DNA of 63,925 bases, counting the filler, from Klebsormidium nitens (taxonomy: Eukaryota > Plantae > Klebsormidiophyceae), in NCBI GenBank assembly GCA_000708835.1. It is 5 parts of 5 records of this genome, joined end to end, with 100 filler letters (N's around TTAATTAATTAA, not from the genome) between each part and the next. Parts side by side here need not be neighbours in the genome. Positions count along the whole stretch, not along the records: positions 43,490 to 61,493 come from DF237962.1; 4 more parts are not named here. One strand, given 5' to 3'. This document shows positions 1 to 63,925 of the stretch, piece by piece (the first letter of the stretch is position 1; the number at the start of each line of letters is the position of its first letter). The notes under the pieces are model-generated. The model did no database searches. It saw only the letters and a list, made by a program, of their open reading frames with translations, and had not been told where the DNA came from. Position numbers and translations under genes: made by a program.

Positions 1-720
1 CACAAGATTGGTTTGTTGACCGGTGCAACCGATATAGTTCAATTTCTCCCGCGTTTGGGTCCAAAGAAAGACGTTGGGTCGGATCTGATTGGCCCACGAG
101 AATCACTGCATGCACACAACGCATGTTTTGTACACCTCCACAAAGTATACATGTTGCATAAGAATACGGATAAGAAGTTAACGCTTGGTTGCACTCGATC
201 GGAACATGCTCACATAATGATTAATCGTTCTTCGTTGAGTTGGTCTATATGACATGGCAACCGCCACACCAGGCGATCCAGGCCATCATTGTGATGGTCA
301 CAAATGTGATTCGCCAAGCTTTATGACACATCACGCCTTCAGGCATCACAAAAACGCGTATATTGAGGCTCCAAGAGGGTTTGCACAATTGGAGAGATCA
401 AAAATCTCCTTCTAATACGCAAGGCAGTGAAGTACCTCTCAGCTATCACCAAGGACCAATTTCAATGAAAGGTTTGTATCGATACCTAGACTGTAGCTCT
501 TTTCCCGTCGTTTAAAAACGGGAAAAACAAAGAATGTTTGCTCCGAATTGATCTCGCCCATTTGTCGCCCATTTCGATCAGACGATTTTGCACATATTAC
601 GAATGGTTCTCATAGCAGGAGCTCGTTGAAGCAAAGTACGCTTTTAACATGCATACTGAGCTCGACCGTTCCCGTTCGAAGACTAGCCAGGTCGGATGCT
701 ATTGATGCCGCCCCTTCCAT

Positions 721-3700
721 CTACATTGCCATAAGTTGGTTCAGTTGCGCTAGGATTTGAGGGTGCATGCGCGCCATTGCGGAGTTGAATGTGCTCTCCC
801 CGTGCACGGACTTGCAAGCCGCCAGCTGCTTGAGCACTACGAGTCCCACGTTGAGAATATTGGTGGGGTCCGTCTCATAAACCTGCAGCGACAGAAAAGA
901 TTGCTCACTACTTAAAGAGCGGGCTGCCGATTTGACGTCGAGAAGGGCAAATCCTGCATCCGCTCCTATTTCTGGACTCATCCCATGTCTTTCTCGCAAC
1001 TTGCAGTGGTCAGTATACAGCAGCGTCCGTGCAAACACCGTACTTCTCGCAAACAGTCAAACAGATGCCGGATCGCCTTATGACCACTTTGCGGACGAAG
1101 GATGTTGCTTCAGCAAGACGTCCGAGCCTCACCTGCCGCCTCCGTACATGCTCCCCTTCTTGCGAGGCCCCAAGGCTGCCGTTTGCCGTCCCACAGACCG
1201 CTCCGTAGTCCGACCTGCAGCGAGGAACGGACGGACGGAACTTCAGGAGAGCGCTTTTTGCAGCAGACTCAGCAGATCAAGCAAGTAAGGAGCAGGGACG
1301 ATGAAACGCTGTTTGCAAATCCAACATGATCTACATTAGAAGAACAAGTGGAAGCTGAAGGTGAGCCAGTCCTTACTCGTAGGGCACGGCTTCAGTGTCT
1401 CCGTCTGTTTCGTGGAAGACACCTGTGGATGCACTGCAAACAACCCACATGAAAGCTCGACTATCAGTCAACATTGACGTTACTGAGGCAAGCCACCGAA
1501 CATAGCTTGAGATCAGCAAGCGAAGCAAACAGCCTTCAGCAGAGGACGGCTTCATTTTTGATGATGTTGCGTTATTGACAGGATCCGGATTGCTGTCATC
1601 TAGCAACCGGCCTCGTCAGTCTGGCTGAAACGGGGGAAAGTTCAAGCAGATGTCGGAGCCTAATAGTAGGGAAGGCGCATGGTCCGCGGTGGCCAGCTTG
1701 AACGGCCCTACCTGACGATCTGCTCCAGCCTCTCGAGCACCGCGTTCTCTTTGAGAGGAAGGACGGCACAGAGCGCGAGCGCGCACAGCTTCCGGCGGGG
1801 GGCCGTCGTCATGGAATCAAACTGCGATGGCAGGGCGCAGGATGAGCAGACAGGACAACGACGTGCGGAAACCTAAAGCTGGTCAAACACGAGATTCGCT
1901 GGTCTCTGCTCTCCTGTTCCTTCAGTGTACAACCGGAACAAGGAGGCAAGGGACTTGAGTCGCTCAAGATATGGATGGACGGTCGTGAAGCCAACGCACA
2001 GCGGCTCACCTTTTCTAAGAGGCAGTCTACGTACACAAAGAGCGGAGCTTTTGCGGACTGAGTAAGAGCAGGGATGGCAGTTGCGGCCCGAGGGAGGAAG
2101 TCCAGAAAGAAGGCCGTGTTCTGGAGCAGGACGCGTGCGAGCACGGCAGCAGCGGCGGCTTTAACCAGCTCGGACTCTTTCATGGTGCCCAGCACGATGG
2201 CCAACAGCTTCTGCAACGAGTTCAAAGAATCGCGCATGAGCGCAAGCATTCGTCCGCACGACTTTGATATGGCGCTCCAGAATAGCTGTCAATAGAGCGC
2301 GTACCACCAAATCATGCGGGAGTGCATGGAATATGAGAAGATTGTGAGGATCGTGGCTCAGAAGGAGCGAGCCCGTCAAGACGATGTTGCAGGAGATGCG
2401 ACAGTGGGAACGAGGAATCTTCTAGTCGTAGATTCTGAGCTCTACCTGCAGAGTAGGCTCTATTACTGCAGGGGACTCCATAGGAAAGCACTGCAAACAG
2501 AAAACTATGTGTCAGGGGCTTAGGCACATGGGCGCTCGCGGATCTCCGTCCTTTCTGTAATCCTACGTTTCCGTCGTCTAATAATAGACTGCAGGGCCAT
2601 CAGCCGACTTAAGCAAGGGAGGCGGCCGCCGCTCCTCACAACGACAGACGGCATCTGAGAACGACAACGAAGGTTTCCAACATTCAAGTACTCTGTCCCG
2701 CGTTCGCTATCACGCTCAACCAGCCTTTTGAGGGCCTCTCTTCAACAGTGTTAAGATTCAGAAGTTGGGACAATGATGAGTTGTAGTCTGACGACGCTTC
2801 CGCCTTACTTGTGTATTCCTCCTACCTGTATCAGAAGGTCGACTGCCGGCAGCGCTGCGGCGTAGCCCTTTTCCTTGATGTTTCCCACCACCAGCTCGAA
2901 GATGTGGGCGACCCGCTGGGCGTGCAGCTGCAGGAACTGGGCGCCACCCAACAGAATGTAGCTCTCTAGAATGCTCATGGCCGCCTGCGCAAGAACAAAG
3001 AAGTCCCTTAGCGTCATGTGGATTACAACGTGGTCTGACCTGAAGAAGCTGACATTCATGGGAACTCTACTGAGTGCTCCGCCAAAGAAGCTCGCAGTCC
3101 TATTATCGAATGCGTTTGGTCCTTATGGTTGGATGAATGTAGAGTACCTGTACTGTTGGGACATTTCGAGGAGAAGCGACATAACCGATAAAAACAGGAG
3201 GGGTGGACGAACAACCGTTGACCTTAATGTCGTGCTCATAGAGAGAGCCACGCTTTTGACTACGCGAGTGAGATGCAGCAACAGAAGCCGCTTTTGGAGA
3301 GTCAGCACAGGTCTCACAGGCTCGTACCGGCAGGTGATCGAAGCTCTTCTCCATGACGGCCTCCAGGTGTGGGAACAGGTTCACCAGGTCCAGAGTCACG
3401 GCGGGAGTGTGTCGCAGAACCGTCTGCCACAGCTGCCAGAAGCCGAGGAGAACCGTCAGAAGATTGCGGCAAAGTTGTCCACCTGCTGAGCAAACGCACG
3501 TGGCAAAGATTGCCATCCTCATTAGCAAGTCCTCAGCAAACAATCACAAACTGAACTGCCCAACTCAAGTAGGTACCACTTATTGTGCAATAGCAGCGTA
3601 AAGACCGGGTAGACGCCAAGCGAGCCGAGGGAGGAGTGTCCCGTCGCCTCACCAGCATGCCGTCCTCGAGCATGTTGACCTCGTCGGGCTGCGTGACGTC

Positions 3701-6700
3701 GGTGCTGTAGCGCAGGATGGGCAGCACGACGGGGTGGCACACCGTGGAGCGGGGGCCCAGCGCGTGGACCAGCCGCTGCAGCGCCAGCAGCACCTGGATG
3801 CGGATCAGGCTCTGGCCCTCGAACGACGTCCACACCTGCACCTAGCAGAAAGCGAGCGTGAGGCTCCTGATTCTGCACAAGCCGCTTACTAACGTCACGT
3901 TATAGGTAGGCTGAAGATGGACAGTCATGACGTCTCCAGAGTCTCAGCGTTCGGGTCATCTTGACTCGGTTTCAAAGTAGAGGGACTCTGCGATCAGTAA
4001 CAGAAGTCATCCCGTCTTGAAAGGGGCGAAGTGAGCAGTGGATCCTCAAACCCTTGGCTCAACAGCACTTGGGTGCGTGCCGCCACGTGCAATGTTTACC
4101 CACTTCAACGGCTGGTTCAAAAAGGTGAGAGACTTACGTTTGGGAAGATGGCGAGCAGCTTCTCGGCGAAAGGGACGATCTTGTCGCCTATGCGCTCAAT
4201 GATGAGGGACACCAGGTTGAAGCCTTGAGACTGCAACGACAGTGATGGGGTTCGTCTAAAAGGGCCTGACCAGAAGGAAGCCATTGAAAGGTGCTTTATA
4301 CACTTCAGCACGCCTTTCTCTTGTAGTTGCTCAAATGTGTTTCCAGCATATCAGTCTCCGATGTTGCAACGCCTTGCAGATCTTGCATCAATAAATGGCC
4401 AATCTGCAGGACCAAGTGCCATGAAAGAGACTTCGCAACAGACGTAACAAAGAGAAAGAAGGAATCGAATCCGCAATAGCCGCTCTAAATTGAAGACTTC
4501 GTCAGTCACCTGAGATTCGAAGTTGGTGGCTTTGTACAAGAACTGGAAGAGAAACTGGAGGAACGCCCCCAGAAATTCCTCGAACTCGTGCTCGAAAAAG
4601 TGGACGTCGTCGATGAGCGCACGCAGCGCGCCAATTGCGCTCAGCTGCAGGCGGGGCGGCGACGTAAGGAAAAGGCCGAAGGCAAGCCTTCCTGCCGATT
4701 CACTTCCGCCATTCAGAACCGCAACACAAATGGAGACGACGAGAAAATGATCCCGCTATCCAGGCACAAAACCCGCACCATGTGAGTCAAAATAAATTTC
4801 CACATTGATAAAGTTACGGACTCTTGCCACACGTGGTATGGTATGCGGTCAGATGGTCGGGCTGCGCTCACCTGCACGGCTGCGTCGTCCTCTTGGAGAA
4901 GCTCGACGAGGGCCTGGTATACGGGCCGCCTCAGCTCGCCTTTCACCTGCGAAATAGTTGGAAGGCAAGATCAGGAGACTGAGCATGGGCCAAGCTTACG
5001 TTGGTGCAGCCCAGCAACGACAGAATTATTGAGCGAACAGAATATGAGCTTGAGTCTGCCGCCTTTAGGCTAGAAAAATGGCGCAACCACAACTACTCGG
5101 ACAAAGGAAGCGAACATATACAAGCTTCGAGATCATCAGCAAATATGAAGGAGCTGCGCGCTTTCACCTTGGCAACCCATCTTCCCAGCAGCCAGGCTAC
5201 GCGGGACCGCAGTAATCTTCCGGTGACGTTCCGATCCAAGAGCTCGACAGAAAGCGAGCTATCATACCTGGAAAAGCAGCACGCAAGGCATAAGCATTCC
5301 CATATACATTTAGTCGCACCAAGAAAGCCTCTGCCCCTTGCATAGGCTCAACACGAAGCGGGAAGCCCCTGTTGGGCTAGCAAGCGAGGTGCAGCTCTCA
5401 CCAACTTTTGAAATCAACCGACTCCTCCAGGTCATAGTTGGCCAGGCCCACCGCGTTGTAGGCCGCCTCTTTGAACAGTAGAGCGGGAGAAGCTTCGTTC
5501 CCCGACGTTGATGCCGGGCCAGGGGGACACGCTTCCGATGCCTCCTTCAATACGGCCAGCACAACCGGGGCCAGTATCTGCGAACGCGGTAGCCGATAGC
5601 TAAGGTTCCGTTGGTGGCCCCGGCATTCGAAAGGAAAGAGCATCAAATGCCCGGCCTTCGCGTTGAAAGCTCGCAGGTGGAAGTCATTTGCCTTCTGGAG
5701 GACAAAGCACCATTCAATGCAGCATCTTCGTGTGCATGTCCGCAGCAAGCAAGAGAAGCTCAAGTGGAACACAATTGCCAAACCGTCTGCAAGTGGCAGT
5801 GCTCACCTCTCGATGATCTTCAAACAACGCCAAGAAGAGGCCCTCCGCACAAGGACGGACTCCGTCCGTGGGGCCGGCAATACTTTCTTCGTGATAGTAG
5901 TCTTCCGGGCTTTCTGCCAACTTCTCCAGATCGTTGGGGCTCAGGATGAAGAACCTGGGAACAACGAAAATATTACGACCGCTGCCGATTGCAGAATGAT
6001 TGTGCAGATTGATTGTGCAAAAGAAGCACCAATTTGGAAAATGTATCCTCAAACGGCTAAAAGCTGTGAAGCAGCAAGTGCACGGGTCTCAGCACAAAGC
6101 AACGTTGACGAAGCCTTCCCGGCTCAGACTCGACAGAGGGGATGAGCGTGGCGGACCAATCCCTCACCTTTGGATCAGCAGCCTGCATAAGTACACCAGT
6201 TTCTCCTGGCTCATGAACGCATGCACTACCTCGCGCGCCTGGGCCGCTAATCGGCCCTTAAGGTCCGCTTGGGACTCCTCTCTCTCTCCCAGGATCCGGC
6301 CCTTCTGGGATTCTCTATATGCTACACATTTTAGCACGTTCTGCACAATCGTCATGCACTGCACTAAAGCGGGATCAAGCACGGCTCCATTGGAGGGGAC
6401 ATCTGCAATCTGTCGATAGCAATAATCAAGGACCGGGAAAAGCAGGCTCTTGCTTGAGAAAGAAAAGGGGTGGGTAGCCTGCACGTCGTTGATTGTCTTC
6501 AGCAGCTTGAGGGCTGACTTCTCGTTAAACTTCTTGAGTTCGTTGTCCAGAGCTTGTTGTCGTAAGCTTGCTTCTGCATAACATTACATGGAAATTGAAT
6601 CAATATAGAGAGGGATGCAAGAACTCCGTTCGTTTGAACCTGCTCGAACCCCGTCCAAAGCTAGCTTTGGAGCCCAAACATGTATATGTCAAAATCTTCC

Positions 6701-9105
6701 ACTCAAACAAAAACGAACACTTAGTGTGGGCCAACAGCGACGCTTCCCCTCTTCATGTCGCGGATGGGAGATGTAATTTATATCTTCCAGGCACAACCGA
6801 AAAGGCCCTCAAAACAGCAATTAGCAGCGGCTTACCCAAAGGAATGAACGTCTGCACAGCTTGGAGGAGGGATGGAACGACCTTTTGCACCGTAGGCACT
6901 TCCTGCACCGCATCACAGTTGGATTTGAGGAGCTGTTTCAGAATGATGTTGGGCAAGACTGCCGGTGATCAGAGCAAAAGCCAAGTGAAATACGAGGTGG
7001 AGCGTATATTTCTTTGTGATCAGCAGGTCAATATTTGGTCCTCACCTCCACTGCTTTGGCGTCGCTGGGAAACCCAAACCTGAGCATCCTCCGAATCGAT
7101 TTCAGGCAGAAGTACCACCGGTTACACGTGAGAAGGAGCGTTTTCATATCAGCTGGACTCAGTATCTGTCTGCCAGCCATGTTCTTAATCGAGGAGAGTG
7201 CATCGATGATGGTCTGAGTATCCCCACACCAATAGTGCCAACTATAGTCGAAAAGTTGCGAAGTGACCTGCAATCAATGGAGCTAGAGTGTAAGGTTCAG
7301 ATCTGAGAATTTCTTAGTGCATCTTCGCCACTTCGATCTTGCCTACTAATTGGTCATTGTAATCATCTGGGCCACAAAAACAGTGTGACTCAAAATGCTT
7401 CGTCACAGAATACCTGATAGAAGCAAGATTATCCATATGGTCCAGGCCGAGCTCCAACATATCAATCAGAACAGCAGTAGGTTACAACAATCCTCGAACT
7501 TCCAGCACATTTTTTGGTGGTTCTTCAAGTAGGGCTAGATATGTTGAAGGCCAGTGGTCGAAGAAACGTTCCACCAAGGCCAGTCAATTCGAACCTCTCA
7601 GCGTACATTTCCTTATGTGGGTATGGACTTTTCGCCCTGCCGATAGCCTTCGCTCACCTCAGCGAAAACCTTCTGGTCGGCTGCAAGGCGCTTTGATGCC
7701 AGTTCTTTCAAAACTTCATCCAAGGTGAGGCATATCCTTTCCGTCAGAAGGAGATCTGCACCTTGAAGCTTCTGGATGAGGGAGCCAAATAAATCCGGCC
7801 TGCAAAATTGGCGAGTGTTTGTAACCAATAGAATCTCAGTGGGATGTGCTTTGCAGCTAGTAACAGAATATGGGACTGAGGCCAACTGAGGCTTGCAGAC
7901 GTAGTTGCAACACGTGACAGGAGAGAAACTTGATTCTGAAGAAAAACTTACCAAGCCTTGGGAAAGTCCACCCGGGCTATTTTTGCAATAAGTACAGCTA
8001 GTTGAGAGGCAACCTGTAACATCCAAACAGAGCAAGTTGGAAAGTCAGTGATTTGCACTTCCGCTCATGCTCAAGACGTAACACTGATCAGAATACCAGG
8101 ACAAGCAGTACAACCAAATATTCTTAGAGCGATAAGCACCTGCCACTGGAAACCCATGCACTATCCGCTCCAATCAAGCAGGTTGTGCACACCCTACATC
8201 CTTTGATTGACAAAAGGTGTCACCAGACCTGATCATCCTCGTCGCCCAGCTGATTCAAGATTCTGGTTCGAAGATGTGCCTTCTCTTCTTCACTTATTGC
8301 GCTGCATAATCAAAAGCTCCATTGTAAAGACGTCAATTTCATGGTTATTGACCTTGATGATCACCTCTGATTTAGAAGCTGCTGATCTAGAGATTGTCAA
8401 TATGCACTTCCTTAAGCACCAACTGTCCAGCATCTCCCAAGAATCTCATCAAGATTCATGAAAACTTGCAAGCAATCAGCAACCTCCTGCACAGACTGTG
8501 AACTCATTTCAAAACTTTCAGGATAAGGATTGCTCTTCAGGCAAAATGGGTTTGCTTGACCCCTCACTTTGGGTGTCGTGTCCGCCAGTACTTCTTCGTG
8601 CACAGTTTGAGGTATACACAACTCATCCATCGTATGTCCTGTTGCGGTCCTTTTGCACCCAGTATCTCCTGGGACAAGAAAATGATAAAAATTTTAACTT
8701 AGGAACTCAGCATTTGAAAGATACAGGAAGCGGGGAAAGTTTTGCTCAAATACTGCCTACAGATCAAAACTCACCATCCTCAATGTGCACCATGTTAACA
8801 GGCAGTGCTTCAAACATCCTGGTGATTTCCAAAACCATCTTCACAAATACCAGACACTCACCGTCCCCAATAGATGCATGGATTGTCTTCGAAACAGATG
8901 CAAACCACGCTCTACAAGGGTGGTGAGCCTATAATTTCCACGCACAGCCTCCAGACCTTCACCAGCCGCTCACCATTAAGCAGGAGCAGAATCCTGGGGT
9001 TGTTTCAGCGGCTGCCAGAGCCGCTTCCGCCTCCTTCCGTATGTGCCCATCCTGCGAAAGCGCTCTCTGGAGCAGCTCGTACACCACCCCTACGTTCGCC
9101 CCCAT
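721..9105 (-). CDS. IPO11: Importin-11 / KA120-like karyopherin-beta, multi-exon gene (span from start to stop codon)
   Basis: Exons read on the minus strand: ATG at 9105 MGANVGVVYELLQRALSQDGHIRKEAEAALAAAETTPGFCSCLM; EILGAKGPQQDIRWMSCVYLKLCTKKYWR; EEKAHLRTRILNQLGDEDDQ; VASQLAVLIAKIARVDFPKAW; PDLFGSLIQKLQGADLLLTERICLTLDEVLKELASKRLAADQKVFAE; SQLFDYSWHYW; last exon ...TFNSAMARMHPQILAQLNQLMAM*. These match plant importin-11 motifs from memory and are flanked by GT-AG junctions. Confidence 0.88.
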
Positions 9106-10568
9106 TTTGTATTGCTTGCGATCGCACTGTCTGTCTGAACGCCTTCAAGCGAAGAGAGCATCAAGGCGAGCTCATCAAAGGAGCATCATATCTACGTTGA
9201 GGCAGGTGCAACGCCGTGAACCCCCCATCACAATGTGCCCAGAATTCCATCTGGATTGGGGAAAACGAAAGCTGAAAGTCTCATATAAGCGCAACTACAA
9301 CCCAGCTCGTATAGGAGAACCTGGCCCGGTAGACTCGAGCTTCTCTGAGCGCTGGTCCGCTTCATGTTGCCCGGTAGATCCAGAGCACTTGGAGGACGGG
9401 CGAATTTGACATCACCAATTTGATCTGCATCTTCTCTTCGCTGTTGAGACCATGTGACAGATGTGTTGCCCTCGTCGGTTTCCGTTTCGGGTCAATGCCC
9501 GGTTCCGCCGGAACTTTCTACCGGTCACATTCCATACGTTTCCGCCTACACCTTCGCTGATTCCCCGACTCCCCAATGCGACGGTGGGTTTCAGGCTAAC
9601 CACATATGTTTGCTTTGCCAAAACCAATACCTGTATGAGCAGCATTCTGGGCCCATCCTGAGTCTGCAAATTGGTCATCTCGAAGGATTTTCAAGCATGA
9701 GAGCCCTGCTGATGAAGGTCCACGAGAGGCCCTTGACCTTCCTGCGACTCAAAAAAGACGGCGGTTCTCTATTTTAATGTGCGAAAGATCACCACGCACC
9801 CGGGCACGCACCTTCCGCATCTGAGCTATTCATGACTGTGCTCTGCACACAATCCTTGCTAGATAATCAACGACCTTCAGGCTTGCATGCAATGAACTGA
9901 AGCATATATCGATTGACATGGCTGGATGTGACAACAAATGATACTCGCCAAAGCTCTTGCTCATATAAGAATCTGGACTCAATACCCCGGACAAAGTGCT
10001 TGCGGATACTCGAACTCGAAGGATAGTCTGGCGTTCAAAACTCAAGATTGGATCCATATGTCACATGTAACCCACGAGGCTACGATGCATTTGTTTCTTT
10101 ACCACGATTCTTGAAGCAGATGACTCATGCCGTCTCTCAAAGGCATAATCAACATCATTGCCGAAAAACTTGAACGAGACAATGTTCCGAATGATTTAGA
10201 GATGCCTCCCAAAGAACGGGTTCAAGAAAGGGATTCTCTAATGAGACAAAGCCCTAAACAAGAAAGGGATTCTCTAATGAGGCAAAGCCCTAAACCAGAC
10301 CGATGACGTTGCGATGTAACTATTTCGGGTGGGCCACACAGATGCATGTCCATGCGCTGCATGAACAGAGCCAACCGCCGTCCGCAAGTTTCATGCGGCC
10401 GGATTTGTGTGGGGGATATTGTCAATGAGTCGCTCAGGTGCAGCCCGTTCTAAATTAGGGGACAGACGTTCTGTACATTCAAGTAGTGAGTTGATCCAAC
10501 CTGCAACCCCGCCTGTCTCAAGGGAACGATGGAGCAACGCATGCTCCCCCGGCAGTTGCCGCATTATA

Positions 10569-13460
10569 CTAGTATCCGCTGGGGTGCTCTTTCCTCCAGG
10601 CCCAGGCCATGCGGAGGTTCTCCTCGAGGTCTGTAAACCGCGCTTGCCAGCCCAGCTCGCGCTGAATCTTGCTGGGGTCGCTGAACACCTCGGCGTAGTC
10701 CCCGGGCCGTCGCTCCGCCTGCTCCACCACCTTGATCGGCTTGCCCGTCACCTTGAGGCACGCATCCACAAACTCGCGCACCGAGTACCCTGCACCCACC
10801 CCGCCACGTCAGGCAGGCGCGAGCAAAACAACGCAGCCCTGAGGCCACGCCCAAGGACGGGCCCGCCCAAGCATCGCAAGAAGGCACTGCCCGAGCAGCA
10901 GCAACTCGCTGTCAACCTGATCGGCCCTATGTTTCAAGCGAAAATTGCAGGCCTTCCTGGGCTATGTCACGAACTGAAGCCTGCAAGCGTGGCAACCGGA
11001 CGGGGAGAATGTAGGGACGTCGCGGCACACATCTTGCAGCTCTGCTGAATCCGTTGGTGGACACGAGCTGTTCCTTGACGCAAGAGGGACCATCTAGTTT
11101 GCCCGCCCTGGCTCTCACCCTTGCCCGTGCCGACGTTGAAGGTGCGGATGACGCCCGGCTGCAGCTGCGGCAGGACCGCCACGTGCGCGTCCACCAGGTC
11201 GGTCACGTGGATGTAGTCGCGGATGCACGTGCCGTCCCGCGTGGGGTAGTTGGTGCCCATCACCTGCACCACCGCGCAAGACGCACGTCAGCAACCCACC
11301 GCAGGCCCGCCCAAGCCTCTCAAAAGTGCCGAGGTGTCCAGCAAGTATGTGCCCGAGTGGAGCCGGTATCGCTGCTGATTCTCGCGTCGCCGTCCTCTTC
11401 TGTGAAAGCCCCAATTACAAGCAGCAAACCCCGCTCGCTGGCAGGGAGGTCGACAGCGCAAACCTCCTGTCTTTTCTTGCCCGGCTGACTGCTGAAGAGG
11501 GCCTACCTTCAAGCCCGGGATGTGGCCCATAGCCGCGTCGAAGCAGGCCCCCGATATCCGGCCGTAGTGCCGCAGCGCTGGCCGCGGCCATTCCCCCAGG
11601 CGGCCCTCGGGGTCGGAGCCAATGACGTTGAAGTACCTGCAAGGCGACGTCCCAGCTCAAAGGGGAGGGGGATACGCACTGGCACCCCAGCGAGGCAGCG
11701 GAAACGCAGCATCACGAGGACGAGAGGGCCGACATGCGGCGAGAGAGCAACCCGCAGCCACCAGCACCTGGACCTGTTTGCACCCCACTCGTCTTCGCCC
11801 ACGGATGCAGGTCCCAAGAAGTGTCAGTCTGCTTCTCAGCTACACCGGCTTGCAAGGTGGCAAACTGCTGCCGACGCCTGGACTCCGCCCAGTTGCTTCT
11901 TATCCGCCTTGTTCGTAATCTCACCGTAGGATCGCAAACGCAATGTCCGGGTTGGCTTTCGAGAAGTCCCGGATCATGTCCTCCGCCATCTTCTTGGACA
12001 GGCCGTACGGGTTGATCGGCCGCTGCAGCGGCCCCAGCAGCAGCCCCCGCGTCAGCCAGCGGGCCCCACGCGGGACACAGGGGAGCACCAGACAGCCATC
12101 CACAAGCAAACAGCAAGGGGGAAATGACCATCACAGCTGAAACGAGCATAGGGCACAGGATCTCGAGGCTGGGAGAGGGCACGGTGCAGTCGCATGGGTA
12201 CGGCGCGGCGCACCTGGGGCGTGTCCTCGGTGATGGGCATGGTGTCGGGCTCGCCGTAGGTGGCGCAGGTGGAGGAGTAGATGATGCGCTTCACGCCGTG
12301 GCGCTGCACGGCCTCCAGCAGCGTGAGCGTGTTGGCCGTGATGTTGTGGTAGTACTGCAGCGGCTGCTCCACGCTCTCCCCCACAAACGCCACCGCCGCA
12401 AAGTGCATCACCGCGTCAAAGTGGTTGCGCGCAAACAGGCGCTCCACGGCCGGCAGGTCCCCCAGGTCCGCCTCCACAAACTGGAGCCGCGCCGCGGGGG
12501 CCAGCCGCTGCAACACGCGCACCGCGCCCAAGTTGCCGCGCGACAGATTGTCCTGCGAGCCACACAGCAGCGCAGGGTCAGCGCGCGCAGGGGCCTACCT
12601 ACGGGCAGAGGGCAGCGCACGCGAGGAGAGGGGAGGCGAAGCAGGCGGTGAGTGTGCGGGGGACAAGCAAAGGGCCGGGGGGGCTCACCACAATGGTGAC
12701 TCTGTGGCCGTCGGAGAGGAGGCGCAGCGTGGCATGGGAGCCAATGAAGCCGGCCCCACCCTGCAAGCAGACAGGGGGAGGGGCGAGTGAGCAGAGGGAG
12801 GAAACATGGGGCGCCCCCAGGATCTGAACTAGTCGAGGTAAGGCAGACCGGCAGAGACCTGGAGTCAGCTAGATGGAGCCTGGGCATCGGTGGTCCTCCA
12901 AACATGTCGGACAGCCAATGACCCATGGATCTGGCTGCGGCAGCCAGCATGGGCCAGCACAACGGCAGAGTGAGAGGGGAGTGCGCTTACGGTGACCAGA
13001 ACATGGGTGACGCCCTTCTGCGGCTGGGAGAACTGGAGACGGGGAAAAGCACGTGTGAGAAGCAGGGCAGAGCAAGCAGGCCGCCAGCAACAAGAAGGGC
13101 CCCCACAGAGGGAGCGCAAGAACGGGCCCAGCCAGCATGGTTGCGCATCAAGGAGCCACCTTGCCGGGGGAGAGCTGCGGGAGACTGACCACGGAGGGGG
13201 GCGCGTAGGAGATGCCGGTGCTGAGGTACTTGAAGAGGAGCACGGCGGCGAGGAGGCAGCCCGCCAGCAGCAGTGCCTGGCTCACCTGCACACAGCAGCG
13301 CACAGCACAGGGGGGGTTCACCGCGGGCAGCGCAAACGGGGCGCAACAAGCTGGCAGCAGGCCCCTCACACACTGGTGGGCTGTGCCTGGGCGGTCCTTC
13401 GAGGTTGCCGAAAATGCCACTCCAAGCCTGTCACCAATAGCAGCTCCAGGCATCCCGCCA
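10569..13460 (-). CDS. MUR4: UDP-arabinose 4-epimerase (UDP-xylose 4-epimerase, MUR4-like), multi-exon, with N-terminal signal anchor; 5' start uncertain
   Basis: Exons: [18 protein letters not shown] (TM anchor); [14 protein letters not shown]; [15 protein letters not shown]...[16 protein letters not shown]...[22 protein letters not shown]; [10 protein letters not shown] (YxxxK); [15 protein letters not shown]; [25 protein letters not shown]; [10 protein letters not shown]...[16 protein letters not shown]...GY*. Confidence 0.9.
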
Positions 13461-14606
13461 TGAGGACTTTGGCAGCTGCGAAGCACTTGCCATAAACAGG
13501 CTGACGCTCAACCCGCCGTTGGCCAAAGCGCAAAAGTAGCACATTTGGTGTGACCTGTAAGAATGTGAAACAGCACAAGAAAGACAACCAAAGAGCCACA
13601 TCCTCTCCACGGCATACAAGTACAGACACCCCTTGGACCCGCAATCAAGGTCGCCCTGAGATCTGCTCAGCCCAATGATCCCCCATCTCCATAATGCAGT
13701 TTCTGCAAGCCCGGCATCCACGCCGTGATGGTGCTGGCCTTGCTCCTGCGCGGCGGACATGCTGCGTGGGCCGCGGGCACTCACTCTGCTGCTGGATGCC
13801 GGCCAGCCCCCCATGCTGCCAGTCCGCTTGGCCAGCGGAGACCTGCGGCCTTCCATACACCAGGCGGGGCCCACAATTCGAGGTAAACCCACCTCCGCAA
13901 GGGGCGGCAAAGCCAACCCAGCAGCTTGCAACAGAAAGGCTGTATGTTGCCCGATCTTGCTAAAACTGGAGGGAAGGAACCTCTGTCCTAGTTCTAACTC
14001 CTAGCGTCCTGGGGACCGTCCTAGCGACCTCGTTCCTGCGCCAATTAATACCAGATCCGGAGCTAGCTCAGTAGCCATCCCGATTCCTGAGGCCAGAGCC
14101 TGAGGTCCTCATGCAATTGCAATCTTGAGCCAGGCTGACGTTCATATTAGGCCTCACGAGGGCGGCGCCTCCGCCGCCGTCGCTGGCAATTTTGGCAAAT
14201 CGACGTACACGGTACACGGCCAGCCTGCCGCGGGTGGTCAGAAGTTCGTAAACTACGGTAGACCTTCGAAGGGTCAGCTTCAAACCATTCCAGGGTTTTC
14301 GACCGGGCAAGCAGCCGTTTGCCGCGAAGGTACTACTCAAGGCAGGCTAGGCCCTAGGGCCTGAATTACCGTAGGAGGTTTAACTGGCGGGTTTTGTACA
14401 ACCTAGCACTCGTTCCGTCCACTAACCCGTATTGTGTACCGGCGTCGAGCTCGGGACACTCTATTGTGCAAAATGAGCCGTCCAAGATGCAAACAATTAT
14501 TATCGGACGGTTCGAAACATTGATTTTACGGCTCTCGGGCGAGTTGCACTCGGAACGGAACTCGTGAAGAACTTGGAATTTAGTGACTACCGTAGGTAGT
14601 CCTGAC

Positions 14607-14706
14607 NNNNNNNNNNNNNNNNNNNNNNNNNNNNNNNNNNNNNNNNNNNNTTAATTAATTAANNNNNNNNNNNNNNNNNNNNNNNNNNNNNNNNNNNNNN
14701 NNNNNN
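14607..14706. other. Assembly spacer N44-TTAATTAATTAA-N44 (unsized gap)
   Basis: Exactly 100 bp with an all-frame stop linker at 14651-14662; the same construct recurs three more times. Confidence 0.95.
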
Positions 14707-16000
14707 AACCGGAACGCCATCTAGACTCAGGAAGTCACCATCAATCTCGCACGTCGCATCCTCTGTAATGAGCTCCTCCTCCAAGGGGTCAACATATAAA
14801 CTAAACAACAGCGGGCTAAGAGGGCAACCCTGCTTGACTCCCCAAGTACTCTCGAAGGAATCTGTTAACCCCTCAGGCGTGCGCACCCAACAACGAACAT
14901 CTCGATACATCGCACGAAGAGCGCCAAGAAGCTCTCCATGAATCCCGATCTCCTCCATCCTCCGCCAGAGCAAGTCCCTCGGAATGGTGTCAAACGCCTT
15001 GGAGAAATTCACGAAAGCAGCAAAAGCATGCTTACCGGCGTGGGCCCTATCAATAAGGGCCCGCAACGTGAAGACGTGATCTGCGACCCGATGGTCGTGT
15101 CGAAAGCCGGCTTGCCCTCTCGCTCTCAGCCCCCGTTTCTCCGCCCAAGGCCACCCCAAAATTGGCCCGATTGTTATCGTTCGATAATTTGCACAATCAT
15201 TCAAGTCTCCCTTCTAAAATACTNNNNNNNNNNNNNNNNNNNNNNNNNNNNNNNNNNNNNNNNNNNNNNNNNNNNNNNNNNNNNNNNNNNNNNNNNNNNN
15301 NNNNNNNNNNNNNNNNNNNNNNNNNNNNNNNNNNNNNNNNNNNNNNNNNNNNNNNNNNNNNNNNNNNNNNNNNNNNNNNNNNNNNNNNNNNNNNNNNNNN
15401 NNNNNNNNNNNNNNNNNNNNNNNNNNNNNNNNNNNNNNNNNNNNNNNNNNNNNNNNNNNNNNNNNNNNNNNNNNNNNNNNNNNNNNNNNNNNNNNNNNNN
15501 NNNNNNNNNNNNNNNNNNNNNNNNNNNNNNNNNNNNNNNNNNNNNNNNNNNNNNNNNNNNNNNNNNNNNNNNNNNNNNNNNNNNNNNNNNNNNNNNNNNN
15601 NNNNNNNNNNNNNNNNNNNNNNNNNNNNNNNNNNNNNNNNNNNNNNNNNNNNNNNNNNNNNNNNNNNNNNNNNNNNNNNNNNNNNNNNNNNNNNNNNNNN
15701 NNNNNNNNNNNNNNNNNNNNNNNNNNNNNNNNNNNNNNNNNNNNNNNNNNNNNNNNNNNNNNNNNNNNNNNNNNNNNNNNNNNNNNNNNNNNNNNNNNNN
15801 NNNNNNNNNNNNNNNNNNNNNNNNNGGCACTAACAACCCTTCATTCCATTCACTAGGAAACTCTCCGCTCTTCCATATTTTATTAAACAGTTGCGATATT
15901 GGGCGCGTCAATTCCCTAACTCCGGCTTGCAACAATTCTGCAGTAAACCCTTCCGAATCTGCCGCTTTATTCCTTTTCATCGCCTCAATTACTCACTCTT
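14707..16000 (-). mobile_element. 5'-truncated, degraded non-LTR retrotransposon (LINE) reverse transcriptase fragment
   Basis: KAADSEGFTAELL...WKSGEFPSEWNEGLLV (gap) NYRTITIG...QAGFR...AFVNFSKAFDTIPRDLLW...GVKQGCPLSPLLFSLYVD. A segment is missing after GPILG, and the element is interrupted by N runs. Confidence 0.9.
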
Positions 16001-17492
16001 AGCCACCCCCCCAGGGCTAAGATTCATGAGTAAGGCCTCTAACGGGTACCCCCTATAAAAGAATGGGGGGGTACCAGCTACAAAATGACGGTACCCTTAC
16101 GAGGAAGGGCATGATGAGGGGAGTTGCTTGCAAGCAATTCTGAGCTTCAAGAAGTTCAGCTGCAAGATATAGGAAAGAAGGTTTGGGAAGGGTTAGGATA
16201 GGTTTAGACTCTCGTCGCTACGGCTACTTAACCAAGAAAATGTTTGCTTAGAAGAATCAGCACGGATGCACTGTGGTTCGGGTTTGAGTGAGTAGCCGCA
16301 TTCTACGTCACGAAAACCCTAGGTTATACCGACTCAAGACTGCAAAGCTAATAACCTAAGAGGTGTGTCAGATTGAGCACCTGGCGGGTTATCCTATAGC
16401 AGAATCTGCAATCTCAGAATCTGCATGAAGCCTGCATCAGTGCATGCTCGATTGAGGAGCTTGCTGCTGGCTTTTTATTTTAAACAGATAGAGGACGTCC
16501 AAGCACGAGAAGCAAGGAGGAGAATCAAAAAAGCAGGCAGCTGCAGCAGATTCAGCACAAGTTTGGGCACAAGCCAGGAGAGTCTGGAGAGTGAAACTTT
16601 CAAAGGAGTCTGCCTCTTCTTGTCGTGGTCGCCTCTTTTAAAGCAGAATGGGATGAGCAGCAATGTCTTGCAGGATATCTTCTGTTGCTCCTGTGTATAT
16701 CAACTGCTACGTACGTCGTTTTCCCGCCTGCCTGACTGTGCAGCATACGGCATGATTGTCATTCTTGGCAGCACGAAGGCATGCTAGAAGACTCAATTAT
16801 GCAGGTGTTTGCAAAAAAGTTCAGTAATTACCACCGAGCAACTTGGACGCTTTCAGAGAGCTATTATGTGCTGAAGAGCTGTTACAAGGTGAGCCAGCTT
16901 GATCTGCTTCAATTGTGCTCTACAGCCTTTGTAGAGTGCGAGTAACATGCTCAATTGGCCAGGCCCGAAGAGCAGCAAGTAGGGTGACAGTTTCAGAGGA
17001 CTGCAAAACCAGCTGCCCTTCTCCCAAAAGCAGAAAGGAGCTGCCCTCCTATACCCTTCAGGTTATCTGGGGGCCCAGAAGATAAGTAAATTTTTAGTCT
17101 GTTCGCACAGCTTTTCTTGCTTGCTCTGCATACCACCATCTGTAAATTACTTTCAAGTACGAAGGGCCTTTCCAATATACTCATGTCATCACAACGAAAC
17201 GGGACGCTATGACGGCGCAGTGATAGACTCATCAGGTAATGCCGATCCAAATTCAGAGCGGGGGTTTTAATACGTCGCAGTGTAGTCCATTACAACATTG
17301 AAGCTAGATGACCATGTGCTATGTAGAGCTTCTTCTGGATCGCTCCTTACTTTCCAAGTTCTTTGGACCTCCTTCGAGTTTTGTATACATGTCTAAACCG
17401 GTGTCTTAAGACAGCAAGATAACCAAAGGCAAGGAAACTGTTCCTCTTTTTTCTCAGGCAACTTGACTTCCCCACCTTTTGGTCACACCACC

Positions 17493-20400
17493 ATGTCTAT
17501 CAGTGCGGACCGTGGGGGTGCGGTGATGGCTTCGGACGGCGGCCCTTTCCGGACCCCAACTCTAGAGGTACACCCGATAGAGTCAATAGCGACCGGGTTT
17601 CCAATCATCGATGGCGAGGATCAGGAGGAGACAGAAGATAGAGACGAGAAGCCGGGATGCTTGACTCCGTTGTGGTGAGCGAATGTTGGAGCGCAGAGTG
17701 AGAGCGAAGTGCTGGCTAAGATTTCCATTGATTGATCTCGCTGCTGGTTGAATCTCCCCTTGTCATCCACCTCCGCAGTCCCAAAACACCTGTTTCATCA
17801 CTTATCTTTAAGGGCAAGCTGCTTACCTTAGTATGCGGCCTGTCCAACTCGCTATTCGGGAGCCTTTTTGTCCATCTTACCTCCATGTTTCACACCCTAG
17901 CTCACGCCTTTTTGAGCGCAGGATGCTGGCTATCTTCTGCGTGATCAATCTCATCAACTACGTCGACCGGGGTGCGATTGCAAGCAACGGTGTGAACGGA
18001 CGGCAGGGAAACCACACGTGTCTTCCAGCAGAAGAGTGTTACAGGGGCTATGGCATCCAGTAAGCATACATTGAGACCACTGCGCTATCGATGTCAGGTT
18101 GGTCACATCGTGCAGACAGGCCTCTTTGCTTCGTCTCTTGCTTTTCAAAGTGCTCAAATGTCAAAGGCCTCAAATGGGATGCCGCAGTGGTTGCACGGTT
18201 CTCGCTAACAGAGTTGACAGGCATCTTGCGAGTTTGAGAAACTCATTCATCAACGAAACCCACATTTAAGGCAGAAAATTTCGCTCATGGAGGAGAACAG
18301 GGGAGAGGAGGTCTTCCCATAGATTCAGTGGCTGGGGATCGGGCCCCACGTCTTTTCCTTTGTACGGTTGAGCAACCGCTTCAGCAGGTTACTCGAGATC
18401 GACTGCGTTCGAAATGACTGAGACTGTTCAAGTGAAGAGGTCAACGAAATTCATTGCAGCATTCATCATCAGGTTCTTAACCCGGAAGATATGGTTTCCA
18501 GGGGCGACTTCCACCTGTCCAACTTCCAGGACGGGGTCCTTCCCGCTGCCTTCATGGTCGGCCTCCTCGTTGCGTCGCCCATCTTTGCTCAGCTTTCTAA
18601 GACGTAAGCATTATGTAGTGCAAGCTCTCTTATTACCTGCCCGTTTCGTTCACCTCCCTTGCTCTGTCTCACTTGCATTCGCCTCTCTGATTTCGGACGG
18701 GCAATCGCTCTACCACCTTCTTCAGACGTAAGTTTTGGTTGTGATGATTGTTGATTCGCACCCTTTGATCGGGTTATCCACCTCTCGTTGTTCTCAGCAT
18801 TTTGTCGCCCCCCATCACCTCAAATCGGGTCCTCTAAATTTTGATATGGGAAATTGTCCACTTTCTTTCTAATCGTCTGTGTATATCTCGACCCTCTGCC
18901 CAGGTTGGCGGTCGTAAGCTCCCTGTCTCGTACATTTGCTGTGGTTTGTTATTTCCTTTGTCGCTCACCAACATTTGCAGTACTAAGTTTTCTCAGCGCG
19001 CAGTTTCTTGAAGTTTCTGAGAGAAGCCTGCATTCTTCCGTTTATTCAACATATCCTGCCTTAACATTTCCAGTCTGTGCACCAGCTTTCTAGGATGCAC
19101 CGTCACTCCTTTTGTGGTCGTTGCCTGTATCTCCCCTGTTATCTCCACGCTTGCCTCACAACAACGCTTCTGACTCCGCCTGCATCTACTTCTGCAATAC
19201 TGCGCCTGCATCTACTCGACCCCGAGCCTTCTCCGGACTTCCTTGAACCTCTTGCCTGCAGCTCTCACCAAGCCGCTTCCCTTCACCTTTGAAGATTGCT
19301 TGTTATCCTTGGATCACACCGCCAGTTTGTCGTGAACGATCAGATCGTGCCAATTGCCCCCCTACGGTCATTTCTTCAAGTCGCCGAGCAAAGATGTTTA
19401 CCTTTCCTGCAGGTACAACCAATTTCACTTGATCGGTTGGGGCCTAACGGTGTGGACGATAGCGGTGGGGGCATGCGGGTTTACGGTCGGGTTTTGGTCG
19501 CTGACCTTTTGCCGGATGTTCGTTGGGGTTGGGGAGGCGTCGTTCGTCAGCCTTGCAGCGCCGTTCATCGACGACAACGCCCCCGCCGCACAGGTCAGGG
19601 CTGACGTCGACTTTCAGGATTATAATTGATTGTTATGTTCATGGCCTAGTTTTGATTGTTAACCTTTTGCTGGATGCTCGGTGGGATCTGGAAGCGTTCT
19701 TGGTCAGTGTTGACGTGCTATGCATCGAATGACAACGCCCAGGTTTTAGCTGTCTTCACTGCCTGTTCTTTGTGCTAGCGGTAGCCTGATAGCATCTACG
19801 AAAGTCAGACGAATTCAGGGCTATAGTGGCACATGTTTGACGAGATTCTTGTCTCCTCTCCGCTTATCATCTTCGAATGTTTCAAAAGTGACGTCATCAT
19901 TTGACGTTGTGACGTGCAGAAGTTCAGCTCGCTGGCGATTCTGCTAGCCATCCGCTTTAGCATAGGTCTGCAGCACCCTTTTGTTCGACTTATTTGTCTC
20001 GCCTTAGCTTTCCCCTTTCGCCCTCTCACTGCTCAGGCAAATCACACCTATAATCATACTACATTCTCGCCATTGATTCTCGCCAACGCTTAGTCCAGAG
20101 GCTGGCAAATTTTATCCAAACGTTTCTCCCGAGCGTGGGCTACCAAAGCAGCTTTCCACCTATCCGTGTCCGCGTATCTTCCGTGATCCGCTCTCCTCTG
20201 TCCTTAAACAATTCAAAACCAACGAGAAATCATCGAATTCGTAGTTCCACGACAACTAAAACACGCGATTCTCGTATTGCAGAAGTCCAGCTGGCTGGCG
20301 TGCTTCTACTCGTGCATTCCCGTCGGCGTGGCCCTTGGCTACGTGTTTGGCCAGGAGATCGGCGCCCACTTCTCGTGGCGGGCCGCTTTTTGGCTCGAGG

Positions 20401-23400
20401 CGCTGCTCATGCTGCCCTTCTGCGTCTTTGCCTTTACCGCCCAGGCGCCGGCGTTGCGAGGTGAAGCCCATTCCGTTCCCCCTCTCTTGTTGTTGGGATC
20501 CTGTCACGCCTTTAAACAGTGTCACGTTCACGCTGCCCTTCTGCTTCATTGTGTTCACCATCTAAACGCCCATGTTGCGAGGTGAAGCCCTTCGTTCTCG
20601 TTGTAATCTCTTGTTGGTCAGTTTATCAATTCTGGTATTAAGAAGATGTGAAAAGCACTTTGCTCGTAAAAGCAAGCCGTCTTTCCATTTTGCCTTCGGA
20701 TCCTTACGAAATGCTATCGAAAGACCGCTTTCTAACGTGTGCCAATGACGCGTCGCCAAAGACATTTTTTCCCGTCCTCTTCAGTTTTTACATATTTACC
20801 ATGTTTCCTTACATCTTTGCTTGGCAATTTCTTTAAGAGCCCCCCTCGGATCCGAAGGCAGATACCAGCTCCCCTTAAGAGCCCAAGGAACCGAACTAGA
20901 GGCGCCTCTTCGGTTGGTCCGCTCTCTTGGCCTTCTTACCGACCACTCTGGTGTTGTTCGTAATAACCCTACGCGTCTACAAAAGAACTGGTCGGTTGGT
21001 CACCCACTAGATCAGCTTTCCTGATGGGACCAGGACTCTGTCCTGGAAGATAGATTGTGACCCCTTTCCGAAAACGACTTATTCCTGACGCAGGTTTTCA
21101 TGCGCCTGGGAAACGAAAACCGGTCAGGAGCGAAGGCTCCACGGAGCGACCGGAGGAGAGCCGTTCGAAGTGGCGGGCACACGCGGGGGTGGTTTGGGAG
21201 GATACGAAGGAGTTGGTGGCGAATCCTGTTTACCGAGCGAACATTATGGGTGCGTTGCCTTTCCTTTGGCTTTCCGTTTTGCTGGGTTGCAAAGGTGCTG
21301 AGTTGCTCCTCGAACCGCTGATAGTGTCTGCACGCGGATCGGTTACTTTCCGTCTGCTCACCAAGCGCACAAAATGGGCTTCTCAAAACCTTCTCAAGGT
21401 TCACGAGCTATGCCTCGCAACGTCTGGCCCTGCTTGTAGTTCAAGGAAAGTCACTTTCGCCATATTCAAGTCGCATGCCGGAGTGAAGAAGGCGATAGAA
21501 CAAAGATCATGAGCAGCGCAGCTGCCATCATCCCCAGAGCCCCTGTCTCGATTGAACACCAGCTCCGATGGTCCTGGAATTGCGCCCCGCTTTTCAGATT
21601 GTTTCGTCCCAGATCGCAGCATACGAAAATGCATGATGCGTCAGCACAAATCGTCAGCGGTCACAAACGCTCCAGTGTCTGAATCCGGAAGTATTCCAAA
21701 TCTCAAAGCGAAATGGTTTATCGCAATTACGGACGCAAGTTCTTAACCTGAAAAGGCGTCCTAGTTCTGCGTACAGGTTACATTGCCAACTGCGCAGTGG
21801 TTGGGTGCCTCGCGTTTTGGGCGCCCAAGGCAGGAGCTCAGGCGTTCAATATGGAAAACGCGGATCTCGTTTTCGGGGGGGTGACAGTAGCGACTGGCCT
21901 CCTTGGGACGTTCGTGGGGGGGCTTGCGCTCGATTTCGTCGGCTCAACGATGACAAACGCATTTCTGGTGAGCGATTCCAGGCTTTGTTTTATGAGATGC
22001 CGAAGGAATGTATGGAGGTTGGAGGTTGATTGTTCAAAGCGAAGCTGTCGAAGTTGGAGGTCGAAAAGCGATGGCTTCGAGGTTTGATCATCTGAGAGCC
22101 TATTCCTCATCTTACTACCGCACTACTTTCAATCGCGGTAGAAGTAAACATCAATCATAAGCAGAAAGCCTGCTGGTTCGGGGCGGGGAGGGAGGGGGTT
22201 CAAGCAAAGGGCGATAACGAACGACACGTGCGCGTTTTACTGATAGGACTTGCGTCCGGTCGCAAACAACGAAACGTCTCGTACATTTCAATCCTGCGTC
22301 GAAGGTGCCAAAACACAGAAACAAAACGGGTGCATTTCTCAACGTTGCTAGCATCTCCTTGCAGCTCAACGCCTCCTCGACGGCGCTCGCTGCGGTGTTC
22401 CTCATCGGCTCGTTTTGGACCGGGACCGTCCAGCGCTTCGTGCCCATGCTGGCGGTGGGGGAGTTCTTCCTGTTCATCATGCAGGTAAAACAACCCCCCC
22501 GAAACTTTACGCCCGGACCTATTCTTTGTTCGAAGCTTCGAGCCCCAGGGTAGCTTCTGCCGCGCAATTGTTCGAGGTGAGCGGATTTGCCATGCAGGTA
22601 AAACATCCCCTTCCGAAATGGTTTTGGCCCCTCGTAGAAAAGGTCTAAGCACTGTAATTGACTGGCTGGGTTGTCGAAGCCGTTGCCAGACGGGGAAACA
22701 TATCTTCCGGTATGAAGCAATATCAAGCCCCGAATCGCCGGCAGCGCCTGTCTCTAAATCACGTCGCTTCCTTCTCAATGCTTCGGCTCCAGAATGGCCT
22801 TCTGTAGGCACCCCACCTGGCAGATCGATGCGACTAACTCGAAAGTCGGTGGCGCGTTCTGCTCTTTTCTCTAGGTTCCCGTGAAAGCCATAACGCTGTG
22901 GTCCGATTTCCCCAAAAGCGTCCTTTACGAACACTGTTCAGTTTCTCTCACACCTCCGACTTCCTTCAGCGCCGCTTCAGTTTTGGATCTAAAGATGATG
23001 CGCGTCTTGCTTTCTCCCCCATAGGGCCCCGTGAACGCCATCTCGCTTTAGTCCGTTTACCTTAGAAGCGTCCCTTACGGAAAGTGTTCAATGGCTCGCA
23101 TCTCCGGTCCCCCTGAGCGCCGTTTCTACTTAAATCTCGAAAGCTGAGGCGTGTCTAACTTTCCCCTTCATAGGGCCCTGTCAACGCCAATCACGGTGTG
23201 GTCCGTTGAACCTAAACCTGTCCAGTGTATCACACCTTCGATTTATTTCAGCGCCGCTTCCTTTGATCCGNNNNNNNNNNNNNNNNNNNNNNNNNNNNNN
23301 NNNNNNNNNNNNNNNNNNNNNNNNNNNNNNNNNNNNNNNNNNNNNNNNNNNNNNNNNNNNNNNNNNNNNNNNNNNNNNNNNNNNNNNNNNNNNNNNNNNN

Positions 23401-24442
23401 NNNNNNNNNNNNNNNNNNNNNNNNNNNNNNNNNNNNNNNNNNNNNNNNNNNNNNNNNNNNNNNNNNNNNNNNNNNNNNNNNNNNNNNNNNNNNNNNNNNN
23501 NNNNNNNNNNNNNNNNNNNNNNNNNNNNNNNNNNNNNNNNNNNNNNNNNNNNNNNNNNNNNNNNNNNNNNNNNNNNNNNNNNNNNNNNNNNNNNNNNNNN
23601 NNNNNNNNNNNNNNNNNNNNNNNNNNNNNNNNNNNNNNNNNNNNNNNNNNNNNNNNNNNNNNNNNNNNNNNNNNNNNNNNNNNNNNNNTCCTTTGATCCG
23701 ACGGCTGAGGCGTGTCTCGCTTTCTCCACCATAGGGCCCGTGAACGCCAATTTCGCTGTGGTTCGTTTCCCCCAAAAGCGTCCCTCACGAAACCGGTTCA
23801 ATGTCTCGCATCTCCGATCCCTTCAGCCGCGCTCTTGCTCTGATCCAAAAGCTGATGCGTGTCTCGCTTTTTCCCCCATAGGGCCCCGTGAATGCCATCA
23901 CGCTGTGGTCCGTTCCCCCAACCCAACGCCCGTTTGCGTGCGCCATGGGCACTGTGGCCATCCATCTTTTTGGAGACGTCCCGTCGCCCCCCCTGCTTGG
24001 CCGGCTGCAGGATTGGCTGCACGATTGGCGGCTGAGCGTGACGATACTCAACACGTTGCTGCTGGCGGGCGCCGCCTTCTGGGTGCACGGTCAGTGTTGG
24101 CGTACCGTTTGGCTTCCTATTTTTGGTAGTAGAAGTGGTAGACTTGAAGCCGGCGTATTGGACCGCCCTCGTAGGCGCACACGGTTTTCGCTGCGACGTT
24201 ATTGGTCTCCTTGGGATTCTTGTAGCGAACCCCTGGAAAGGCCACAAGAATGTCTTTGTTGCATCGATGCTTTTGCAAGCTTGCAGCGCTGAGCTTTCAG
24301 GCTATACTTGCACCCTTTTGCAGGCTCATATGTAGCACGAACGGCAAAAGATTACCGGGCGACATACTCGAGAGACAGTTCTGCATTGCTCCTCGACGAC
24401 GAGCGTGATGTTCTAGAAGATCAAGTACAAGGAGTGACGTAG
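17493..24442 (+). CDS. Spinster-like MFS transporter (plant sphingolipid-transporter spinster homolog), multi-exon; terminal exons approximate
   Basis: Exons: RMLAIFCVINLINYVDRGAIASNGVNG; GDFHLSNFQDGVLPAAFMVGLLVASPIFAQLSK; LIGWGLTVWTIAVGACG...CRMFVGVGEASFVSLAAPFIDDNAPAAQ; KSSWLACFYSCIPVGVALGYVFG...WRAAFWLEALLMLPF; LAFWAPKAG...FGGVTVATGLLGTFVGG; PSPPLLGRLQDWLHDWR; putative last exon ending TAG at 24442. Confidence 0.88.
22850..23910. repeat. Intronic tandem repeat (roughly 130-150 bp unit) in the Spinster gene, partly collapsed into an N gap
   Basis: Recurring gcgtgtctcgcttt..cccccatagggccc(c)gtgaacgcca...gtggtccgtt...aaaagcgtccc units on both sides of the 23271-23688 gap. Confidence 0.8.
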
Positions 24443-25099
24443 GTTGCTTCACCGTTGAATCTTTGGGTTGATAAACAAGTGTTCCGGATCTTGGAAGCAT
24501 CTGCTGCTAGAGGAAGGAGCTTGAGAAGACTTGTATATTAGCCCAATTTTCATATTGCATGTCTTGGAATTCGGATAGTAGCCAGGCAGTAGCCGAGGGT
24601 CATTTCTTTGCCAAATGAAAACTGCTTTTAGTGCTGGGCATACACCTGCATCAAATGACATTGATTGGTATGCATAATGTTGTGGCTTTTGTGCCTCTTT
24701 GCTTCGACCACGCTTCGACAGCAATGGCATTATGTTGCATGATGTCCCTGCATGCTAAAGCAGCACGTGCATCTTGTGCAAAACGTGTAGCCAATACAAG
24801 TTATACCCATGTATGCTGGTGTGTCCCACTCACTGTCATACTTCACAAACCATTTTAATAGAAGGCTTGCATGCAGCCTGCCAGCCTTGCAGGTTTTTGC
24901 CCACCCCGGAGGTTCGCCGTCGCAGCTTCATCCTCTATATGTATTCAGGCCCGCATACAATTCCTTCACAAGAGGTACTTCTACAGGTGCATAGTACGTG
25001 GTAACTCACAAAGGCCTCTAGTAGCTAGGTACTGACAATACCGTAAACGGGGTCACGTGGTTGGAACCTGCCAGGCTACTCAGGATTCAGGAAGCTAGA

Positions 25100-25320
25100 G
25101 AATTCGAATCGCTTCCGGCCGCTCGGGGGCCGACGGCGAAAGGTGCCCGGCAGCCGGGCTTATCACTATCCCGACTATCACATATGGCGCTGGGAAGGGC
25201 GAAAATTCAGGGGGTCGGGCCGGCCATCGCCGGAGGCGATGGGGGGTCGGGCCCTGCGGGCCCGACCCCTTTTGATCCTCAGGGTGAAATAGTTGCGGCG
25301 TAGCCGCAACCCCTGTCACA
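25100..25320. mobile_element. Cluster of GC-rich perfect hairpins, probable DNA-transposon terminal region
   Basis: Hairpins gcccgg-cag-ccgggc (25145-25159), ccatcgcc-gga-ggcgatgg (25224-25242), ggggtcgggccc-tgc-gggcccgacccc (25243-25269) and gttgcggc-gta-gccgcaac (25292-25310). Bases 25305-25318 are a 13/14 inverted match to 27637-27650. Confidence 0.5.
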
Positions 25321-26215
25321 CTATTTTTTGCATCTTAAGTTTCCGAAGAGGAATCACTGGAGCCTTGTGTCGAATTTCGATAACATGTACGGGTAATTTT
25401 GCCAACAGTTCGGGCCGACCGTGATCGAAATCGAACAAGCAACTCTGATTATTGGACATGAGCTATTAATAGTGTGTCAGTCTTTCAAGTACAACTACCA
25501 TCTGAGAAGCGCGCGGCCGCGCGGCAGCCTGGCCCGGGCCCGGCGCGCGGCCGGGCGGGCCCGCGGGGCCGCGCGAGGTTCCGCGATCGAGCGGACAATN
25601 NNNNNNNNNNNNNNNNNNNCGGGTCTAGCGTCGTAAGACTGTAATTGTACGATTCGCATGTGCTCATATGGCATATATTATATTGATCACACTTGTAGAC
25701 AAACATCGTACTAGCAACATGAAATATCGACATGACAAGCAACAACTCAATTTAGTATCTTGGTGGCACGAAGCTTCGAAATGTGTAGATATGCAAACAC
25801 AAGAGTACTCACCCAATTATCCTTCATGATGTGTCTAAAATCTCTAACGCTACGAGCCTTCGATCGGCTACATGCATTGATGTTCGTGGCATGCAATCAG
25901 AATTCTTTGTTGTACAAAGGCTTCTCTGATGTACGATGCGGACATTAGCATACCAAAGCACAACGCCTTGAGCGATGTCCATCTGTCCGAAGGGAAACCA
26001 GATTGAAACATCGACGGTCCAAACAATGAGCATACCATAGTCTAGCAATCTAGATGTTCTGTAACTAGCTAGCCGAATGGCCCCTTATTGCGGATCAACT
26101 TTGAGTCGGCTGAGCTTTCATTATGGACTTGCCCTCTGTTACTATGTATCGTACAAACCACCAAGACTTGAGCGAAACTGATTGAAGAGAGGAAAACCGA
26201 ATTTGAGTGCCGACA

Positions 26216-27534
26216 CTAGTTTCTCTTTCGCTTCTTTTTGTTCTTCAAACTAAACGGACAGTCATGCTCCGCCTTCATGATGCCTAGTCTTCCTTCGGGA
26301 TCGCACTTACTGCAGATCTTGGCCACACCCTTTCCACCTTGATTGCCAGCCTTCTCTCGAGGAGACAGCATCGCTTCAGGTCGATAGACGAGCGCACTAG
26401 TGAACATGGCCCCGTTTGGACCCCATGCAGCAGCTTGGGCCGCGCTTCGCTGTTCGGAAGACCGCGCCATCCTTGCAACAGCGGTGTCAAACCGACCCTG
26501 CTCGCTGCTTGGCGCCTGAACAGGAAACACGGAGGAGGACGGTGCGTTCACCCTTTCTGGCTGTGCGTTTGCAGTTCCTGGATCGACTTGCGGATTGGAT
26601 CCTGCTGGAGGCGAAGGCAATCTGATTGGACTTGCTCCTGCGCTTAGGAAGCTCACAGCTGCGCTTGCGTTGTCCGCTTCACGTGAGAGCAAGCAGCGTA
26701 CTAGCTGGCGTTCATAGCGCGTAATGTCTCGGTAGTCCTTGAAGTACAAATCGCTCTCTATCGCTTGTTGATGACCTTCTTGCGAGAGTCTCCAAATTTG
26801 TCTAGCAGCGGAGGAGTTGAACTCCATCAGAAGGGCTCTATAATTTGTGCCGCTCCTAGTTGCGTGCTTGAAATAAAGCTCTAGAAACAGATTGTGCTCG
26901 CTTTCAGTTGTCACTGGTCGCTTAAAATGGACGAGATTGAAGTTATGGAGCGCATGGAGGGACCTCAGTCGCTGTCTTCGGCTTGAAGCTCCCGCAAGAC
27001 CTCTGAGAGAAGAGTTCTTTGACAAGGAGATCAGATTGTTGTTACCACACAACTCGTTTCCCACCTGATGTGCCCCTTTCTCAGCAGCGTGGACGGCCTC
27101 GCCGCTTTGGAGATTAACGCTCGTCGCGCCCCGAGCCGCTTTCACTTGCGGCTGCCACCCCACCCGGCCTGTTTGAAGATGCGGCCCTTGCGCAGCGACG
27201 CCGGCGGAATCGCCATGTCCCAAATGGACGTCGCCCCCCGCCGCGACCACTCGCAGCTGCCCCCCCACCCAGACTGGTTGCGGTTGCCGCCCTTGCGCGG
27301 CGATGTGTGCGGGAGCACCGGCCTGCGCATAAACTTCGGATGCGCCCTCCGCCGTGACCACTCGCTGCTGACCCCCCATCGAGACTGGTTGCGGTTGCCG
27401 CCCCTGCGCAGCGCCGTGCGCAGGACCGTTTCTCTGCGCAGGACCGCCGGTTGCACCCCCAGCCGCGACCACTCGCGGCTGCCCCCCAATCGGGACTGGT
27501 TGCGGTTGCCGCCCCTGCGCAGCGACGTGCGCAG
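26216..27534 (-). CDS. C-terminal part of a probable transposon-associated protein (5' end lost in gap): 37-aa repeats, helical domain, terminal CxxC-H-C knuckle and basic NLS
   Basis: The frame is open from the gap at 27534 to the stop at 26216. It has 111-bp coding repeats (AAQGRQPQPVxxGGQxRVVxAxG), then ESEHNLFLELYFKHATRSGTNYRALLMEFNSSA...LYFKDYRDITRYERQL, then CSKCDPEGRLGIMKAEHDCPFSLKNKKKRKRN. Confidence 0.55.
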
Positions 27535-27634
27535 NNNNNNNNNNNNNNNNNNNNNNNNNNNNNNNNNNNNNNNNNNNNTTAATTAATTAANNNNNNNNNN
27601 NNNNNNNNNNNNNNNNNNNNNNNNNNNNNNNNNN
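27535..27634. other. Assembly spacer N44-TTAATTAATTAA-N44
   Basis: Linker at 27579-27590. Confidence 0.95.
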
Positions 27635-30600
27635 AATGACAGGGGTCGCGCCACCCTCACGTCGAACTCGGAGGGCCTGGGGCTTAGCCAATTACTTTTT
27701 GACGTGATGTTTTTTGGTCAATGACTAAGGCACCTGGTCAAACAGGTCGTTCTTCCGTACGCGTTCCGTTGTTCTGCCCACTTTCCGTCCTTCCGCTGGT
27801 CCGCCTTTCGTCCTTTTGGTCGGCCTGCTTTCAAGTCTGCTCATCCTCCGGTACTCGTTTCAGCGCTCTTCGAGCCGTTTACAGTGGCCTTTTTACTTCC
27901 GCTAGTCCGCCTTTTTGCCCGCTCATTCATGTCTCCGTTGTGCTACCGCTTTCATGTTCGCTTTTACCTTTGGTTTCCGTATTCGATTGTACCCCGACTT
28001 CGTCTTGTCTAGATCTTTGCTTCATGTACACCTTGTCGGTTTCTGCATGGCTGAACCCTTTCGACGTTGTTGCTGCAGGCTTTGCTTTAGAGGCAGCCAA
28101 ATCAAGCCGACACTCCTAGACCAACTCGACCTTCAAAGACATGCACGACCACAGATTTCAGAGCAGTGACCTTACCTTCAATCTTAACGTACTCGCTTAA
28201 TTGCTTGTTCAGTCAATCTCTTTAGAAGTGGCATCAACTTGAAGCGCTTGATTCTAATTGGAGGGACCGAGACGCTGTCCAGTCCAGTCGGAGCTTGTGT
28301 CAAGTGTGGCAAGGATTTACCGAGACGTGGCGCCATGTTTTGGGCCACAGCTCGGTTTTCAGATGTTTTGAGCGTGAGCCACTCACTTGTCAACCTCGAG
28401 AAGGCTCCAGCCAGCGTTATCCGCCCCATTAACCCCTTTCCGTACGATCCTTTCGCCGGTCCTTCCTTCCATCCTTGCGTCGGTCGCTTCCTTTTCCGTC
28501 GGTGCTCAAGGTAACCTTTCGTCTTCATCTTTTCCGTACGTCCGCTGTGCCGTCTGTTTGATGTTCCTTCCGTGATTGCGGCTTTTTGGGTTCTGTTCAC
28601 TGCGCGCCGACGTCCAATTCTCCGTTTCTTTTTTTCGCAACTCTGTGCGCCATCCTTTCATCCTGCCGTTGTACTAATAAGTACTTAAAGCTTTCCTACG
28701 TCATTTTACCCCAATGGCCGTTTTGTCCTCCAGATTCAGTTTGCATATATGCGCCCACCTTTTCAAGTCGAGTTCCAGTACGTAGCTTTTGCAAAGCTTC
28801 ATAGATTAGGAATGAAAGTCTAGCAGGGAGTACCCGTGCTGCGCGACGCTTGTCAAATGGCTTCCGTGCGTTGGCTCTTCGAACCGTGTGACGCCTCCCT
28901 AATCATTCCCCCTGTGCAAATCGTTGGCACGCACTCCGTTCTTATTCGTTGACTTCTTTGAACTTTCAGAGAGCGCAAACCTCAAAGCTGAACAACAACA
29001 AGAAGTGCCTGGAAAAACAATCCCTCATTCAGTTTAGTAGTAATGAACAGCCGCACAACAATAATGCAGCTTGTTTGTTCGGGGAGAGTACCGTCCGATA
29101 GAGTGGCTGGATCGGAAGATGGCAGAAGGCTAAAGCCTGTAGCACTCTGAGTGGCGGCCCGTAATCTCGTGCCCAGTTCCCATGTTTCGCGGGCCTTGAG
29201 CATTATCTTAGAGTTCCCTTGTTGAATCTACCACGTGGCTAAAGCGAGAACAAAACCTACCCCTGATCGGTCTAGGTGGTAAAAAGGCGGCCGGCGTAAT
29301 TCTCTGCTTAAATCTTTAAAAAAAGATGGCAATCAAAACGTATGTCGACGTATGTCAATATGCCGCCAAAGGATCTCAAAGGCAAGGCTTGTACGTTTTG
29401 AAGCCACGTACTCAGTCGGAATGACTTGGAAGTTCGCCCAGAAACAGTTCCCGACCTATCCTGAATATGTTTGGATCCGTTCAACGATCCTATGTCCACA
29501 TTCTGAAGGCCCGTAGACATCTGGCAATCCCTTCAATCAGAACCTGTGACTCTCAAAACCGGACTTCAGAGCCCATGTTCACGTGTTAAATGATGGAATC
29601 CTTTTTCGAATAGTATGTCACCACGATGTTCATCTCGACCAGATCTGCCCCCGAGCTTCTAAGTAGGGATGCTGAAGCACGAATCTCTCGCAAAAGAAAT
29701 GCATCGTTCAGGATTTTTCTCTGTTCCGTCCCGTCAGTCCATCAGCCGTTTTTCCGTCCATCTGGTCGAGATGAACATCAGAGTCCGGCCCTTCAGAGTC
29801 CGGCCCTTCACCGATACGCTTGCTTAGAACTTTGTTTTAGTCCCCTTGTCCGGCCTTTTAAGTCTTTGTCAAAGTGACTCCACCTGGCGCCTTTTTCTTG
29901 TACTCTGTTTGCAGTCTAGATTAGGCAAAGACGACGACCATGCGTTGGTGCCTCGGTGTGCCAGACCTTTCTCCCGAGGCCACATTCTGGTAACCTGAAA
30001 AACCGTTTCACCTGAGATGCTCTTTCTTTGTATGACTGGGTGATCAATTGGAACATGGATCCAAGAGGTAAACCATTGTTTTTGGTACACCAGTCGCTCG
30101 GGCAACAATCTGCGGCTCTGGCATCCATTGTTCTCACTGACTTTCGCTTACATCTCTCTGTTCGTGCGCTCTTTTGGGCATCCCCGTGTCCTTCGTTCCT
30201 TGCCCAAACCCCTCTTTGCTGTTAGATTGTTGGTATATATAATTATGCTTCCACTCCATCCGCCTAGCAATCGAACGCCAAGTTCCAAGTAATTTGTTTA
30301 TACGGGTATCCGCCCAGTTCTTGTTTCTCGAGCAAACGGAACCGTAGCTTCCGCAGAGCTCCGTATGTACAAGCTGGTTTGTAACTAACTCTGATAATAA
30401 TGTAGAATGGACCCCGCAGCTCCGTTCACTGCCATTGCAAAGCGACCTTTGTCGGCTACAAAGACCCCCAGCGCGCGCGGCCGGGCCCGCTTGTTTCAAT
30501 ATATTCTGGCGCATAGTCTTCAAGCTTAACACGGCAAATCAGCCCGGTTCTGTCAACGCTCCAGGTCTGGGTGCATTCTGGGGCTCGAAAGTGCTTTTAA

Positions 30601-33600
30601 TATGAGGTGAAGTTTCTCTTCTATGTTTTACAGAGCTCAAAGATGCACTGATCCTGCTTCCCGTCTTGCTGAGCGTTCGCAATTAAAAGATAATTATTTG
30701 TACTACTGCTTGTTTGTTCTGGAACCCCGTCCATAGGGTGCAGGTTGGAAAATGGCCGGGCCGTAAAACGGCTGAAGCACAAACGGCCGGCGCGTCGTTC
30801 GTGCCACGTTGGCCCTGCTTCGACCCTTAGGCCACGTTTCTATACGCCAAAACATCGGCTGCATTCCGCTACAGCTGACCCACAAGATAGACGGCACCTC
30901 TAAATAACGTTGTTGAGCTATTCTGTTGTGTGGCAAATTCTAACTTAAGTTCAAAAGTGGCAATGAGGCTTTAAGACGTGGCGCCTTCTTTGTCGCCATG
31001 AGTTGCGCCTTTGATACTTCCGTACTGAAGCCATAAGTTTTGCTGATACTAGGCCTCGGAAGGTGCGCCATCAACAGTACTATCCACTGGAGTCCACATG
31101 AAAACGAAAAGCGTTGCGATGGAAGTGGACATCTGGCGTTTCTGAAAGAAAGACTCAACCTGTGTCGTCATTCGAGCAATTCCCGTATGCTTGAGATTCT
31201 CTGAAGCATCACTAGCTACCATCTTTATTTCATGTGAAGAGGAATCTCGCTCGGGTTGAATCAAAAGGACTCTCGCTCCCAAGAGTAGTTTGATGGAGCA
31301 GCGAGAAACATTTCCATGCTGGGGGCGGCCCACTTTTGAAACCCGGCCGCAAGACCCAATTTTGTCGTGCCTTTGGTGCCGGCTCACCTTTGCCGGCCGT
31401 AGTCGCAACCTACTTTTCAGGCGCAACGAAACCGCTTGGAACTGGAAAACTTCCTTGAAGCGAACGCACCGTTCCGTGATCTTCTTGTTTTCAAGTTTCT
31501 CGTTCCGGCGGTGCCGTCCAAGTCCGTTCCAATCAGCCATTGGTCCGCCTTCTTTGCTTGAAAGGCGGGTCGTCAAGTGTATATTTATCTTGTTCTTTCT
31601 TCCCCCCTTTTAGACAGCTTTCGCGGCCTTTCTTTCTCCCATATGATACTCTCTATTATATAGTCCAAAAAGCTTGCCAGGCTCGACGGTCCCACGGCCG
31701 GGCGTTGCTGGTGCCGCATTTGGGCGCACATGCACAAGATTTTGCCTCAGAACCGGCAAAAATCACTCTCTTGTACTGGCAGTAGAACTTGATAGCTTTT
31801 TAATTTCTGCTACTTTTGCTGCTTCATGGTATTATGATGCAAGATTGAAGGCACACCATCACGTACGCTCTCAAATGCGTCGTCGCTTTGCACACTTAAT
31901 TCGGTCACGTCTGCTTGCTTGCCATTTTCTCGATCGATGTTATACAGCCTTGCCTCTGACTGCCTAACAACGAAATGGACGATTTTAGCCAAGGAAGCCT
32001 TGAGCTTCTATTCTCTCTGTATGGGCTGATTCTTCGTTACACCTGGTAAGTTTGTTCTCATAAGACCGTGACTGAACTAACTCAAAGGAAGATGCATCAA
32101 ATCCGCCGGAGGCCGTTCAAGCTTCGCGCAGCTTAAAACGCCGTCTCAAGTCCTCCGTAAGTCCGTCTCTGGGGCCGATTGAGTGTAGGCTCCTTCATCA
32201 AAAGAGCCACAGTTTCTCAGCTCAAACTTCAGATGTACATCAGGGCCAGCTAGTAAGCCTACAAAGGATCTCTTGAGTGGTCGGCTCCTTCTGATTGCGT
32301 CGCGAGGAGGAGACGACAGTTGGCATTGCATAATGTCTTAATGTCAGGCTCCATGCATATCATTCATCTCCCGGTCTGATGGACTACTGAGAAGCCATGT
32401 TCCAAATTCTACGTTGATATGTAGGTTGGCTGTTCATCGCACCTCTGCCAGTGCCGAAACGCGCTTCAAAGCAACCCCACTGTTGTTACTTCTAATTGTT
32501 GATATTTCTTGCTTACTGTCATTTATATCATTACCACTGTTATCGGCTCGTTACGGCGCGATCGATGTTGTGAAACGGGCGCCGTGTACTCGGACTTGCC
32601 AGAAAAGGACTGAAATGCATGCGCTCAATTTCCTATTTGTGCTTCTTATGGCAGCGCAAAGTTTCTGATTTGCTAATTTGAGAGCGGCAAGGGGGACCCA
32701 AGGCGCGTGGTGGCTCGTATATAAGCTTGCCATGGCGATGTTTGATTGTCCGAGCCCCCTTGTTCAGTCTGTACGTCAAAGCGATATCATCTGGCCTCTG
32801 ACATCTTTGGGTACCAAATGTTTGCCATGAGGAAGTTGTTTTCTGACGAGATGGGTAGGAGTTTATGCATGGTATGACCTAAAATTTATGGAGGTAGTAT
32901 TTTCTGGCATTTTGAAAGCAAAAACAAATCTGGAACGAAGGAAGCTTGCCCTGGTATACTCAGTTCGATCATTCCCGACTCTGGGAGGCAACTTTGAATG
33001 ACTCCAGCTTAGCGGTGCACGAACGTACTGTTGGCTCGAAGTAGGATCGTCTGTTTCTTACGGGGCGCTTTCGTCTTGGACAGCTGGATAGACCGTTTTG
33101 CACCTATCGCTCCGTTATCGTTGCGAGAAGTAGCTTTGGTGTGGTACCAAATGTGCAAGGCCCCGCAGGGGGTAAGGAAGCACATAAGTCGTTCCATGTG
33201 AGCCGGACTCTTAACTCAGAATTCTGAACTCCGTCAGGAAATGTATCGATCGGTCCTGCTTGATTGCGTCCGTCCGATTGTTCACTCTCCACTTTCACCG
33301 ATCTTCCTTCCGTCGTTCTGTCCGTCCGCCCGTCCTGCAACCCGTTTTCTTTCCGTCCCCTTGAGTCCTCGTTCGTCCTTTCCATTTTTCCTGTGCCCCA
33401 GCGCACGTACTGCTCCGTCCGCTGAATGATCCTTGCGGTCACCCTTTCCGGCTCCGTGCCTTCTTTTCCTGCCTTCGGCGGGGTTTCGGGCTGTAGTTCC
33501 TCTGGCTCCCAAGGCTCTAGGCCGGGCTGGCTGGTCGGGTGCCCACTCGCGTTGGGAGATCAGCGTAGGTCGCTCTTCCGTCCTTGCGAAAGAACTTTCC

Positions 33601-36600
33601 CGGTCTGTGCACTTGCGAGCAGTCTGCTAATATTTTCATCCCGCATGAAACGTGTTCCGTTCGGGGCACTTGCTGATCCGGCCATCTACCCTTCCTTCTA
33701 CTTTTTCTTTACTCTTGGTCTACCTTCTTTCCGTTTGTCAATCTGTACTTGGAGTACTGGCTTTTAGTTGCTGGAGAAAGAATTTGCTAGACGGTTCTGC
33801 TAGACGGCACTCATCTCCAGGATAGCCCAGAACCGACGATGTTGTTGACGTGATAGGTACGCTTAAACTTGTAATGGCTCAGCGACTGCATCACGCACGT
33901 GTCAGCTCATCCCGGGCAATTTCGCAATCAGTTTTCGTTCTGCAAAACAAATCGGACGATTGACAGATTGACAATCTTAGAGAACGTAAAAAGTTTCCTG
34001 CGGGTTGCTGGCAAGGATCAACCCCTAGTGTTTGGTGCGGTTCCGCCTCCAAGGAGGGTTACGATCAGGTGTCACGGCTTTTGAGCCACCTCATTTTTAG
34101 GCATCTTTTAGAATTGCACTCAAATGATGATGCCAGCTTTAATCGAGTCTCTTACGTCCGCGCACATCCCTGGCAGTGCTCCGCATACGGTCCTGATCAG
34201 CTGCGCTTGCTAACGCTCTCTAATTGAATCTGAGCCTAGCAGGTTTCGGCACTGGCTTTGAACCATCTATCTGAAATTCTGTCACTTTGTCATTCGAAGT
34301 TCTCTTACTCGAGGCGGTTCTCATGCTGAAAGTTTCTCGTGACTTCTCAGGATCGGCTCTGGTGTCTTCTGCTATGATTGATAATCAGTAATAAAGAAGA
34401 AGCTCAGAAGGCTGTTTGGGCCAGAAGTTCGGAGGGGCTCTTAAAAATTTGGGACAGCGGCAGCCTGCCATTCAAGCCGCTGCACGCGGCATCGCGCGCG
34501 CGCTCCATGGAGCTCGTTGCCTGAGCATTCGAATTTTGAGAAAGTTTCAGAACTTGTTCCCGTCTGGGCGAGGACAACTCGATGATGGTGCCAGAAACCG
34601 TGCAGCCAAGAACGTTAACTATAGGACGTCAAAATAACGTCCAGAGCTCACCTCAGGAACGACAAGGAGAAACTTGAAAGCATATCAACAGATCGGTTTT
34701 GGCAAGCATCCACTGCGATCCCACGCGAGGCCGTCTGATCGTTTCTCTTGCAACGGGGAACACGCACCTGGTTCTAGGGCTAATCCACGTTTTCGGCGGT
34801 GATTTCGAACCACAACCCGCCATTGAAATTATAAGAAAGTATGCACAACCTACGTTCCAGGGACTGCCGTTCGCTCTTTAGGGCCTCTTTCGGCTCCTTT
34901 TGGTGTTCCTCGCTCAAACTGTCCTACTCGTACTTTTGTTCTCGGTGACGGTAATCCCCCGGCTTTTAGCGGATTGCGAGCGTTTGGGTTTGACTGCAAG
35001 TGTCAACCTTCGTCTGGGAGCTGTCGGACCGAATCTTTTTCGTTCATCGACCCGCTCCGCTTCAGTTCTGCTGCTTTCAACGCGTCTTTCCTTCTTGTGC
35101 TCGCGGCCTCTAGTCCGCTGTTCCGTCCGCTCCTTTCCGTCGCAACCGTCCTGATCGCCGCTCATCTGCAGGCTCGACCATCCGTTCCGGGCCATTTCCC
35201 CTTCTATTAACAACGTCCTCCTGTCCTACGTCCACCAATCTTCAACCGTCAACTTATAGCTGTTTGCCTTTGATTCATTCCCTTTCTGATTTTCGGCGAG
35301 CCGTTTCTTTCTCGTCGTTGCGTCCGCGCTAATGTTATCTCCCAGCCGTCTCACAGATTTCCGATTCCCGTCTCCTCTCACTGACGTTGCGTTGCATATT
35401 GAATCCTGCAACTCAGACTACTTGGCGTGTCCTGTCTTGTACCCCGTTCCTCGCGTGTCTCGCTTCTCGCTTCTCGATATTTGGCTTCCATATGACTCAC
35501 ATGTGACTCATGTGAATTATGCGACTCATGTTTCAGTGACAGTTTGTCGACCTCATTTCTTTGAATCACTTCTTCAGTGCACCGAGGCAAATCTCCAAGT
35601 TCCTTTCGAAGCTTTTGGAAGAGGCGTGAGTGACTGCCAGTTAATTCCAGCCACGGATGCTGGATTACCATCTATCCACCTCACAGGCTCCAAACGTTCA
35701 CCTGAAGATACATGTTGTGGGCCCACCAGGACGGTACTACTCGACAAGCTTTTCGTTTCATGAATCCATTGATGACTCCACCCAGCTTTCCCTGCAGGCT
35801 ACCAGAACTCTCACAGAGGCCTCCGTTGCAGCCCTCCACCCTGACATCTCCATCTTCTGCGCGGGGTCAACTCTTTGTCAGCCAACCCGTTTCTGCCACG
35901 TCATCAAGATCCGCCGTGACGTCCGCAATTGAACGTGGCGCCATCCTGGCTGGCTCTTTGATCATGCTGCTTCAAGCTTCCTCCCCTCAGGATCGGAAGC
36001 GGTACGGTATCATGCAACCCCCTGTCACACGGTAACATGTTATGTCTCTTAGTCTCTTACAAGTTTGAAAAGGGGACCAGGGACTCTCGTTAGGAACCAC
36101 CGTCGCTAAAACTCTCAAGTCCAAAGGTTGCGAGATCGTACAAAGGCACCTAGACGTGGGATGGAGGAAACATCTGGGATAACTTTGTTACGAGTAACGG
36201 CAAAGCAAATCGCAGCTGCGCACCGGCATACTAATATCACGGCAGCGCAGCCAGTGGCGGCCGGCCACTAGGCTTACCTGACGGTTGATCGGAACCGTTG
36301 ATCAACAGGTCTGTCTGATCAGTCACGTGCAAAGATCGTGAGTGCATTCCCATTCATTCACGTCGAACGAGGTGCAAAGGCATCGAACTCGTATCCTTCG
36401 GCGCGTGCAGTGCCAATGCATTCACGGGCACCATATTTTCAGCGCAAGGAATGATGCAATATATGTGCACGGCATGAGCGTACTTCAAATCTAGCACACG
36501 TATAATGCAAACCTGCATGCTATAGACACAGAGCACCTCGTTGGATTGCTGTCCCTGGACGTGCAACATTGTGCATGGCGTATATAATATGCTGCTCGAC

Positions 36601-39254
36601 ACAAAAAATTCCGACACATGTGTGTTCCGCAGGCTCAGGTGCAACATAGACGGTATGTACGAGCCGTTGTATTGGTGCTGGCATGTGACTGATAACACCG
36701 TTCAAGGCCCGTTTAAGGAGCTAGGATCGGGATGCATCGACTGGACTCTGACCGACACGGGTATGATGTTGCAGAATGGGTAGACTACTATTAACATTTA
36801 ATTACTTTATCAATGGCTATCGTCTGCAGCTCATGCACTTATCGAACGCCTGCATGCGGCGCGGCCGCGGGGCGCTGAATGTAATTGGGCCGGATCCACC
36901 GCGGGCGGCCTCACCCGGGCCGGCCAGACAGCTCTGCGAACGCCGCCAGAAGCGAGCTTCGAGTTGAGCCCGCACATCATGATATAGCGTGACAGTCCTC
37001 ATGGGCCCGAGGTGGCCGCGCTGATCCGCACTATTCCATTTGCACACTTGCGATGTCAGTGTCGAGTGGCCGGCCATGCACCTTGACGTATAGTTTTCAA
37101 GGCCCTAAACAGGGAGAAAACTCAACACTATGGCTTAATGGATTCGATCAACCATGGTTCCGTGTCAACAGCAGCCTAGAACTATAGGTATTGCATGCCG
37201 TGCATCATTGGGCTCGCAGTCACTGCCAGGCTGAGGGCCGCGCGCTGATAAGCTAATTGATCTCTTCTCAGAAGTCAACTATGGACCAGATCGGATGACA
37301 TGAAGCTAGCTACGCGCGCCGCGTGGCCCGCGATTTCACTACATACCAATGCATCGATGCCGCGCCGCCTGAGCAAAGCCAGACGCGCTGCCATGCAGTC
37401 ACTACTCTGGCACCATTAGGCTGCCCTGTCAATACCGTACGCGGCCGGCATGTTAAGCCACGTACATGATGCACGACTGGCAGCGGGGCACGGCTGGCCC
37501 TGGCTGCCGCACTGCACCGTATGCAATACATGTACGCCACGTTGGGTGCGCCCGTCCAGCCGCGTATAATGGCAGTACGTTGCATATTCAGTACTAAGAC
37601 TCGTCATTTTGGCAGACTTTGCAATTCACATGGCATCATCGAATGGCGCGGCCGCCAACAGATATCGGGCCTGGCACCAATGATGGCGGTCGCAGTCTAT
37701 ATCTCTCGGCCCAGTCCAAGAAAGTAGCAAGTTATCAAGCTCATTGTCACTCTCGAGCCCGGCCGTTGATTGACTCAGTGCATGAGGTTGATATACCTTG
37801 TTTTCAAAGACAAGCTCGGCGGATCCTGGTACGGGACTGCTCGAAGTACAGAACATGCTGGCTGACTCGTGTCTTATTACAATTAGGAAGTTTACATGGG
37901 GCGTTTTGGTAGCTTCGTAGCGCCCGGTAGCGACTTGTAGCGTAAATTCACGAACCCGGTACATAGCGCTACTGCAATAGCTTGGTACTTGGCTGAAACG
38001 CTGTTTACATGAAGCCGGCTCAGTAGCACGATTACAAAAGTTCGGACGGTCATGGACGGTCCGCACTGCTTGATCGCTCTTCAAATCTGCCCGGTCGATG
38101 TCCAAGATTTACGCTACGTGCGCTATGGGACAGTAGACCATCGATTTCGATGGTCTAGCGGAAGGCCAAATTTGGCTGCGCTAAGGGACACTACGCAACG
38201 ATACTGCGCTACGGAACCTCTCATGTAAACTCCTGCAGCGCCGTAGCGCCGGAAGCTCTCAATATTGCGCTACCGGCCGACGGTAGCAAACTTCCTAAAT
38301 GTTTCAGAATCCTGCGCATAAGGAGTACGACTGTCCGCTAGGTTCTTCGATTGTCATTCGAGAATGCCAGTGCCGAATCTTAGCACGCTCGTCACCACCC
38401 TAAGCGGTCCTCTCCTCAATTTGACGGGCTTATGGTGTTTCGTACGCTTGTAACCTTATCCGCTAACCTTCCCTCGTGCTTCTAGCTTCGGTTTCCGACG
38501 GGCAGCCGCTGCCAGCTTCCTTTCTTGCAACACGCTCTTCTGGCACATGACCACTTCGTACACCGACTGATCTCCGAGCTGCAAAGAGAGTCAGATTTGG
38601 CATCAGGACTTTGAACAATCCAGAGCTTCCTGCTAAGATGACATCCCGCTGCTGTGTCGCTTGGGATCACAACTAACTGGCGCTTATGGCTGGATGACAG
38701 AGCCTGTTTGCTGTTTCACCGATACCTCGAAGCCTGAGAGCTCTGCTATGACTTGAAGCACACCTGTCATGAGACACGGGGTCTTTGAACCCATCGAAGG
38801 AGACAGTGCTACCAGAAATTATTCGAAGACTGCAAAACGTTTAATCAGGACTGCACGATTTGTCTTCGGTAAAAGTTATTCTGAACACCTTCAAATTCAA
38901 TTTGTTCAAAAAAACTCAACAGGTTAGACAAGGCCCTGGGGTTTTGCATCTCCTTCAAATACGCAGAAGTGTTCAGATGTAAGACGTGCTTCTAAAGATC
39001 TGACACAAGCGAGGCCAAAACTCTCTGGGCAGGAGCGAATCTATGTTCCACCCTAGCATCAACACCCAGACTCAACTGAACGACCATCCAGACTCAACTG
39101 AACGACCATCTATACATGGCTTCTCTTGAACGCAGCTTTGCTGCAACTGCAGGTCTCGAGGATCCGTCTCGATTCCTTCAGTTCTTCTCAAAGGCTACAG
39201 CCAGGAGGAAAGTTCGATGGAAACCATTGCTGTGAAGAGGCACATGTATGAGGA

Positions 39255-40976
39255 TCAACTCGTTATATGGGAGGTACTTCTACGTCCGTCGCTACAGCTC
39301 TTGGATCGGCCGCTCCCAGGAAATTGTAGACTACACGAACCATTCCTCCGGCCTAGGAAACTTTCTGAAAGAAGAAAAGAACAAGTCTGCATGGGCCCTG
39401 AACTTTGAAAGAAAGGTCCGGTCTGCGAATGTGGACGCACCTTGATGAAGTTCTGCACAGATGGCGAGTCCGGCCACTGCCCCCGCAGCCACCCGCGGGT
39501 GGCCACTCTGACACCCAAAGCTGCCAGCGCAGTCGAAATCAGCTTTTTCCTCGCCTCCTCTAGTTCCTGGCTCCTTAGATTGTGGAGCTCCAAGTGCCGA
39601 ATGTGCTCCAAAGGGATGGAAGCCGTGTGCTCTCTATGCATCAGATACTCCAAGAAGACTCCCTCTGATTCGGGGACGCTGTCCAGCAGATTCTTGACGC
39701 TGGCAAGCTCTGTCTCATTGATGATCCAGAAAGGGGTATCACCCGACGTAGTAACCTCCAACTCCTGCGCCGACTCCAGTGCGGACATTCTAAACTGTTT
39801 AGCCTTGAAATGTGCTTCAATCCAGTCCATTCGACAATCCAGCATGGACTGCCGTGCACGGATCAAGTACTCGGAGTCAGTTTGTACATCCCCAGCAGGC
39901 CACAACTCTTCAACCTCTGCATCGTCAACCTCTGCATCCATCAGATTGACCTCCCCTTCGCCCTTCTCAATACTCTCAGCTAGGCATTTGATCTTTCTGG
40001 CGGCTGAAAATGCGTCAAGGCTTTGCTTGACGGTCAGATCACAGCTGTTATTTGCTGGGTTTGGCGCCAGGGCAGAACTCAGCACACTCCGGACTCTGCA
40101 GGTTTCTATTGAGAGACCCGCCCCCGGATCAGGCAATACCTCTCTGTTAAGCAATTGGCCACCATCCCAACCGTCATAGAGTCCAATCAGGTGCCCATTC
40201 AGGCAGCAGTACCCGCTCACAGTCACGCCTTTGCCTTCATTCTGCTGGTAATCCAGGTCCCCATCGGGCGGCAACGACTCGGTGTCGCAAATGGGGTTCT
40301 CAGAAAGCGCAGGAGGGAGGCGCACCAAGGGCGCCCGGCAGTATGTGCACTGATCCTCTGCAGATTTCTGCATTTGCTTCTGTTCATAGCTGGACGTGTT
40401 CAAGTACGCCCTAGCTCCTATTCTCCTTGCAATTGCCGAATACTCAAAGTGTCGGATCACGCCCCGGAAGACCATCCCCAAGAGTCCTACAGAGGCACGA
40501 TGCTGGATTTGCTGCTTGTGCAGGCACGGCGCGCTGACAAAGAAGTCTTCATTAAAACACTGTTCTACCAGACCCAGGTCTTTGATAATCTGGGGCCCAG
40601 TCTGGAAGCCGCTTGCTGTCTCATGCATGTGCCCCAGAATGTTCTGACAGACACCAGGGAGCCTCCTAGACAGCTTGCGGCTGGCACTTGTCTCTAAACC
40701 AGGGCAGTAGAGCAACAACTTATAAACGCCATTCCAACCCCCCGTTGGAATAGCCAGGGTTCCGCTGTACCATATGGACTTGCAGAATCCCGGCGCAGCT
40801 TCCAAGCAGAGCTGCCTCCAGACGTCCGTATCCATGTTCCGTCGCCAGTGTTTACATACGCACGAAAGGGCTGCCAGATGCATAGGGCTTGGCCCCAGTC
40901 TCACAAAGATTGCTGCGAGCAGCTCTTAGCTCAGATCTTCCATTGCAGTGCCGGCGTTCCGTTTGACTGACGCCAT
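39255..40976 (-). pseudogene. EID1-like F-box protein, intronless, with an in-frame TAA inside the F-box
   Basis: MASVKRNAGTAMEDLS*ELLAAIFVRLGPSPMHLAALSCVCKHW...VWRQLC...GGWNGVYKLLLYCPG...FFVSAPCLH...FRGVIRHF...CTYCRAPL...YCCLNGHLIGL, matching the EID1/EDL motif order. The TAA is at 40928-40926; the downstream 549-codon frame is open. Confidence 0.72.
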
Positions 40977-42699
40977 GGAGCTCGGGGCAACACTTGGAGA
41001 CGTCTCAAGAGTTGAAATCCCGTTGAGAGGCAGCCTTGCTGCTTACGGTAACCCTTCTTGAGCCAGCGTCAAGGCAGTTCGTTTTCCTGCTCGATGATAA
41101 AGATCTCATCCTTCATTCAGGACTTCAGGACCAATGCATTGTATTGTGTGCATTGTGTGTAATGGCAAATGCAAAATCTGGGCGATCATTGCGCTGCAAG
41201 GTATGTGACCCCCAACTCGTGAGCTCTGATTCAGAATTAGGAGAGGAGGAAACATTGCCATTGGCAAGACGGCTTCGTCGCAAAACAATCGGGGAATCAA
41301 CACCGGGTTGGAAGGAGCGGTATCAAGAGCGATAAATGGGCCTCGGTCATTTAGCGAGAAACCGGTTGGAGTCTGTTAACCCCAACCAACCTACCAAGCT
41401 TTAACTAACCTACTACCTCGTTACTGCGCGGCCGCCTCAGCCCAGGCGTCCAGGCCCCAATTACACGCCGCATACCGGAACGCGTCACGTACGCGCGCGT
41501 ATGCTGAGAGTACCTATACCCAACCAGCCACACTACTCGCGCGCGTTCGACCTGCAGGCTGGCAAATGCCCGGACGTACCATTCAGTACGTTCACTTTCC
41601 GCGTACACTGTACTGTTGTCTGCCAAGCGGCAGGGCTCGGGCCGGCGCGACCGGCCGGGCGGGCTCTGTGCGCGGCTGTCACCGTCCGGCGGCACGGTAC
41701 GGTGACCCGGTCTCGGTCTCGGTGACGGAGACCGCGGCCGCCGGGGTACGGTCGGGACTCGTCACTCGGTCAGTGCTCTGATGAGTGAGGCTGGCCGCTG
41801 CCTCGGAGTGAGGCTCGGATGATGGATCGAAGCTCCTAGTGCATGGGCTTGAGTCTGGACTCCTGGACTTTTGGATGTATCACAAGAAAAGATAAGCATA
41901 TTAGCTCACGCTAAGATAAGCTCCGACTAACACTAGATCCTCGACCAAGAAAATACCCGATCCGCACCTTAACCTACCCTAACCACCCAAGCTAACCTTA
42001 CCCTTCGAATTCGCAGTCTTATTGTCCGACGGCTTATATGACGTTTTATAACTCCGCGTTATCTTTCTTGAGTTTGATGACTCTGAAATCTGGGTACCAC
42101 ATGTCTGGCCGGCATGTACCGTAGTACTGACTTTCACTAACCGCACTATATATCCACGCAAATTCATTCTTAATTTCGAATCGGTCTTTCGTAATAGTAG
42201 GCTGCCAAGAAAGTTTACAATCTGTCTTCATATTAAAGGTTGAAGTTCAGACCTCTATGCAGTCCGGGAAGTTTTTGAGCGTCGGGCCGGCCGGACCAAT
42301 CAGAAGTTTCTGCTTTATTTGATCTGACGGCAGTAAGAACTTCAAAAACTTTTCGGGTGGGCCATCCTACGGATCAAAGATCTTCAAGAACTTCAAGAAA
42401 CTTCAGGCGGCATCATCCCGTAAAGACCGCTGATCATCGGACGGACCAGGAACTTCTCAAGATCAGCCCAGCTTTGCCGCCAAGGTGACAGATTTGACAA
42501 TTCAGAAAACTTCCCAGATTCATCGACGGGGCCCTTTGAATCACAGAGACCATTCAGGAATCAAAGTCCAGTCTGAACTTTCTTCCAAAACTGCCAGTGA
42601 TGCATGGCGCCAAGGCCTTGCCAGTTGCTCGAAGGGATGCCAAGCTTTTGCTTTTACAGGGAGACAGCCGCCCTGACTAAATGAAGCTCAGAGGTGCTT

Positions 42700-43389
42700 G
42701 CTAGAATCTCCTGTAGCAATCTTGCCTGCAGAAAGAATGGAGGACAGCGCAGGACATGCAGCTCCCGAAGTTGCTGAGATAGCATACAGTGGGACCTCTT
42801 TGGAGCCCTTCATACAGTCTGTTAAGCTGAAAGTTGGAGGCAAAGAGGCTTGTGAGAGCTACATCTTTGAAGCACCCAATCCAACGATCTCTGCAAAGCT
42901 CGAAAAGCCAGGACCTTCGTCTGGATATGATACCCTTTCTGTGCACCTGGGGTAGAGTTCTTCAAAGCTTGGGGCTGCACAGTCATTGTCCTTTCCTGGC
43001 AGAATTTTTTCAAAGGTTTCGTGCCTGAGAAGTTCATCTGTGTCCGCGGCTGTGGCAGGGCTACTGTGGTACGCAATGGCTGGTACTCTAAGCTGGTCTG
43101 GGCTTTAGGGCTTCACCGGCCTCTATTCATCCTCTCACAGGACTACCGATGCAAAGACTGCCATGCAAAGCCCGACGGCAAGGGGGGCTATGGCAAGCAC
43201 CTTGTATCTAGCACACAGCGCAGAGATACGCAATCAACTGCGTCCATTCATCATGGACCAGCTGCCCATAGGCTTCACAGAAACGGGCGTGCCCGTGGAG
43301 CGCTCTCTACAGGATCTCATTCACTTTCTGGCTCCAGAAGCGGTTGGTTTTCCTCGCATTGCACGCCTTGTGAAAGAGTTGCACGTGTG
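42700..43389 (+). pseudogene. Frameshifted N-terminal fragment of a DUF6729-like Cys-rich DNA-transposon protein, truncated by gap
   Basis: FICVRGCG...VVRNGWYSKLVWALGLHRPLFILSQDYRCKDC, then a frameshift near 43195 into AEIRNQLRPFIMDQLPIGFTETGVPVERSL...GFPRIARLVKELH. The family assignment is from memory of the motif pattern. Confidence 0.55.
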
Positions 43390-43489
43390 NNNNNNNNNNN
43401 NNNNNNNNNNNNNNNNNNNNNNNNNNNNNNNNNTTAATTAATTAANNNNNNNNNNNNNNNNNNNNNNNNNNNNNNNNNNNNNNNNNNNN
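43390..43489. other. Assembly spacer N44-TTAATTAATTAA-N44 (left boundary of virus-like block)
   Basis: Linker at 43434-43445. Confidence 0.95.
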
Positions 43490-43722
43490 CCGGATTGATG
43501 TGGCGATTGAAGAGTTTCTGGGCGTCCACCACGAAGTACCTAGGTTTCTGATCTGCACTCTACACTTCACCATCGTTTAGGCGGAAGGGGTCGAAGAAGG
43601 AAAACTTCTCTACTTTGTCTTTCAACGGCGACCAGGCGTGATCGAACGAGCCATACGTCCCGGCAACGACGCGTTTCAACCGTGGTAGCGTGCAGAGCGA
43701 CTAAAAGGTGGATTCTACATGG

Positions 43723-44382
43723 TCAATGCCAGTCCATCGCGAGCGCTATGTTAGGGAACTGCTCCTTCATGATGTCCTTGATCTTCGATGCTATCTCCTT
43801 GTGCTCGCGCTGTGAGCCGTTGCTACTCCTGAGGTCCACGTAATGTATCCAGTCCCTCGCGTTCATGGTCATGTACAGCTTGGTCTGCGTGGACATGGGC
43901 AGGACGAAACGTGCACACTCCTTTGCTATGCCTTTCTCCAATGCCTGCGAATATGTGGCGTACGAATCCTTCCACAGCCTATCCTGCTCCGCCACGAACC
44001 AGGCCTTCACGTCTGGCGGCAGGTCGTCCACGGACGACTGCCTGTTCTTGGGGTCCTGGCTCCTGGCTTCGTACACCACGTTCGCATCGGCCTTTGCATA
44101 CCTGGTGCTGAATTGCTGAAAAGTAGCCGACCTGTGCCTCAGGATCTGCTCTGCTATGGCTCTGCTGGTGGTTATCTCGACCGTCATGGAGGCGGTCTCG
44201 AAGACCGACCAGTGACGATTCTTGATGCAATAACGCAACAGCTTGGCACCGCTCTCGTAGTTCCTCTGGTTCTGGGGATTGGAAACCCGCGCGGCGTGCA
44301 CTATGATGTCCTCCGGCCCTAGCCCCTCCAGTTCGCCCGCGCCTCTGCTGAGTGCCACCAGCTTCACCTCGCAAGCTGCCAT
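43723..44382 (-). CDS. thyX: FAD-dependent thymidylate synthase ThyX
   Basis: AARVSNP, LLRYCIKNRHWSVFE, signature RHRSATFQQFSTRY (RHRx7S), KECARFVLP, RDWIHYVDLRSSNGSQREH; intronless; likely ATG at 44382. Confidence 0.96.
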   Translation of the reverse strand: MAACEVKLVALSRGAGELEGLGPEDIIVHAARVSNPQNQRNYESGAKLLRYCIKNRHWSVFETASMTVEITTSRAIAEQILRHRSATFQQFSTRYAKADANVVYEARSQDPKNRQSSVDDLPPDVKAWFVAEQDRLWKDSYATYSQALEKGIAKECARFVLPMSTQTKLYMTMNARDWIHYVDLRSSNGSQREHKEIASKIKDIMKEQFPNIALAMDWH

Positions 44383-44431
44383 CTTTTTATGTGGACTACA
44401 AAAATACAAATCCAGTGCCTAAACCGACACA

Positions 44432-44758
44432 TCACTTTCGTAGCACGTTCAGAAACATCCCGATCATCTCCCCGTGACCCTCCAAGGGGTATACTCCGCC
44501 TACCGCGTCGGTCAGTCGCCAGCAGGTGTATATCGCCAAGTCTCGGACTCTGGATTCGATACTCAATCTAGGTATGGCAAGAGCCAGCTGCGAGTTCAAT
44601 CTACGCAGACGTTCTCCGTTATCGTCCTTGCAGAGCTCCATCTTGGCAATGATCTCCAGCAGCACCCACACCCGATCTTCCACCGTGGACTCGGGAGACA
44701 GAGTCGAGAATCTCCTTTGGAGCTCGCCCAGGACCTCGGCAGTCGTCCGAAACCACAT
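44432..44758 (-). CDS. Hypothetical protein (virus-like block)
   Basis: Open frame MWFRTTAEVLGELQRRF...MFLNVLRK*, co-oriented with and directly upstream of thyX; no recognised domain. Confidence 0.45.
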   Translation of the reverse strand: MWFRTTAEVLGELQRRFSTLSPESTVEDRVWVLLEIIAKMELCKDDNGERLRRLNSQLALAIPRLSIESRVRDLAIYTCWRLTDAVGGVYPLEGHGEMIGMFLNVLRK

Positions 44759-44838
44759 CCTTGTCTGACGCAAAAGGAAAAAATTGGATCCATGCACCCG
44801 AAGTCGAACTTTCGGACGGTATGCTCGCAGTTTTCCTA

Positions 44839-45000
44839 CGCCCGAAACCGACCGCCCGAGAAATTTCTTTCGGGCGCCACCTTTCGCGAAAATATACTCG
44901 TAGGTTTTTCACGCCCGAAACCGACCGCCCGAGAAATTTCTTTCGGGCGCCACCTTTCGCGAAAATATTCTCGTAGGTTTTCTACGCCCGAAACCGCCCG
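44839..45000. repeat. 73-bp direct repeat (2 full copies plus a partial) with TTTCGCGAAA palindromes, upstream of a TATA box
   Basis: cgcccgaaaccgaccgcccgagaaatttctttcgggcgccacctttcgcgaaaatat at 44839 and 44912; TATAAAA at 45092-45098. Confidence 0.85.
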
Positions 45001-45890
45001 AGAAGTTTCTTTCGGGCGCTTTTCAAGCAGTATGCTCGCGGTATGCCTCAAAGCGAAAGCCCGAGAAGTACTTTTCGGACGGAGATCGCTCTATAAAAGG
45101 AGGTTCCTCTCGTTCTCATTCTCAAAAACGCACTTGGCCTCCCCCTTCCCAACAGCTTGCAAGCAACTCCCTCGCACACAGCATCCTTCTGCCTATCTGC
45201 CCTTTCAGCAGCGGCACAGCTTAGCCGCTTCCTTCTCTCCCAACAGCACCCTATTCTCCCACAGCTCGCTTCCCTTTCCTCCACTCACCAGCCAGCAGCA
45301 CCTCATACTCGCACAGCTCGCTTCCTCCAACACCAGCAGCAACGAGGCCAAGTCGCGTCAGATAGTCACGCCGGCCGGCCTTTTGCCTTGTCCTTGTTTT
45401 CCTTTTTGCTGGTCTGCGCAGACCTCTCTTTTCTTCTTCGTGTCTCTGCAAGCCTGGCCAGGCTGTCGTGTCATGCTGCTCTTCGGCAGCTCTTTTTTCT
45501 GCCGTGTCTTAGCTGGGCTCCCGCTTCTTTGCGGCTCCCCTCCACTGTCTTTGTCTTTCGCTGGCCTCTCGGGCCTTGTAGCTGCCTCGTGCAGCTCCTT
45601 CCGAGAAGTATCAAGGTGAGCATTAGTGAAGTAGGATATCTTGAAGTTACTCCATGATCTGCTTCTCGTTTGCTTTGCGAAATATTTGCATAGAAATGTT
45701 CCCTCTGTTGCTCTTCAAACTCGTTGTTTGCAGCATCCTCGCATCGACTACCTCCTGAGGCTCCGCTCGCATCCGCTAGCTGGCCTCTCGGCCCTTGCAG
45801 CTGCCTTGTGCCGCTCCACACCTATCAATCAGATAAGTTCCCTCTCTTGCTCTCCAAACTTCTGATGTTTGCAGCATCCTGCCTCCTTGA

Positions 45891-46093
45891 GTAGGCTCCG
45901 CTCGCACCCGTCGGGCAGGGTGCCGATAAGAGCGAGCATTTGCGGCTCTGTGGGTAGTGCCGTTTGTCCACGGTACGCATACCACTCTGCCTGTAGGCTC
46001 CGCTCGCACCCGTCGGGCAGGGTGCCGATAAGAGCGAGCATTTGCGGCTCTGTGGGTAGTGCCGTTTGTCCACGGTACGCATACCACTCTGCC
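45891..46093. repeat. 102-bp tandem duplication
   Basis: gtaggctccgctcgcacccgtcgggcagggtgccgataag...accactctgcct begins at 45891 and again at 45993. Confidence 0.92.
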
Positions 46094-46579
46094 TTTTCAC
46101 TCCGTCTGACGATGTCGAAAAGCTGTCCGAGCTACTGATCACTTTTACGCTCCACTCACAGGTCCTGATCATCGAGCCTTTTGACGAGCGGACGCGACTG
46201 GAGATCACTACCCTGTGCCTCGTCTACGATCAGGGGCTCGACACACCATCTATGGTCCAGATTTGAATCAAACGGAGGCAAGTCTCGACTGAGTCTTCGA
46301 ATGCATTCGCTGCTGAGTCATATGCACAGGGCGTTTCGTTCCTTCGTAGCAGCAATGACAAAATCCCCCCTGCCGCCTTTGTCTTAAGAGTAACATGTTT
46401 CTTTTTCTTCTTACAGGATATCGCTCGCCGCATGGAGGAGTCTTCGTTTGCACTCTGAGTCCTTTTTCTGGGCGTGTGCTTTCTATGTGACGTGATTCTG
46501 GGTTCTTTTCTGGGCGTATGGAATGATTTTTCTGTGACTTTTCTTCGACTTCTTGGCTGTCAGTCTGTCTTTCTGTCTC

Positions 46580-46970
46580 TGTCGAGTCGGTCGGTCGGTC
46601 AAGTCCAGTCGAGTCGGTCGGTCGGTCAAGTCCAGTCGAGTCGAGTCGGTCGGTCCGTCGAGTCCAGTCCTGTCCCGTCGGTCAGTCCCACCAGCTATAC
46701 ACACCCTACACTAGACACCCTACACTATACACACCCCTCACCCTCTTACCCACTCCAAATACCCTACTGCCTTACCCTTCCCTCCCACACACCCTACTTC
46801 TTAACCCTTTCCTCCCACATACCCTACTGCCCTTACCTATTCCTCACACCCTAATACTACCCTTACCTATCCCTCACACCCTATACTAACCTTACCTCCC
46901 TCACACCCTATACTACCCTTACATATCCCTCACACCCTATACTTACCCTTACCTATCCCTCAAACACACC
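46580..46970. repeat. (GTCG/GTCCA)n microsatellite followed by a C-rich ~28-bp degenerate tandem repeat (ccttacctatccctcacaccctatacta)
   Basis: Read directly from the sequence; the opposite strand is G-rich. Confidence 0.88.
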
Positions 46971-47163
46971 CGCAGTAGAACCACAGATGGCTGCTGCGAC
47001 CCGCAGCTGGGGTTCGATTCCCCATGTGGTTGGACGACGTTGCACATCGAATTATTGCCGGTTGAGATTACTGGTTGTGAATACGTTTCTTAGTATACTT
47101 TTCTCTCTACATCATGAAGACAACAACCAGCAACCAGCAAGGTTGGGGAACTTAAGGGAGTTC

Positions 47164-47770
47164 AGAGATCGATCTGTCCAATCTAGAAAGATCAGATCGA
47201 TCACCCCTTTTCTTAGGGTCATTGAAAAATGGACCGGTTGCCGGTTGCTGGATGGTGACGTGGCACATCGAAAAGNNNNNNNNNNNNNNNNNNNNNNNNN
47301 NNNNNNNNNNNNNNNNNNNNNNNNNNNNNNNNNNNNNNNNNNNNNNNNNNNNNNNNNNNNNNNNNNNNNNNNNNNNNNNNNNNNNNNNNNNNNNNNNNNN
47401 NNNNNNNNNNNNNNNNNNNNNNNNNNNNNNNNNNNNNNNNNNNNNNNNNNNNNNNNNNNNNNNNNNNNNNNNNNNNNNNNNNNNNNNNNNNNNNNNNNNN
47501 NNNNNNNNNNNNNNNNNNNNNNNNNNNNNNNNNNNNNNNNNNNNNNNNNNNNNNNNNNNNNNNNNNNNNNNNNNNNNNNNNNNNNNNNNNNNNNNNNNNN
47601 NNNNNNNNNNNNNNNNNNNNNNNNNNNNNNNNNNNNNNNNNNNNNNNNNNNNNNNAGAGATCGATCTGTCCAATCTAGAAAGATCAGATCGATCACCCCT
47701 TTTCTTAGGGCCTCTGAAAATTGATCCGGTTGCCGGTTGCTGGGTGGTGACGTGGCACATCGAATTATTG
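47164..47770. repeat. ~110-bp repeat present on both sides of an N gap
   Basis: agagatcgatctgtccaatctagaaagatcagatcgatcaccccttttcttaggg...gtggcacatcgaa at 47164-47273 and 47657-47764, with a few differences. Confidence 0.8.
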
Positions 47771-47952
47771 CCCTGACATGCGGTGGGATGCCCTGTTCCT
47801 CAGGGCACTGGCGTTCCTCCTCTGAAGGCGCCCAGAGAACAAAGTCTCCCTCGTTCTCGTAATGATCATCGAATCCTTCGCTTCGATGTACGCCGATCGG
47901 GTCCATGGGCGCGATATAGGAAGGTCGCACGAAAAGTGACGGGTACGCGGAT

Positions 47953-49551
47953 ATGGACCCTAGATTGCACATCCTGTCGGTCGGCGAAGAGCGCATCGTC
48001 GCTACTTGTCTCGCGGACGTCAGAGACAGGACCAACTCCCTAGCCGCTCCTCTGATCAGGAGTCTCAGTGACAGAACGTGCACGGCCAGGGCCGTAGAGT
48101 TCCGCGACTACATGTTCGACAAGCAGTCTCTGGAGGCCTTGAGCGAGTACCTCTCCACATCTACGAAGCTGGAAAGGATAGTCTTTGGGAACGGCTGTGC
48201 TTCCGAGATATGCATGGCCGGGGCCAGCTTGTCTAGAGTGATCGGTGCGTGCGACAGGGATGTCTTCATAGAGGGCTCCTTGCCGCGGGCGATGGGCCAC
48301 GTGAGCGTCATCCAGGCGGCCGACCCTACCGGGCAGCGATTGCGACGGGCTCTGCTCTCCTTCGAGCCGGAGCACTGGGCGTACGACTGGTCTTCCGACT
48401 CGGAGACGCTGGGTCTCATGCCTTCCGTCACCAACGGAGACTTCGTCTGGACTCGACTACATCCGGATGGCATCCTGACCTTGAACGTCACGGACGAGGA
48501 TATGCTACAAGTGGAGTGGAGCGTTTGCGCGAACGAGCTCAAGAGCACGGCGCTACACTCTGCAGACGACGTCGCCTCATTCGCCAGGGCTCCTCGCACT
48601 TTCGGCTCCCTAGAGAGCTTGACGGTCTCCTCGTGCGGATCCAAGGGACTCACTTACTTCGGACGGCACCTAGCGGCGGAGACGCGCGTGAGACGCATCC
48701 GTTCGGAGGGTCCGTTGGCGGACTCGGTGGCTCTGTTGAAGGGATTCGAGGAAGGGCTCGTCGAGGGGAGACCCTATGAGGCCGAGTGCACGTCGCATCT
48801 CGCTCATGACGGATTGGGCGTGAGGCTCCGCAGGCTGGAGAATCTGTGCTTCCTCAGGTGCTACCGTCTGACTCTGCACGTCCGAGTAGACGGTTGCAAC
48901 GGTTTCGAGAGGAGGCGCTTCGACGAGACCATGACGTTCCTGCTCGGGTGGTTCCCGAAGCTGGAGGCCCTGGAGGTGGACATCGGCGGAGACTCTATGG
49001 GCGGCCCTTACCAAGGGTGCGTCCCCATAGGGCGCTTCGCAGCTGCGGTGCCGCGGACGTTGAAGGAGCTGCGGCTCGCTTTCGGTGGGGCGTCCACGCT
49101 CTTCTGTGCCGCGAGTCGGCTCCACGAGTTCTTAGAGGCAGCTCGATGCCGGTTGCGGTATCTCAGCATCGAGGGCTGGGCAGCCGGAGCGGAGGCCCTA
49201 TCCAGAGTGGTACGGATCGAGGGTCTCGAGCGACTTTGCATACCTCAGGCTTGCACCTCCGTAGCAGGCTTGAGGAACGCTTTACGGAGACGGATGAGAG
49301 AGCTCGACGTGGGAATCTCGCTGCTGGGCAGGAGGGATATAGCAGAGTTCGCTCGCCTCGTCCAGAGCTTCGCCAGACCCACCCGTCCGAGCAAGCTGCT
49401 GTTGCGGAACGGCGTCCGAAGCGAGATGATGGGGGAGCTAGGACGAGCTCTGAGGGCAGCAGGATGCTTCGACTACGTCTACACGTCTGCCGATGAGAAG
49501 ACGATCACGATCTGGCTCGCTCTGCCCGAGGAAGAAAAAGATTGCCAATGA
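47953..49551 (+). CDS. Intronless 532-aa protein with degenerate leucine-rich (RNI-like) repeats
   Basis: Repeated LxxLxL motifs: KLERIVF, SLESLTVSSC, RLENLCF, FPKLEALEVD, TLKELRLAF, RLRYLSIEG, GLERLCIP, RMRELDVG. Confidence 0.6.
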   Translation: MDPRLHILSVGEERIVATCLADVRDRTNSLAAPLIRSLSDRTCTARAVEFRDYMFDKQSLEALSEYLSTSTKLERIVFGNGCASEICMAGASLSRVIGACDRDVFIEGSLPRAMGHVSVIQAADPTGQRLRRALLSFEPEHWAYDWSSDSETLGLMPSVTNGDFVWTRLHPDGILTLNVTDEDMLQVEWSVCANELKSTALHSADDVASFARAPRTFGSLESLTVSSCGSKGLTYFGRHLAAETRVRRIRSEGPLADSVALLKGFEEGLVEGRPYEAECTSHLAHDGLGVRLRRLENLCFLRCYRLTLHVRVDGCNGFERRRFDETMTFLLGWFPKLEALEVDIGGDSMGGPYQGCVPIGRFAAAVPRTLKELRLAFGGASTLFCAASRLHEFLEAARCRLRYLSIEGWAAGAEALSRVVRIEGLERLCIPQACTSVAGLRNALRRRMRELDVGISLLGRRDIAEFARLVQSFARPTRPSKLLLRNGVRSEMMGELGRALRAAGCFDYVYTSADEKTITIWLALPEEEKDCQ

Positions 49552-49561
49552 CAGTAGGAAG

Positions 49562-50116
49562 ATGCATCTCTTCTCTACTTCTACCGTCTTGGTCGTAGCC
49601 CGCGTTCTCTTGTTCGCATGCGTCACCGGAGGGGTCATGTGGTGGTTCTACCTGAAGGAGGAGAAAAGGACCAAGCGCCCTGTAGGAGTGGTAGGATCGT
49701 GCGATACGGAGAGAGTCGTGCAGCCCCAGGAATCGGAAAAGACTCCGGAGTTGCAGGATATACCCCCTGGTCACGAAAAATACGCTAATGTATTCGAGAA
49801 GCATGCCGAGAGGTTCGACGATGCATACGATAAGATCCGGGAGGAGACACTCTGCCTGGCCAAGAGGAGGCGGCAGTATTCCATCATGTTGGACGCTTCG
49901 TCCAGGTGCATGCGTTGCCTCTACAATATTCGCATGTGGATGCACAACGACCTCGCCATGGAGGAACGCATGCGCACCTTCGAGCTCATATGCGACGACT
50001 ACTTCGCCAGATGCCTCAGGCATGCGTATGATCGTTCGTACACTCCTGCCGACGAGACGCTGATCCCGCGGCGTTGGAATAGGAGGTGGTCGGATCCATC
50101 TCCGAGCGTCGCGTGA
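49562..50116 (+). CDS. Hypothetical protein with an N-terminal transmembrane helix
   Basis: MHLFSTSTVLVVARVLLFACVTGGVMWWFYL hydrophobic stretch. A diverged paralogous fragment at 52472-52532 differs mostly at synonymous positions, which supports coding status. Confidence 0.65.
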   Translation: MHLFSTSTVLVVARVLLFACVTGGVMWWFYLKEEKRTKRPVGVVGSCDTERVVQPQESEKTPELQDIPPGHEKYANVFEKHAERFDDAYDKIREETLCLAKRRRQYSIMLDASSRCMRCLYNIRMWMHNDLAMEERMRTFELICDDYFARCLRHAYDRSYTPADETLIPRRWNRRWSDPSPSVA

Positions 50117-50164
50117 AAGAAATATTCTGAGTTGAGATACGGATCTGGTCTATACCGTCCGAGA

Positions 50165-50244
50165 TGCTGCGTTGGCATACTGCTGCGTTGGCGTGCTGCG
50201 TTGGCGTGCTGCGTTGGCATATATTGCTGCAGCTTCTGCAGCAT
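50165..50244. repeat. Four copies of TGCTGCGTTGGC plus a tgctgcag-ctt-ctgcagca hairpin upstream of tnpA
   Basis: Copies at 50165, 50181, 50194 and 50207; hairpin at 50226-50244. Confidence 0.9.
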
Positions 50245-50317
50245 TGACTAGAAAACACGGCCTATAAAGAAGGCATTAGGCACCATGTGCGTCTCATTCT
50301 AAATCTTTCTTCTCGAC

Positions 50318-50992
50318 ATGTACAGTAGCTTTCGGAGAGCTAAGGACCATTTTGGCGTCTCCTCTAGCACCCCGCGTAGATGGGCTAATGAAGGAAAGAT
50401 CGCCACCAAGCGCACCGCAGGCAACCACCGCGTCTTCTCCATCCCCAGCCTCGAAGAGAAAGAAACTCGGGCATGCATCGCCTACTGTAGGGTCAGCTCC
50501 TCCAAGCAGCGCGACGACCTGCAGCGACAGAGGAGGTTTCTATCTGACCAACTCCCCAGACACGAGAGTGTCTCGGACGTGGGCTCGGGGATCAACTTCG
50601 AGAGACCAGGACTGCTATCCATTCTGGAACGAGTCCTACAGGGCAGAGTATCGGAGGTGGTGGTTGCCAGCAAGGACAGACTGTGCCGTTTCGCATTCGA
50701 GCTCGTGGCCTGGATATTCGAACGTCAAGGGACACGGATCGTGGTTCTCGATACGCGAGATAAGTCACCGAGCGAGGAGTTCACAGAGGACATCCTGGCC
50801 ATCATGCAAGTATTCTCTTGTCGATGGAACGGGAAGAGGCGCTACAGGGGTCCACAAGAGCGGGGGCGCGATAAAAGAAGCGGAGGTGGCTCTAGCATTC
50901 CCCTCGAGGTGCAGGAAGATAAGGGCCTTCCCGACGGGACATCAGCGGCTAATCCTGAGGAAGATGGTGGGAGGGTGCCGGAAACTGTATAA
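50318..50992 (+). CDS. tnpA: IS607 serine recombinase/transposase TnpA (N-terminal MerR-like wHTH plus serine-recombinase catalytic domain)
   Basis: FGVSSSTPRRWANEGKIATKRTAGNHRVF (HTH); IAYCRVSSSKQRDDLQRQ (catalytic Ser codon at 50495); DVGSGINFERPGL; DRLCRFAFEL; EEFTEDILAIMQVFSCRWNGKRRY. Confidence 0.95.
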   Translation: MYSSFRRAKDHFGVSSSTPRRWANEGKIATKRTAGNHRVFSIPSLEEKETRACIAYCRVSSSKQRDDLQRQRRFLSDQLPRHESVSDVGSGINFERPGLLSILERVLQGRVSEVVVASKDRLCRFAFELVAWIFERQGTRIVVLDTRDKSPSEEFTEDILAIMQVFSCRWNGKRRYRGPQERGRDKRSGGGSSIPLEVQEDKGLPDGTSAANPEEDGGRVPETV

Positions 50993-52325
50993 CGAGACGG
51001 TGGCCATGATCCGGGACAGGCGTCTCCCGTTTGCGAACGTAGAAGCATTCGAGGAGGCAGAGCGACGGCGGAAGACCAGGCTTGAGGATAGAAAAAGGAA
51101 GAAGGCGGAGGATGATGGCTCCGAGTTCGAAGAGGTGCACTACAAGGGGACGAGTCACCCTTGGATGGACAAGGTGTACGTCAAGAACTTTCTGGTGCCC
51201 GAGGACAGCGACTTCATGAAAGCGAACCCCTACCTGAAAGAGATACCCAAGGAGACCAGACAGCAGGCGGTGGAGGATGCCATTGAGGCGTACAAGGCTG
51301 CCTTCAGCAACATGGCAGTGGGGAACATCAGCAACTTTGAGGTGGGCTTCAGGAAGAAGAAAGACCCGCGTTGGTCTATCGCGGTCGCCTTCAATGCGGT
51401 TTCGGGGAGCAGGTTCTGGCCACGCAAGGTCAAGGATTTCGGAGAGCTGGTCGTGGCGGAGCCACGGCACCTGAGGAAGCGCTACGGGCGGGAGCTGAAG
51501 ATCTCGAAGGATCAGCTCGGGCGCTACTGGATGGTCATCATGAACGACAAAGGACCCAAGGCTACGACGGAAGAGGCGGCGAAGGGCGTCGAAGAGCTGC
51601 GCGAGTCGACCCGCGAGAACCAAGCGGGCGACAAGCCGGTGGCTGCCATCGACCCGGGGATTCGGACTCGACACACCATCTACATGACGGACGGGCGGCT
51701 CGTGGAAGTGGAAAATCAGGACATACAGAGGATCGTGCGTCTCTGTCGGCACGTGGACAGGTGCATATCGGCTCTGAGCAAGGGAGAGCTCGCGGTGTCC
51801 AAGAAGCACCTGAAGAGGAACCCGAAAGCATCCGTGATGGCCCTCTTCGACCACTATCGGCCTTCGAAGAAAGTCCAGGGCCAGCATGTTGTGCGTCTGA
51901 GTGGCGAGGACAAGAACAGGATACGACAGAAGATGCACCAACTGAAGGCGAAGATAGAGAGCTTGAAGAACGAGATAGACGACCAGACGGTGGCCTACCT
52001 GCTTCGCGAATGCAAGACGGTCCTGTTGCCCCCATTCGACATGCACTCCATGTCCACAAGGCTGCACCACAAGACGGCGAGGGCCATGATGCAGTGGAGA
52101 CACGGGACGTTCAAGACCAAGCTCGTGGAAAGAGCTCCCGGCCGGGGGGTGCGGGTCATGATAGTGTCGGAGGCATACACCAGCAAGACCTGCGGGGCGT
52201 GCGGGTGGCTGCATCCCAGTCTGGGTGGGAGCAAGCTATACGTCTGTCGAAGGTGTGGGGTAGAGATGGACAGGGACCACAACGGTGCCCGGAACATATT
52301 CCTGAGAGCGATTAGGTCAGAATGA
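50388..52325 (+). CDS. tnpB: IS607-type TnpB / Fanzor2 RNA-guided endonuclease (645 aa from the first ATG)
   Basis: RKIRAFPT...GGCRKLYN; RuvC-I AAIDPGIRT (D at 51651); VLLPPF where the canonical Glu would be, with the alternative Glu in VSEAYTSKTC (52170); zinc finger CGACG...CRRCG; RuvC-III MDRDHNGARNI (D at 52275). No internal stop. Confidence 0.95.
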   Translation: MKERSPPSAPQATTASSPSPASKRKKLGHASPTVGSAPPSSATTCSDRGGFYLTNSPDTRVSRTWARGSTSRDQDCYPFWNESYRAEYRRWWLPARTDCAVSHSSSWPGYSNVKGHGSWFSIREISHRARSSQRTSWPSCKYSLVDGTGRGATGVHKSGGAIKEAEVALAFPSRCRKIRAFPTGHQRLILRKMVGGCRKLYNETVAMIRDRRLPFANVEAFEEAERRRKTRLEDRKRKKAEDDGSEFEEVHYKGTSHPWMDKVYVKNFLVPEDSDFMKANPYLKEIPKETRQQAVEDAIEAYKAAFSNMAVGNISNFEVGFRKKKDPRWSIAVAFNAVSGSRFWPRKVKDFGELVVAEPRHLRKRYGRELKISKDQLGRYWMVIMNDKGPKATTEEAAKGVEELRESTRENQAGDKPVAAIDPGIRTRHTIYMTDGRLVEVENQDIQRIVRLCRHVDRCISALSKGELAVSKKHLKRNPKASVMALFDHYRPSKKVQGQHVVRLSGEDKNRIRQKMHQLKAKIESLKNEIDDQTVAYLLRECKTVLLPPFDMHSMSTRLHHKTARAMMQWRHGTFKTKLVERAPGRGVRVMIVSEAYTSKTCGACGWLHPSLGGSKLYVCRRCGVEMDRDHNGARNIFLRAIRSE

Positions 52326-52492
52326 GCCCCATATGAACCCGGCGTGCCGGGGGATGGGTCGGAGAGATAGCTCCTAGTCTCAGAAGGTTTGAGAGACTTG
52401 GCACCAGGCGAGAGGTAGGAGATCGTACGGTGCACAGAGACTTGAGCAGGATTGCTTAGGTTTCAACTATCGGCGGCGATACTCAACCATGT
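52326..52492 (+). ncRNA. Candidate omegaRNA scaffold plus guide (boundaries inferred; may begin inside the tnpB 3' end)
   Basis: Hairpins cccat..cccgg-cgtg-ccggg..atggg (52328-52358), ggag-agatag-ctcc (52361-52374), agtctc..gagact (52376-52398) and tgagca-ggat-tgctta (52443-52458) lie between the tnpB stop and the right junction. This is the position where TnpB/Fanzor omegaRNAs are encoded. Confidence 0.6.
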
Positions 52493-52532
52493 TGAACGCT
52501 TCCTCTAGATGCATGCGTTGCCTGTACAACAT
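52472..52532 (+). pseudogene. 3' fragment of a paralog of the 49562-50116 gene, truncated by the IS607 element and by a gap
   Basis: RRYSTMLNASSRCMRCLYN versus RQYSIMLDASSRCMRCLYN; 50/62 nt identical by hand count (52471-52532 versus 49868-49929). Confidence 0.8.
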
Positions 52533-52585
52533 NNNNNNNNNNNNNNNNNNNNNNNNNNNNNNNNNNNNNNNNNNNNNNNNNNNNC

Positions 52586-53277
52586 TCAGACAAGACCAAG
52601 CCCGCCTGGGTGGACGCCGGGGTCGCGCACGACTTCTCCGAGTTCGCCGTCTCCGGGAAGAACCTCTGCGGCATCAACCCCGGGCAGGGCACAAGGTCTT
52701 CTGCACCGCCGACTGGACCGCGGCAGCGCCCGTCTTCAAACCGCTGCAGGGAGACGGCATGCTCCGCAACCTGTCCCTCTCGGGAACGAGCCTGTGCGGA
52801 GCGGACGCCCGTCCCGGCGTAGACAACATCTTCTGCAGCAACGACTTCATTTCGAAACCATTGACTCAAGTACAAGGCAGCGGCAACGTGACCGCTCAGG
52901 GGAAGGGCAGGCTCTGCGTCGTGGCCAAGGACCAACGAGTGTTCTGTACCGACTCTATCGTCCAAAACCCCGTCTGGACCAAGAGAGGGGACCTCGCCAT
53001 AGACCTCGCCATGAACGAGTCGGGCGGGATATGTGCTTTGAACCCCGACGGGACCATCTTTTGCCAGCCGGACCTGACGTCGGGGAAATGGGTGGCCACG
53101 AACGTCGCCGAAAAGAAGAACGTGAACCTCGCCACGAATATTCATGGGACGAAGCTCTGCATCTTCAACAGCGATAAGGCCCCCGCTTACTGCCATGACA
53201 ACGTCTTTGCAGGCGACAAGGCGGGTTGGTATGGGTTGGCAGCTGCTGGACAACGGTTCGGGTTGGAAAAAGTGTAG
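52586..53277 (+). pseudogene. Tectonin/lectin-like beta-propeller repeat protein with two Cys per ~40-aa repeat; 1-nt frameshift near 52685; 5' end in gap
   Basis: Repeats PAWVDAG..FAVSGKNLCGINPG|HKVFC; PVFKPL..LSLSGTSLCGAD..NIFC; ..GRLCVVAKDQRVFC; PVWTK..GGICALNPDGTIFC; KWV..TKLCIFNSD..AYC. The first repeat is in a different frame from the rest. Confidence 0.55.
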
Positions 53278-53281
53278 GCCC

Positions 53282-54022
53282 TCATGCCGTCAGAGCTGGC
53301 GCGGGTGCTGGAACGTGGGTAGTGGGTTCGAGCGTGCGATCGACCCAGAGAGGGTTGAGCCCGGCTAGGACTCCTCCCAGTAGAGGGCCGACGATGAAGA
53401 CCCAGATGTGAGTCCATTGTTTCCGATCGTTGCTCCCGGATGCGACCGCCGTTCCGAGGGATCTCGCGACGTTTATAGAGCAGCCGTCTAAGGGAAGGAG
53501 TGCCAGATGACAGACCAGGACCGCGCCACCGATAGCGATGGGAGCGTGTCCGTACAACTTGGTAGCGGCGTAGGAAGTGTTGAGCACGACCGTTACGAGG
53601 AAAGCCGTCGCCAGTATCTCCGCCAACAGGGCTTGCCACAGGGCGTGTCCATCTAGGACGTGATTGACTCCTTTGCCGCCCGCGTCGTAGAGGTCCCAAT
53701 TGCTCACGAGCCTCGCGTAGCAGGCGCCGCATATCGCCCCTATGACCTGGGCGACGATATACAACGCAGCCTTCTCTATAGATATCATCCTCTGCAACAA
53801 GAAAGCCAGAGTCACGCTCGGATTCAAGTGAGCTCCCGAGATGGAGCCGAAAGCGTACGCTAAGGTCCCTATAGTGCCTCCAAATACGGAAGCGACACCC
53901 AGAGGCGCGAGAATGCTGCCGTTATCATAGATAGGGAGAGCGGGGTAATTCGTGAGAGACAGTGTGATGATGAAGAGGAAAATGCCACTTCCGACGAACT
54001 CGGCCGCTACCGCCTTGTACAT
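53282..54022 (-). CDS. Aquaporin (MIP family), intronless; NPS and NVA in place of the two NPA motifs (alternative start at 54073)
   Basis: AEF motif (VAAEFVGS), ISGAHLNPSVT, YIVAQVIGAICG, LLAEILATAFLV, HLALLPLDGCSINVARSLG, WVFIVGPLLGG. Confidence 0.93.
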   Translation of the reverse strand: MYKAVAAEFVGSGIFLFIITLSLTNYPALPIYDNGSILAPLGVASVFGGTIGTLAYAFGSISGAHLNPSVTLAFLLQRMISIEKAALYIVAQVIGAICGACYARLVSNWDLYDAGGKGVNHVLDGHALWQALLAEILATAFLVTVVLNTSYAATKLYGHAPIAIGGAVLVCHLALLPLDGCSINVARSLGTAVASGSNDRKQWTHIWVFIVGPLLGGVLAGLNPLWVDRTLEPTTHVPAPAPALTA

Positions 54023-54218
54023 GATGGCGACCGATACCTGATAAACTACAAGCGAGAATATTATGCCGGCCATACGCCCGAGGCCGCGGCAGGCATCGTT
54101 CGCCGGCTTAGGGCAAGCAGGCCTCCCCTTGCCGGTGCTATAGGATTGCGGTCGATGCACATGGTGCGTTTCGCGAATATCTTCGCGGTAAGATATATCG
54201 AGTATCGAGTACCTTTTG

Positions 54219-55069
54219 ATGGACGAAGCGAGGATCCAACGGAACATAGAGGAGGCGATAACGCTCTTGAGACGTGGCCTCTCTGGGGACGACATCCTCG
54301 CGATCTTCCAGGCCCGAAACGAAGGTCGCGGACCCACGTACGCTCTGCACCCCGAGGCTTGGGCCACCGTGATGCGGCGTGCGAAGCGGAGAGCTTCTCG
54401 CCTAGATCCCATCCCCGTCCCGACTGCAGCTCCTGCAGGGCCGAGTGAGCTATTTCAGCTGGACGAAGCGAGGATCCAACGGAATACCGAAGAGGCTATA
54501 ACGCTCTTGAGACGTGGTCTCTCTAGGGACGACATCTTCGCGATCTTCCAGGCCCGAAACGAAGGTCGCGGACCCACGTACGCTCTGCACCCCGAAGTCT
54601 GGGCCACCGTCATGAGGCGTGCGAAGCGGCGAGCTTCTCGCTTAGGTCCCATCCCCGCCCCGACTGCAGCTCCCGTCCCTCCACGACCTGTACCGAGACC
54701 ATTTGTACCTCCCGTCTCTCCACGACCTGTACCGAGACCACAGGTACCTCCCGTCCCTCCACGACCTATACCGAGACCACAAGTACCTCCCGTCCCTCCG
54801 CGACCTGTACCGAGACCACAGGTACATCCCGTCCCTCAGCGACCTACACCGAGACCTCCCGTAGCTCCCAACCAGGATCAGAATAGACCAGCTACCCTGT
54901 TCGACTGCCACGACGTCCCTGGTGATGGGAATTGCTTTTACTCGGCCGTCGCGGTCGCGTTGGCAAACAGGCCGCTTCCTCTACCTCAACTACGAGAGAG
55001 GGCTATGCAGTTGCGCAACGCCGGCCTCGAATACTTTGATAGGTTCCAAGAGGCGCTCTTCGTCAATGC
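54219..55069 (+). CDS. OTU-domain protein copy 1 (two helical ~60-aa repeats, Pro-rich repeats, start of OTU); truncated by gap
   Basis: MDEARIQRNIEEAITLLRRGLS...RRAKRR x2; (PPVPPRPVPRPQV)n; LFDCHDVPGDGNCFYSAVAVAL. Confidence 0.75.
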
Positions 55070-55089
55070 NNNNNNNNNNNNNNNNNNNN

Positions 55090-56493
55090 GTGATGCGGCG
55101 TGCGAAGCGGCGAGCTTCTCGCCTAGATCCCATCCCCGTCCCGACTGCAGCTCCTCCACAGGCAAAGCCGACTGAGCTATTTCAGCTGGACGAAGCAAAG
55201 ATCCAACGGAACACCGAAGAGGCTATAACGCTTTTGAGACGTGGTCTCTCTAGGGACGACATCCTCGCGATCTTCCAGGCCCGAAACGAAGGTCGCGGAC
55301 CCACATACGCTCTGCACCCCGAAGTCTGGGCCACCGTCATGAGGCGTGCGAAGCGGCGAGCTTCTCGCTTAGGTCCCATCCCCGCCCCGACTGCAGCTCC
55401 CGTCCCTCCACGACCGATACCGAGACCATTTGTACCTCCCGTCTCTCCACGACATATACCAAGACCACAGGTACCTCCCGTCCCTCCACGACCTGTACCG
55501 AGACCATTTGTACCTCCCGTCTCTCCACGACATATACCGAGACCACAGGTACCTCCCGTCCCTCCACGACCTATGCCGAGACCACAGGTACCTCCCGTCC
55601 CTCCACGACCTATGCCGAGACCACAGGTACCTCCCGTCCCTCCGCGACCTATACCGAGACCTCCCGTAGCTCCCAACCAGGATCAGAATAGACCAGCTAT
55701 CTTGTTCGATTGTCACGACGTCCCTGGTGATGGGGATTGCTTTTACTCGGCCGTCGCGGTCGCGTTGGCAAACAGGCCGCTTCCTCTACCTCAACTGCGA
55801 GAGAGGGCTATGCAGTTGCGCAACGCCGGTCTCGAATACTTTGATAGGTTCCAAGAGGCGCTCTTCGTCAATATTTTTGGTCTGCCCTCTGGTGACAGAA
55901 ACCGAGTGCGTCGCGGACGACGCGCTACCTTCATGTATCCGCAATGGGCGAACCACGTCCAGATAGAATGTGTCGCCCGCGCTATGCGGTGTCGGATACG
56001 CGTGTTCGGCATGTGGCCCGATGTATATAGTCTCGCCGTAAGACTCGCAGAACCTTTGACGCTGGAACAACTGGACCTCCTGTGCTCGACGGTAGACGAT
56101 GGGCAACTACGGAGGCGGAGAAGTCATTACGTAAACGATGATCCGAACAACTACGACAGAACCATTTCATTGATAAACTGGACGGACACACACTTTGGAG
56201 TTGTCTTGCCACACGTGAGGGGCAGGCCGAGGCAACGTGTGAGTGCTAGCGGGAATATACCCCCTGCGAATGTCAGTTATGGAGAGGCTCTGCAGGTGAC
56301 ACAAAGGCTCGCTGGACGCGAGGCGATACTCGTGAGGGAGAGGCGGGAGAGAGCGGACCGAGAAAGACAGATGAGGGGCAGGAGTGCGGCAGGAGTACGG
56401 CAGAGTGCTACGGTCAGTGCCAGGTATGCGAACACGAGTAGCAACGAGGCTCTGGCACTCGCCTTACAGGAGTTGGAATTCTCAGAAGATTGA
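55090..56493 (+). CDS. OTU-like cysteine protease (deubiquitinase) copy 2 with helical repeats, Pro-rich linker and C-terminal ubiquitin-binding-like motif; 5' end in gap
   Basis: DVPGDGDCFYSAV (Cys at 55738), LRERA, WANHVQIECVARAMRCRIRVF, ISLINWTDTHFGVV (His at 56191), C-terminal SNEALALALQELE. Confidence 0.85.
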   Translation: MMRRAKRRASRLDPIPVPTAAPPQAKPTELFQLDEAKIQRNTEEAITLLRRGLSRDDILAIFQARNEGRGPTYALHPEVWATVMRRAKRRASRLGPIPAPTAAPVPPRPIPRPFVPPVSPRHIPRPQVPPVPPRPVPRPFVPPVSPRHIPRPQVPPVPPRPMPRPQVPPVPPRPMPRPQVPPVPPRPIPRPPVAPNQDQNRPAILFDCHDVPGDGDCFYSAVAVALANRPLPLPQLRERAMQLRNAGLEYFDRFQEALFVNIFGLPSGDRNRVRRGRRATFMYPQWANHVQIECVARAMRCRIRVFGMWPDVYSLAVRLAEPLTLEQLDLLCSTVDDGQLRRRRSHYVNDDPNNYDRTISLINWTDTHFGVVLPHVRGRPRQRVSASGNIPPANVSYGEALQVTQRLAGREAILVRERRERADRERQMRGRSAAGVRQSATVSARYANTSSNEALALALQELEFSED

Positions 56494-56525
56494 CTCTTTT
56501 TCTTCTGATCGAATCGTAGGATAGG

Positions 56526-58472
56526 ATGACCACGGCCACCATCAAGACGAGGAAACTGCTCGTAGATAGCCCGGACGCGGATGACTTTCTGATCGTCTCC
56601 AACGGTGTGCAACTGGTGACGAACGTGCTCGTAGACGGGTCCCTCTCCGCGTCGGTCCCCGTGATGACCTTGCAAGCAGGAACGATTCAGTGCTTCGGCA
56701 GCAACGGCGACGCCTGGTTCCTCTCGCGTGCGGCGGACGGGACGGTCTCGCTCGGGCAGAACGTAGCGGGGTCTCGCCGTGCACTGGCATCGCTCGCGTG
56801 CTCAGTGGACGACGGTGCATCTGGATTGGGAACGTTGAGCGTCAGGTCTCTACAGAATGTCGACCAGGCCGGTCGTTACCCATTTCGGACGCGCATTGAC
56901 ACCGACAAGAGTCTGGTGACGCAGTGCTCCACCGACGGCACGGCTTGGACGACGATACGGAGAGATGCTGCTTCCATCGCTACCTTTGCGCAATCCATCC
57001 TCCCCGCATCGGGCAATCTCAACGTGGGGACCGGCAGCAACCGCTGGCTTGGACTGTATGCTTCCAACGTAGATGCGGATACGATCGCATGTGGGGCCGC
57101 GACGTTCTCGTGTAATCTATCGGTTTCGGGCGATGCTTCGGTCGGGGGGTCGTTGCAGGCGAGCAGTGCCGTGGTGGGAGGGAGTTTAGCGGTGACGGGT
57201 CCCGTCGCTCTATCGAACGCTCTGACGGGCACCTCTGCGACGTTTTCTAGCAACGTGACCATCGCTGGATCGTTCTCATATTCCAACCTCGCACTCAGTG
57301 GGAGTTTATCCGTGGCTGGTCTCACTACTATTTCAAACACTCTGAGAGCCACTTCGGCGACGTTCTCCAGTAATGTGACCGTGTCTGGAACTTCTACTCT
57401 CTCGAGCGATGCGAACATCAGAGGAGCCCTTGCTGTGACCGGGCCACTCACTCTTTCCAGCGCCCTTTGGGGAAATTCGGCGTCTTTCTCAGGTAATCTA
57501 AGCGTTTCTGGAGCTACGACTCTCTCCAGCAATACTACGGTGGGAGGAAGCTTGGCAGTAACCGGCCCCGTGACTCTGTCCAGCACGCTAGGAGGCACTT
57601 CTGCGACTCTCTCTAGCAACCTGACCGTCTCTGGATCTACGACTGTATCGGGCGCTCTGGGCGGAACAACAGCAGCTTTTTCCAGCAACCTCAGCGTCTC
57701 TGGAGTTACGACGCTATCGGGCGCTCTGGGAGGCAGCTCTGCTACCTTTTCGAGCAATCTGACCGTCTCTGGTACTTTTACTCTCTCCAGCAATGCGACG
57801 GTAGGCGGAAGCTTGTATGTCAGCGGGCCCGTCACCCTCTCTAGTACCCTGGGAGCCACGTCGGCTACTTTTTCCAGCAACATGAGCGTCGCCGAAATAA
57901 CCTCTGGAACCCTATCAGCGAGCGGACCGGTCACTCTCTACAACACCCTCGGAGCCACCTCCGCCACGTTTTCGAACAACGTGTCGATTGGCGGCACCCT
58001 GTCGGTAGCGAGCAATCTGGCGGTCACCGGCCCCGCCACCTTTGCATCCAACATCACCATCTCAAACACCGATCCGATCAACTCTCACAAGACGTGGGCC
58101 TCTTGGACCCCATCTTCTGATTCTAACGCGACGTTAACGACTTTCTTCGCGAGATACACGTCGATCAATAAGAGAGTCACGGTCGCTTACTCGCTGAGTT
58201 TCACTGTCGCGTCGTCCGTGGCCAGTACCAGCATCTCCCTGCCTCCAGGACATTCAGTTGCGTATTCGGCACAACGCACGCAGATCTTCAGCAAGAACGG
58301 CGGGTCGAACATCTACGTGACAAGCTACGGGAGTATCACCGTTCCGACCGCAGGGACTGCGACAGGTCTGGTCACGGCCGACAGCACTACTTCTCGGCTA
58401 GTATTTGCCCTCACGAACTTCTTGGCGGGTACCTGGACTGCATCAGGTACCTTGGATTATGAGATCGCTTGA
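56526..58472 (+). CDS. Virion fibre / tail-fibre-like protein with Ser/Thr/Gly-rich beta repeats
   Basis: GNLNVGTGSNRWLGLYASNV motif; more than 10 repeats of (A)TFSSNLxVSGxxTLS / GGSLxVTGPVTLSS; C-terminal WASWTP...ARYTSINKRVTV domain. Confidence 0.7.
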   Translation: MTTATIKTRKLLVDSPDADDFLIVSNGVQLVTNVLVDGSLSASVPVMTLQAGTIQCFGSNGDAWFLSRAADGTVSLGQNVAGSRRALASLACSVDDGASGLGTLSVRSLQNVDQAGRYPFRTRIDTDKSLVTQCSTDGTAWTTIRRDAASIATFAQSILPASGNLNVGTGSNRWLGLYASNVDADTIACGAATFSCNLSVSGDASVGGSLQASSAVVGGSLAVTGPVALSNALTGTSATFSSNVTIAGSFSYSNLALSGSLSVAGLTTISNTLRATSATFSSNVTVSGTSTLSSDANIRGALAVTGPLTLSSALWGNSASFSGNLSVSGATTLSSNTTVGGSLAVTGPVTLSSTLGGTSATLSSNLTVSGSTTVSGALGGTTAAFSSNLSVSGVTTLSGALGGSSATFSSNLTVSGTFTLSSNATVGGSLYVSGPVTLSSTLGATSATFSSNMSVAEITSGTLSASGPVTLYNTLGATSATFSNNVSIGGTLSVASNLAVTGPATFASNITISNTDPINSHKTWASWTPSSDSNATLTTFFARYTSINKRVTVAYSLSFTVASSVASTSISLPPGHSVAYSAQRTQIFSKNGGSNIYVTSYGSITVPTAGTATGLVTADSTTSRLVFALTNFLAGTWTASGTLDYEIA

Positions 58473-58511
58473 ATGGTCCCTCCTTTTTTCACGTCTCTCT
58501 GATAGCAGCCC

Positions 58512-59693
58512 ATGTCTTCATCCGTGTACTGCCCCACCTTGCACACCAGCTACGGCTCGGTCGCACCGCTGTCCCCATTCGGCGAGAAGGTCGGCGTGCA
58601 TAAGACGAATATCTTCAATCTGAAGCCTAGCTACGGCCTCAGCGTCATACGAGACGACACGTACACGACCGGCAACGGCACCGTCACTGGAACTTTGGGG
58701 CAGCCAGAATTCGTCCTGACGGCTCCCGCATCGTCCTCAGCTAGCCTGGTGAGTGCGGAGCGTGGTCGCTATATCGCCGGCTTCTCCGCCGAAGTAGGGA
58801 TCGGGGTGCGGGTGCCACAAGCCCTGACGGGCACTCAGACTTTTCAGTGGGGATACACAGACAGTAGCTTCCAGAACGGCTTCTACTTTCAGATCTCTGC
58901 CTCAGGGCTGTCTGCCAACATCGTGCGCAACGGGGTAGTCAGCAGCATCCCAGCCTCCTCCTTCAATTGCGACCGTCTCGATGGCACCGGCCCCAGTGGC
59001 CAGATCTTGGACATGACCAAAGGCAACATCTGGCACATCGTCTACTCGTGGTATGGTTACGGAGCGGTCAACTTCCAGCTGGTCTGCACCGATACTTTCG
59101 GTAATCAGTTCGTGCAGTCGCTCCACCGTTGGGCGCCGTCCGGTCAGACTTCCACGATGTTTCCGAACCTCAACATAAGTACGTTGCTGAATAACACCGG
59201 AAGCGGCACCATCAATGCCTACGTCGCCGGCCGCCAGTATTCAATATACGGGGAGGAGAGCACGACTCACCGCGTCACCTCCGGTTACAACCAGGTCACC
59301 GTGACTTCGGCGACCTGGAAGCCCATAGTCTCCTTCCGTCGCAAAACCGGTTGGACGCACTGCGGCGTTCGTCTGATCTCCTACGATGCATTCGCGAATC
59401 AGGATGCATACCTGCAGGTGCGGGTGACGTCTACGCTGACGGGAGCGTCCTGGACTACCGTACAAGATTCTCTCGATGCGGAGACCTGCCTGCAGGTCGA
59501 CACGTCCGCGACCGCCATCAGCGGGGGTCTGGTGCTATACACGACCGGCGTGAGCAGCGCAAAGGCCGGCGGATCGACCGACGTGCTCGACATTTACCTC
59601 AACGAGACGGACATCATCACGGTATGCGCAAAGTGCATCACCGGCTTCAGCGGCGCCATCACTGCAGTGCTGCGAATGGAAGAACTGTGGTGA
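58512..59693 (+). CDS. Phage/giant-virus-type structural protein with a DGTGPSG motif (paralog 1)
   Basis: SPFGE...AERGRY...WGY..NGFYF...FNCDRLDGTGPSGQILDMTKGNIWHIVYSWYGYGAVNF. The family is recalled from phage virion proteins; no search was run. Confidence 0.65.
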   Translation: MSSSVYCPTLHTSYGSVAPLSPFGEKVGVHKTNIFNLKPSYGLSVIRDDTYTTGNGTVTGTLGQPEFVLTAPASSSASLVSAERGRYIAGFSAEVGIGVRVPQALTGTQTFQWGYTDSSFQNGFYFQISASGLSANIVRNGVVSSIPASSFNCDRLDGTGPSGQILDMTKGNIWHIVYSWYGYGAVNFQLVCTDTFGNQFVQSLHRWAPSGQTSTMFPNLNISTLLNNTGSGTINAYVAGRQYSIYGEESTTHRVTSGYNQVTVTSATWKPIVSFRRKTGWTHCGVRLISYDAFANQDAYLQVRVTSTLTGASWTTVQDSLDAETCLQVDTSATAISGGLVLYTTGVSSAKAGGSTDVLDIYLNETDIITVCAKCITGFSGAITAVLRMEELW

Positions 59694-59739
59694 GACAGCG
59701 GAGCTTCTTTTTCTCGGGTACACTCAGGAGGGCACACCC

Positions 59740-60957
59740 ATGTCGCTCATTCCGGGAAACGCCACCGTGGTAGGGAATCTGGCCGTGGCGGGCAACATAA
59801 CTTCTTTCACCAATCAAGTTCCGACGGACTCCTGCGGCGACATCCGGACGGTCGAAAAGACCAACATCATCGACCTCAACTCTACCTGCGGCCTCACTCA
59901 GCTGCGCGACGCGGTGACCACGACCGGCACCGGCACTTTGACGGGCACCGCAGGGCAGCCGGAGTTCGTACTGACGCTCACGGGCTCCGGCGACTCCGTA
60001 CTCCTGCAGAGTGCCGAGCGCGGCCGCTTCGTAGCGGGGTACACGTTCGAGGTATGCCTTATCCTGCGCTCCGTCGTCGGTGCCGCCGCCTGGGGGGCGG
60101 GGCAGTATCTCAAGGTCGGCTACTATGATGGCACCAACGGCTTTTACTTCCTCGTCGACTCGACCGGCCTGAACGCGTGCACGATGCGCAACGGCGTGGA
60201 GACCAGGACCAATCAGGCAAACTTCAACGTGGACAAGATGGACGGGACCGGCCCGAGCGGGCTGGTCTTCGGTATGACCACCGGGTGCATGTTTAAGATC
60301 ATCTATGGCTGCTACGGCTACGGGGCGTTGGTCTTTGCTTCTTGCCCGGTCACTTCTGCAGGCGTGCAGTATCTGCAGCACATGCACCGCATGGTCCCCG
60401 GCACGCAGACCTACTCTATGTACCCCAACCTGCCGCTGTCTATCTACGCCACCAACGGCACGACCGCCACGAGCCGCACGTTGTACATCGCCGGTCGTCA
60501 GTATTCCATGATCGGACACTGGCTGCCTCACAAGCGCAACAACGCGGCGTACGTTCTCAACCGCGGAGGGGTCTCCACGACCTTCTTACCCATCATCAGC
60601 CTGCGCCGCAAGAGCAATTACCTCCACTGCCCCGTACGCCTAAAGGGCATCGACGTCCTCTCCACCACCGACTGTCTGATCCAGGTCCGCGTTGCGACGA
60701 CCGTTACCGGCGGCACCTGGACGGATCTACAGGATCAGCCAACCACCGAGAGCGCTCTGCAGTGCAACACGAGTGCGACCGCCGTGTCGGGAGGGATCGT
60801 GATCTACGTGGAGATGCTCCAGGCGGGGCGCATGCTGAACGACAAGGACCAGGTAGAGTTCGACTTTAGGGACAACGACGTGCTTACGTTATGTGCGCGC
60901 ACCTTGACCGGCTTCACGAGCATCAATTCTGTCCTGCGCGTCGGAGAAGGATTCTGA
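59740..60957 (+). CDS. Phage/giant-virus-type structural protein with a DGTGPSG motif (paralog 2)
   Basis: Collinear with paralog 1: KTNIIDL, GQPEFVLT, SAERGRF, NGFYF, DKMDGTGPSG, YGYGA, AGRQYS, SATAVSGG. Confidence 0.65.
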   Translation: MSLIPGNATVVGNLAVAGNITSFTNQVPTDSCGDIRTVEKTNIIDLNSTCGLTQLRDAVTTTGTGTLTGTAGQPEFVLTLTGSGDSVLLQSAERGRFVAGYTFEVCLILRSVVGAAAWGAGQYLKVGYYDGTNGFYFLVDSTGLNACTMRNGVETRTNQANFNVDKMDGTGPSGLVFGMTTGCMFKIIYGCYGYGALVFASCPVTSAGVQYLQHMHRMVPGTQTYSMYPNLPLSIYATNGTTATSRTLYIAGRQYSMIGHWLPHKRNNAAYVLNRGGVSTTFLPIISLRRKSNYLHCPVRLKGIDVLSTTDCLIQVRVATTVTGGTWTDLQDQPTTESALQCNTSATAVSGGIVIYVEMLQAGRMLNDKDQVEFDFRDNDVLTLCARTLTGFTSINSVLRVGEGF

Positions 60958-61315
60958 GTCATCTGTACAAGGGGTCTTTCTTCGACTCCTTTCAGTCAAC
61001 AATCGAAGACGAGGACGGGTCTCATCACCAAGTACTTATTTCTAGAAGATTCATTCGATGCACGGTTTAGGGCCGCTCTCGGCTGAGGTCTCCACTTAGG
61101 GCGGTCGATGGACGGTTTCGGGTCCTTGTTCATCGAGCCGGTGGACCGTCGTCGATTCGGCAGGACCGCGAGGGACGAGATCAGGATCAGCACGCCGCAC
61201 GGTGCCTTCGCCTTCGCCACGTCATCCGTCCGAGCGGTCAAGCTCGGCCACGTGGTCGCTCCAGTTCGGACCCTACTTAAGACGGACGGATCGGATAGAG
61301 ATACTCTCATTCGAC

Positions 61316-61493
61316 ATGGAGCCGGACGCGCAGAAGCGAAAGAGGGAGGAGAAGGAGCCGACCGGCGGGGCGAAGTTCACAAAGACCATCCGGGGGTGGA
61401 GAGCGGACGCTAAGCAGCCGGAATATGCGACGCTGTTGCAAACCCTCACGGATCTCTTCCTGAAGCACGCATTCGTTCCCGACTCGGAGGTAG
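61316..61493 (+). CDS. 5' end of a hypothetical protein with an NLS-like KRKR, truncated by gap
   Basis: MEPDAQKRKREEKEPTGGAKFTKTIRGW...; preceded by TCGACATG, the same start context as tnpA. Confidence 0.45.
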
Positions 61494-61593
61494 NNNNNNN
61501 NNNNNNNNNNNNNNNNNNNNNNNNNNNNNNNNNNNNNTTAATTAATTAANNNNNNNNNNNNNNNNNNNNNNNNNNNNNNNNNNNNNNNNNNNN
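61494..61593. other. Assembly spacer N44-TTAATTAATTAA-N44 (right boundary of virus-like block)
   Basis: Linker at 61538-61549. Confidence 0.95.
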
Positions 61594-62230
61594 GCCGAAA
61601 TCTGGTCCACAAGTTCAGAGGAGGGCTGGAAAGACCTAGAGAATGCTCAGCTTCAAGGAGCCCGCCGCATCTTTGGCAAAAAATCCAACCACTCCACCAT
61701 TTGTGAAGCACTACGCGGGGACCTTGACTGGCTCTCTGTCAAATCACACGTCGCTCTTGCTAAGCTGAAGTATTTTGGGCACATATGCCGCCCGCCCGAC
61801 ACACGACTTGTCAAACGTGTGTTTTTGTATAGGCAATCGCAGTATTTGCATGTCTGCCATGTGTTGAACTTAACCCAAATCAAAGATGATTCTTGGTACT
61901 CCGAAGTATGTGAGCTTAGAACTCACCTCTCTGGGAATGTCTCCCTCAGTATGGACTGCGGCAAAAGTGGCCACTTTGAGCAGACACGAGTGGCAGCACA
62001 AAAATTGACAAGCTTGTTGAATCTGCTGATACGGCTCAACTTTTTGCTGACTTCTCCAGAACACAATCAGGGCTTCACTATGCAACGATAAAAACTCAGC
62101 TTGGACAAGAACCCTATCTTTGGAAATATGATCGCCGTTCAACTACGGTCAAATTCGCTCTTTGCTCTAGTTCTTATGGCCTTCAAACTCGTCTTCATGG
62201 TAAACGGAATCCTCAGAATCTCAAGACCTG
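61594..62230 (+). mobile_element. Degraded 3' region of a LINE ORF2 (post-RT thumb/C-terminal region)
   Basis: EIWS...LENAQLQGARRIFG...CEALRGDLDWLSVKSHVALAKLKYFGHICRPPDTRLVKRVF...SWYSEV is a typical post-RT LINE segment. Confidence 0.7.
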
Positions 62231-62954
62231 CCGCTTATGTTTTGTAGGGGAGAATGAAACAGAGGAACATCACTTGCTTCGGTGCTCCTCGTTCCACGCT
62301 GAACGGGTCGCTTTTTGTGATGCCCTCACGCATCACATGCAAACTTCTTTTCCTCGCGAATACAACGACCTTTTTTTCTGCTGCAGGACCCTTGCAAACG
62401 GCCTTTCTGTTGGGCCGCAGCGAGCCACACTGGTCCGCACAGGCACCCGTCTTAATCGATATGCTCATTCGACCTTACCTTATAGCTCTCGCGGACAAGC
62501 GAAAGCGTCTGGTTACTGAACTGGATGCGCGCTGAGACAACTTCTTCTCTCCTTACTACAGGATGGCCCGTAAGAAGTCTATCACGGAGAAGGCTGACAA
62601 GGCCCCCAAGACTCTACATGACCCGGCAAGTGAGGAGGAGACCGAGGACCTGACTCCCCTCGAGTTCCAAGATGAACCTGCCCCCGAAGTGCCGTGCCGC
62701 CTTTGCTTGAGGACCCAGCGCTTGACGTTAACGACCCCCCCGCCAATGATGCAAGCCTGCCTCTGCACGAGATTCTGGTGGACTCATATGCAGCAAAAGT
62801 GAAGGAGACAATCTCTGGCTGCCAACTCTGCAATTCTTAAGGTTGGTAGTCCTCTCATTATTATTGTCCCTTCTCCTAAATCATCCAGTCTTGGTTCAGT
62901 GGCGAGTCAAGTGCTGGTACTGGCTATCAAAATGCAAGTCTCTCAGTGCTCAGC

Positions 62955-63110
62955 TAGTCAGCAGCGGGTTAGCTAACCCTCAGCAGCGGGTGACCAGCTC
63001 GTCAGCAGCGGGTTAGCAGCTCGTCCGCAGCGGGTTAGCGGCTCGTCAACAGCAGGTTAGCCTTGGTTTGTGGTGGGTTCGGTGCTGCGCGGACGGGTTA
63101 GCAGCTGGTC
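62955..63110. repeat. ~21-bp degenerate tandem repeat (ctcgtcagcagcgggttagca)
   Basis: About 5-6 copies of the gcagcgggttagc core, read directly. Confidence 0.8.
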
Positions 63111-63925
63111 TGAAGTGGTTTACGTCTGAGGTGGGTTTAGCGGCTAGCCCTAAGCAAACCAAGCAGCCTGCACTAAGTTATGTGCCGTCATACAAAGTCG
63201 GGTTGCCCCTGAATTGCAGCAGCATGTTAACGGCCATTTTGCCGCTCAAGTTAGCTCCCGAGTCACTTGCAATTAAGCCCCGGTTTGTGGCCAGCACGAT
63301 AGCTACGGGTTAGGGACAAGTCATGCACGATCACAAGCGCCTGGCATAATCTGGTTGTGACATGTTTGTCAATTGCTGGTTCTGAATCCGCCCACAAACT
63401 TGTCTCGATCCCCGCGTGCAGGAATCTGGTGGTATGTTGACCCTCCCCCTCAAGGGGAGTGCAAGCCGTGGTGCACAAGCCAAAGCAGCCATCGACGCTG
63501 CCGCTCTGTCGAAGGCTTTGACGGCCGCCAAGAAGAAAAGCGAGAAGGCGGAGAAGCAGGCGCAAATTCTAAAGACCGAGTGTCTCGCCTCCGCCAAGGC
63601 GTCCGGGAAAGTCGCCATTGTTCGCAAGCCCCCGGGCCTGTCCCTCCTCGAGCCTGAGGCGCAGCCGTTGCTCTCACCGCAGTCCATTGCATTTGCAGTA
63701 CGTAGCGAGTGCCAGCCCCTCCTGGCCGAGGTTTGCGCTACGGCCCTCCGCCAGGCGCCCCATCCTCAAATAGACATTGGAGGGCTGTTGGTGGCGCTAG
63801 TCGCGCGTCTTCAGTCGGGTCAGGTCCTTGGCAGCATCCTCACGTCCACCCAGCACATCGTCTCAGAGCTAGAGCGTGTGGTCACTGTCATAGACGCCCC
63901 TGCCCCTATGTAATGAACGGGCTTT

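Follow-up and report, generated by a model that had tools for sequence, protein, structure and literature searches.

The transposase gene tnpA and the nuclease gene of an IS607-type transposon in Klebsormidium nitens most likely form a true same-strand dual-coding region, as is suggested by their reading frames and by comparison with related elements. The N-terminus of the nuclease, a Fanzor, is very probably translated from inside tnpA, which is indicated by its frame, its ATG, its motifs, the synonymous constraint on tnpA and the homology to the mimivirus Fanzor2 (ApmFz2). The element lies on a K. nitens scaffold, which occupies positions 43490-61493 of the window, i.e., of the whole stretch of DNA that was analyzed (63,925 nucleotides, filler included). 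All positions are counted along the window, the copy of the element found there is referred to as the window copy, and the coordinates of its features are given in Table 1.

Table 1. Features of the IS607-type element in the window copy.
Feature	Position	Strand	Basis or remark
IS607-type element (IS607EU-like)	about 50288..52473	+	nucleotide homology with three related copies; ~2.19 kb
tnpA, serine-recombinase transposase, 224 aa	50318..50992	+	intact ORF; Pfam; HMM
Fanzor2/TnpB long ORF, 645 aa	50388..52325	+	+1 frame relative to tnpA
Probable dual-coding stretch, Fanzor aa 1-201 / TnpA aa 24-224	50388..50992	+	stop depletion, conserved arrangement, synonymous constraint
KRKK basic cluster, NLS-like, Fanzor aa 23-26	50454..50465	+	disordered leader; over TnpA HTH-catalytic linker (EEKE)
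Fanzor motifs PFW / WWLP.TD / SWFS	50619..50750	+	islands aa 73-97, 112-132; over TnpA catalytic domain
Canonical TnpB core (WED/REC/RuvC/Zn-ribbon), begins RKIRAFPT	50916..52322	+	Pfam; AF2 pLDDT mostly >85 from aa 170
3' non-coding region, putative omegaRNA scaffold	52326..52473	+	conserved, structured, ends at GG right end

Both genes of the element are intact

The extent of the element was determined by blastn against three related copies, with homology spanning 50288/50289 to 52473/52474 for L003 and L199 and 50339 to 52480 for L198. The right homology boundary falls on a GG at 52472-52473. The left boundary is placed only to about 50288 by the extent of homology, and inspection for repeats revealed no terminal inverted repeat at the element ends, the left one being approximate. 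The 13-16-nt tandem repeats at 50165-50225 were rejected as TnpA-binding left-end repeats because they lie outside the region homologous to the related copies. No second copy of the element was found within the piece by blastn, and the scaffold itself looks atypical in carrying long intronless ORFs without Pfam matches. The 148-nt 3' region is 87% identical to a solo copy in L003, compared to 77% for the whole element, and RNAalifold predicted 47 pairs, 8 of them with compensatory changes; no Rfam family was matched in 49900-52540.

TnpA consists, in this order, of a MerR-type HTH, a linker, a resolvase catalytic domain and an unconserved tail. Pfam matched Resolvase at residues 54-181 (E=3.6e-19) and the MerR HTH at residues 12-40 (E=7.9e-5, below the Pfam cut-off and at the expected position), and the protein scored 364 bits against an HMM of homologous TnpAs. 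As in IS607 elements, a serine recombinase with an N-terminal MerR-type HTH is thus combined with the gene of a TnpB-type nuclease, with RuvC and Zn ribbon, that overlaps tnpA on the same strand.

The nuclease yielded Pfam matches to Cas12f1-like_TNB (E=3.2e-18) and, from residue 177 at about 50916, to HTH_OrfB_IS605. When a profile of 58 long forms was used, its best PDB match was the mimivirus Fanzor2 chain 9b0l_P (E=2e-73), which was also the best match in Foldseek (E=1.3e-21). The residues aligned with the catalytic triad of ApmFz2 are all present (D422 at 51651-51653, E595 at 52170-52172 and D630 at 52275-52277). D422-P423-G424 and E595, the latter within SEAYTSKTC, are invariant across 58 homologues, and the two segments align with DPG and NEYLTTKTC of ApmFz2, the catalytic residues of which include Asp324 and Glu467 (PMC11832414). 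The nuclease shares with Fanzor2 the DPG of RuvC-I and a catalytic Glu moved to just upstream of the Zn ribbon. It also resides in a eukaryote or a eukaryotic virus, as an identical protein segment has been deposited as K. nitens: 71% of the nuclease query aligns with the 865-aa protein P0001 at 100% identity.

The nuclease frame is open across tnpA

An earlier note on this DNA had described a 605-nt overlap of the Fanzor N-terminus with tnpA and a +1 frame that stays open through almost all of the transposase gene. Both statements were borne out: the coordinates of the overlap agree with the ORF and start positions, and the nuclease frame is free of stops from 50280 to the TGA at 52323-52325. 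The 605 nt represent 90% of tnpA. The first in-frame ATG of the nuclease, at 50388, is also the only AUG in this frame upstream of the conserved core, and the next, at 50964, falls within the first conserved TnpB element.

In synonymous-codon shuffles of tnpA, the +1 frame was devoid of stops in 45 of 20000 cases, with about 4.3 stops expected. Resampling with the codon usage of the nuclease gave 92 of 20000 and shuffling of the tnpA codon order 1 of 20000. Given the TnpA protein sequence, the probability of a stop-free +1 frame is about 0.002-0.005; the third frame across tnpA contains 14 stops. The locus therefore displays two long ORFs in different frames, with stops depleted beyond what the older protein demands. 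Chance openness due to GC-rich codon bias was rejected for the tnpA overlap by the shuffles and by AT-rich homologues. As the synonymous shuffle represents a post-hoc test on a single locus, it is the comparative data that carry the argument.

Alternatively, the open frame could be incidental and untranslated, with the Fanzor starting near its core at GTG 50886, CTG 50955 or ATG 50964 and the N-terminal motifs being a mere shadow of conserved TnpA in another frame. This would fit with the lack of Pfam matches on the first 176 residues, with the fact that TnpA conservation automatically conserves part of the +1 translation, and with an in-frame ATG no more than 150 nt from the core in 55 of 93 loci. 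In addition, long off-frame ORFs do arise in GC-rich coding DNA, such as one of 314 aa at 51371-52315. However, the absence of stops is significantly unexpected given TnpA, both here and at the homologues, and a start at 50964 would remove the conserved first WED strand (RKIRAFPT). Together with the evidence from openness at low GC, synonymous constraint and structure given below, this renders an incidental frame very unlikely.

The nested arrangement is shared by bacterial, metagenomic and viral relatives

A word-index protein search identified relatives of 599-634 aa at 35-39% identity and one at 74%, all of which span the N-terminus; a word-index search with the large alignment returned almost no further relatives. 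In six closer loci (L001-L006; 35-75% nuclease identity, GC 0.41-0.54), tnpA is intact and the nuclease frame is open across each. The shuffle P was 0.001-0.024 for five of the six, the value for L005 being not comparable as two real stops upstream of the L005 Fanzor ATG were counted. L198 has the same nested arrangement as the window copy, whereas in the decayed relative L199, which served as negative control, stops interrupt both frames and each gene carries frameshifts.

Bacterial genomes were scanned with patterns from the nuclease core only, yielding 80 loci in Cyanobacteria, Chloroflexota and other phyla, which correspond to the pro-Fanzor clade of PMC10711439, and a scan of metagenomes, in which one search pattern lay inside the overlap, added 80 further loci. 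Where a complete adjacent tnpA was present, the +1 frame of the bacterial loci was stop-free over about 500 nt in 44 of 55, whereas the +2 frame was open in none of the 55 and had 8.9 stops on average. The corresponding numbers for the metagenomic loci were 47 of 58 and 0 of 58, and across both sets the +2 frame averaged 9-10 stops. The open +1 frame persisted in AT-rich loci with a GC content of 0.26-0.35, and openness at such GC content, next to an average of 9 stops in the other frame, argues against incidental openness. A scan of viral contigs with a 58-sequence alignment revealed 31 loci, giant-virus MAGs among them, and the arrangement is present in the giant-virus MAG locus L188; with a 7-sequence alignment, the viral-contig scan gave no loci. 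In a distant IS607 element (L190), the nuclease frame opens only about 23 nt before the tnpA stop, representing the classical short overlap.

Ascertainment bias is possible, as the ranking of the loci relied on tblastn with the entire 645-aa protein as query; together with the search pattern inside the overlap, this may have inflated the percentages, but not the absolute number of independent loci. The earlier note had proposed codon-level conservation in both frames as a check. The frames are intact in most loci and tnpA is under synonymous constraint, but in about 18% of the loci the overlap is interrupted near its 5' end by 1-4 stops, suggesting that these elements can do without the leader or have a shorter one. 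Short nuclease forms may also be made, as 55 of 93 loci have an in-frame ATG no further than 150 nt from the core. Judged from these sequences, the nested coding is a conserved design and not an accident, because more than 100 related elements share it, with bacteria at one end of the range and giant viruses at the other.

The deposited protein P0001 implies a different reading, a spliced TnpA-Fanzor fusion, in which removal of a 160-nt intron (50688-50847) would join TnpA 1-124 to the Fanzor from residue 155 onward. The annotated protein indeed has a junction at which DRLCR is followed by VHKSGG, with GT at 50688 and AG at 50846. However, P0001 is chimeric and absorbs the unrelated flanking ORFs 49493-50116 and 52600-53277, and splicing would destroy the catalytic domain of the recombinase and delete the conserved SWFS island. 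Furthermore, the acceptor AG is absent in L003 and L198 and the donor GT in L198, in which the unspliced ORFs are intact, and bacterial homologues with the same frames cannot splice. A spliced fusion is thus scarcely credible, and the annotated intron, whose splice dinucleotides are incomplete in both close relatives, was judged an annotation artefact.

Synonymous positions of tnpA are constrained

As the nuclease is encoded in the +1 frame, the third codon positions of tnpA are the second positions of the nuclease. Among saturated pairs (<40% core identity), third-position identity at conserved 4/6-fold residues was 0.42-0.44 in tnpA versus 0.28 in the non-overlapping nuclease core. Per-column third-position homozygosity in 54 non-redundant loci was 0.42 for tnpA versus 0.28 for the core (Mann-Whitney p=1.3e-11). 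The peaks of synonymous constraint in tnpA, located at 50618-50630, 50645-50675 and 50735-50747, lie under PFW, WWLP.TD and SWFS, and one Leu codon of tnpA is xTG in 54 of 54 loci, preserving an invariant Trp of the nuclease. Within the K. nitens clade, i.e., the window copy, L003 and L198, third positions of tnpA differ by 0.22-0.30 versus 0.41-0.46 for the free third positions of the core. Over the tail of tnpA (50861-50989), as well as over the initial 90 nt of the overlap, variation is highest at the wobble position of the nuclease, indicating that there the nuclease frame is the constrained one.

As is characteristic of overprinted pairs, both frames are kept in divergent homologues and tnpA displays less synonymous change. 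The specificity of this constraint for the Fanzor motifs, with the Leu codon kept as xTG throughout, argues against the motifs being a shadow of TnpA.

The overprinted extension resembles the N-terminus of mimivirus Fanzor2

The PFW...SWFS block, which the earlier note had located on the bases of the TnpA catalytic domain and likened to the N-terminus of IS607-type nucleases, was confirmed in its positions. More than 100 homologous loci keep these motifs together with an open frame and an early ATG, and in 58 diverse long forms W80 never varies and S118 is almost invariant. Pfam returned no match in the first 176 residues, nor when the first 201 residues were used alone. The solved TnpB chains align to the profile only from about position 175, and therefore none of them covers the N-terminal extension.

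For ApmFz2, in contrast to these chains, the profile can be aligned from chain residue 78, with SWFS falling on N82-S83-W84; the PFW island does not align to the solved ApmFz2 structure, the alignment running only from SWFS onward. Residues 1-53 of ApmFz2 form a disordered NLS and residues 53-130 a structured N-terminal domain that is absent in other TnpB structures; its RuvC-R subdomain (65-91) makes the RuvC fold complete and touches the omegaRNA pseudoknot through Asn82 and Ser83 (PMC11832414). By profile alignment, the SWFS block is homologous to this structured N-terminal domain. Its match to a structured, RNA-contacting subdomain of a solved Fanzor2 (PMC11832414) further argues against an incidental frame.

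An AlphaFold model based on the 58-sequence alignment had a mean pLDDT of 77.5. Residues 1-72, which are poorly conserved outside the K. nitens clade, were predicted to be disordered (pLDDT <50), followed by islands at 73-97 and 112-132 and a confident core from about residue 165. This layout of a disordered leader followed by a structured part is the same as the plan of ApmFz2.

The basic cluster as a candidate nuclear-import signal

The KRKK cluster was found at the positions given in the earlier note, on the bases that encode the linker between the HTH and the catalytic domain of TnpA. It conforms to the pattern of a classical monopartite NLS, K-(K/R)-X-(K/R), in an accessible region (pLDDT <50). 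The window copy encodes KRKK as AAG AGA AAG AAA; different codons are used for KRRR in L003 (AAA CGA AGG AGG) and for KRKK in L198 (AAG CGG AAG AAG). Over the linker, the window copy and L198 are identical at 2 of 14 residues in TnpA versus 8 of 14 in the Fanzor frame. As far as can be judged from this comparison, the Fanzor frame retains its basic cluster, whereas the TnpA linker encoded by those bases diverges. N-terminal NLSs were functional in 21 of 22 Fanzors assayed (PMC10530073). The KRKK carried by the leader is a likely candidate for a nuclear-import signal. The second basic cluster (RRRKTRLEDRKRKK) is located within a confidently predicted REC-lobe helix (AF2) and, in this model, is therefore a less obvious NLS candidate.

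The suggestion that the overprint originated as a nuclear-import signal had to be abandoned, as bacterial IS607 elements, among them those of Cyanobacteria and Chloroflexota, have the same nested frame. Because of this distribution, the sequences place the overprint before eukaryotes and identify the overprinted extension as ancestral. Basic patches are also present in bacterial leaders, where the clusters are just a little weaker than those of the eukaryote/virus clade, and nuclear import therefore cannot be the reason why the overprint itself arose. Only the basic cluster may be a eukaryotic adaptation, resulting from later tuning of a pre-existing leader.

Start codons and expression of the nested genes

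The nuclease ATG at 50388 lies 70 nt after the tnpA ATG. A nuclease-frame ATG occurs at +4 or +7 from the tnpA ATG in 23 loci and at +67 to +76 in 24 loci, the window copy (+70) included. Four of the closer loci L001-L006 carry ATGTATG, in which the nuclease ATG follows the tnpA ATG by 4 nt; position -3 of the first AUG is a pyrimidine in three of these four and position +4 a T in all of them. The ancestral +4 nuclease ATG has been lost in the window copy (ATGTACAG), and ATGAAG is common to the window copy, L003 and L198, the three members of its clade. At 50380, an out-of-frame AUG starts an ORF of only two codons, the stop of which overlaps ATG 50388. With this AUG and the 70-nt spacing, simple leaky scanning would work less cleanly than it would in the ATGTATG relatives.

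Adjacent IS genes are known to be fused by frameshifting, as for OrfAB in IS1 and IS3 elements. Accordingly, a programmed +1 (or -2) ribosomal frameshift might give rise to a TnpA-TnpB fusion, the frame being open solely for read-through, and the frames stand in a +1 relation in every locus examined. However, such a mechanism would require openness only downstream of the shift site, yet the open frame reaches the tnpA start in most loci, and nested ATGs recur at +4, +7 or about +73. Moreover, ApmFz2 was purified and solved as a stand-alone protein of 520 aa with its own N-terminus (PMC11832414). We therefore regard a frameshift product as highly improbable.

It is further conceivable, but rather unlikely, that the element is a dead relic, neither ORF being expressed in K. 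nitens and the dual coding being a fossil from a previous host, e.g., a virus. The single copy in the piece, the atypical scaffold with its long intronless ORFs lacking Pfam matches, and the loss of the ATGTATG start of the relatives would be in line with this. On the other hand, both ORFs, the catalytic residues and the structured 3' region are intact, whereas the truly decayed L199 demonstrates how fast stops accumulate in both frames. The question of a relic bears on present activity only and leaves the dual-coding design uncontradicted.

A model for the nested genes and its implications

In the arrangement that we propose, tnpA would be the older frame, encoding the serine-recombinase transposase, and the Fanzor2 would start at ATG 50388 and read in the +1 frame through the remaining tnpA to its core at about 50916. 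The overprinted 176 residues would comprise a disordered Ser/Pro/basic leader with KRKK and two short folded islands. Of these, the SWFS island aligns with the RuvC-R subdomain, by which, in mimivirus Fanzor2, the RuvC fold is made complete and the guide-RNA pseudoknot is touched. The nesting would be ancestral and common to bacterial pro-Fanzor IS607 elements and giant-virus-like contigs. Both proteins may be produced from one transcript by alternative initiation at closely spaced starts (with a spacing of 4 or 7 nt in many relatives, of 70 nt in the window copy), presumably by leaky scanning in eukaryotic hosts and, in bacteria, from a ribosome-binding region that serves both genes. A bacterial element with two genes could thereby work under eukaryotic monocistronic translation, and nuclear entry would have been refined later by the basic cluster.

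It appears reasonably probable that one entire clade of IS607 elements, reaching from bacterial pro-Fanzors to the Fanzor2 of eukaryotes and viruses, has the N-terminal domain of its nuclease encoded wholly within tnpA in the +1 frame, by an ancient dual coding of 500-700 nt with close starts. If so, many annotated or assayed nucleases of this clade may be N-terminally truncated, since gene callers that forbid long overlaps will truncate a nuclease whose domain is hidden in tnpA; P0003, for example, is annotated from an internal Met despite an intact long frame. Such truncation would remove the subdomain that contacts the guide-RNA pseudoknot in the one solved Fanzor2 structure. This is of relevance as compact genome editors are being sought among Fanzor/TnpB nucleases, and as it is an open question how these evolved from bacteria into eukaryotes.

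Fanzor2 is derived from cyanobacterial IS607, and why pro-Fanzors in particular succeeded has been left as an open question (PMC10711439). If the proposal for the clade is correct, the nesting could have pre-adapted this IS607 lineage to eukaryotic translation, with one start per mRNA, and to the acquisition of a leader for nuclear import, and this would help to explain why this lineage, and not others, colonized eukaryotes. Closely spaced starts on one transcript would provide a simple route to the eukaryotic expression of a two-gene bacterial element. Among the conserved overlaps on one strand that have been reported for cellular mobile elements, the nesting would be one of the longer ones, and it would couple transposase and nuclease in their evolution at every shared base.

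Comparison with known systems

It has been stated that orfA and orfB of IS607 "often overlap" (PMC6188088, PMC3673617), and a structured N-terminal extension and an NLS have been described for Fanzor2 (PMC11832414, PMC10530073). An extension encoded inside tnpA is mentioned neither in these studies nor in PMC10711439, Bao and Jurka (2013), Saito (2023) or the September 2026 OMEGA review; an earlier description elsewhere is possible. Bacterial pro-Fanzor IS607 elements (Yoon et al., PMC10711439) resemble the window copy in TnpA type, in core signatures and in the +1 nesting, the latter seen in the present analysis; that study on bacterial pro-Fanzor IS607 makes no mention of a long overlap or a long nuclease form. 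In contrast, their hosts are prokaryotic, their nucleases are only 24-31% identical and their leaders are on average less basic.

The best profile and fold match is mimivirus Fanzor2 (ApmFz2/L79; PDB 9B0L; PMC11832414, PMC10530073). It shares with the nuclease a disordered NLS leader followed by a structured N-terminal extension before WED, the DPG motif, a catalytic Glu shifted to just before the Zn ribbon and the association with an IS607 TnpA. However, the identity amounts to only about 15% in the Foldseek alignment, and the PFW/WWLP island remains unaligned. A degenerate DNA pattern derived from the NSWYEH segment of ApmFz2, designed to retrieve a mimivirus locus, gave no match in IMG/VR.

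With respect to expression, Matsuda and Dreher are said to have described in 2006 the overlapping ORFs of p69 and p206 in turnip yellow mosaic virus, with AUGs 7 nt apart. The likeness lies in two long overlapping ORFs on one eukaryotic mRNA with close starts, comparable to the ATGTATG and ATGnnnnATG relatives of the element. The viral system differs in being that of an RNA virus with unrelated proteins, and the starts in the window copy are 70 nt apart.

Classical IS607 and IS1535 elements (PMC6188088, PMC3673617) are likewise two-gene insertion sequences with a serine recombinase and a same-strand overlap; they have GG ends and no inverted repeats, which may apply to the present element as well. 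Unlike these, the element described here displays 605 nt of probable dual coding, which encodes a conserved and partly structured protein.

Nuclease N-terminal extension in viral copies and gene annotation

In a giant-virus MAG locus (L188, GVMAG-S-1017244-26), the nested N-terminus of the nuclease is open across tnpA, and a single in-frame stop occurs early in the nuclease core (L188:3194-3196). Three viral contigs (L175, L177 and L181) carry solo nuclease genes without an adjacent tnpA; here, the open frame upstream of the core comprises only about 65-70 codons, and no match to the profile of the N-terminal extension was obtained. In the viral contigs in which tnpA is missing, the N-terminal extension of the nuclease appears to be missing or different as well.

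The deposited K. nitens gene model covering the element, P0001 (window 49493-53277), is chimeric: it joins the N-terminal half of TnpA and most of Fanzor to one flanking ORF on each side, upstream and downstream. Among the introns it predicts is 50688-50847, the splice sites of which are not kept in the relatives. Two further long ORFs overlap the Fanzor core (see table), most likely reflecting codon-bias openness of GC-rich coding sequence. The one in the +2 frame is also open in the close relative L003 (L003:3924-4895); in L001 and L002, both distant homologues, it is not open. The mini-ORF at the Fanzor start codon is not conserved in L003 or in L198, a second close relative.

Features in and around the element
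Feature	Window position	Strand	Remark
Tandem repeat, 4 copies of 13-16-nt unit TGCTGCGTTGGCRT	50165-50225		just beyond left homology boundary of the element
Mini-ORF ATGGGCTAATG, two codons, out of frame	50380-50390		TAA stop overlaps Fanzor ATG 50388
ORF, 421 aa	50949-52214	-	antisense, overlaps Fanzor core
ORF, 314 aa	51371-52315	+	+2 frame of nuclease core, overlaps Fanzor core
Non-coding 3' end of element, 148 nt	52326-52473		ends at GG right end
MIP/aquaporin gene, intronless	53285-54412	-

Element boundaries and scaffold context

The non-coding 3' end probably represents the omegaRNA scaffold. Its conservation exceeds that of the element's genes (87% vs 77%), and its predicted fold comprises several helices with 8 compensatory pairs. 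L003 additionally harbors a solo second copy of this region alone (L003:733-879), resembling a 'ghost' right end.

A direct repeat of 61 nt (82% identity) is present at 49869-49929 and 52472-52532. The latter copy starts exactly at the right junction of the element (GGCGGC...) and is followed by an assembly gap at 52534. The former precedes the left end by about 420 nt, within ORF 49493-50116, and looks like a paralogous unoccupied target. The left flank lacks homology, implying either a rearrangement or a tandem paralogue. The tandem repeats on the left side are absent from related copies.

Several long ORFs (393-648 aa) on the scaffold (43490-61493) run without interruption and have no Pfam matches; proline-rich repeats (~54216-55175) and assembly gaps are also present. 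Together with the intronless MIP/aquaporin gene, these features are unusual for an intron-rich alga and may point to virus-derived DNA.

Follow-up and report, generated by a model that had tools for sequence, protein, structure and literature searches.

The DNA analysed here, referred to as the window, is a stretch of 63,925 nucleotides from Klebsormidium nitens (GCA_000708835.1), in which five parts of the assembly are joined end to end with filler. The piece relevant to this report spans positions 43490 to 61493, has a G+C content of 57%, and contains three assembly gaps. On its plus strand are two intact genes, together with non-coding features on either side, that have the make-up of an IS607-family transposable element. 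The first gene, tnpA (50318–50992), encodes a serine transposase of 224 aa. The second is a long open reading frame (ORF) of 645 aa (50388–52325) that encodes a nuclease of the TnpB/Fanzor2 type and is set in the +1 frame relative to tnpA. As expected of the IS607 family, tnpB is located downstream of tnpA on the same strand. IS607 elements carrying Fanzor2 nucleases are well described in giant viruses and protists (PMC3627910, PMC3673617, PMC10530073, PMC10432273), and the element itself, which lies in giant-virus-like DNA with its transposase and nuclease genes both intact, adds a further locus of a kind already known. The relationship between its two genes is where it appears to depart from existing descriptions.

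Assignment of TnpA to the IS607 family is based on NCBIfam, Pfam, and PDB matches and on an alignment with homologues. The protein scores 152 bits against the NCBIfam model for IS607 family transposases (NF033518, cut-off 110), and it combines a Pfam Resolvase domain with an N-terminal, MerR-like helix-turn-helix (HTH). Its nearest solved relatives are the catalytic domains of IS607-type TnpA enzymes (PDB structures of ISC1904/IS1535 TnpA). In an alignment of 30 sequences, all 28 of the 28 invariant columns are kept, including the catalytic serine (Ser60, in an R-V-S-S motif encoded at 50495–50497) that the initial annotation had reported as retained. The unusual T-P-R-R-W motif pointed out in the HTH by the same annotation is also real. 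Its proline (Pro19, 50372–50374) is unique among the 30 homologues, the others having L, I, M, or V at this position, and to judge from the sequence it may cripple DNA binding by TnpA.

The core of the nuclease (50916–52325) is identified by profile matches, motif conservation, and a structural match. Its active site follows the “relocated glutamate” arrangement, a signature that defines Fanzors and their bacterial sister TnpBs (PMC10711439). Specifically, the RuvC-I motif DPG (51651–51659) is intact, the canonical glutamate position is occupied by L-P-P, and a glutamate (Glu595, 52170–52172) is found instead six residues ahead of the first CxxC of the zinc finger. The finger itself (52191–52256) has the form CxxC-x(14)-CxxC, the expected spacer being 12–18 residues, and is followed by DRD (52269–52277), which supplies the last RuvC aspartate. 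Across 41 homologues there is no variation at D422-P423-G424, Glu595, Tyr597, or Thr598, and almost none at the DRD after the second CxxC. The rearranged RuvC layout and the intact zinc finger claimed previously are thus both borne out, in a frame that is intact to 52325. The DPG-to-Glu spacing is 170 residues, as in the related metagenome locus L002, compared with 134–137 in distant relatives, and does not match the published pattern of 120–160 (PMC10711439); the difference is a longer insertion, with no feature missing. The nuclease also carries Cas12f1-like TNB and HTH_OrfB_IS605 domains. Against the guided_TnpB model (NF040570), which was built for prokaryotic proteins, it scores 95.9 bits, just below the curated cut-off of 100. 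An AlphaFold model of the protein (pLDDT 75) finds its best solved match in the Fanzor2 of a mimivirus (9b0l; E 5e-20, TM 0.67), ahead of TnpB and Cas12f.

The initial annotation described a complete element at 50318–52473, and the two boundaries proposed fared differently. The right boundary holds, since six copies of the element stop being alike exactly at 52473. The left boundary does not, as 50318 is only the ATG of tnpA and conserved promoter motifs occur upstream of it. These comprise a TATA box (50263–50268), within an 8-nt block that is invariant in five copies, and an initiator-like motif (50292–50298), equally invariant in five copies and ~22 nt before the ATG, whose function is presumed from its likeness and position. 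The spacer between the two is 28–29 nt and varies among copies. Upstream of the TATA box, the five-copy alignment fails and the sublineages can no longer be aligned with one another. By analogy with loci L002 and L005, where homology begins at a CGG that lies 191 nt before the tnpA ATG, the left end of the window element may lie at 50140, where a CGG precedes its ATG by 178 nt. This would give a left-end region of 50140–50317, with a boundary that is uncertain between 50117 and 50262. Within it are four tandem copies of a 13–16-nt motif (50165–50225) that are putative binding sites for TnpA; other copies of the element have different short repeats at the same place. Terminal inverted repeats were looked for in the element, and only weak internal pairs were found.

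The right end of the element (52327–52473) is a 147-nt non-coding segment predicted to be the scaffold of a guide RNA (omega RNA or reRNA), as judged from conservation of its fold and from a solo copy elsewhere. It terminates in CGG, a triplet shared by the six copies (TGG in one copy from L001), after which they diverge. The right-end CGG/TGG of these six copies, together with the left CGG of L002 and L005, would be compatible with a GG-type core at both junctions if the window element begins at the putative left-end CGG. The solo right end in L001 is likewise 147 nt long and is 87% identical to that of the window. The segment has a conserved multi-stem fold: 97% of cells in the alignment are paired, with eight compensatory pairs, as compared with 30–44% and 0–2 in slid-partner controls, and single-sequence folding gives a z-score of −2.4. 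No Rfam family matches the right end, and its DNA pattern had no match in IMG/VR or in the metagenome collection. The first bases of the flank (52474–52493, a length assumed from the family) differ in every copy and would template the guide, a role established for this position elsewhere (PMC10711439). By description, the arrangement resembles that of the bacterial ISXfa1 TnpB, also of the IS607 family, which has a right-end RNA of ~150 nt, inserts at a dinucleotide core, and has a scaffold that includes the first base of the flank, which is fixed (PMC10711439).

Copies at different sites were found in metagenomes. For example, the element aligns over 2.2 kb, at 72–77% DNA identity, with five metagenome loci that have unrelated flanks, in addition to the solo right end in L001. 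Relatives L001, L002, L003/L004, and L005 share the promoter motifs, the ATG positions, and the right end with the window and have different flanks. They also vary in their state of preservation. As in the window, both genes of L002 are intact. In L001, tnpA is intact and tnpB has one stop, while L005 has an intact tnpA and a tnpB with one frameshift and one stop. L003/L004 has two stops in tnpA and one frameshift plus one stop in tnpB. A single-protein scan of IMG/VR for close copies found none.

The initial annotation had further called the element autonomous. Both genes are indeed intact, but autonomy itself is called into question by the single copy of the element within the 18-kb piece and by the odd proline in the HTH of TnpA. 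An alternative is that the element is an immobile relic, with genes that are unbroken through recency and a transposase disabled by that proline. This is a lesser, though real, possibility: the proline is unique at a hydrophobic column, no second copy lies in the 18-kb piece, and breaks are present in three of the five close relatives. On the other hand, every other invariant residue of TnpA is retained, both ORFs are unbroken across 2 kb, and the fold of the right-end RNA is preserved.

A further feature of the element is the start of its nuclease gene. Homology to TnpB begins at ~50916, where there is no ATG. The first internal ATG (50955) is absent in L001, and a protein starting there would drop conserved residues that match the first positions of the profile. 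The tnpB frame is, however, open from 50280, and an ORF that starts at the ATG at 50388 overlaps 605 nt of tnpA. The initial annotation overlooked both the absence of an ATG at the core and the overlap that resolves it. The longer ORF would add an N-terminal extension of 176 aa, encoded entirely inside tnpA (50388–50915). In the AlphaFold model, the extension has one short confident helix and a hairpin, while the remainder is mostly disordered and includes a short basic cluster. Long ORFs arise by chance throughout this GC-rich piece, such that the open frame of the window proves little unless AT-rich relatives are also considered.

Several lines of evidence indicate that the overlap is more than an open frame. 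In a first set of seven intact elements, no stops were found in the +1 frame across tnpA in any of the seven, while the +2 frame has 2–11; shuffles of synonymous codons in tnpA would lead one to expect 2.3–4.3 (P of 0.0015–0.045 each, values that are not independent of one another, since the elements are related). The start codon is conserved as well: three close copies have the +1 ATG at +70, and in four distant ones it lies 4 nt from the tnpA ATG. Synonymous sites in tnpA are constrained: where the residue is conserved, identity at four-fold sites is 56% in tnpA versus 29% in tnpB (between two groups, 12 comparisons summed), and third-position divergence is lower in tnpA than in tnpB at equal divergence of first and second positions. 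Lastly, the +1 product is conserved as a protein. In distant relatives that are 37–40% identical in TnpB, the N-terminal extensions align with the off-frame translation of the window, and the likeness of the +1 proteins exceeds that of synonymous shuffles in eight of eight comparisons (reached by 0 of 1000 shuffles in four, and by 9–46 of 1000 in the other four).

Wider searches gave similar results. When the extension alone was compared with 1.84 billion representatives, 209 clusters, mostly of proteins of 500–740 aa, were found to match at the N-terminus, and nine of ten extension proteins that were sampled are TnpBs without a resolvase domain. In IMG/VR, 80 loci were recovered, 48 of them with tnpA upstream, and 46 of the 48 have their tnpB in the +1 frame. 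Across 22 non-redundant, intact IMG/VR elements, the +1 frame contains 52 stops, compared with 121.5 expected and 347 in the +2 frame. GC-rich DNA can leave a frame open by chance, but the AT-rich examples, with 0 stops in +1 versus 21–27 in +2, rule this out. Four of the IMG/VR elements retain just a partial overlap. Taken from sequence comparison, then, maintenance of the overlap by selection is strongly supported by stop avoidance, synonymous constraint, and conservation of the +1 protein, and tnpA is most likely dual-coding.

Two other readings of the long frame rank below this one, on the grounds that the +1 frame runs open from the beginning of tnpA, carries a conserved ATG, and shows conservation at the protein level. 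In the first of these, the extension is not made at all: the nuclease would start either at the ATG at 50955 or, near 50877, at a non-AUG codon, and some other constraint on tnpA would keep the +1 frame open. ORF callers did sometimes pick the short form (P0002, P0010, P0012), most of the extension is predicted to be disordered, and the partial overlap of the four IMG/VR elements points in the same direction. This reading is nonetheless unlikely, given that the internal ATG is missing in L001, that a start at 50955 loses conserved residues at the first profile positions, and that it would leave unexplained why only one frame avoids stops, why the +1 ATG is conserved, and why the +1 proteins are more alike than their shuffles.

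The second is that a programmed +1 ribosomal frameshift within tnpA fuses TnpA to the nuclease. Such an arrangement is suggested by P0059, a single ORF in which the N-terminus of TnpA is followed by +1-frame sequence and then by TnpB, and by the fact that the conserved part of the extension starts after the HTH. P0059 is perhaps just a mutated copy, though. A frameshift is improbable, given that the +1 frame is already open where tnpA begins and has a conserved ATG of its own, that a resolvase domain is missing from all nine of the long TnpB-type proteins sampled, and that no common slippery site was seen.

The overlapping layout is not confined to viruses. An IS607 element of the ISArma1 type from the cyanobacterium Geitlerinema sp. 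FC II (L093), with a relocated-glutamate TnpB, has a +1-frame tnpB that begins 67 nt past the tnpA ATG, versus 70 nt in the window, and shares the motifs of the window’s extension. It differs in being bacterial, in its low identity (~26%), and in its missing zinc-finger cysteines. Cyanobacterial IS607 elements of this kind have been proposed as the ancestor lineage of Fanzor2 (PMC10711439, PMC3673617). Because the Geitlerinema element has the same layout, the overlap is, as far as comparison of these sequences goes, ancestral to the lineage and not a viral invention. An origin of the overlap as a eukaryote-specific adaptation is rejected on the same grounds. Full-text literature searches in one library found no description of a conserved, whole-gene tnpA/tnpB overlap, and this looks like an undescribed property of the family; a partial overlap of ORFA and ORFB in prokaryotes and a 100-aa N-terminal insertion in an Acanthamoeba copy have already been mentioned.

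With respect to host setting, the close relatives of the element are all on metagenome contigs, one of which is 1.02 Mb long, and several of these contigs carry giant-virus genes. Genes on the relatives’ contigs include those for mRNA triphosphatase, protein kinase, DNA methylases, an HNH endonuclease, a D5-type primase, and an ATG8 homologue. In the window, the neighbours of the element encode ThyX, an aquaporin, an OTU-like protein, and a repeat fibre protein. Two of the neighbours, namely the upstream ORF family and the start of an mRNA triphosphatase gene at the end of the piece, have homologues beside the element in L005. The claim that tnpA is co-located with Fanzor2 in a virus-like, non-bacterial segment is upheld by the giant-virus genes of the relatives and by the lack of a close relative in 185,579 prokaryote genomes. 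A bacterial IS607 element from a contaminant, for which one could cite the bacterial origin of the family and the shared architecture of the cyanobacterial relative, is extremely improbable in view of that lack (in a search with one genome per species for 185,579 species), of the nearest named bacterial protein being only ~26% identical, of giant-virus-like neighbours and relatives, and of a promoter of the TATA/initiator type. Both a free virus and an integrated copy fit the setting and may be considered. The piece also has a 2.5-kb stretch of low complexity which, like its assembly gaps, is compatible with a draft eukaryotic scaffold.

A useful comparison is that of ApmFz2 (L79; structure 9b0l) from the mimivirus of Acanthamoeba polyphaga, which likewise belongs to a giant-virus IS607 element with TnpA and a relocated-glutamate nuclease (PMC10530073). 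A conserved non-coding RNA is found at its 3′ end, as is predicted for the window element. Its disordered N-terminus contains a working nuclear localisation signal (PMC10530073); in the window, the disordered extension has a short basic cluster. The two nucleases are nonetheless only remotely alike, with a sequence match limited to the C-terminal 80 residues (E 1.8e-10) and 16% identity in the structural alignment. The disordered N-terminus of ApmFz2 is 64 aa long, as opposed to the 176 aa in the window that overlap nearly all of tnpA.

Considered jointly, these observations are probably best explained by an intact transposon of the IS607 family that belongs to the Fanzor2 lineage of relocated-glutamate TnpBs, residing in the DNA of a giant virus or in an insert derived from one, whose nuclease ORF (50388–52325) is read in +1 through a dual-coding tnpA. 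In the family, TnpA is known to recombine at a dinucleotide core, and the nuclease is RNA-guided with a guide taken from the right flank (PMC10711439, PMC6188088, PMC13565253). By extension, TnpA would move the present element as double-stranded DNA, recombining at a short core of the GG type. The nuclease, loaded with right-end RNA and a guide copied from the flank past 52473, would cut matching sites, and such cutting of flank-matching sites would help the element to persist. Expression can be pictured as follows. A single TATA/initiator promoter in the left end would give rise to one mRNA, from which TnpA would be translated starting at the first AUG (50318) and the nuclease, in the +1 frame, starting at the AUG at 50388. 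The nuclease would be read through tnpA, such that nearly the whole transposase gene would code for two proteins, and the overlap would supply the nuclease with its 176-aa N-terminal extension, which is mostly disordered, basic, and rich in serine and proline.

A broader proposal is put forward tentatively, and with less confidence than the dual-coding reading itself. The extension could be a translated, functional module that was already present in the cyanobacterial ancestor, with start codons 4–70 nt apart at the 5′ end that let both proteins be made under cap-dependent translation of one ORF per mRNA. This would explain why it was this IS607 lineage, rather than other IS607 or IS605 elements, that spread into giant viruses and eukaryotes as Fanzor2. 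In viral copies, the variable portion of the extension might then have been free to evolve into a nuclear localisation signal.

If tnpA is dual-coding, there are consequences for the lineage as a whole. Annotated starts of Fanzor2 and TnpB genes would often be wrong, the “disordered N-terminus with NLS” of Fanzor2 would gain a concrete origin, and the evolution of transposase and nuclease would be locked together. Dual coding would also explain in a simple way how a bacterial element with two genes can be expressed in eukaryotic surroundings. As for the proposed route from bacteria to giant viruses, an intact, transposase-bearing Fanzor2 locus supports it without altering it.

A minor observation concerns the DNA immediately beyond the right end. 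The right flank (52472–52532, cut by an assembly gap at 52533) is 82% identical to positions 49869–49929, which lie within the upstream ORF (49493–50116). The repeat was considered as a target duplication and rejected as such, since at 82% identity, with differences that are mostly synonymous, it is part of a paralogue of that ORF.

The element of the Klebsormidium piece is bracketed by a 207-aa ORF (window 49493-50116) and a paralogue fragment of that ORF (52472-52532), which begins precisely at the element's right junction. The remainder of that paralogue is obscured by an assembly gap (52533-52584), and no 5′ half of the paralogue is present upstream of the element. In L001, a metagenome locus carrying a related element, the element is likewise flanked by two paralogues, in this case of a DNA methylase. 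In a second such locus, L005, a homologue of the window's 207-aa ORF comes after the element's right end.

A lone 147-nt right-end RNA scaffold also occurs in L001 (7733-7879), with 87% identity to its window counterpart. Neither tnpA nor tnpB is found beside this copy, so it is a leftover of a larger element or else a derivative of miniature size.

The TnpB of the cyanobacterium Geitlerinema sp. FC II (L093:2722-4368) retains both DPG and the relocated Glu, but its zinc-finger cysteines are gone; despite this loss, an identical protein is encoded on at least five contigs of that assembly. In another relative, P0059, on an ENA contig of 2.7 Mb, the TnpA N-terminus, the +1-frame extension and TnpB follow one another within one ORF of 577 aa. 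This ORF is a copy altered by mutation or else a naturally occurring fusion.

Across four further related loci (L006-L009) and many giant-virus loci from IMG/VR, the second start codon falls into two classes. In the first, it lies 4-13 nt past the tnpA ATG, and a TATA-like word is present 8-13 nt upstream; in the second, to which the window and the cyanobacterium belong, it lies 58-73 nt past that ATG. In the window, the stop codon of a third-frame ORF of three codons (50380-50390) shares bases with the ATG that opens the long nuclease ORF in the +1 frame, an arrangement that may be due to chance. A 421-aa ORF antisense to tnpB (50949-52214, minus strand) is taken for a chance ORF because of the G+C content.

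Elsewhere in the piece are genes for ThyX, the FAD-dependent thymidylate synthase (43723-44409, minus strand), and a major intrinsic protein, or aquaporin (53282-54412, minus strand). One or more OTU-like protease genes (54216-56493) are broken by a 20-N gap. They carry proline-rich repeats, and a long stretch within them is duplicated (86% over 780 nt). Two neighbouring paralogous ORFs of 393 and 405 aa (58512-59693 and 59740-60957), with no Pfam match, adjoin a 648-aa repeat protein that has a weak bactofilin-like match. Finally, a 2.5-kb low-complexity stretch (44474-47000) is strongly C-skewed and holds tandem duplications (102 nt, 100% identical), and a 380-N gap is also bordered by repeats (47164-47764). 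Such sequence is unusual in a compact viral genome.

Follow-up and report, generated by a model that had tools for sequence, protein, structure and literature searches.

A predicted guide-RNA scaffold at the right end of an IS607-type element with a Fanzor2-type nuclease gene

The question raised by this locus is what is encoded between the stop codon of a TnpB-like nuclease gene and the right end of its transposon, and at which base a guide-RNA scaffold would give way to a guide. The locus lies in a 63,925-nt stretch of DNA, fillers included, from the Klebsormidium nitens assembly GCA_000708835.1 (hereafter, the window), within the piece 43490-61493 (DF237962.1), a draft scaffold with a GC content of 55-60% and N runs at 47276-47655, 52533-52584 and 55070-55089. 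An earlier note on this DNA had read the region downstream of the stop as an omegaRNA scaffold followed by its native guide. We consider it very probable that 52326-52473 has two roles, forming the right end of an intact IS607-type transposon and encoding a guide-RNA scaffold (omegaRNA/reRNA). The neighbouring ORFs are tightly packed, mostly without Pfam matches, and include genes for a ThyX thymidylate synthase (43723-44409, minus strand; Pfam 5.7e-51), an aquaporin-type MIP protein (53282-54412, minus strand; Pfam 2.6e-51) and an OTU-like protein. The proteins closest to this ThyX are metagenome sequences (83% and 72%).

Two overlapping genes on the plus strand make up the coding part of the element. 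The tnpA gene (50318-50992) encodes a 224-aa IS607-type serine recombinase with an N-terminal MerR-like HTH, identified by translation and by Pfam matches to Resolvase (E = 3.6e-19, residues 54-181) and MerR HTH (7.9e-05, residues 12-40). The nuclease ORF, downstream of tnpA, runs from its first ATG at 50388 to a TGA at 52323-52325 (645 aa) and matches Cas12f1-like_TNB (5.3e-18) and HTH_OrfB_IS605. A tnpA gene and a TnpB-like ORF on the same strand between 50318 and 52325 represent the gene pair of an IS607-family element, and by its gene content 50318-52473 is an intact IS607-type element consisting of tnpA, a TnpB-like nuclease gene and a non-coding module; both genes read as intact in the window copy. 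The folded part of the nuclease starts near 50886, and the ~166 codons before it are read in the +1 frame of tnpA. The AlphaFold model gives the core a pLDDT of 80-95, and residues 1-160 are mostly below 50. Matches to PDB sequences were distant only (TnpB, Cas12f and mimivirus L79) and confined to the C-terminal part.

Upstream of tnpA, a TATA-like box, CCTATAAA (50261-50268, plus strand), is followed ~23 nt on by TCTCATT (50292-50298), and both are invariant in the alignments of all close copies of the element (contigs L001-L005). The pair looks like a shared TATA-plus-initiator promoter. In three distant copies (L008-L010), ATATAAAG stands 8-15 nt before the ATG. An inverted repeat, 50284-50300/52319-52335, was judged to be due to chance.

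The motifs of the nuclease were compared with those of the known families. The long ORF has DPG as its RuvC-I motif (residues 422-424), with no variation in the family alignment, and the RuvC-II glutamate is shifted to six residues before the zinc finger (E595-AYTSKT-C602xxC605; E-x6-CxxC), which is followed by the second CxxC and D630. D422, E595 and D630, the catalytic residues, are all preserved, as are both CxxC pairs. DPG together with the shifted glutamate is the signature that defines Fanzors and the 'pro-Fanzor' TnpBs (10.1101/2023.08.09.552727). The published Fanzor2 pattern, DPG-x(120,160)-E-x6-CxxC-x(12,18)-CxxC-x(4,8)-D, did not match the window nuclease because a ~40-aa insertion extends the DPG-to-Glu spacer to 170 residues against a maximum of 160; the pattern matched once the spacer limit was raised. 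These motifs assign the nuclease to the Fanzor2 type, apart from ordinary bacterial TnpBs.

A word-based protein search yielded relatives of two kinds, four close ones at 68-78% identity and a set at 33-41%. In total, eleven metagenome contigs (L001-L005 and L007-L012) carry the same element as the window: five close copies with 72-77% nucleotide identity over 2.2 kb, and six distant ones with 37-41% amino acid identity. The genes next to the relatives include those for mRNA triphosphatase, TBP, Pox_VLTF3, DNA methylases and DUF58xx/59xx families, and one relative element sits on a 1.02-Mb contig; from these neighbours and the size of this contig, the setting of the relatives looks like that of giant viruses. 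The closest prokaryotic relatives found were the cyanobacterial 'pro-Fanzor' IS607 TnpBs, at 22-30% identity (Microcoleus, Anabaenopsis and others). A scan of viral contigs with a single protein found no relative, and an exact 30-nt scaffold pattern found no match in the same contigs. The only match of a 24-nt pattern in the metagenome contigs (L006) was attributed to chance, as it showed no other similarity and was missed by the covariance model described below.

Several of the relatives are decayed. Both tnpA and the nuclease gene are frameshifted in L003/L004 and L005, and the nuclease of L001 is truncated before RuvC-III; the guide-RNA modules of L001, L003, L004 and L005 are intact despite this decay and score as high as that of the window. 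Since these relatives are decayed, conservation of the module is no proof of current activity. In addition, the 148-nt module occurs by itself in L001 (L001:2730-2878), at 93% identity to its sibling in the full element 4 kb away. The left region of this copy differs, with three CCGGAAACG-type repeats, a TATAAAA box and CTCTCATT, and a pair similar to the TATA-like box and TCTCATT is found 5' of it (L001:2318-2346). This copy may be a non-autonomous or decayed element that has kept only the RNA, and its occurrence indicates that the module is a unit of its own that can persist alone.

To place the right end of the element, we compared it with its flank and with the other copies. The earlier note had set the start of homology to a paralogous flanking gene exactly at GG 52472-52473, and this held: blastn of 52420-52532 against 49400-50320 aligned 52472-52532 with 49869-49929 (82% over 61 nt, E = 4.6e-14) and returned no other significant match. 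The matched gene, gene A (49493-50116, plus strand; ORF list and translation), lies complete to the left of the element and encodes a predicted membrane protein of 207 aa without a Pfam match; the right flank (52472-52532, plus strand) is an in-frame fragment of a paralog of it, with RRYSTMLNASSRCMRCLYN against RQYSIMLDASSRCMRCLYN in the same reading frame, and is ended by the N run 52533-52584. None of the five bases upstream of the GG matches the paralog. A tblastn extension of the similarity upstream of the GG, to 52402, was rejected: only 7 of 22 residues match, and the bases concerned are common to the 11 elements, which stand in unrelated flanks.

The other copies place the end at the same bases. 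By blastn, similarity between the element and its close relatives (72-77% identity) extends from 50288/9 to 52473/4, and the aligned right ends of the close copies are conserved to TTTCAAC[C/T]AT[C/T]GG and unrelated thereafter. The six distant elements likewise end in C[C/T]ATCGG, 142-204 nt from the conserved hairpin loop. Thus the GG represents the last conserved bases in 12/12 copies, the window included, and the right end reads (U/C)CGG in 11 of the 12; none of the 11 related elements ends elsewhere, the outcome that would have told against the proposed junction. IS607 inserts at GG, with crossover at this dinucleotide (PMC6188088; PMC13565253). Two independent lines, the conserved end of the copies and the start of paralog homology, therefore agree that GG 52472-52473, common to the element end and the target, is the right junction at an IS607 core.

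The left end of the window copy was not placed by pairwise blastn or by alignment of the upstream regions, which placed those of L002, L005 and L004; these three start after GG. Elements of the IS607 family are characterized by ends in GG, insertion at a GG and the lack of both target duplication and terminal inverted repeats. Candidate left-end GGs in the window are 50141-50142 and 50147-50148, upstream of four tandem 13-nt direct repeats found by repeat search (TGCTGCGTTGGCRTR; 50165-50225, plus strand). These are candidates for the subterminal repeats of IS607 elements, in which short direct repeats are found at the ends (PMC6188088). The left flank consists of the 3' end and downstream spacer of the complete paralog, and the right flank of the middle of another paralog; whichever GG is taken, the 5' half of the interrupted gene is missing. 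Because the flanks come from two different paralogs, a single insertion cannot be their source. The locus points to an adjacent deletion, recombination between copies, or chimeric assembly of repeated sequence, and the 'native guide' may thus not be the original partner of the window copy.

This bears on the alternative that survives best, namely, that the omegaRNA gene is genuine and the copy and its locus do not form a native working pair, the guide having been brought in by rearrangement or chimeric assembly. The identity of the left flank, the 3' end of a complete paralog in place of the 5' half of the interrupted one, favours it, as do the N gaps, one 59 nt downstream of the GG and others elsewhere, and the fact that the element and the flanking gene family are both repeated sequence. 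On the other side, tnpA and the nuclease are intact, and the flank begins at the GG, which in the paralog is preceded by AGGAGG, a plausible IS607 target. We regard this alternative as possible, if on balance doubtful. The scaffold prediction does not rest on the flank and is unaffected by this problem.

We then analysed the module itself as an RNA. The ~145 nt of stacked hairpins described earlier downstream of the nuclease stop codon correspond to 148 nt (52326-52473, plus strand) with five hairpins: SL1 (52328-52358), the pseudoknot hairpin (stem 52361-64/52371-74), SL3 (52376-52398), SL4 (52399-52436) and SL5 (52437-52464). The fold has an MFE of -55 kcal/mol (z = -2.97), and none of 200 dinucleotide shuffles was as stable; the opposite strand folds more weakly (z = -2.03). 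Covariation of the full structure was assessed in the six close sequences only, among which RNAalifold gave 43 consensus pairs, 8 of them with compensatory changes. In the model-fitted alignment, 98.8% of the cells pair, against 29-42% when the partners are slid by 1-3 columns. The number of compensatory pairs was reached by 4/500 shuffles, and that of compensatory cells by 0/500. About 30 cells of the alignment are G:U, which pair only on the plus strand.

A covariance model built from the six close copies, the check that the earlier note had called for, gave a single strong match in the piece, at 52320-52473 (181.6 bits). Among the distant relatives it detected L009 only, and weakly (13.7 bits), so these copies were compared through their hairpin and pseudoknot motifs instead. 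A cmscan of 49400-52533 against all 4227 Rfam families, RAGATH-18 included, gave no match at E <= 1. Taken together, the position between the nuclease stop and the right end, the sharp boundary, the compensatory changes and the guide-adjacent pseudoknot found in all 11 other elements support the earlier assignment of the region as a predicted omegaRNA scaffold.

The short hairpin and its pseudoknot are the most informative part of the structure. In the hairpin loop AGAUAG (52365-52370, plus strand), GAUAG (52366-52370) is complementary to CUAUC (52467-52471, plus strand), which stands directly 5' of the GG. GAU[A/G]G pairs with C[U/C]AUC in 12/12 copies, and the pair 52369:52468 is A:U in six copies and G:C in the other six, with no exception; G52369/C52468 is the natural variant of L002, L004 and L005. 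One distant copy, L007, was shifted by one column in the MAFFT alignment, which accounted for all apparent pseudoknot mismatches, and none remained after correction. The middle stem pair 52363:52372 is A:U, U:A, C:G or G:C across the copies. The motif GAURG/CYAUCGG is not general, being found in 1/65 further viral loci and, without covariation, in 1/62 bacterial loci, and the cyanobacterial 'pro-Fanzor' loci differ in this from the window. [quoted passage not shown] As judged by pairing and position, this scaffold has the layout known from the guide RNAs of IS607 TnpB and Fanzor2.

These features allow a different reading of the 148 nt to be weighed, in which they serve only as the DNA right end, a site of TnpA binding and synapsis, the hairpins being incidental and without a guide-RNA role. 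Several TnpA dimers bind to short repeats at the ends of IS607 (PMC6188088), and the module reaches exactly to the recombination GG; the DNA-end and guide-RNA roles do not exclude each other. What makes a DNA end alone very improbable is that substitutions keep the pairing (98.8% of cells, against about 40% with slid partners, and 8 compensatory pairs), that the ~30 G:U cells pair only on the plus strand and that the pseudoknot covaries in 12/12 copies. Furthermore, no repeats matching the left-end 13-nt repeats occur at the right end, and the right end is conserved between copies that carry their own, different repeats at the position of those of the window. Hardly credible is a signal in the nuclease mRNA for 3'-end formation or termination, such as giant viruses use at transcript ends: the module does lie directly 3' of the stop codon with stable helices, and its relatives are in giant-virus-like contigs, but a single hairpin would do for this purpose, whereas here a 148-nt, five-helix module with a long-range pseudoknot is conserved over 37-78% protein identity, ends exactly at the junction and also occurs alone.

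With the guide-RNA scaffold as the preferred reading, the border between scaffold and guide can be considered. The earlier note had ended the scaffold near 52471 and begun a 20-nt guide at the GG. The GG as the boundary stood, and the exact end did not: by analogy with ISXfa1, in which deletion of both junction Gs from the RNA abolished activity (10.1101/2023.08.09.552727), the GG counts as scaffold, which is taken to end at 52473, and the proposed guide started two bases early. The programmable guide probably starts at 52474, the GG being the scaffold counterpart of the TAM, and activity would probably be lost if the scaffold were cut at 52471. The predicted native guide is CGGCGAUACUCAACCAUG... 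(52474-52494, plus strand), the first non-conserved sequence past the junction, and would be 16-21 nt long; known lengths are 17 nt in ISXfa1, 14-15 nt in Fanzors and 21 nt for the test guide of ApmFNuc (10.1101/2023.08.09.552727, PMC13565253, PMC10530073).

The putative TAM was derived from the flanks of the copies. Where the left flank could be placed, its sequence is GAAGG (L002), GAGGG (L004 and L005) or TAGG(G) (L001), and in the intact paralog the site matching the insertion point reads AGGAGG followed by CGGCAG. ISXfa1, with a 144-nt scaffold and a 17-nt guide, uses a GGG TAM and leaves its right-end CGG uncut (10.1101/2023.08.09.552727), and bacterial IS607 TnpBs use AGGAG or GAGGG (PMC11061315). 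By comparison with these systems, we infer a TAM of the purine-GG or GAGGG-like type, and the intact right junction would be protected by its C (CGG). The sequence had also been described as directly usable for reprogramming; this overreaches, the TAM being a putative one, the flank adjoining an assembly gap and the locus being no simple insertion.

From the characterized systems, we further infer how the element would be transcribed, bound by its protein and returned to its site. The RNA would derive from the 3' untranslated region of the nuclease transcript and continue through the GG into the flank. The Fanzor2-type nuclease (50388-52325) would bind the scaffold, with the short hairpin and its GAUAG-CUAUC pseudoknot, right before the guide, as the core. 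The ~16-21 nt after the GG would then direct cleavage of the empty site left by TnpA excision, that is, a G-rich motif ending in GG followed by guide-matching sequence, and the element would be copied back by repair of the break. The CGG of the intact right junction is presumably not accepted as a TAM; purine-GG stands in the left flanks of the relatives.

Among the closest known systems is ApmFNuc/ApmFz2 (Acanthamoeba polyphaga mimivirus, L79; PMC10530073; PDB 9b0l), which, like the window, has an IS607 element encoding TnpA and a Fanzor2-type nuclease and lies in a giant-virus setting such as that suggested for the window's relatives. A conserved, structured non-coding RNA 3' of its ORF extends past the right end into the guide and its N-terminal region is disordered, and the same is predicted for the window. 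The preferred TAM of ApmFNuc is G-rich (NGGG; PMC10530073) and matches its insertion site, and that of the window would be G-rich as well. The two differ in that the detectable similarity (E = 6.5e-10) is confined to the C-terminal RuvC/zinc-finger part, in module length (148 nt in the window against ~200) and in the N-terminal extension (~166 aa against 64). ISXfa1 of Xylella fastidiosa resembles what is predicted for the window in its scaffold of ~144-148 nt and guide of ~17 nt, in the pseudoknot and in a right-end CGG set against a purine-rich GG(G) TAM; in contrast to the window, with the DPG and shifted glutamate of the Fanzor lineage, it is bacterial with a canonical RuvC-II glutamate, and its RNA sequence is unrelated to the window scaffold. 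Stem-loops and pseudoknots are also shared with the RAGATH-18-derived reRNAs such as that of ISFba1 (PMC11061315), whose AGGAG/GAGGG TAMs resemble the left flanks described above, whereas ISFba1 has a scaffold of 187 nt, a protein of ~390 aa and a canonical active site. The cyanobacterial 'pro-Fanzor' IS607 TnpBs (10.1101/2023.08.09.552727) have the same arrangement of tnpA and a +1-frame nuclease.

This arrangement was analysed across the loci. The nuclease frame, which is +1 relative to tnpA, has no stop from upstream of or close to the tnpA start to its own end, both in the window (overlap 50388-50992) and in every one of the eight other intact relatives (L001, L002 and L007-L012). For this frame, shuffling of synonymous codons in tnpA gives an expectation of 2.7-5.4 stops and a probability of no stop of 0.0004-0.024 per locus; the +2 frame contains 5-14 stops against 8-15 in the shuffles. 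The +1-frame peptides of distant pairs have an identity of 0.33-0.44, where 0.22-0.26 would be expected (z 4-7). In two motifs, codons of tnpA vary between Val and Leu (GTG, CTG and TTG) and the overlapping Trp is kept, and the third positions of the neighbouring tnpA codons are nearly fixed. The conservation of the +1 frame thus shows signs of selection beyond the constraint of tnpA alone. The same open frame was found in 15/19 further giant-virus loci and in 33/42 bacterial loci, mostly cyanobacterial.

At five distant loci (L008-L012), tnpA starts with ATGTATG, which places a nuclease-frame ATG 4 nt past the tnpA ATG (locus position 2997; 3048 in L012). The window group has lost this second ATG, reading ATGTAC instead, and its nuclease frame has a first ATG at +70. 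We see about even chances that IS607 elements throughout the pro-Fanzor/Fanzor2 clade, in cyanobacteria as in giant viruses, make a long nuclease isoform of ~600 aa whose first 170-200 residues are overprinted on the +1 frame of tnpA, mostly disordered with a few invariant motifs (PFW, LP and SWF) and, in the window copy, an NLS-like KRKK, both proteins starting within a few to ~70 nt of each other on one transcript. The predicted disorder of residues 1-160 beside a well-folded core in the AlphaFold model is consistent with this proposal. An adaptation to eukaryotic leaky scanning was rejected as the sole explanation, since the cyanobacterial elements have the same frame. No description of an overlapping tnpA/nuclease frame was found in the Fanzor and IS607 literature searched. 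If it holds, the overlap could change the annotation and expression of these nucleases.

Judged against the known systems, the window module is a well-supported new example of the known class of IS607 TnpB/Fanzor2 guide RNAs. The comparison gives this Fanzor2-type clade a base-resolved, comparatively validated scaffold with its pseudoknot and a refined guide start, details on which a trial of the enzyme as a compact programmable nuclease would depend, and about a dozen natural variants show which positions of the scaffold tolerate change. For the biology of the family, the element would represent another TnpA/TnpB homing partnership in giant-virus-like genomes, of a kind that would not surprise a specialist.
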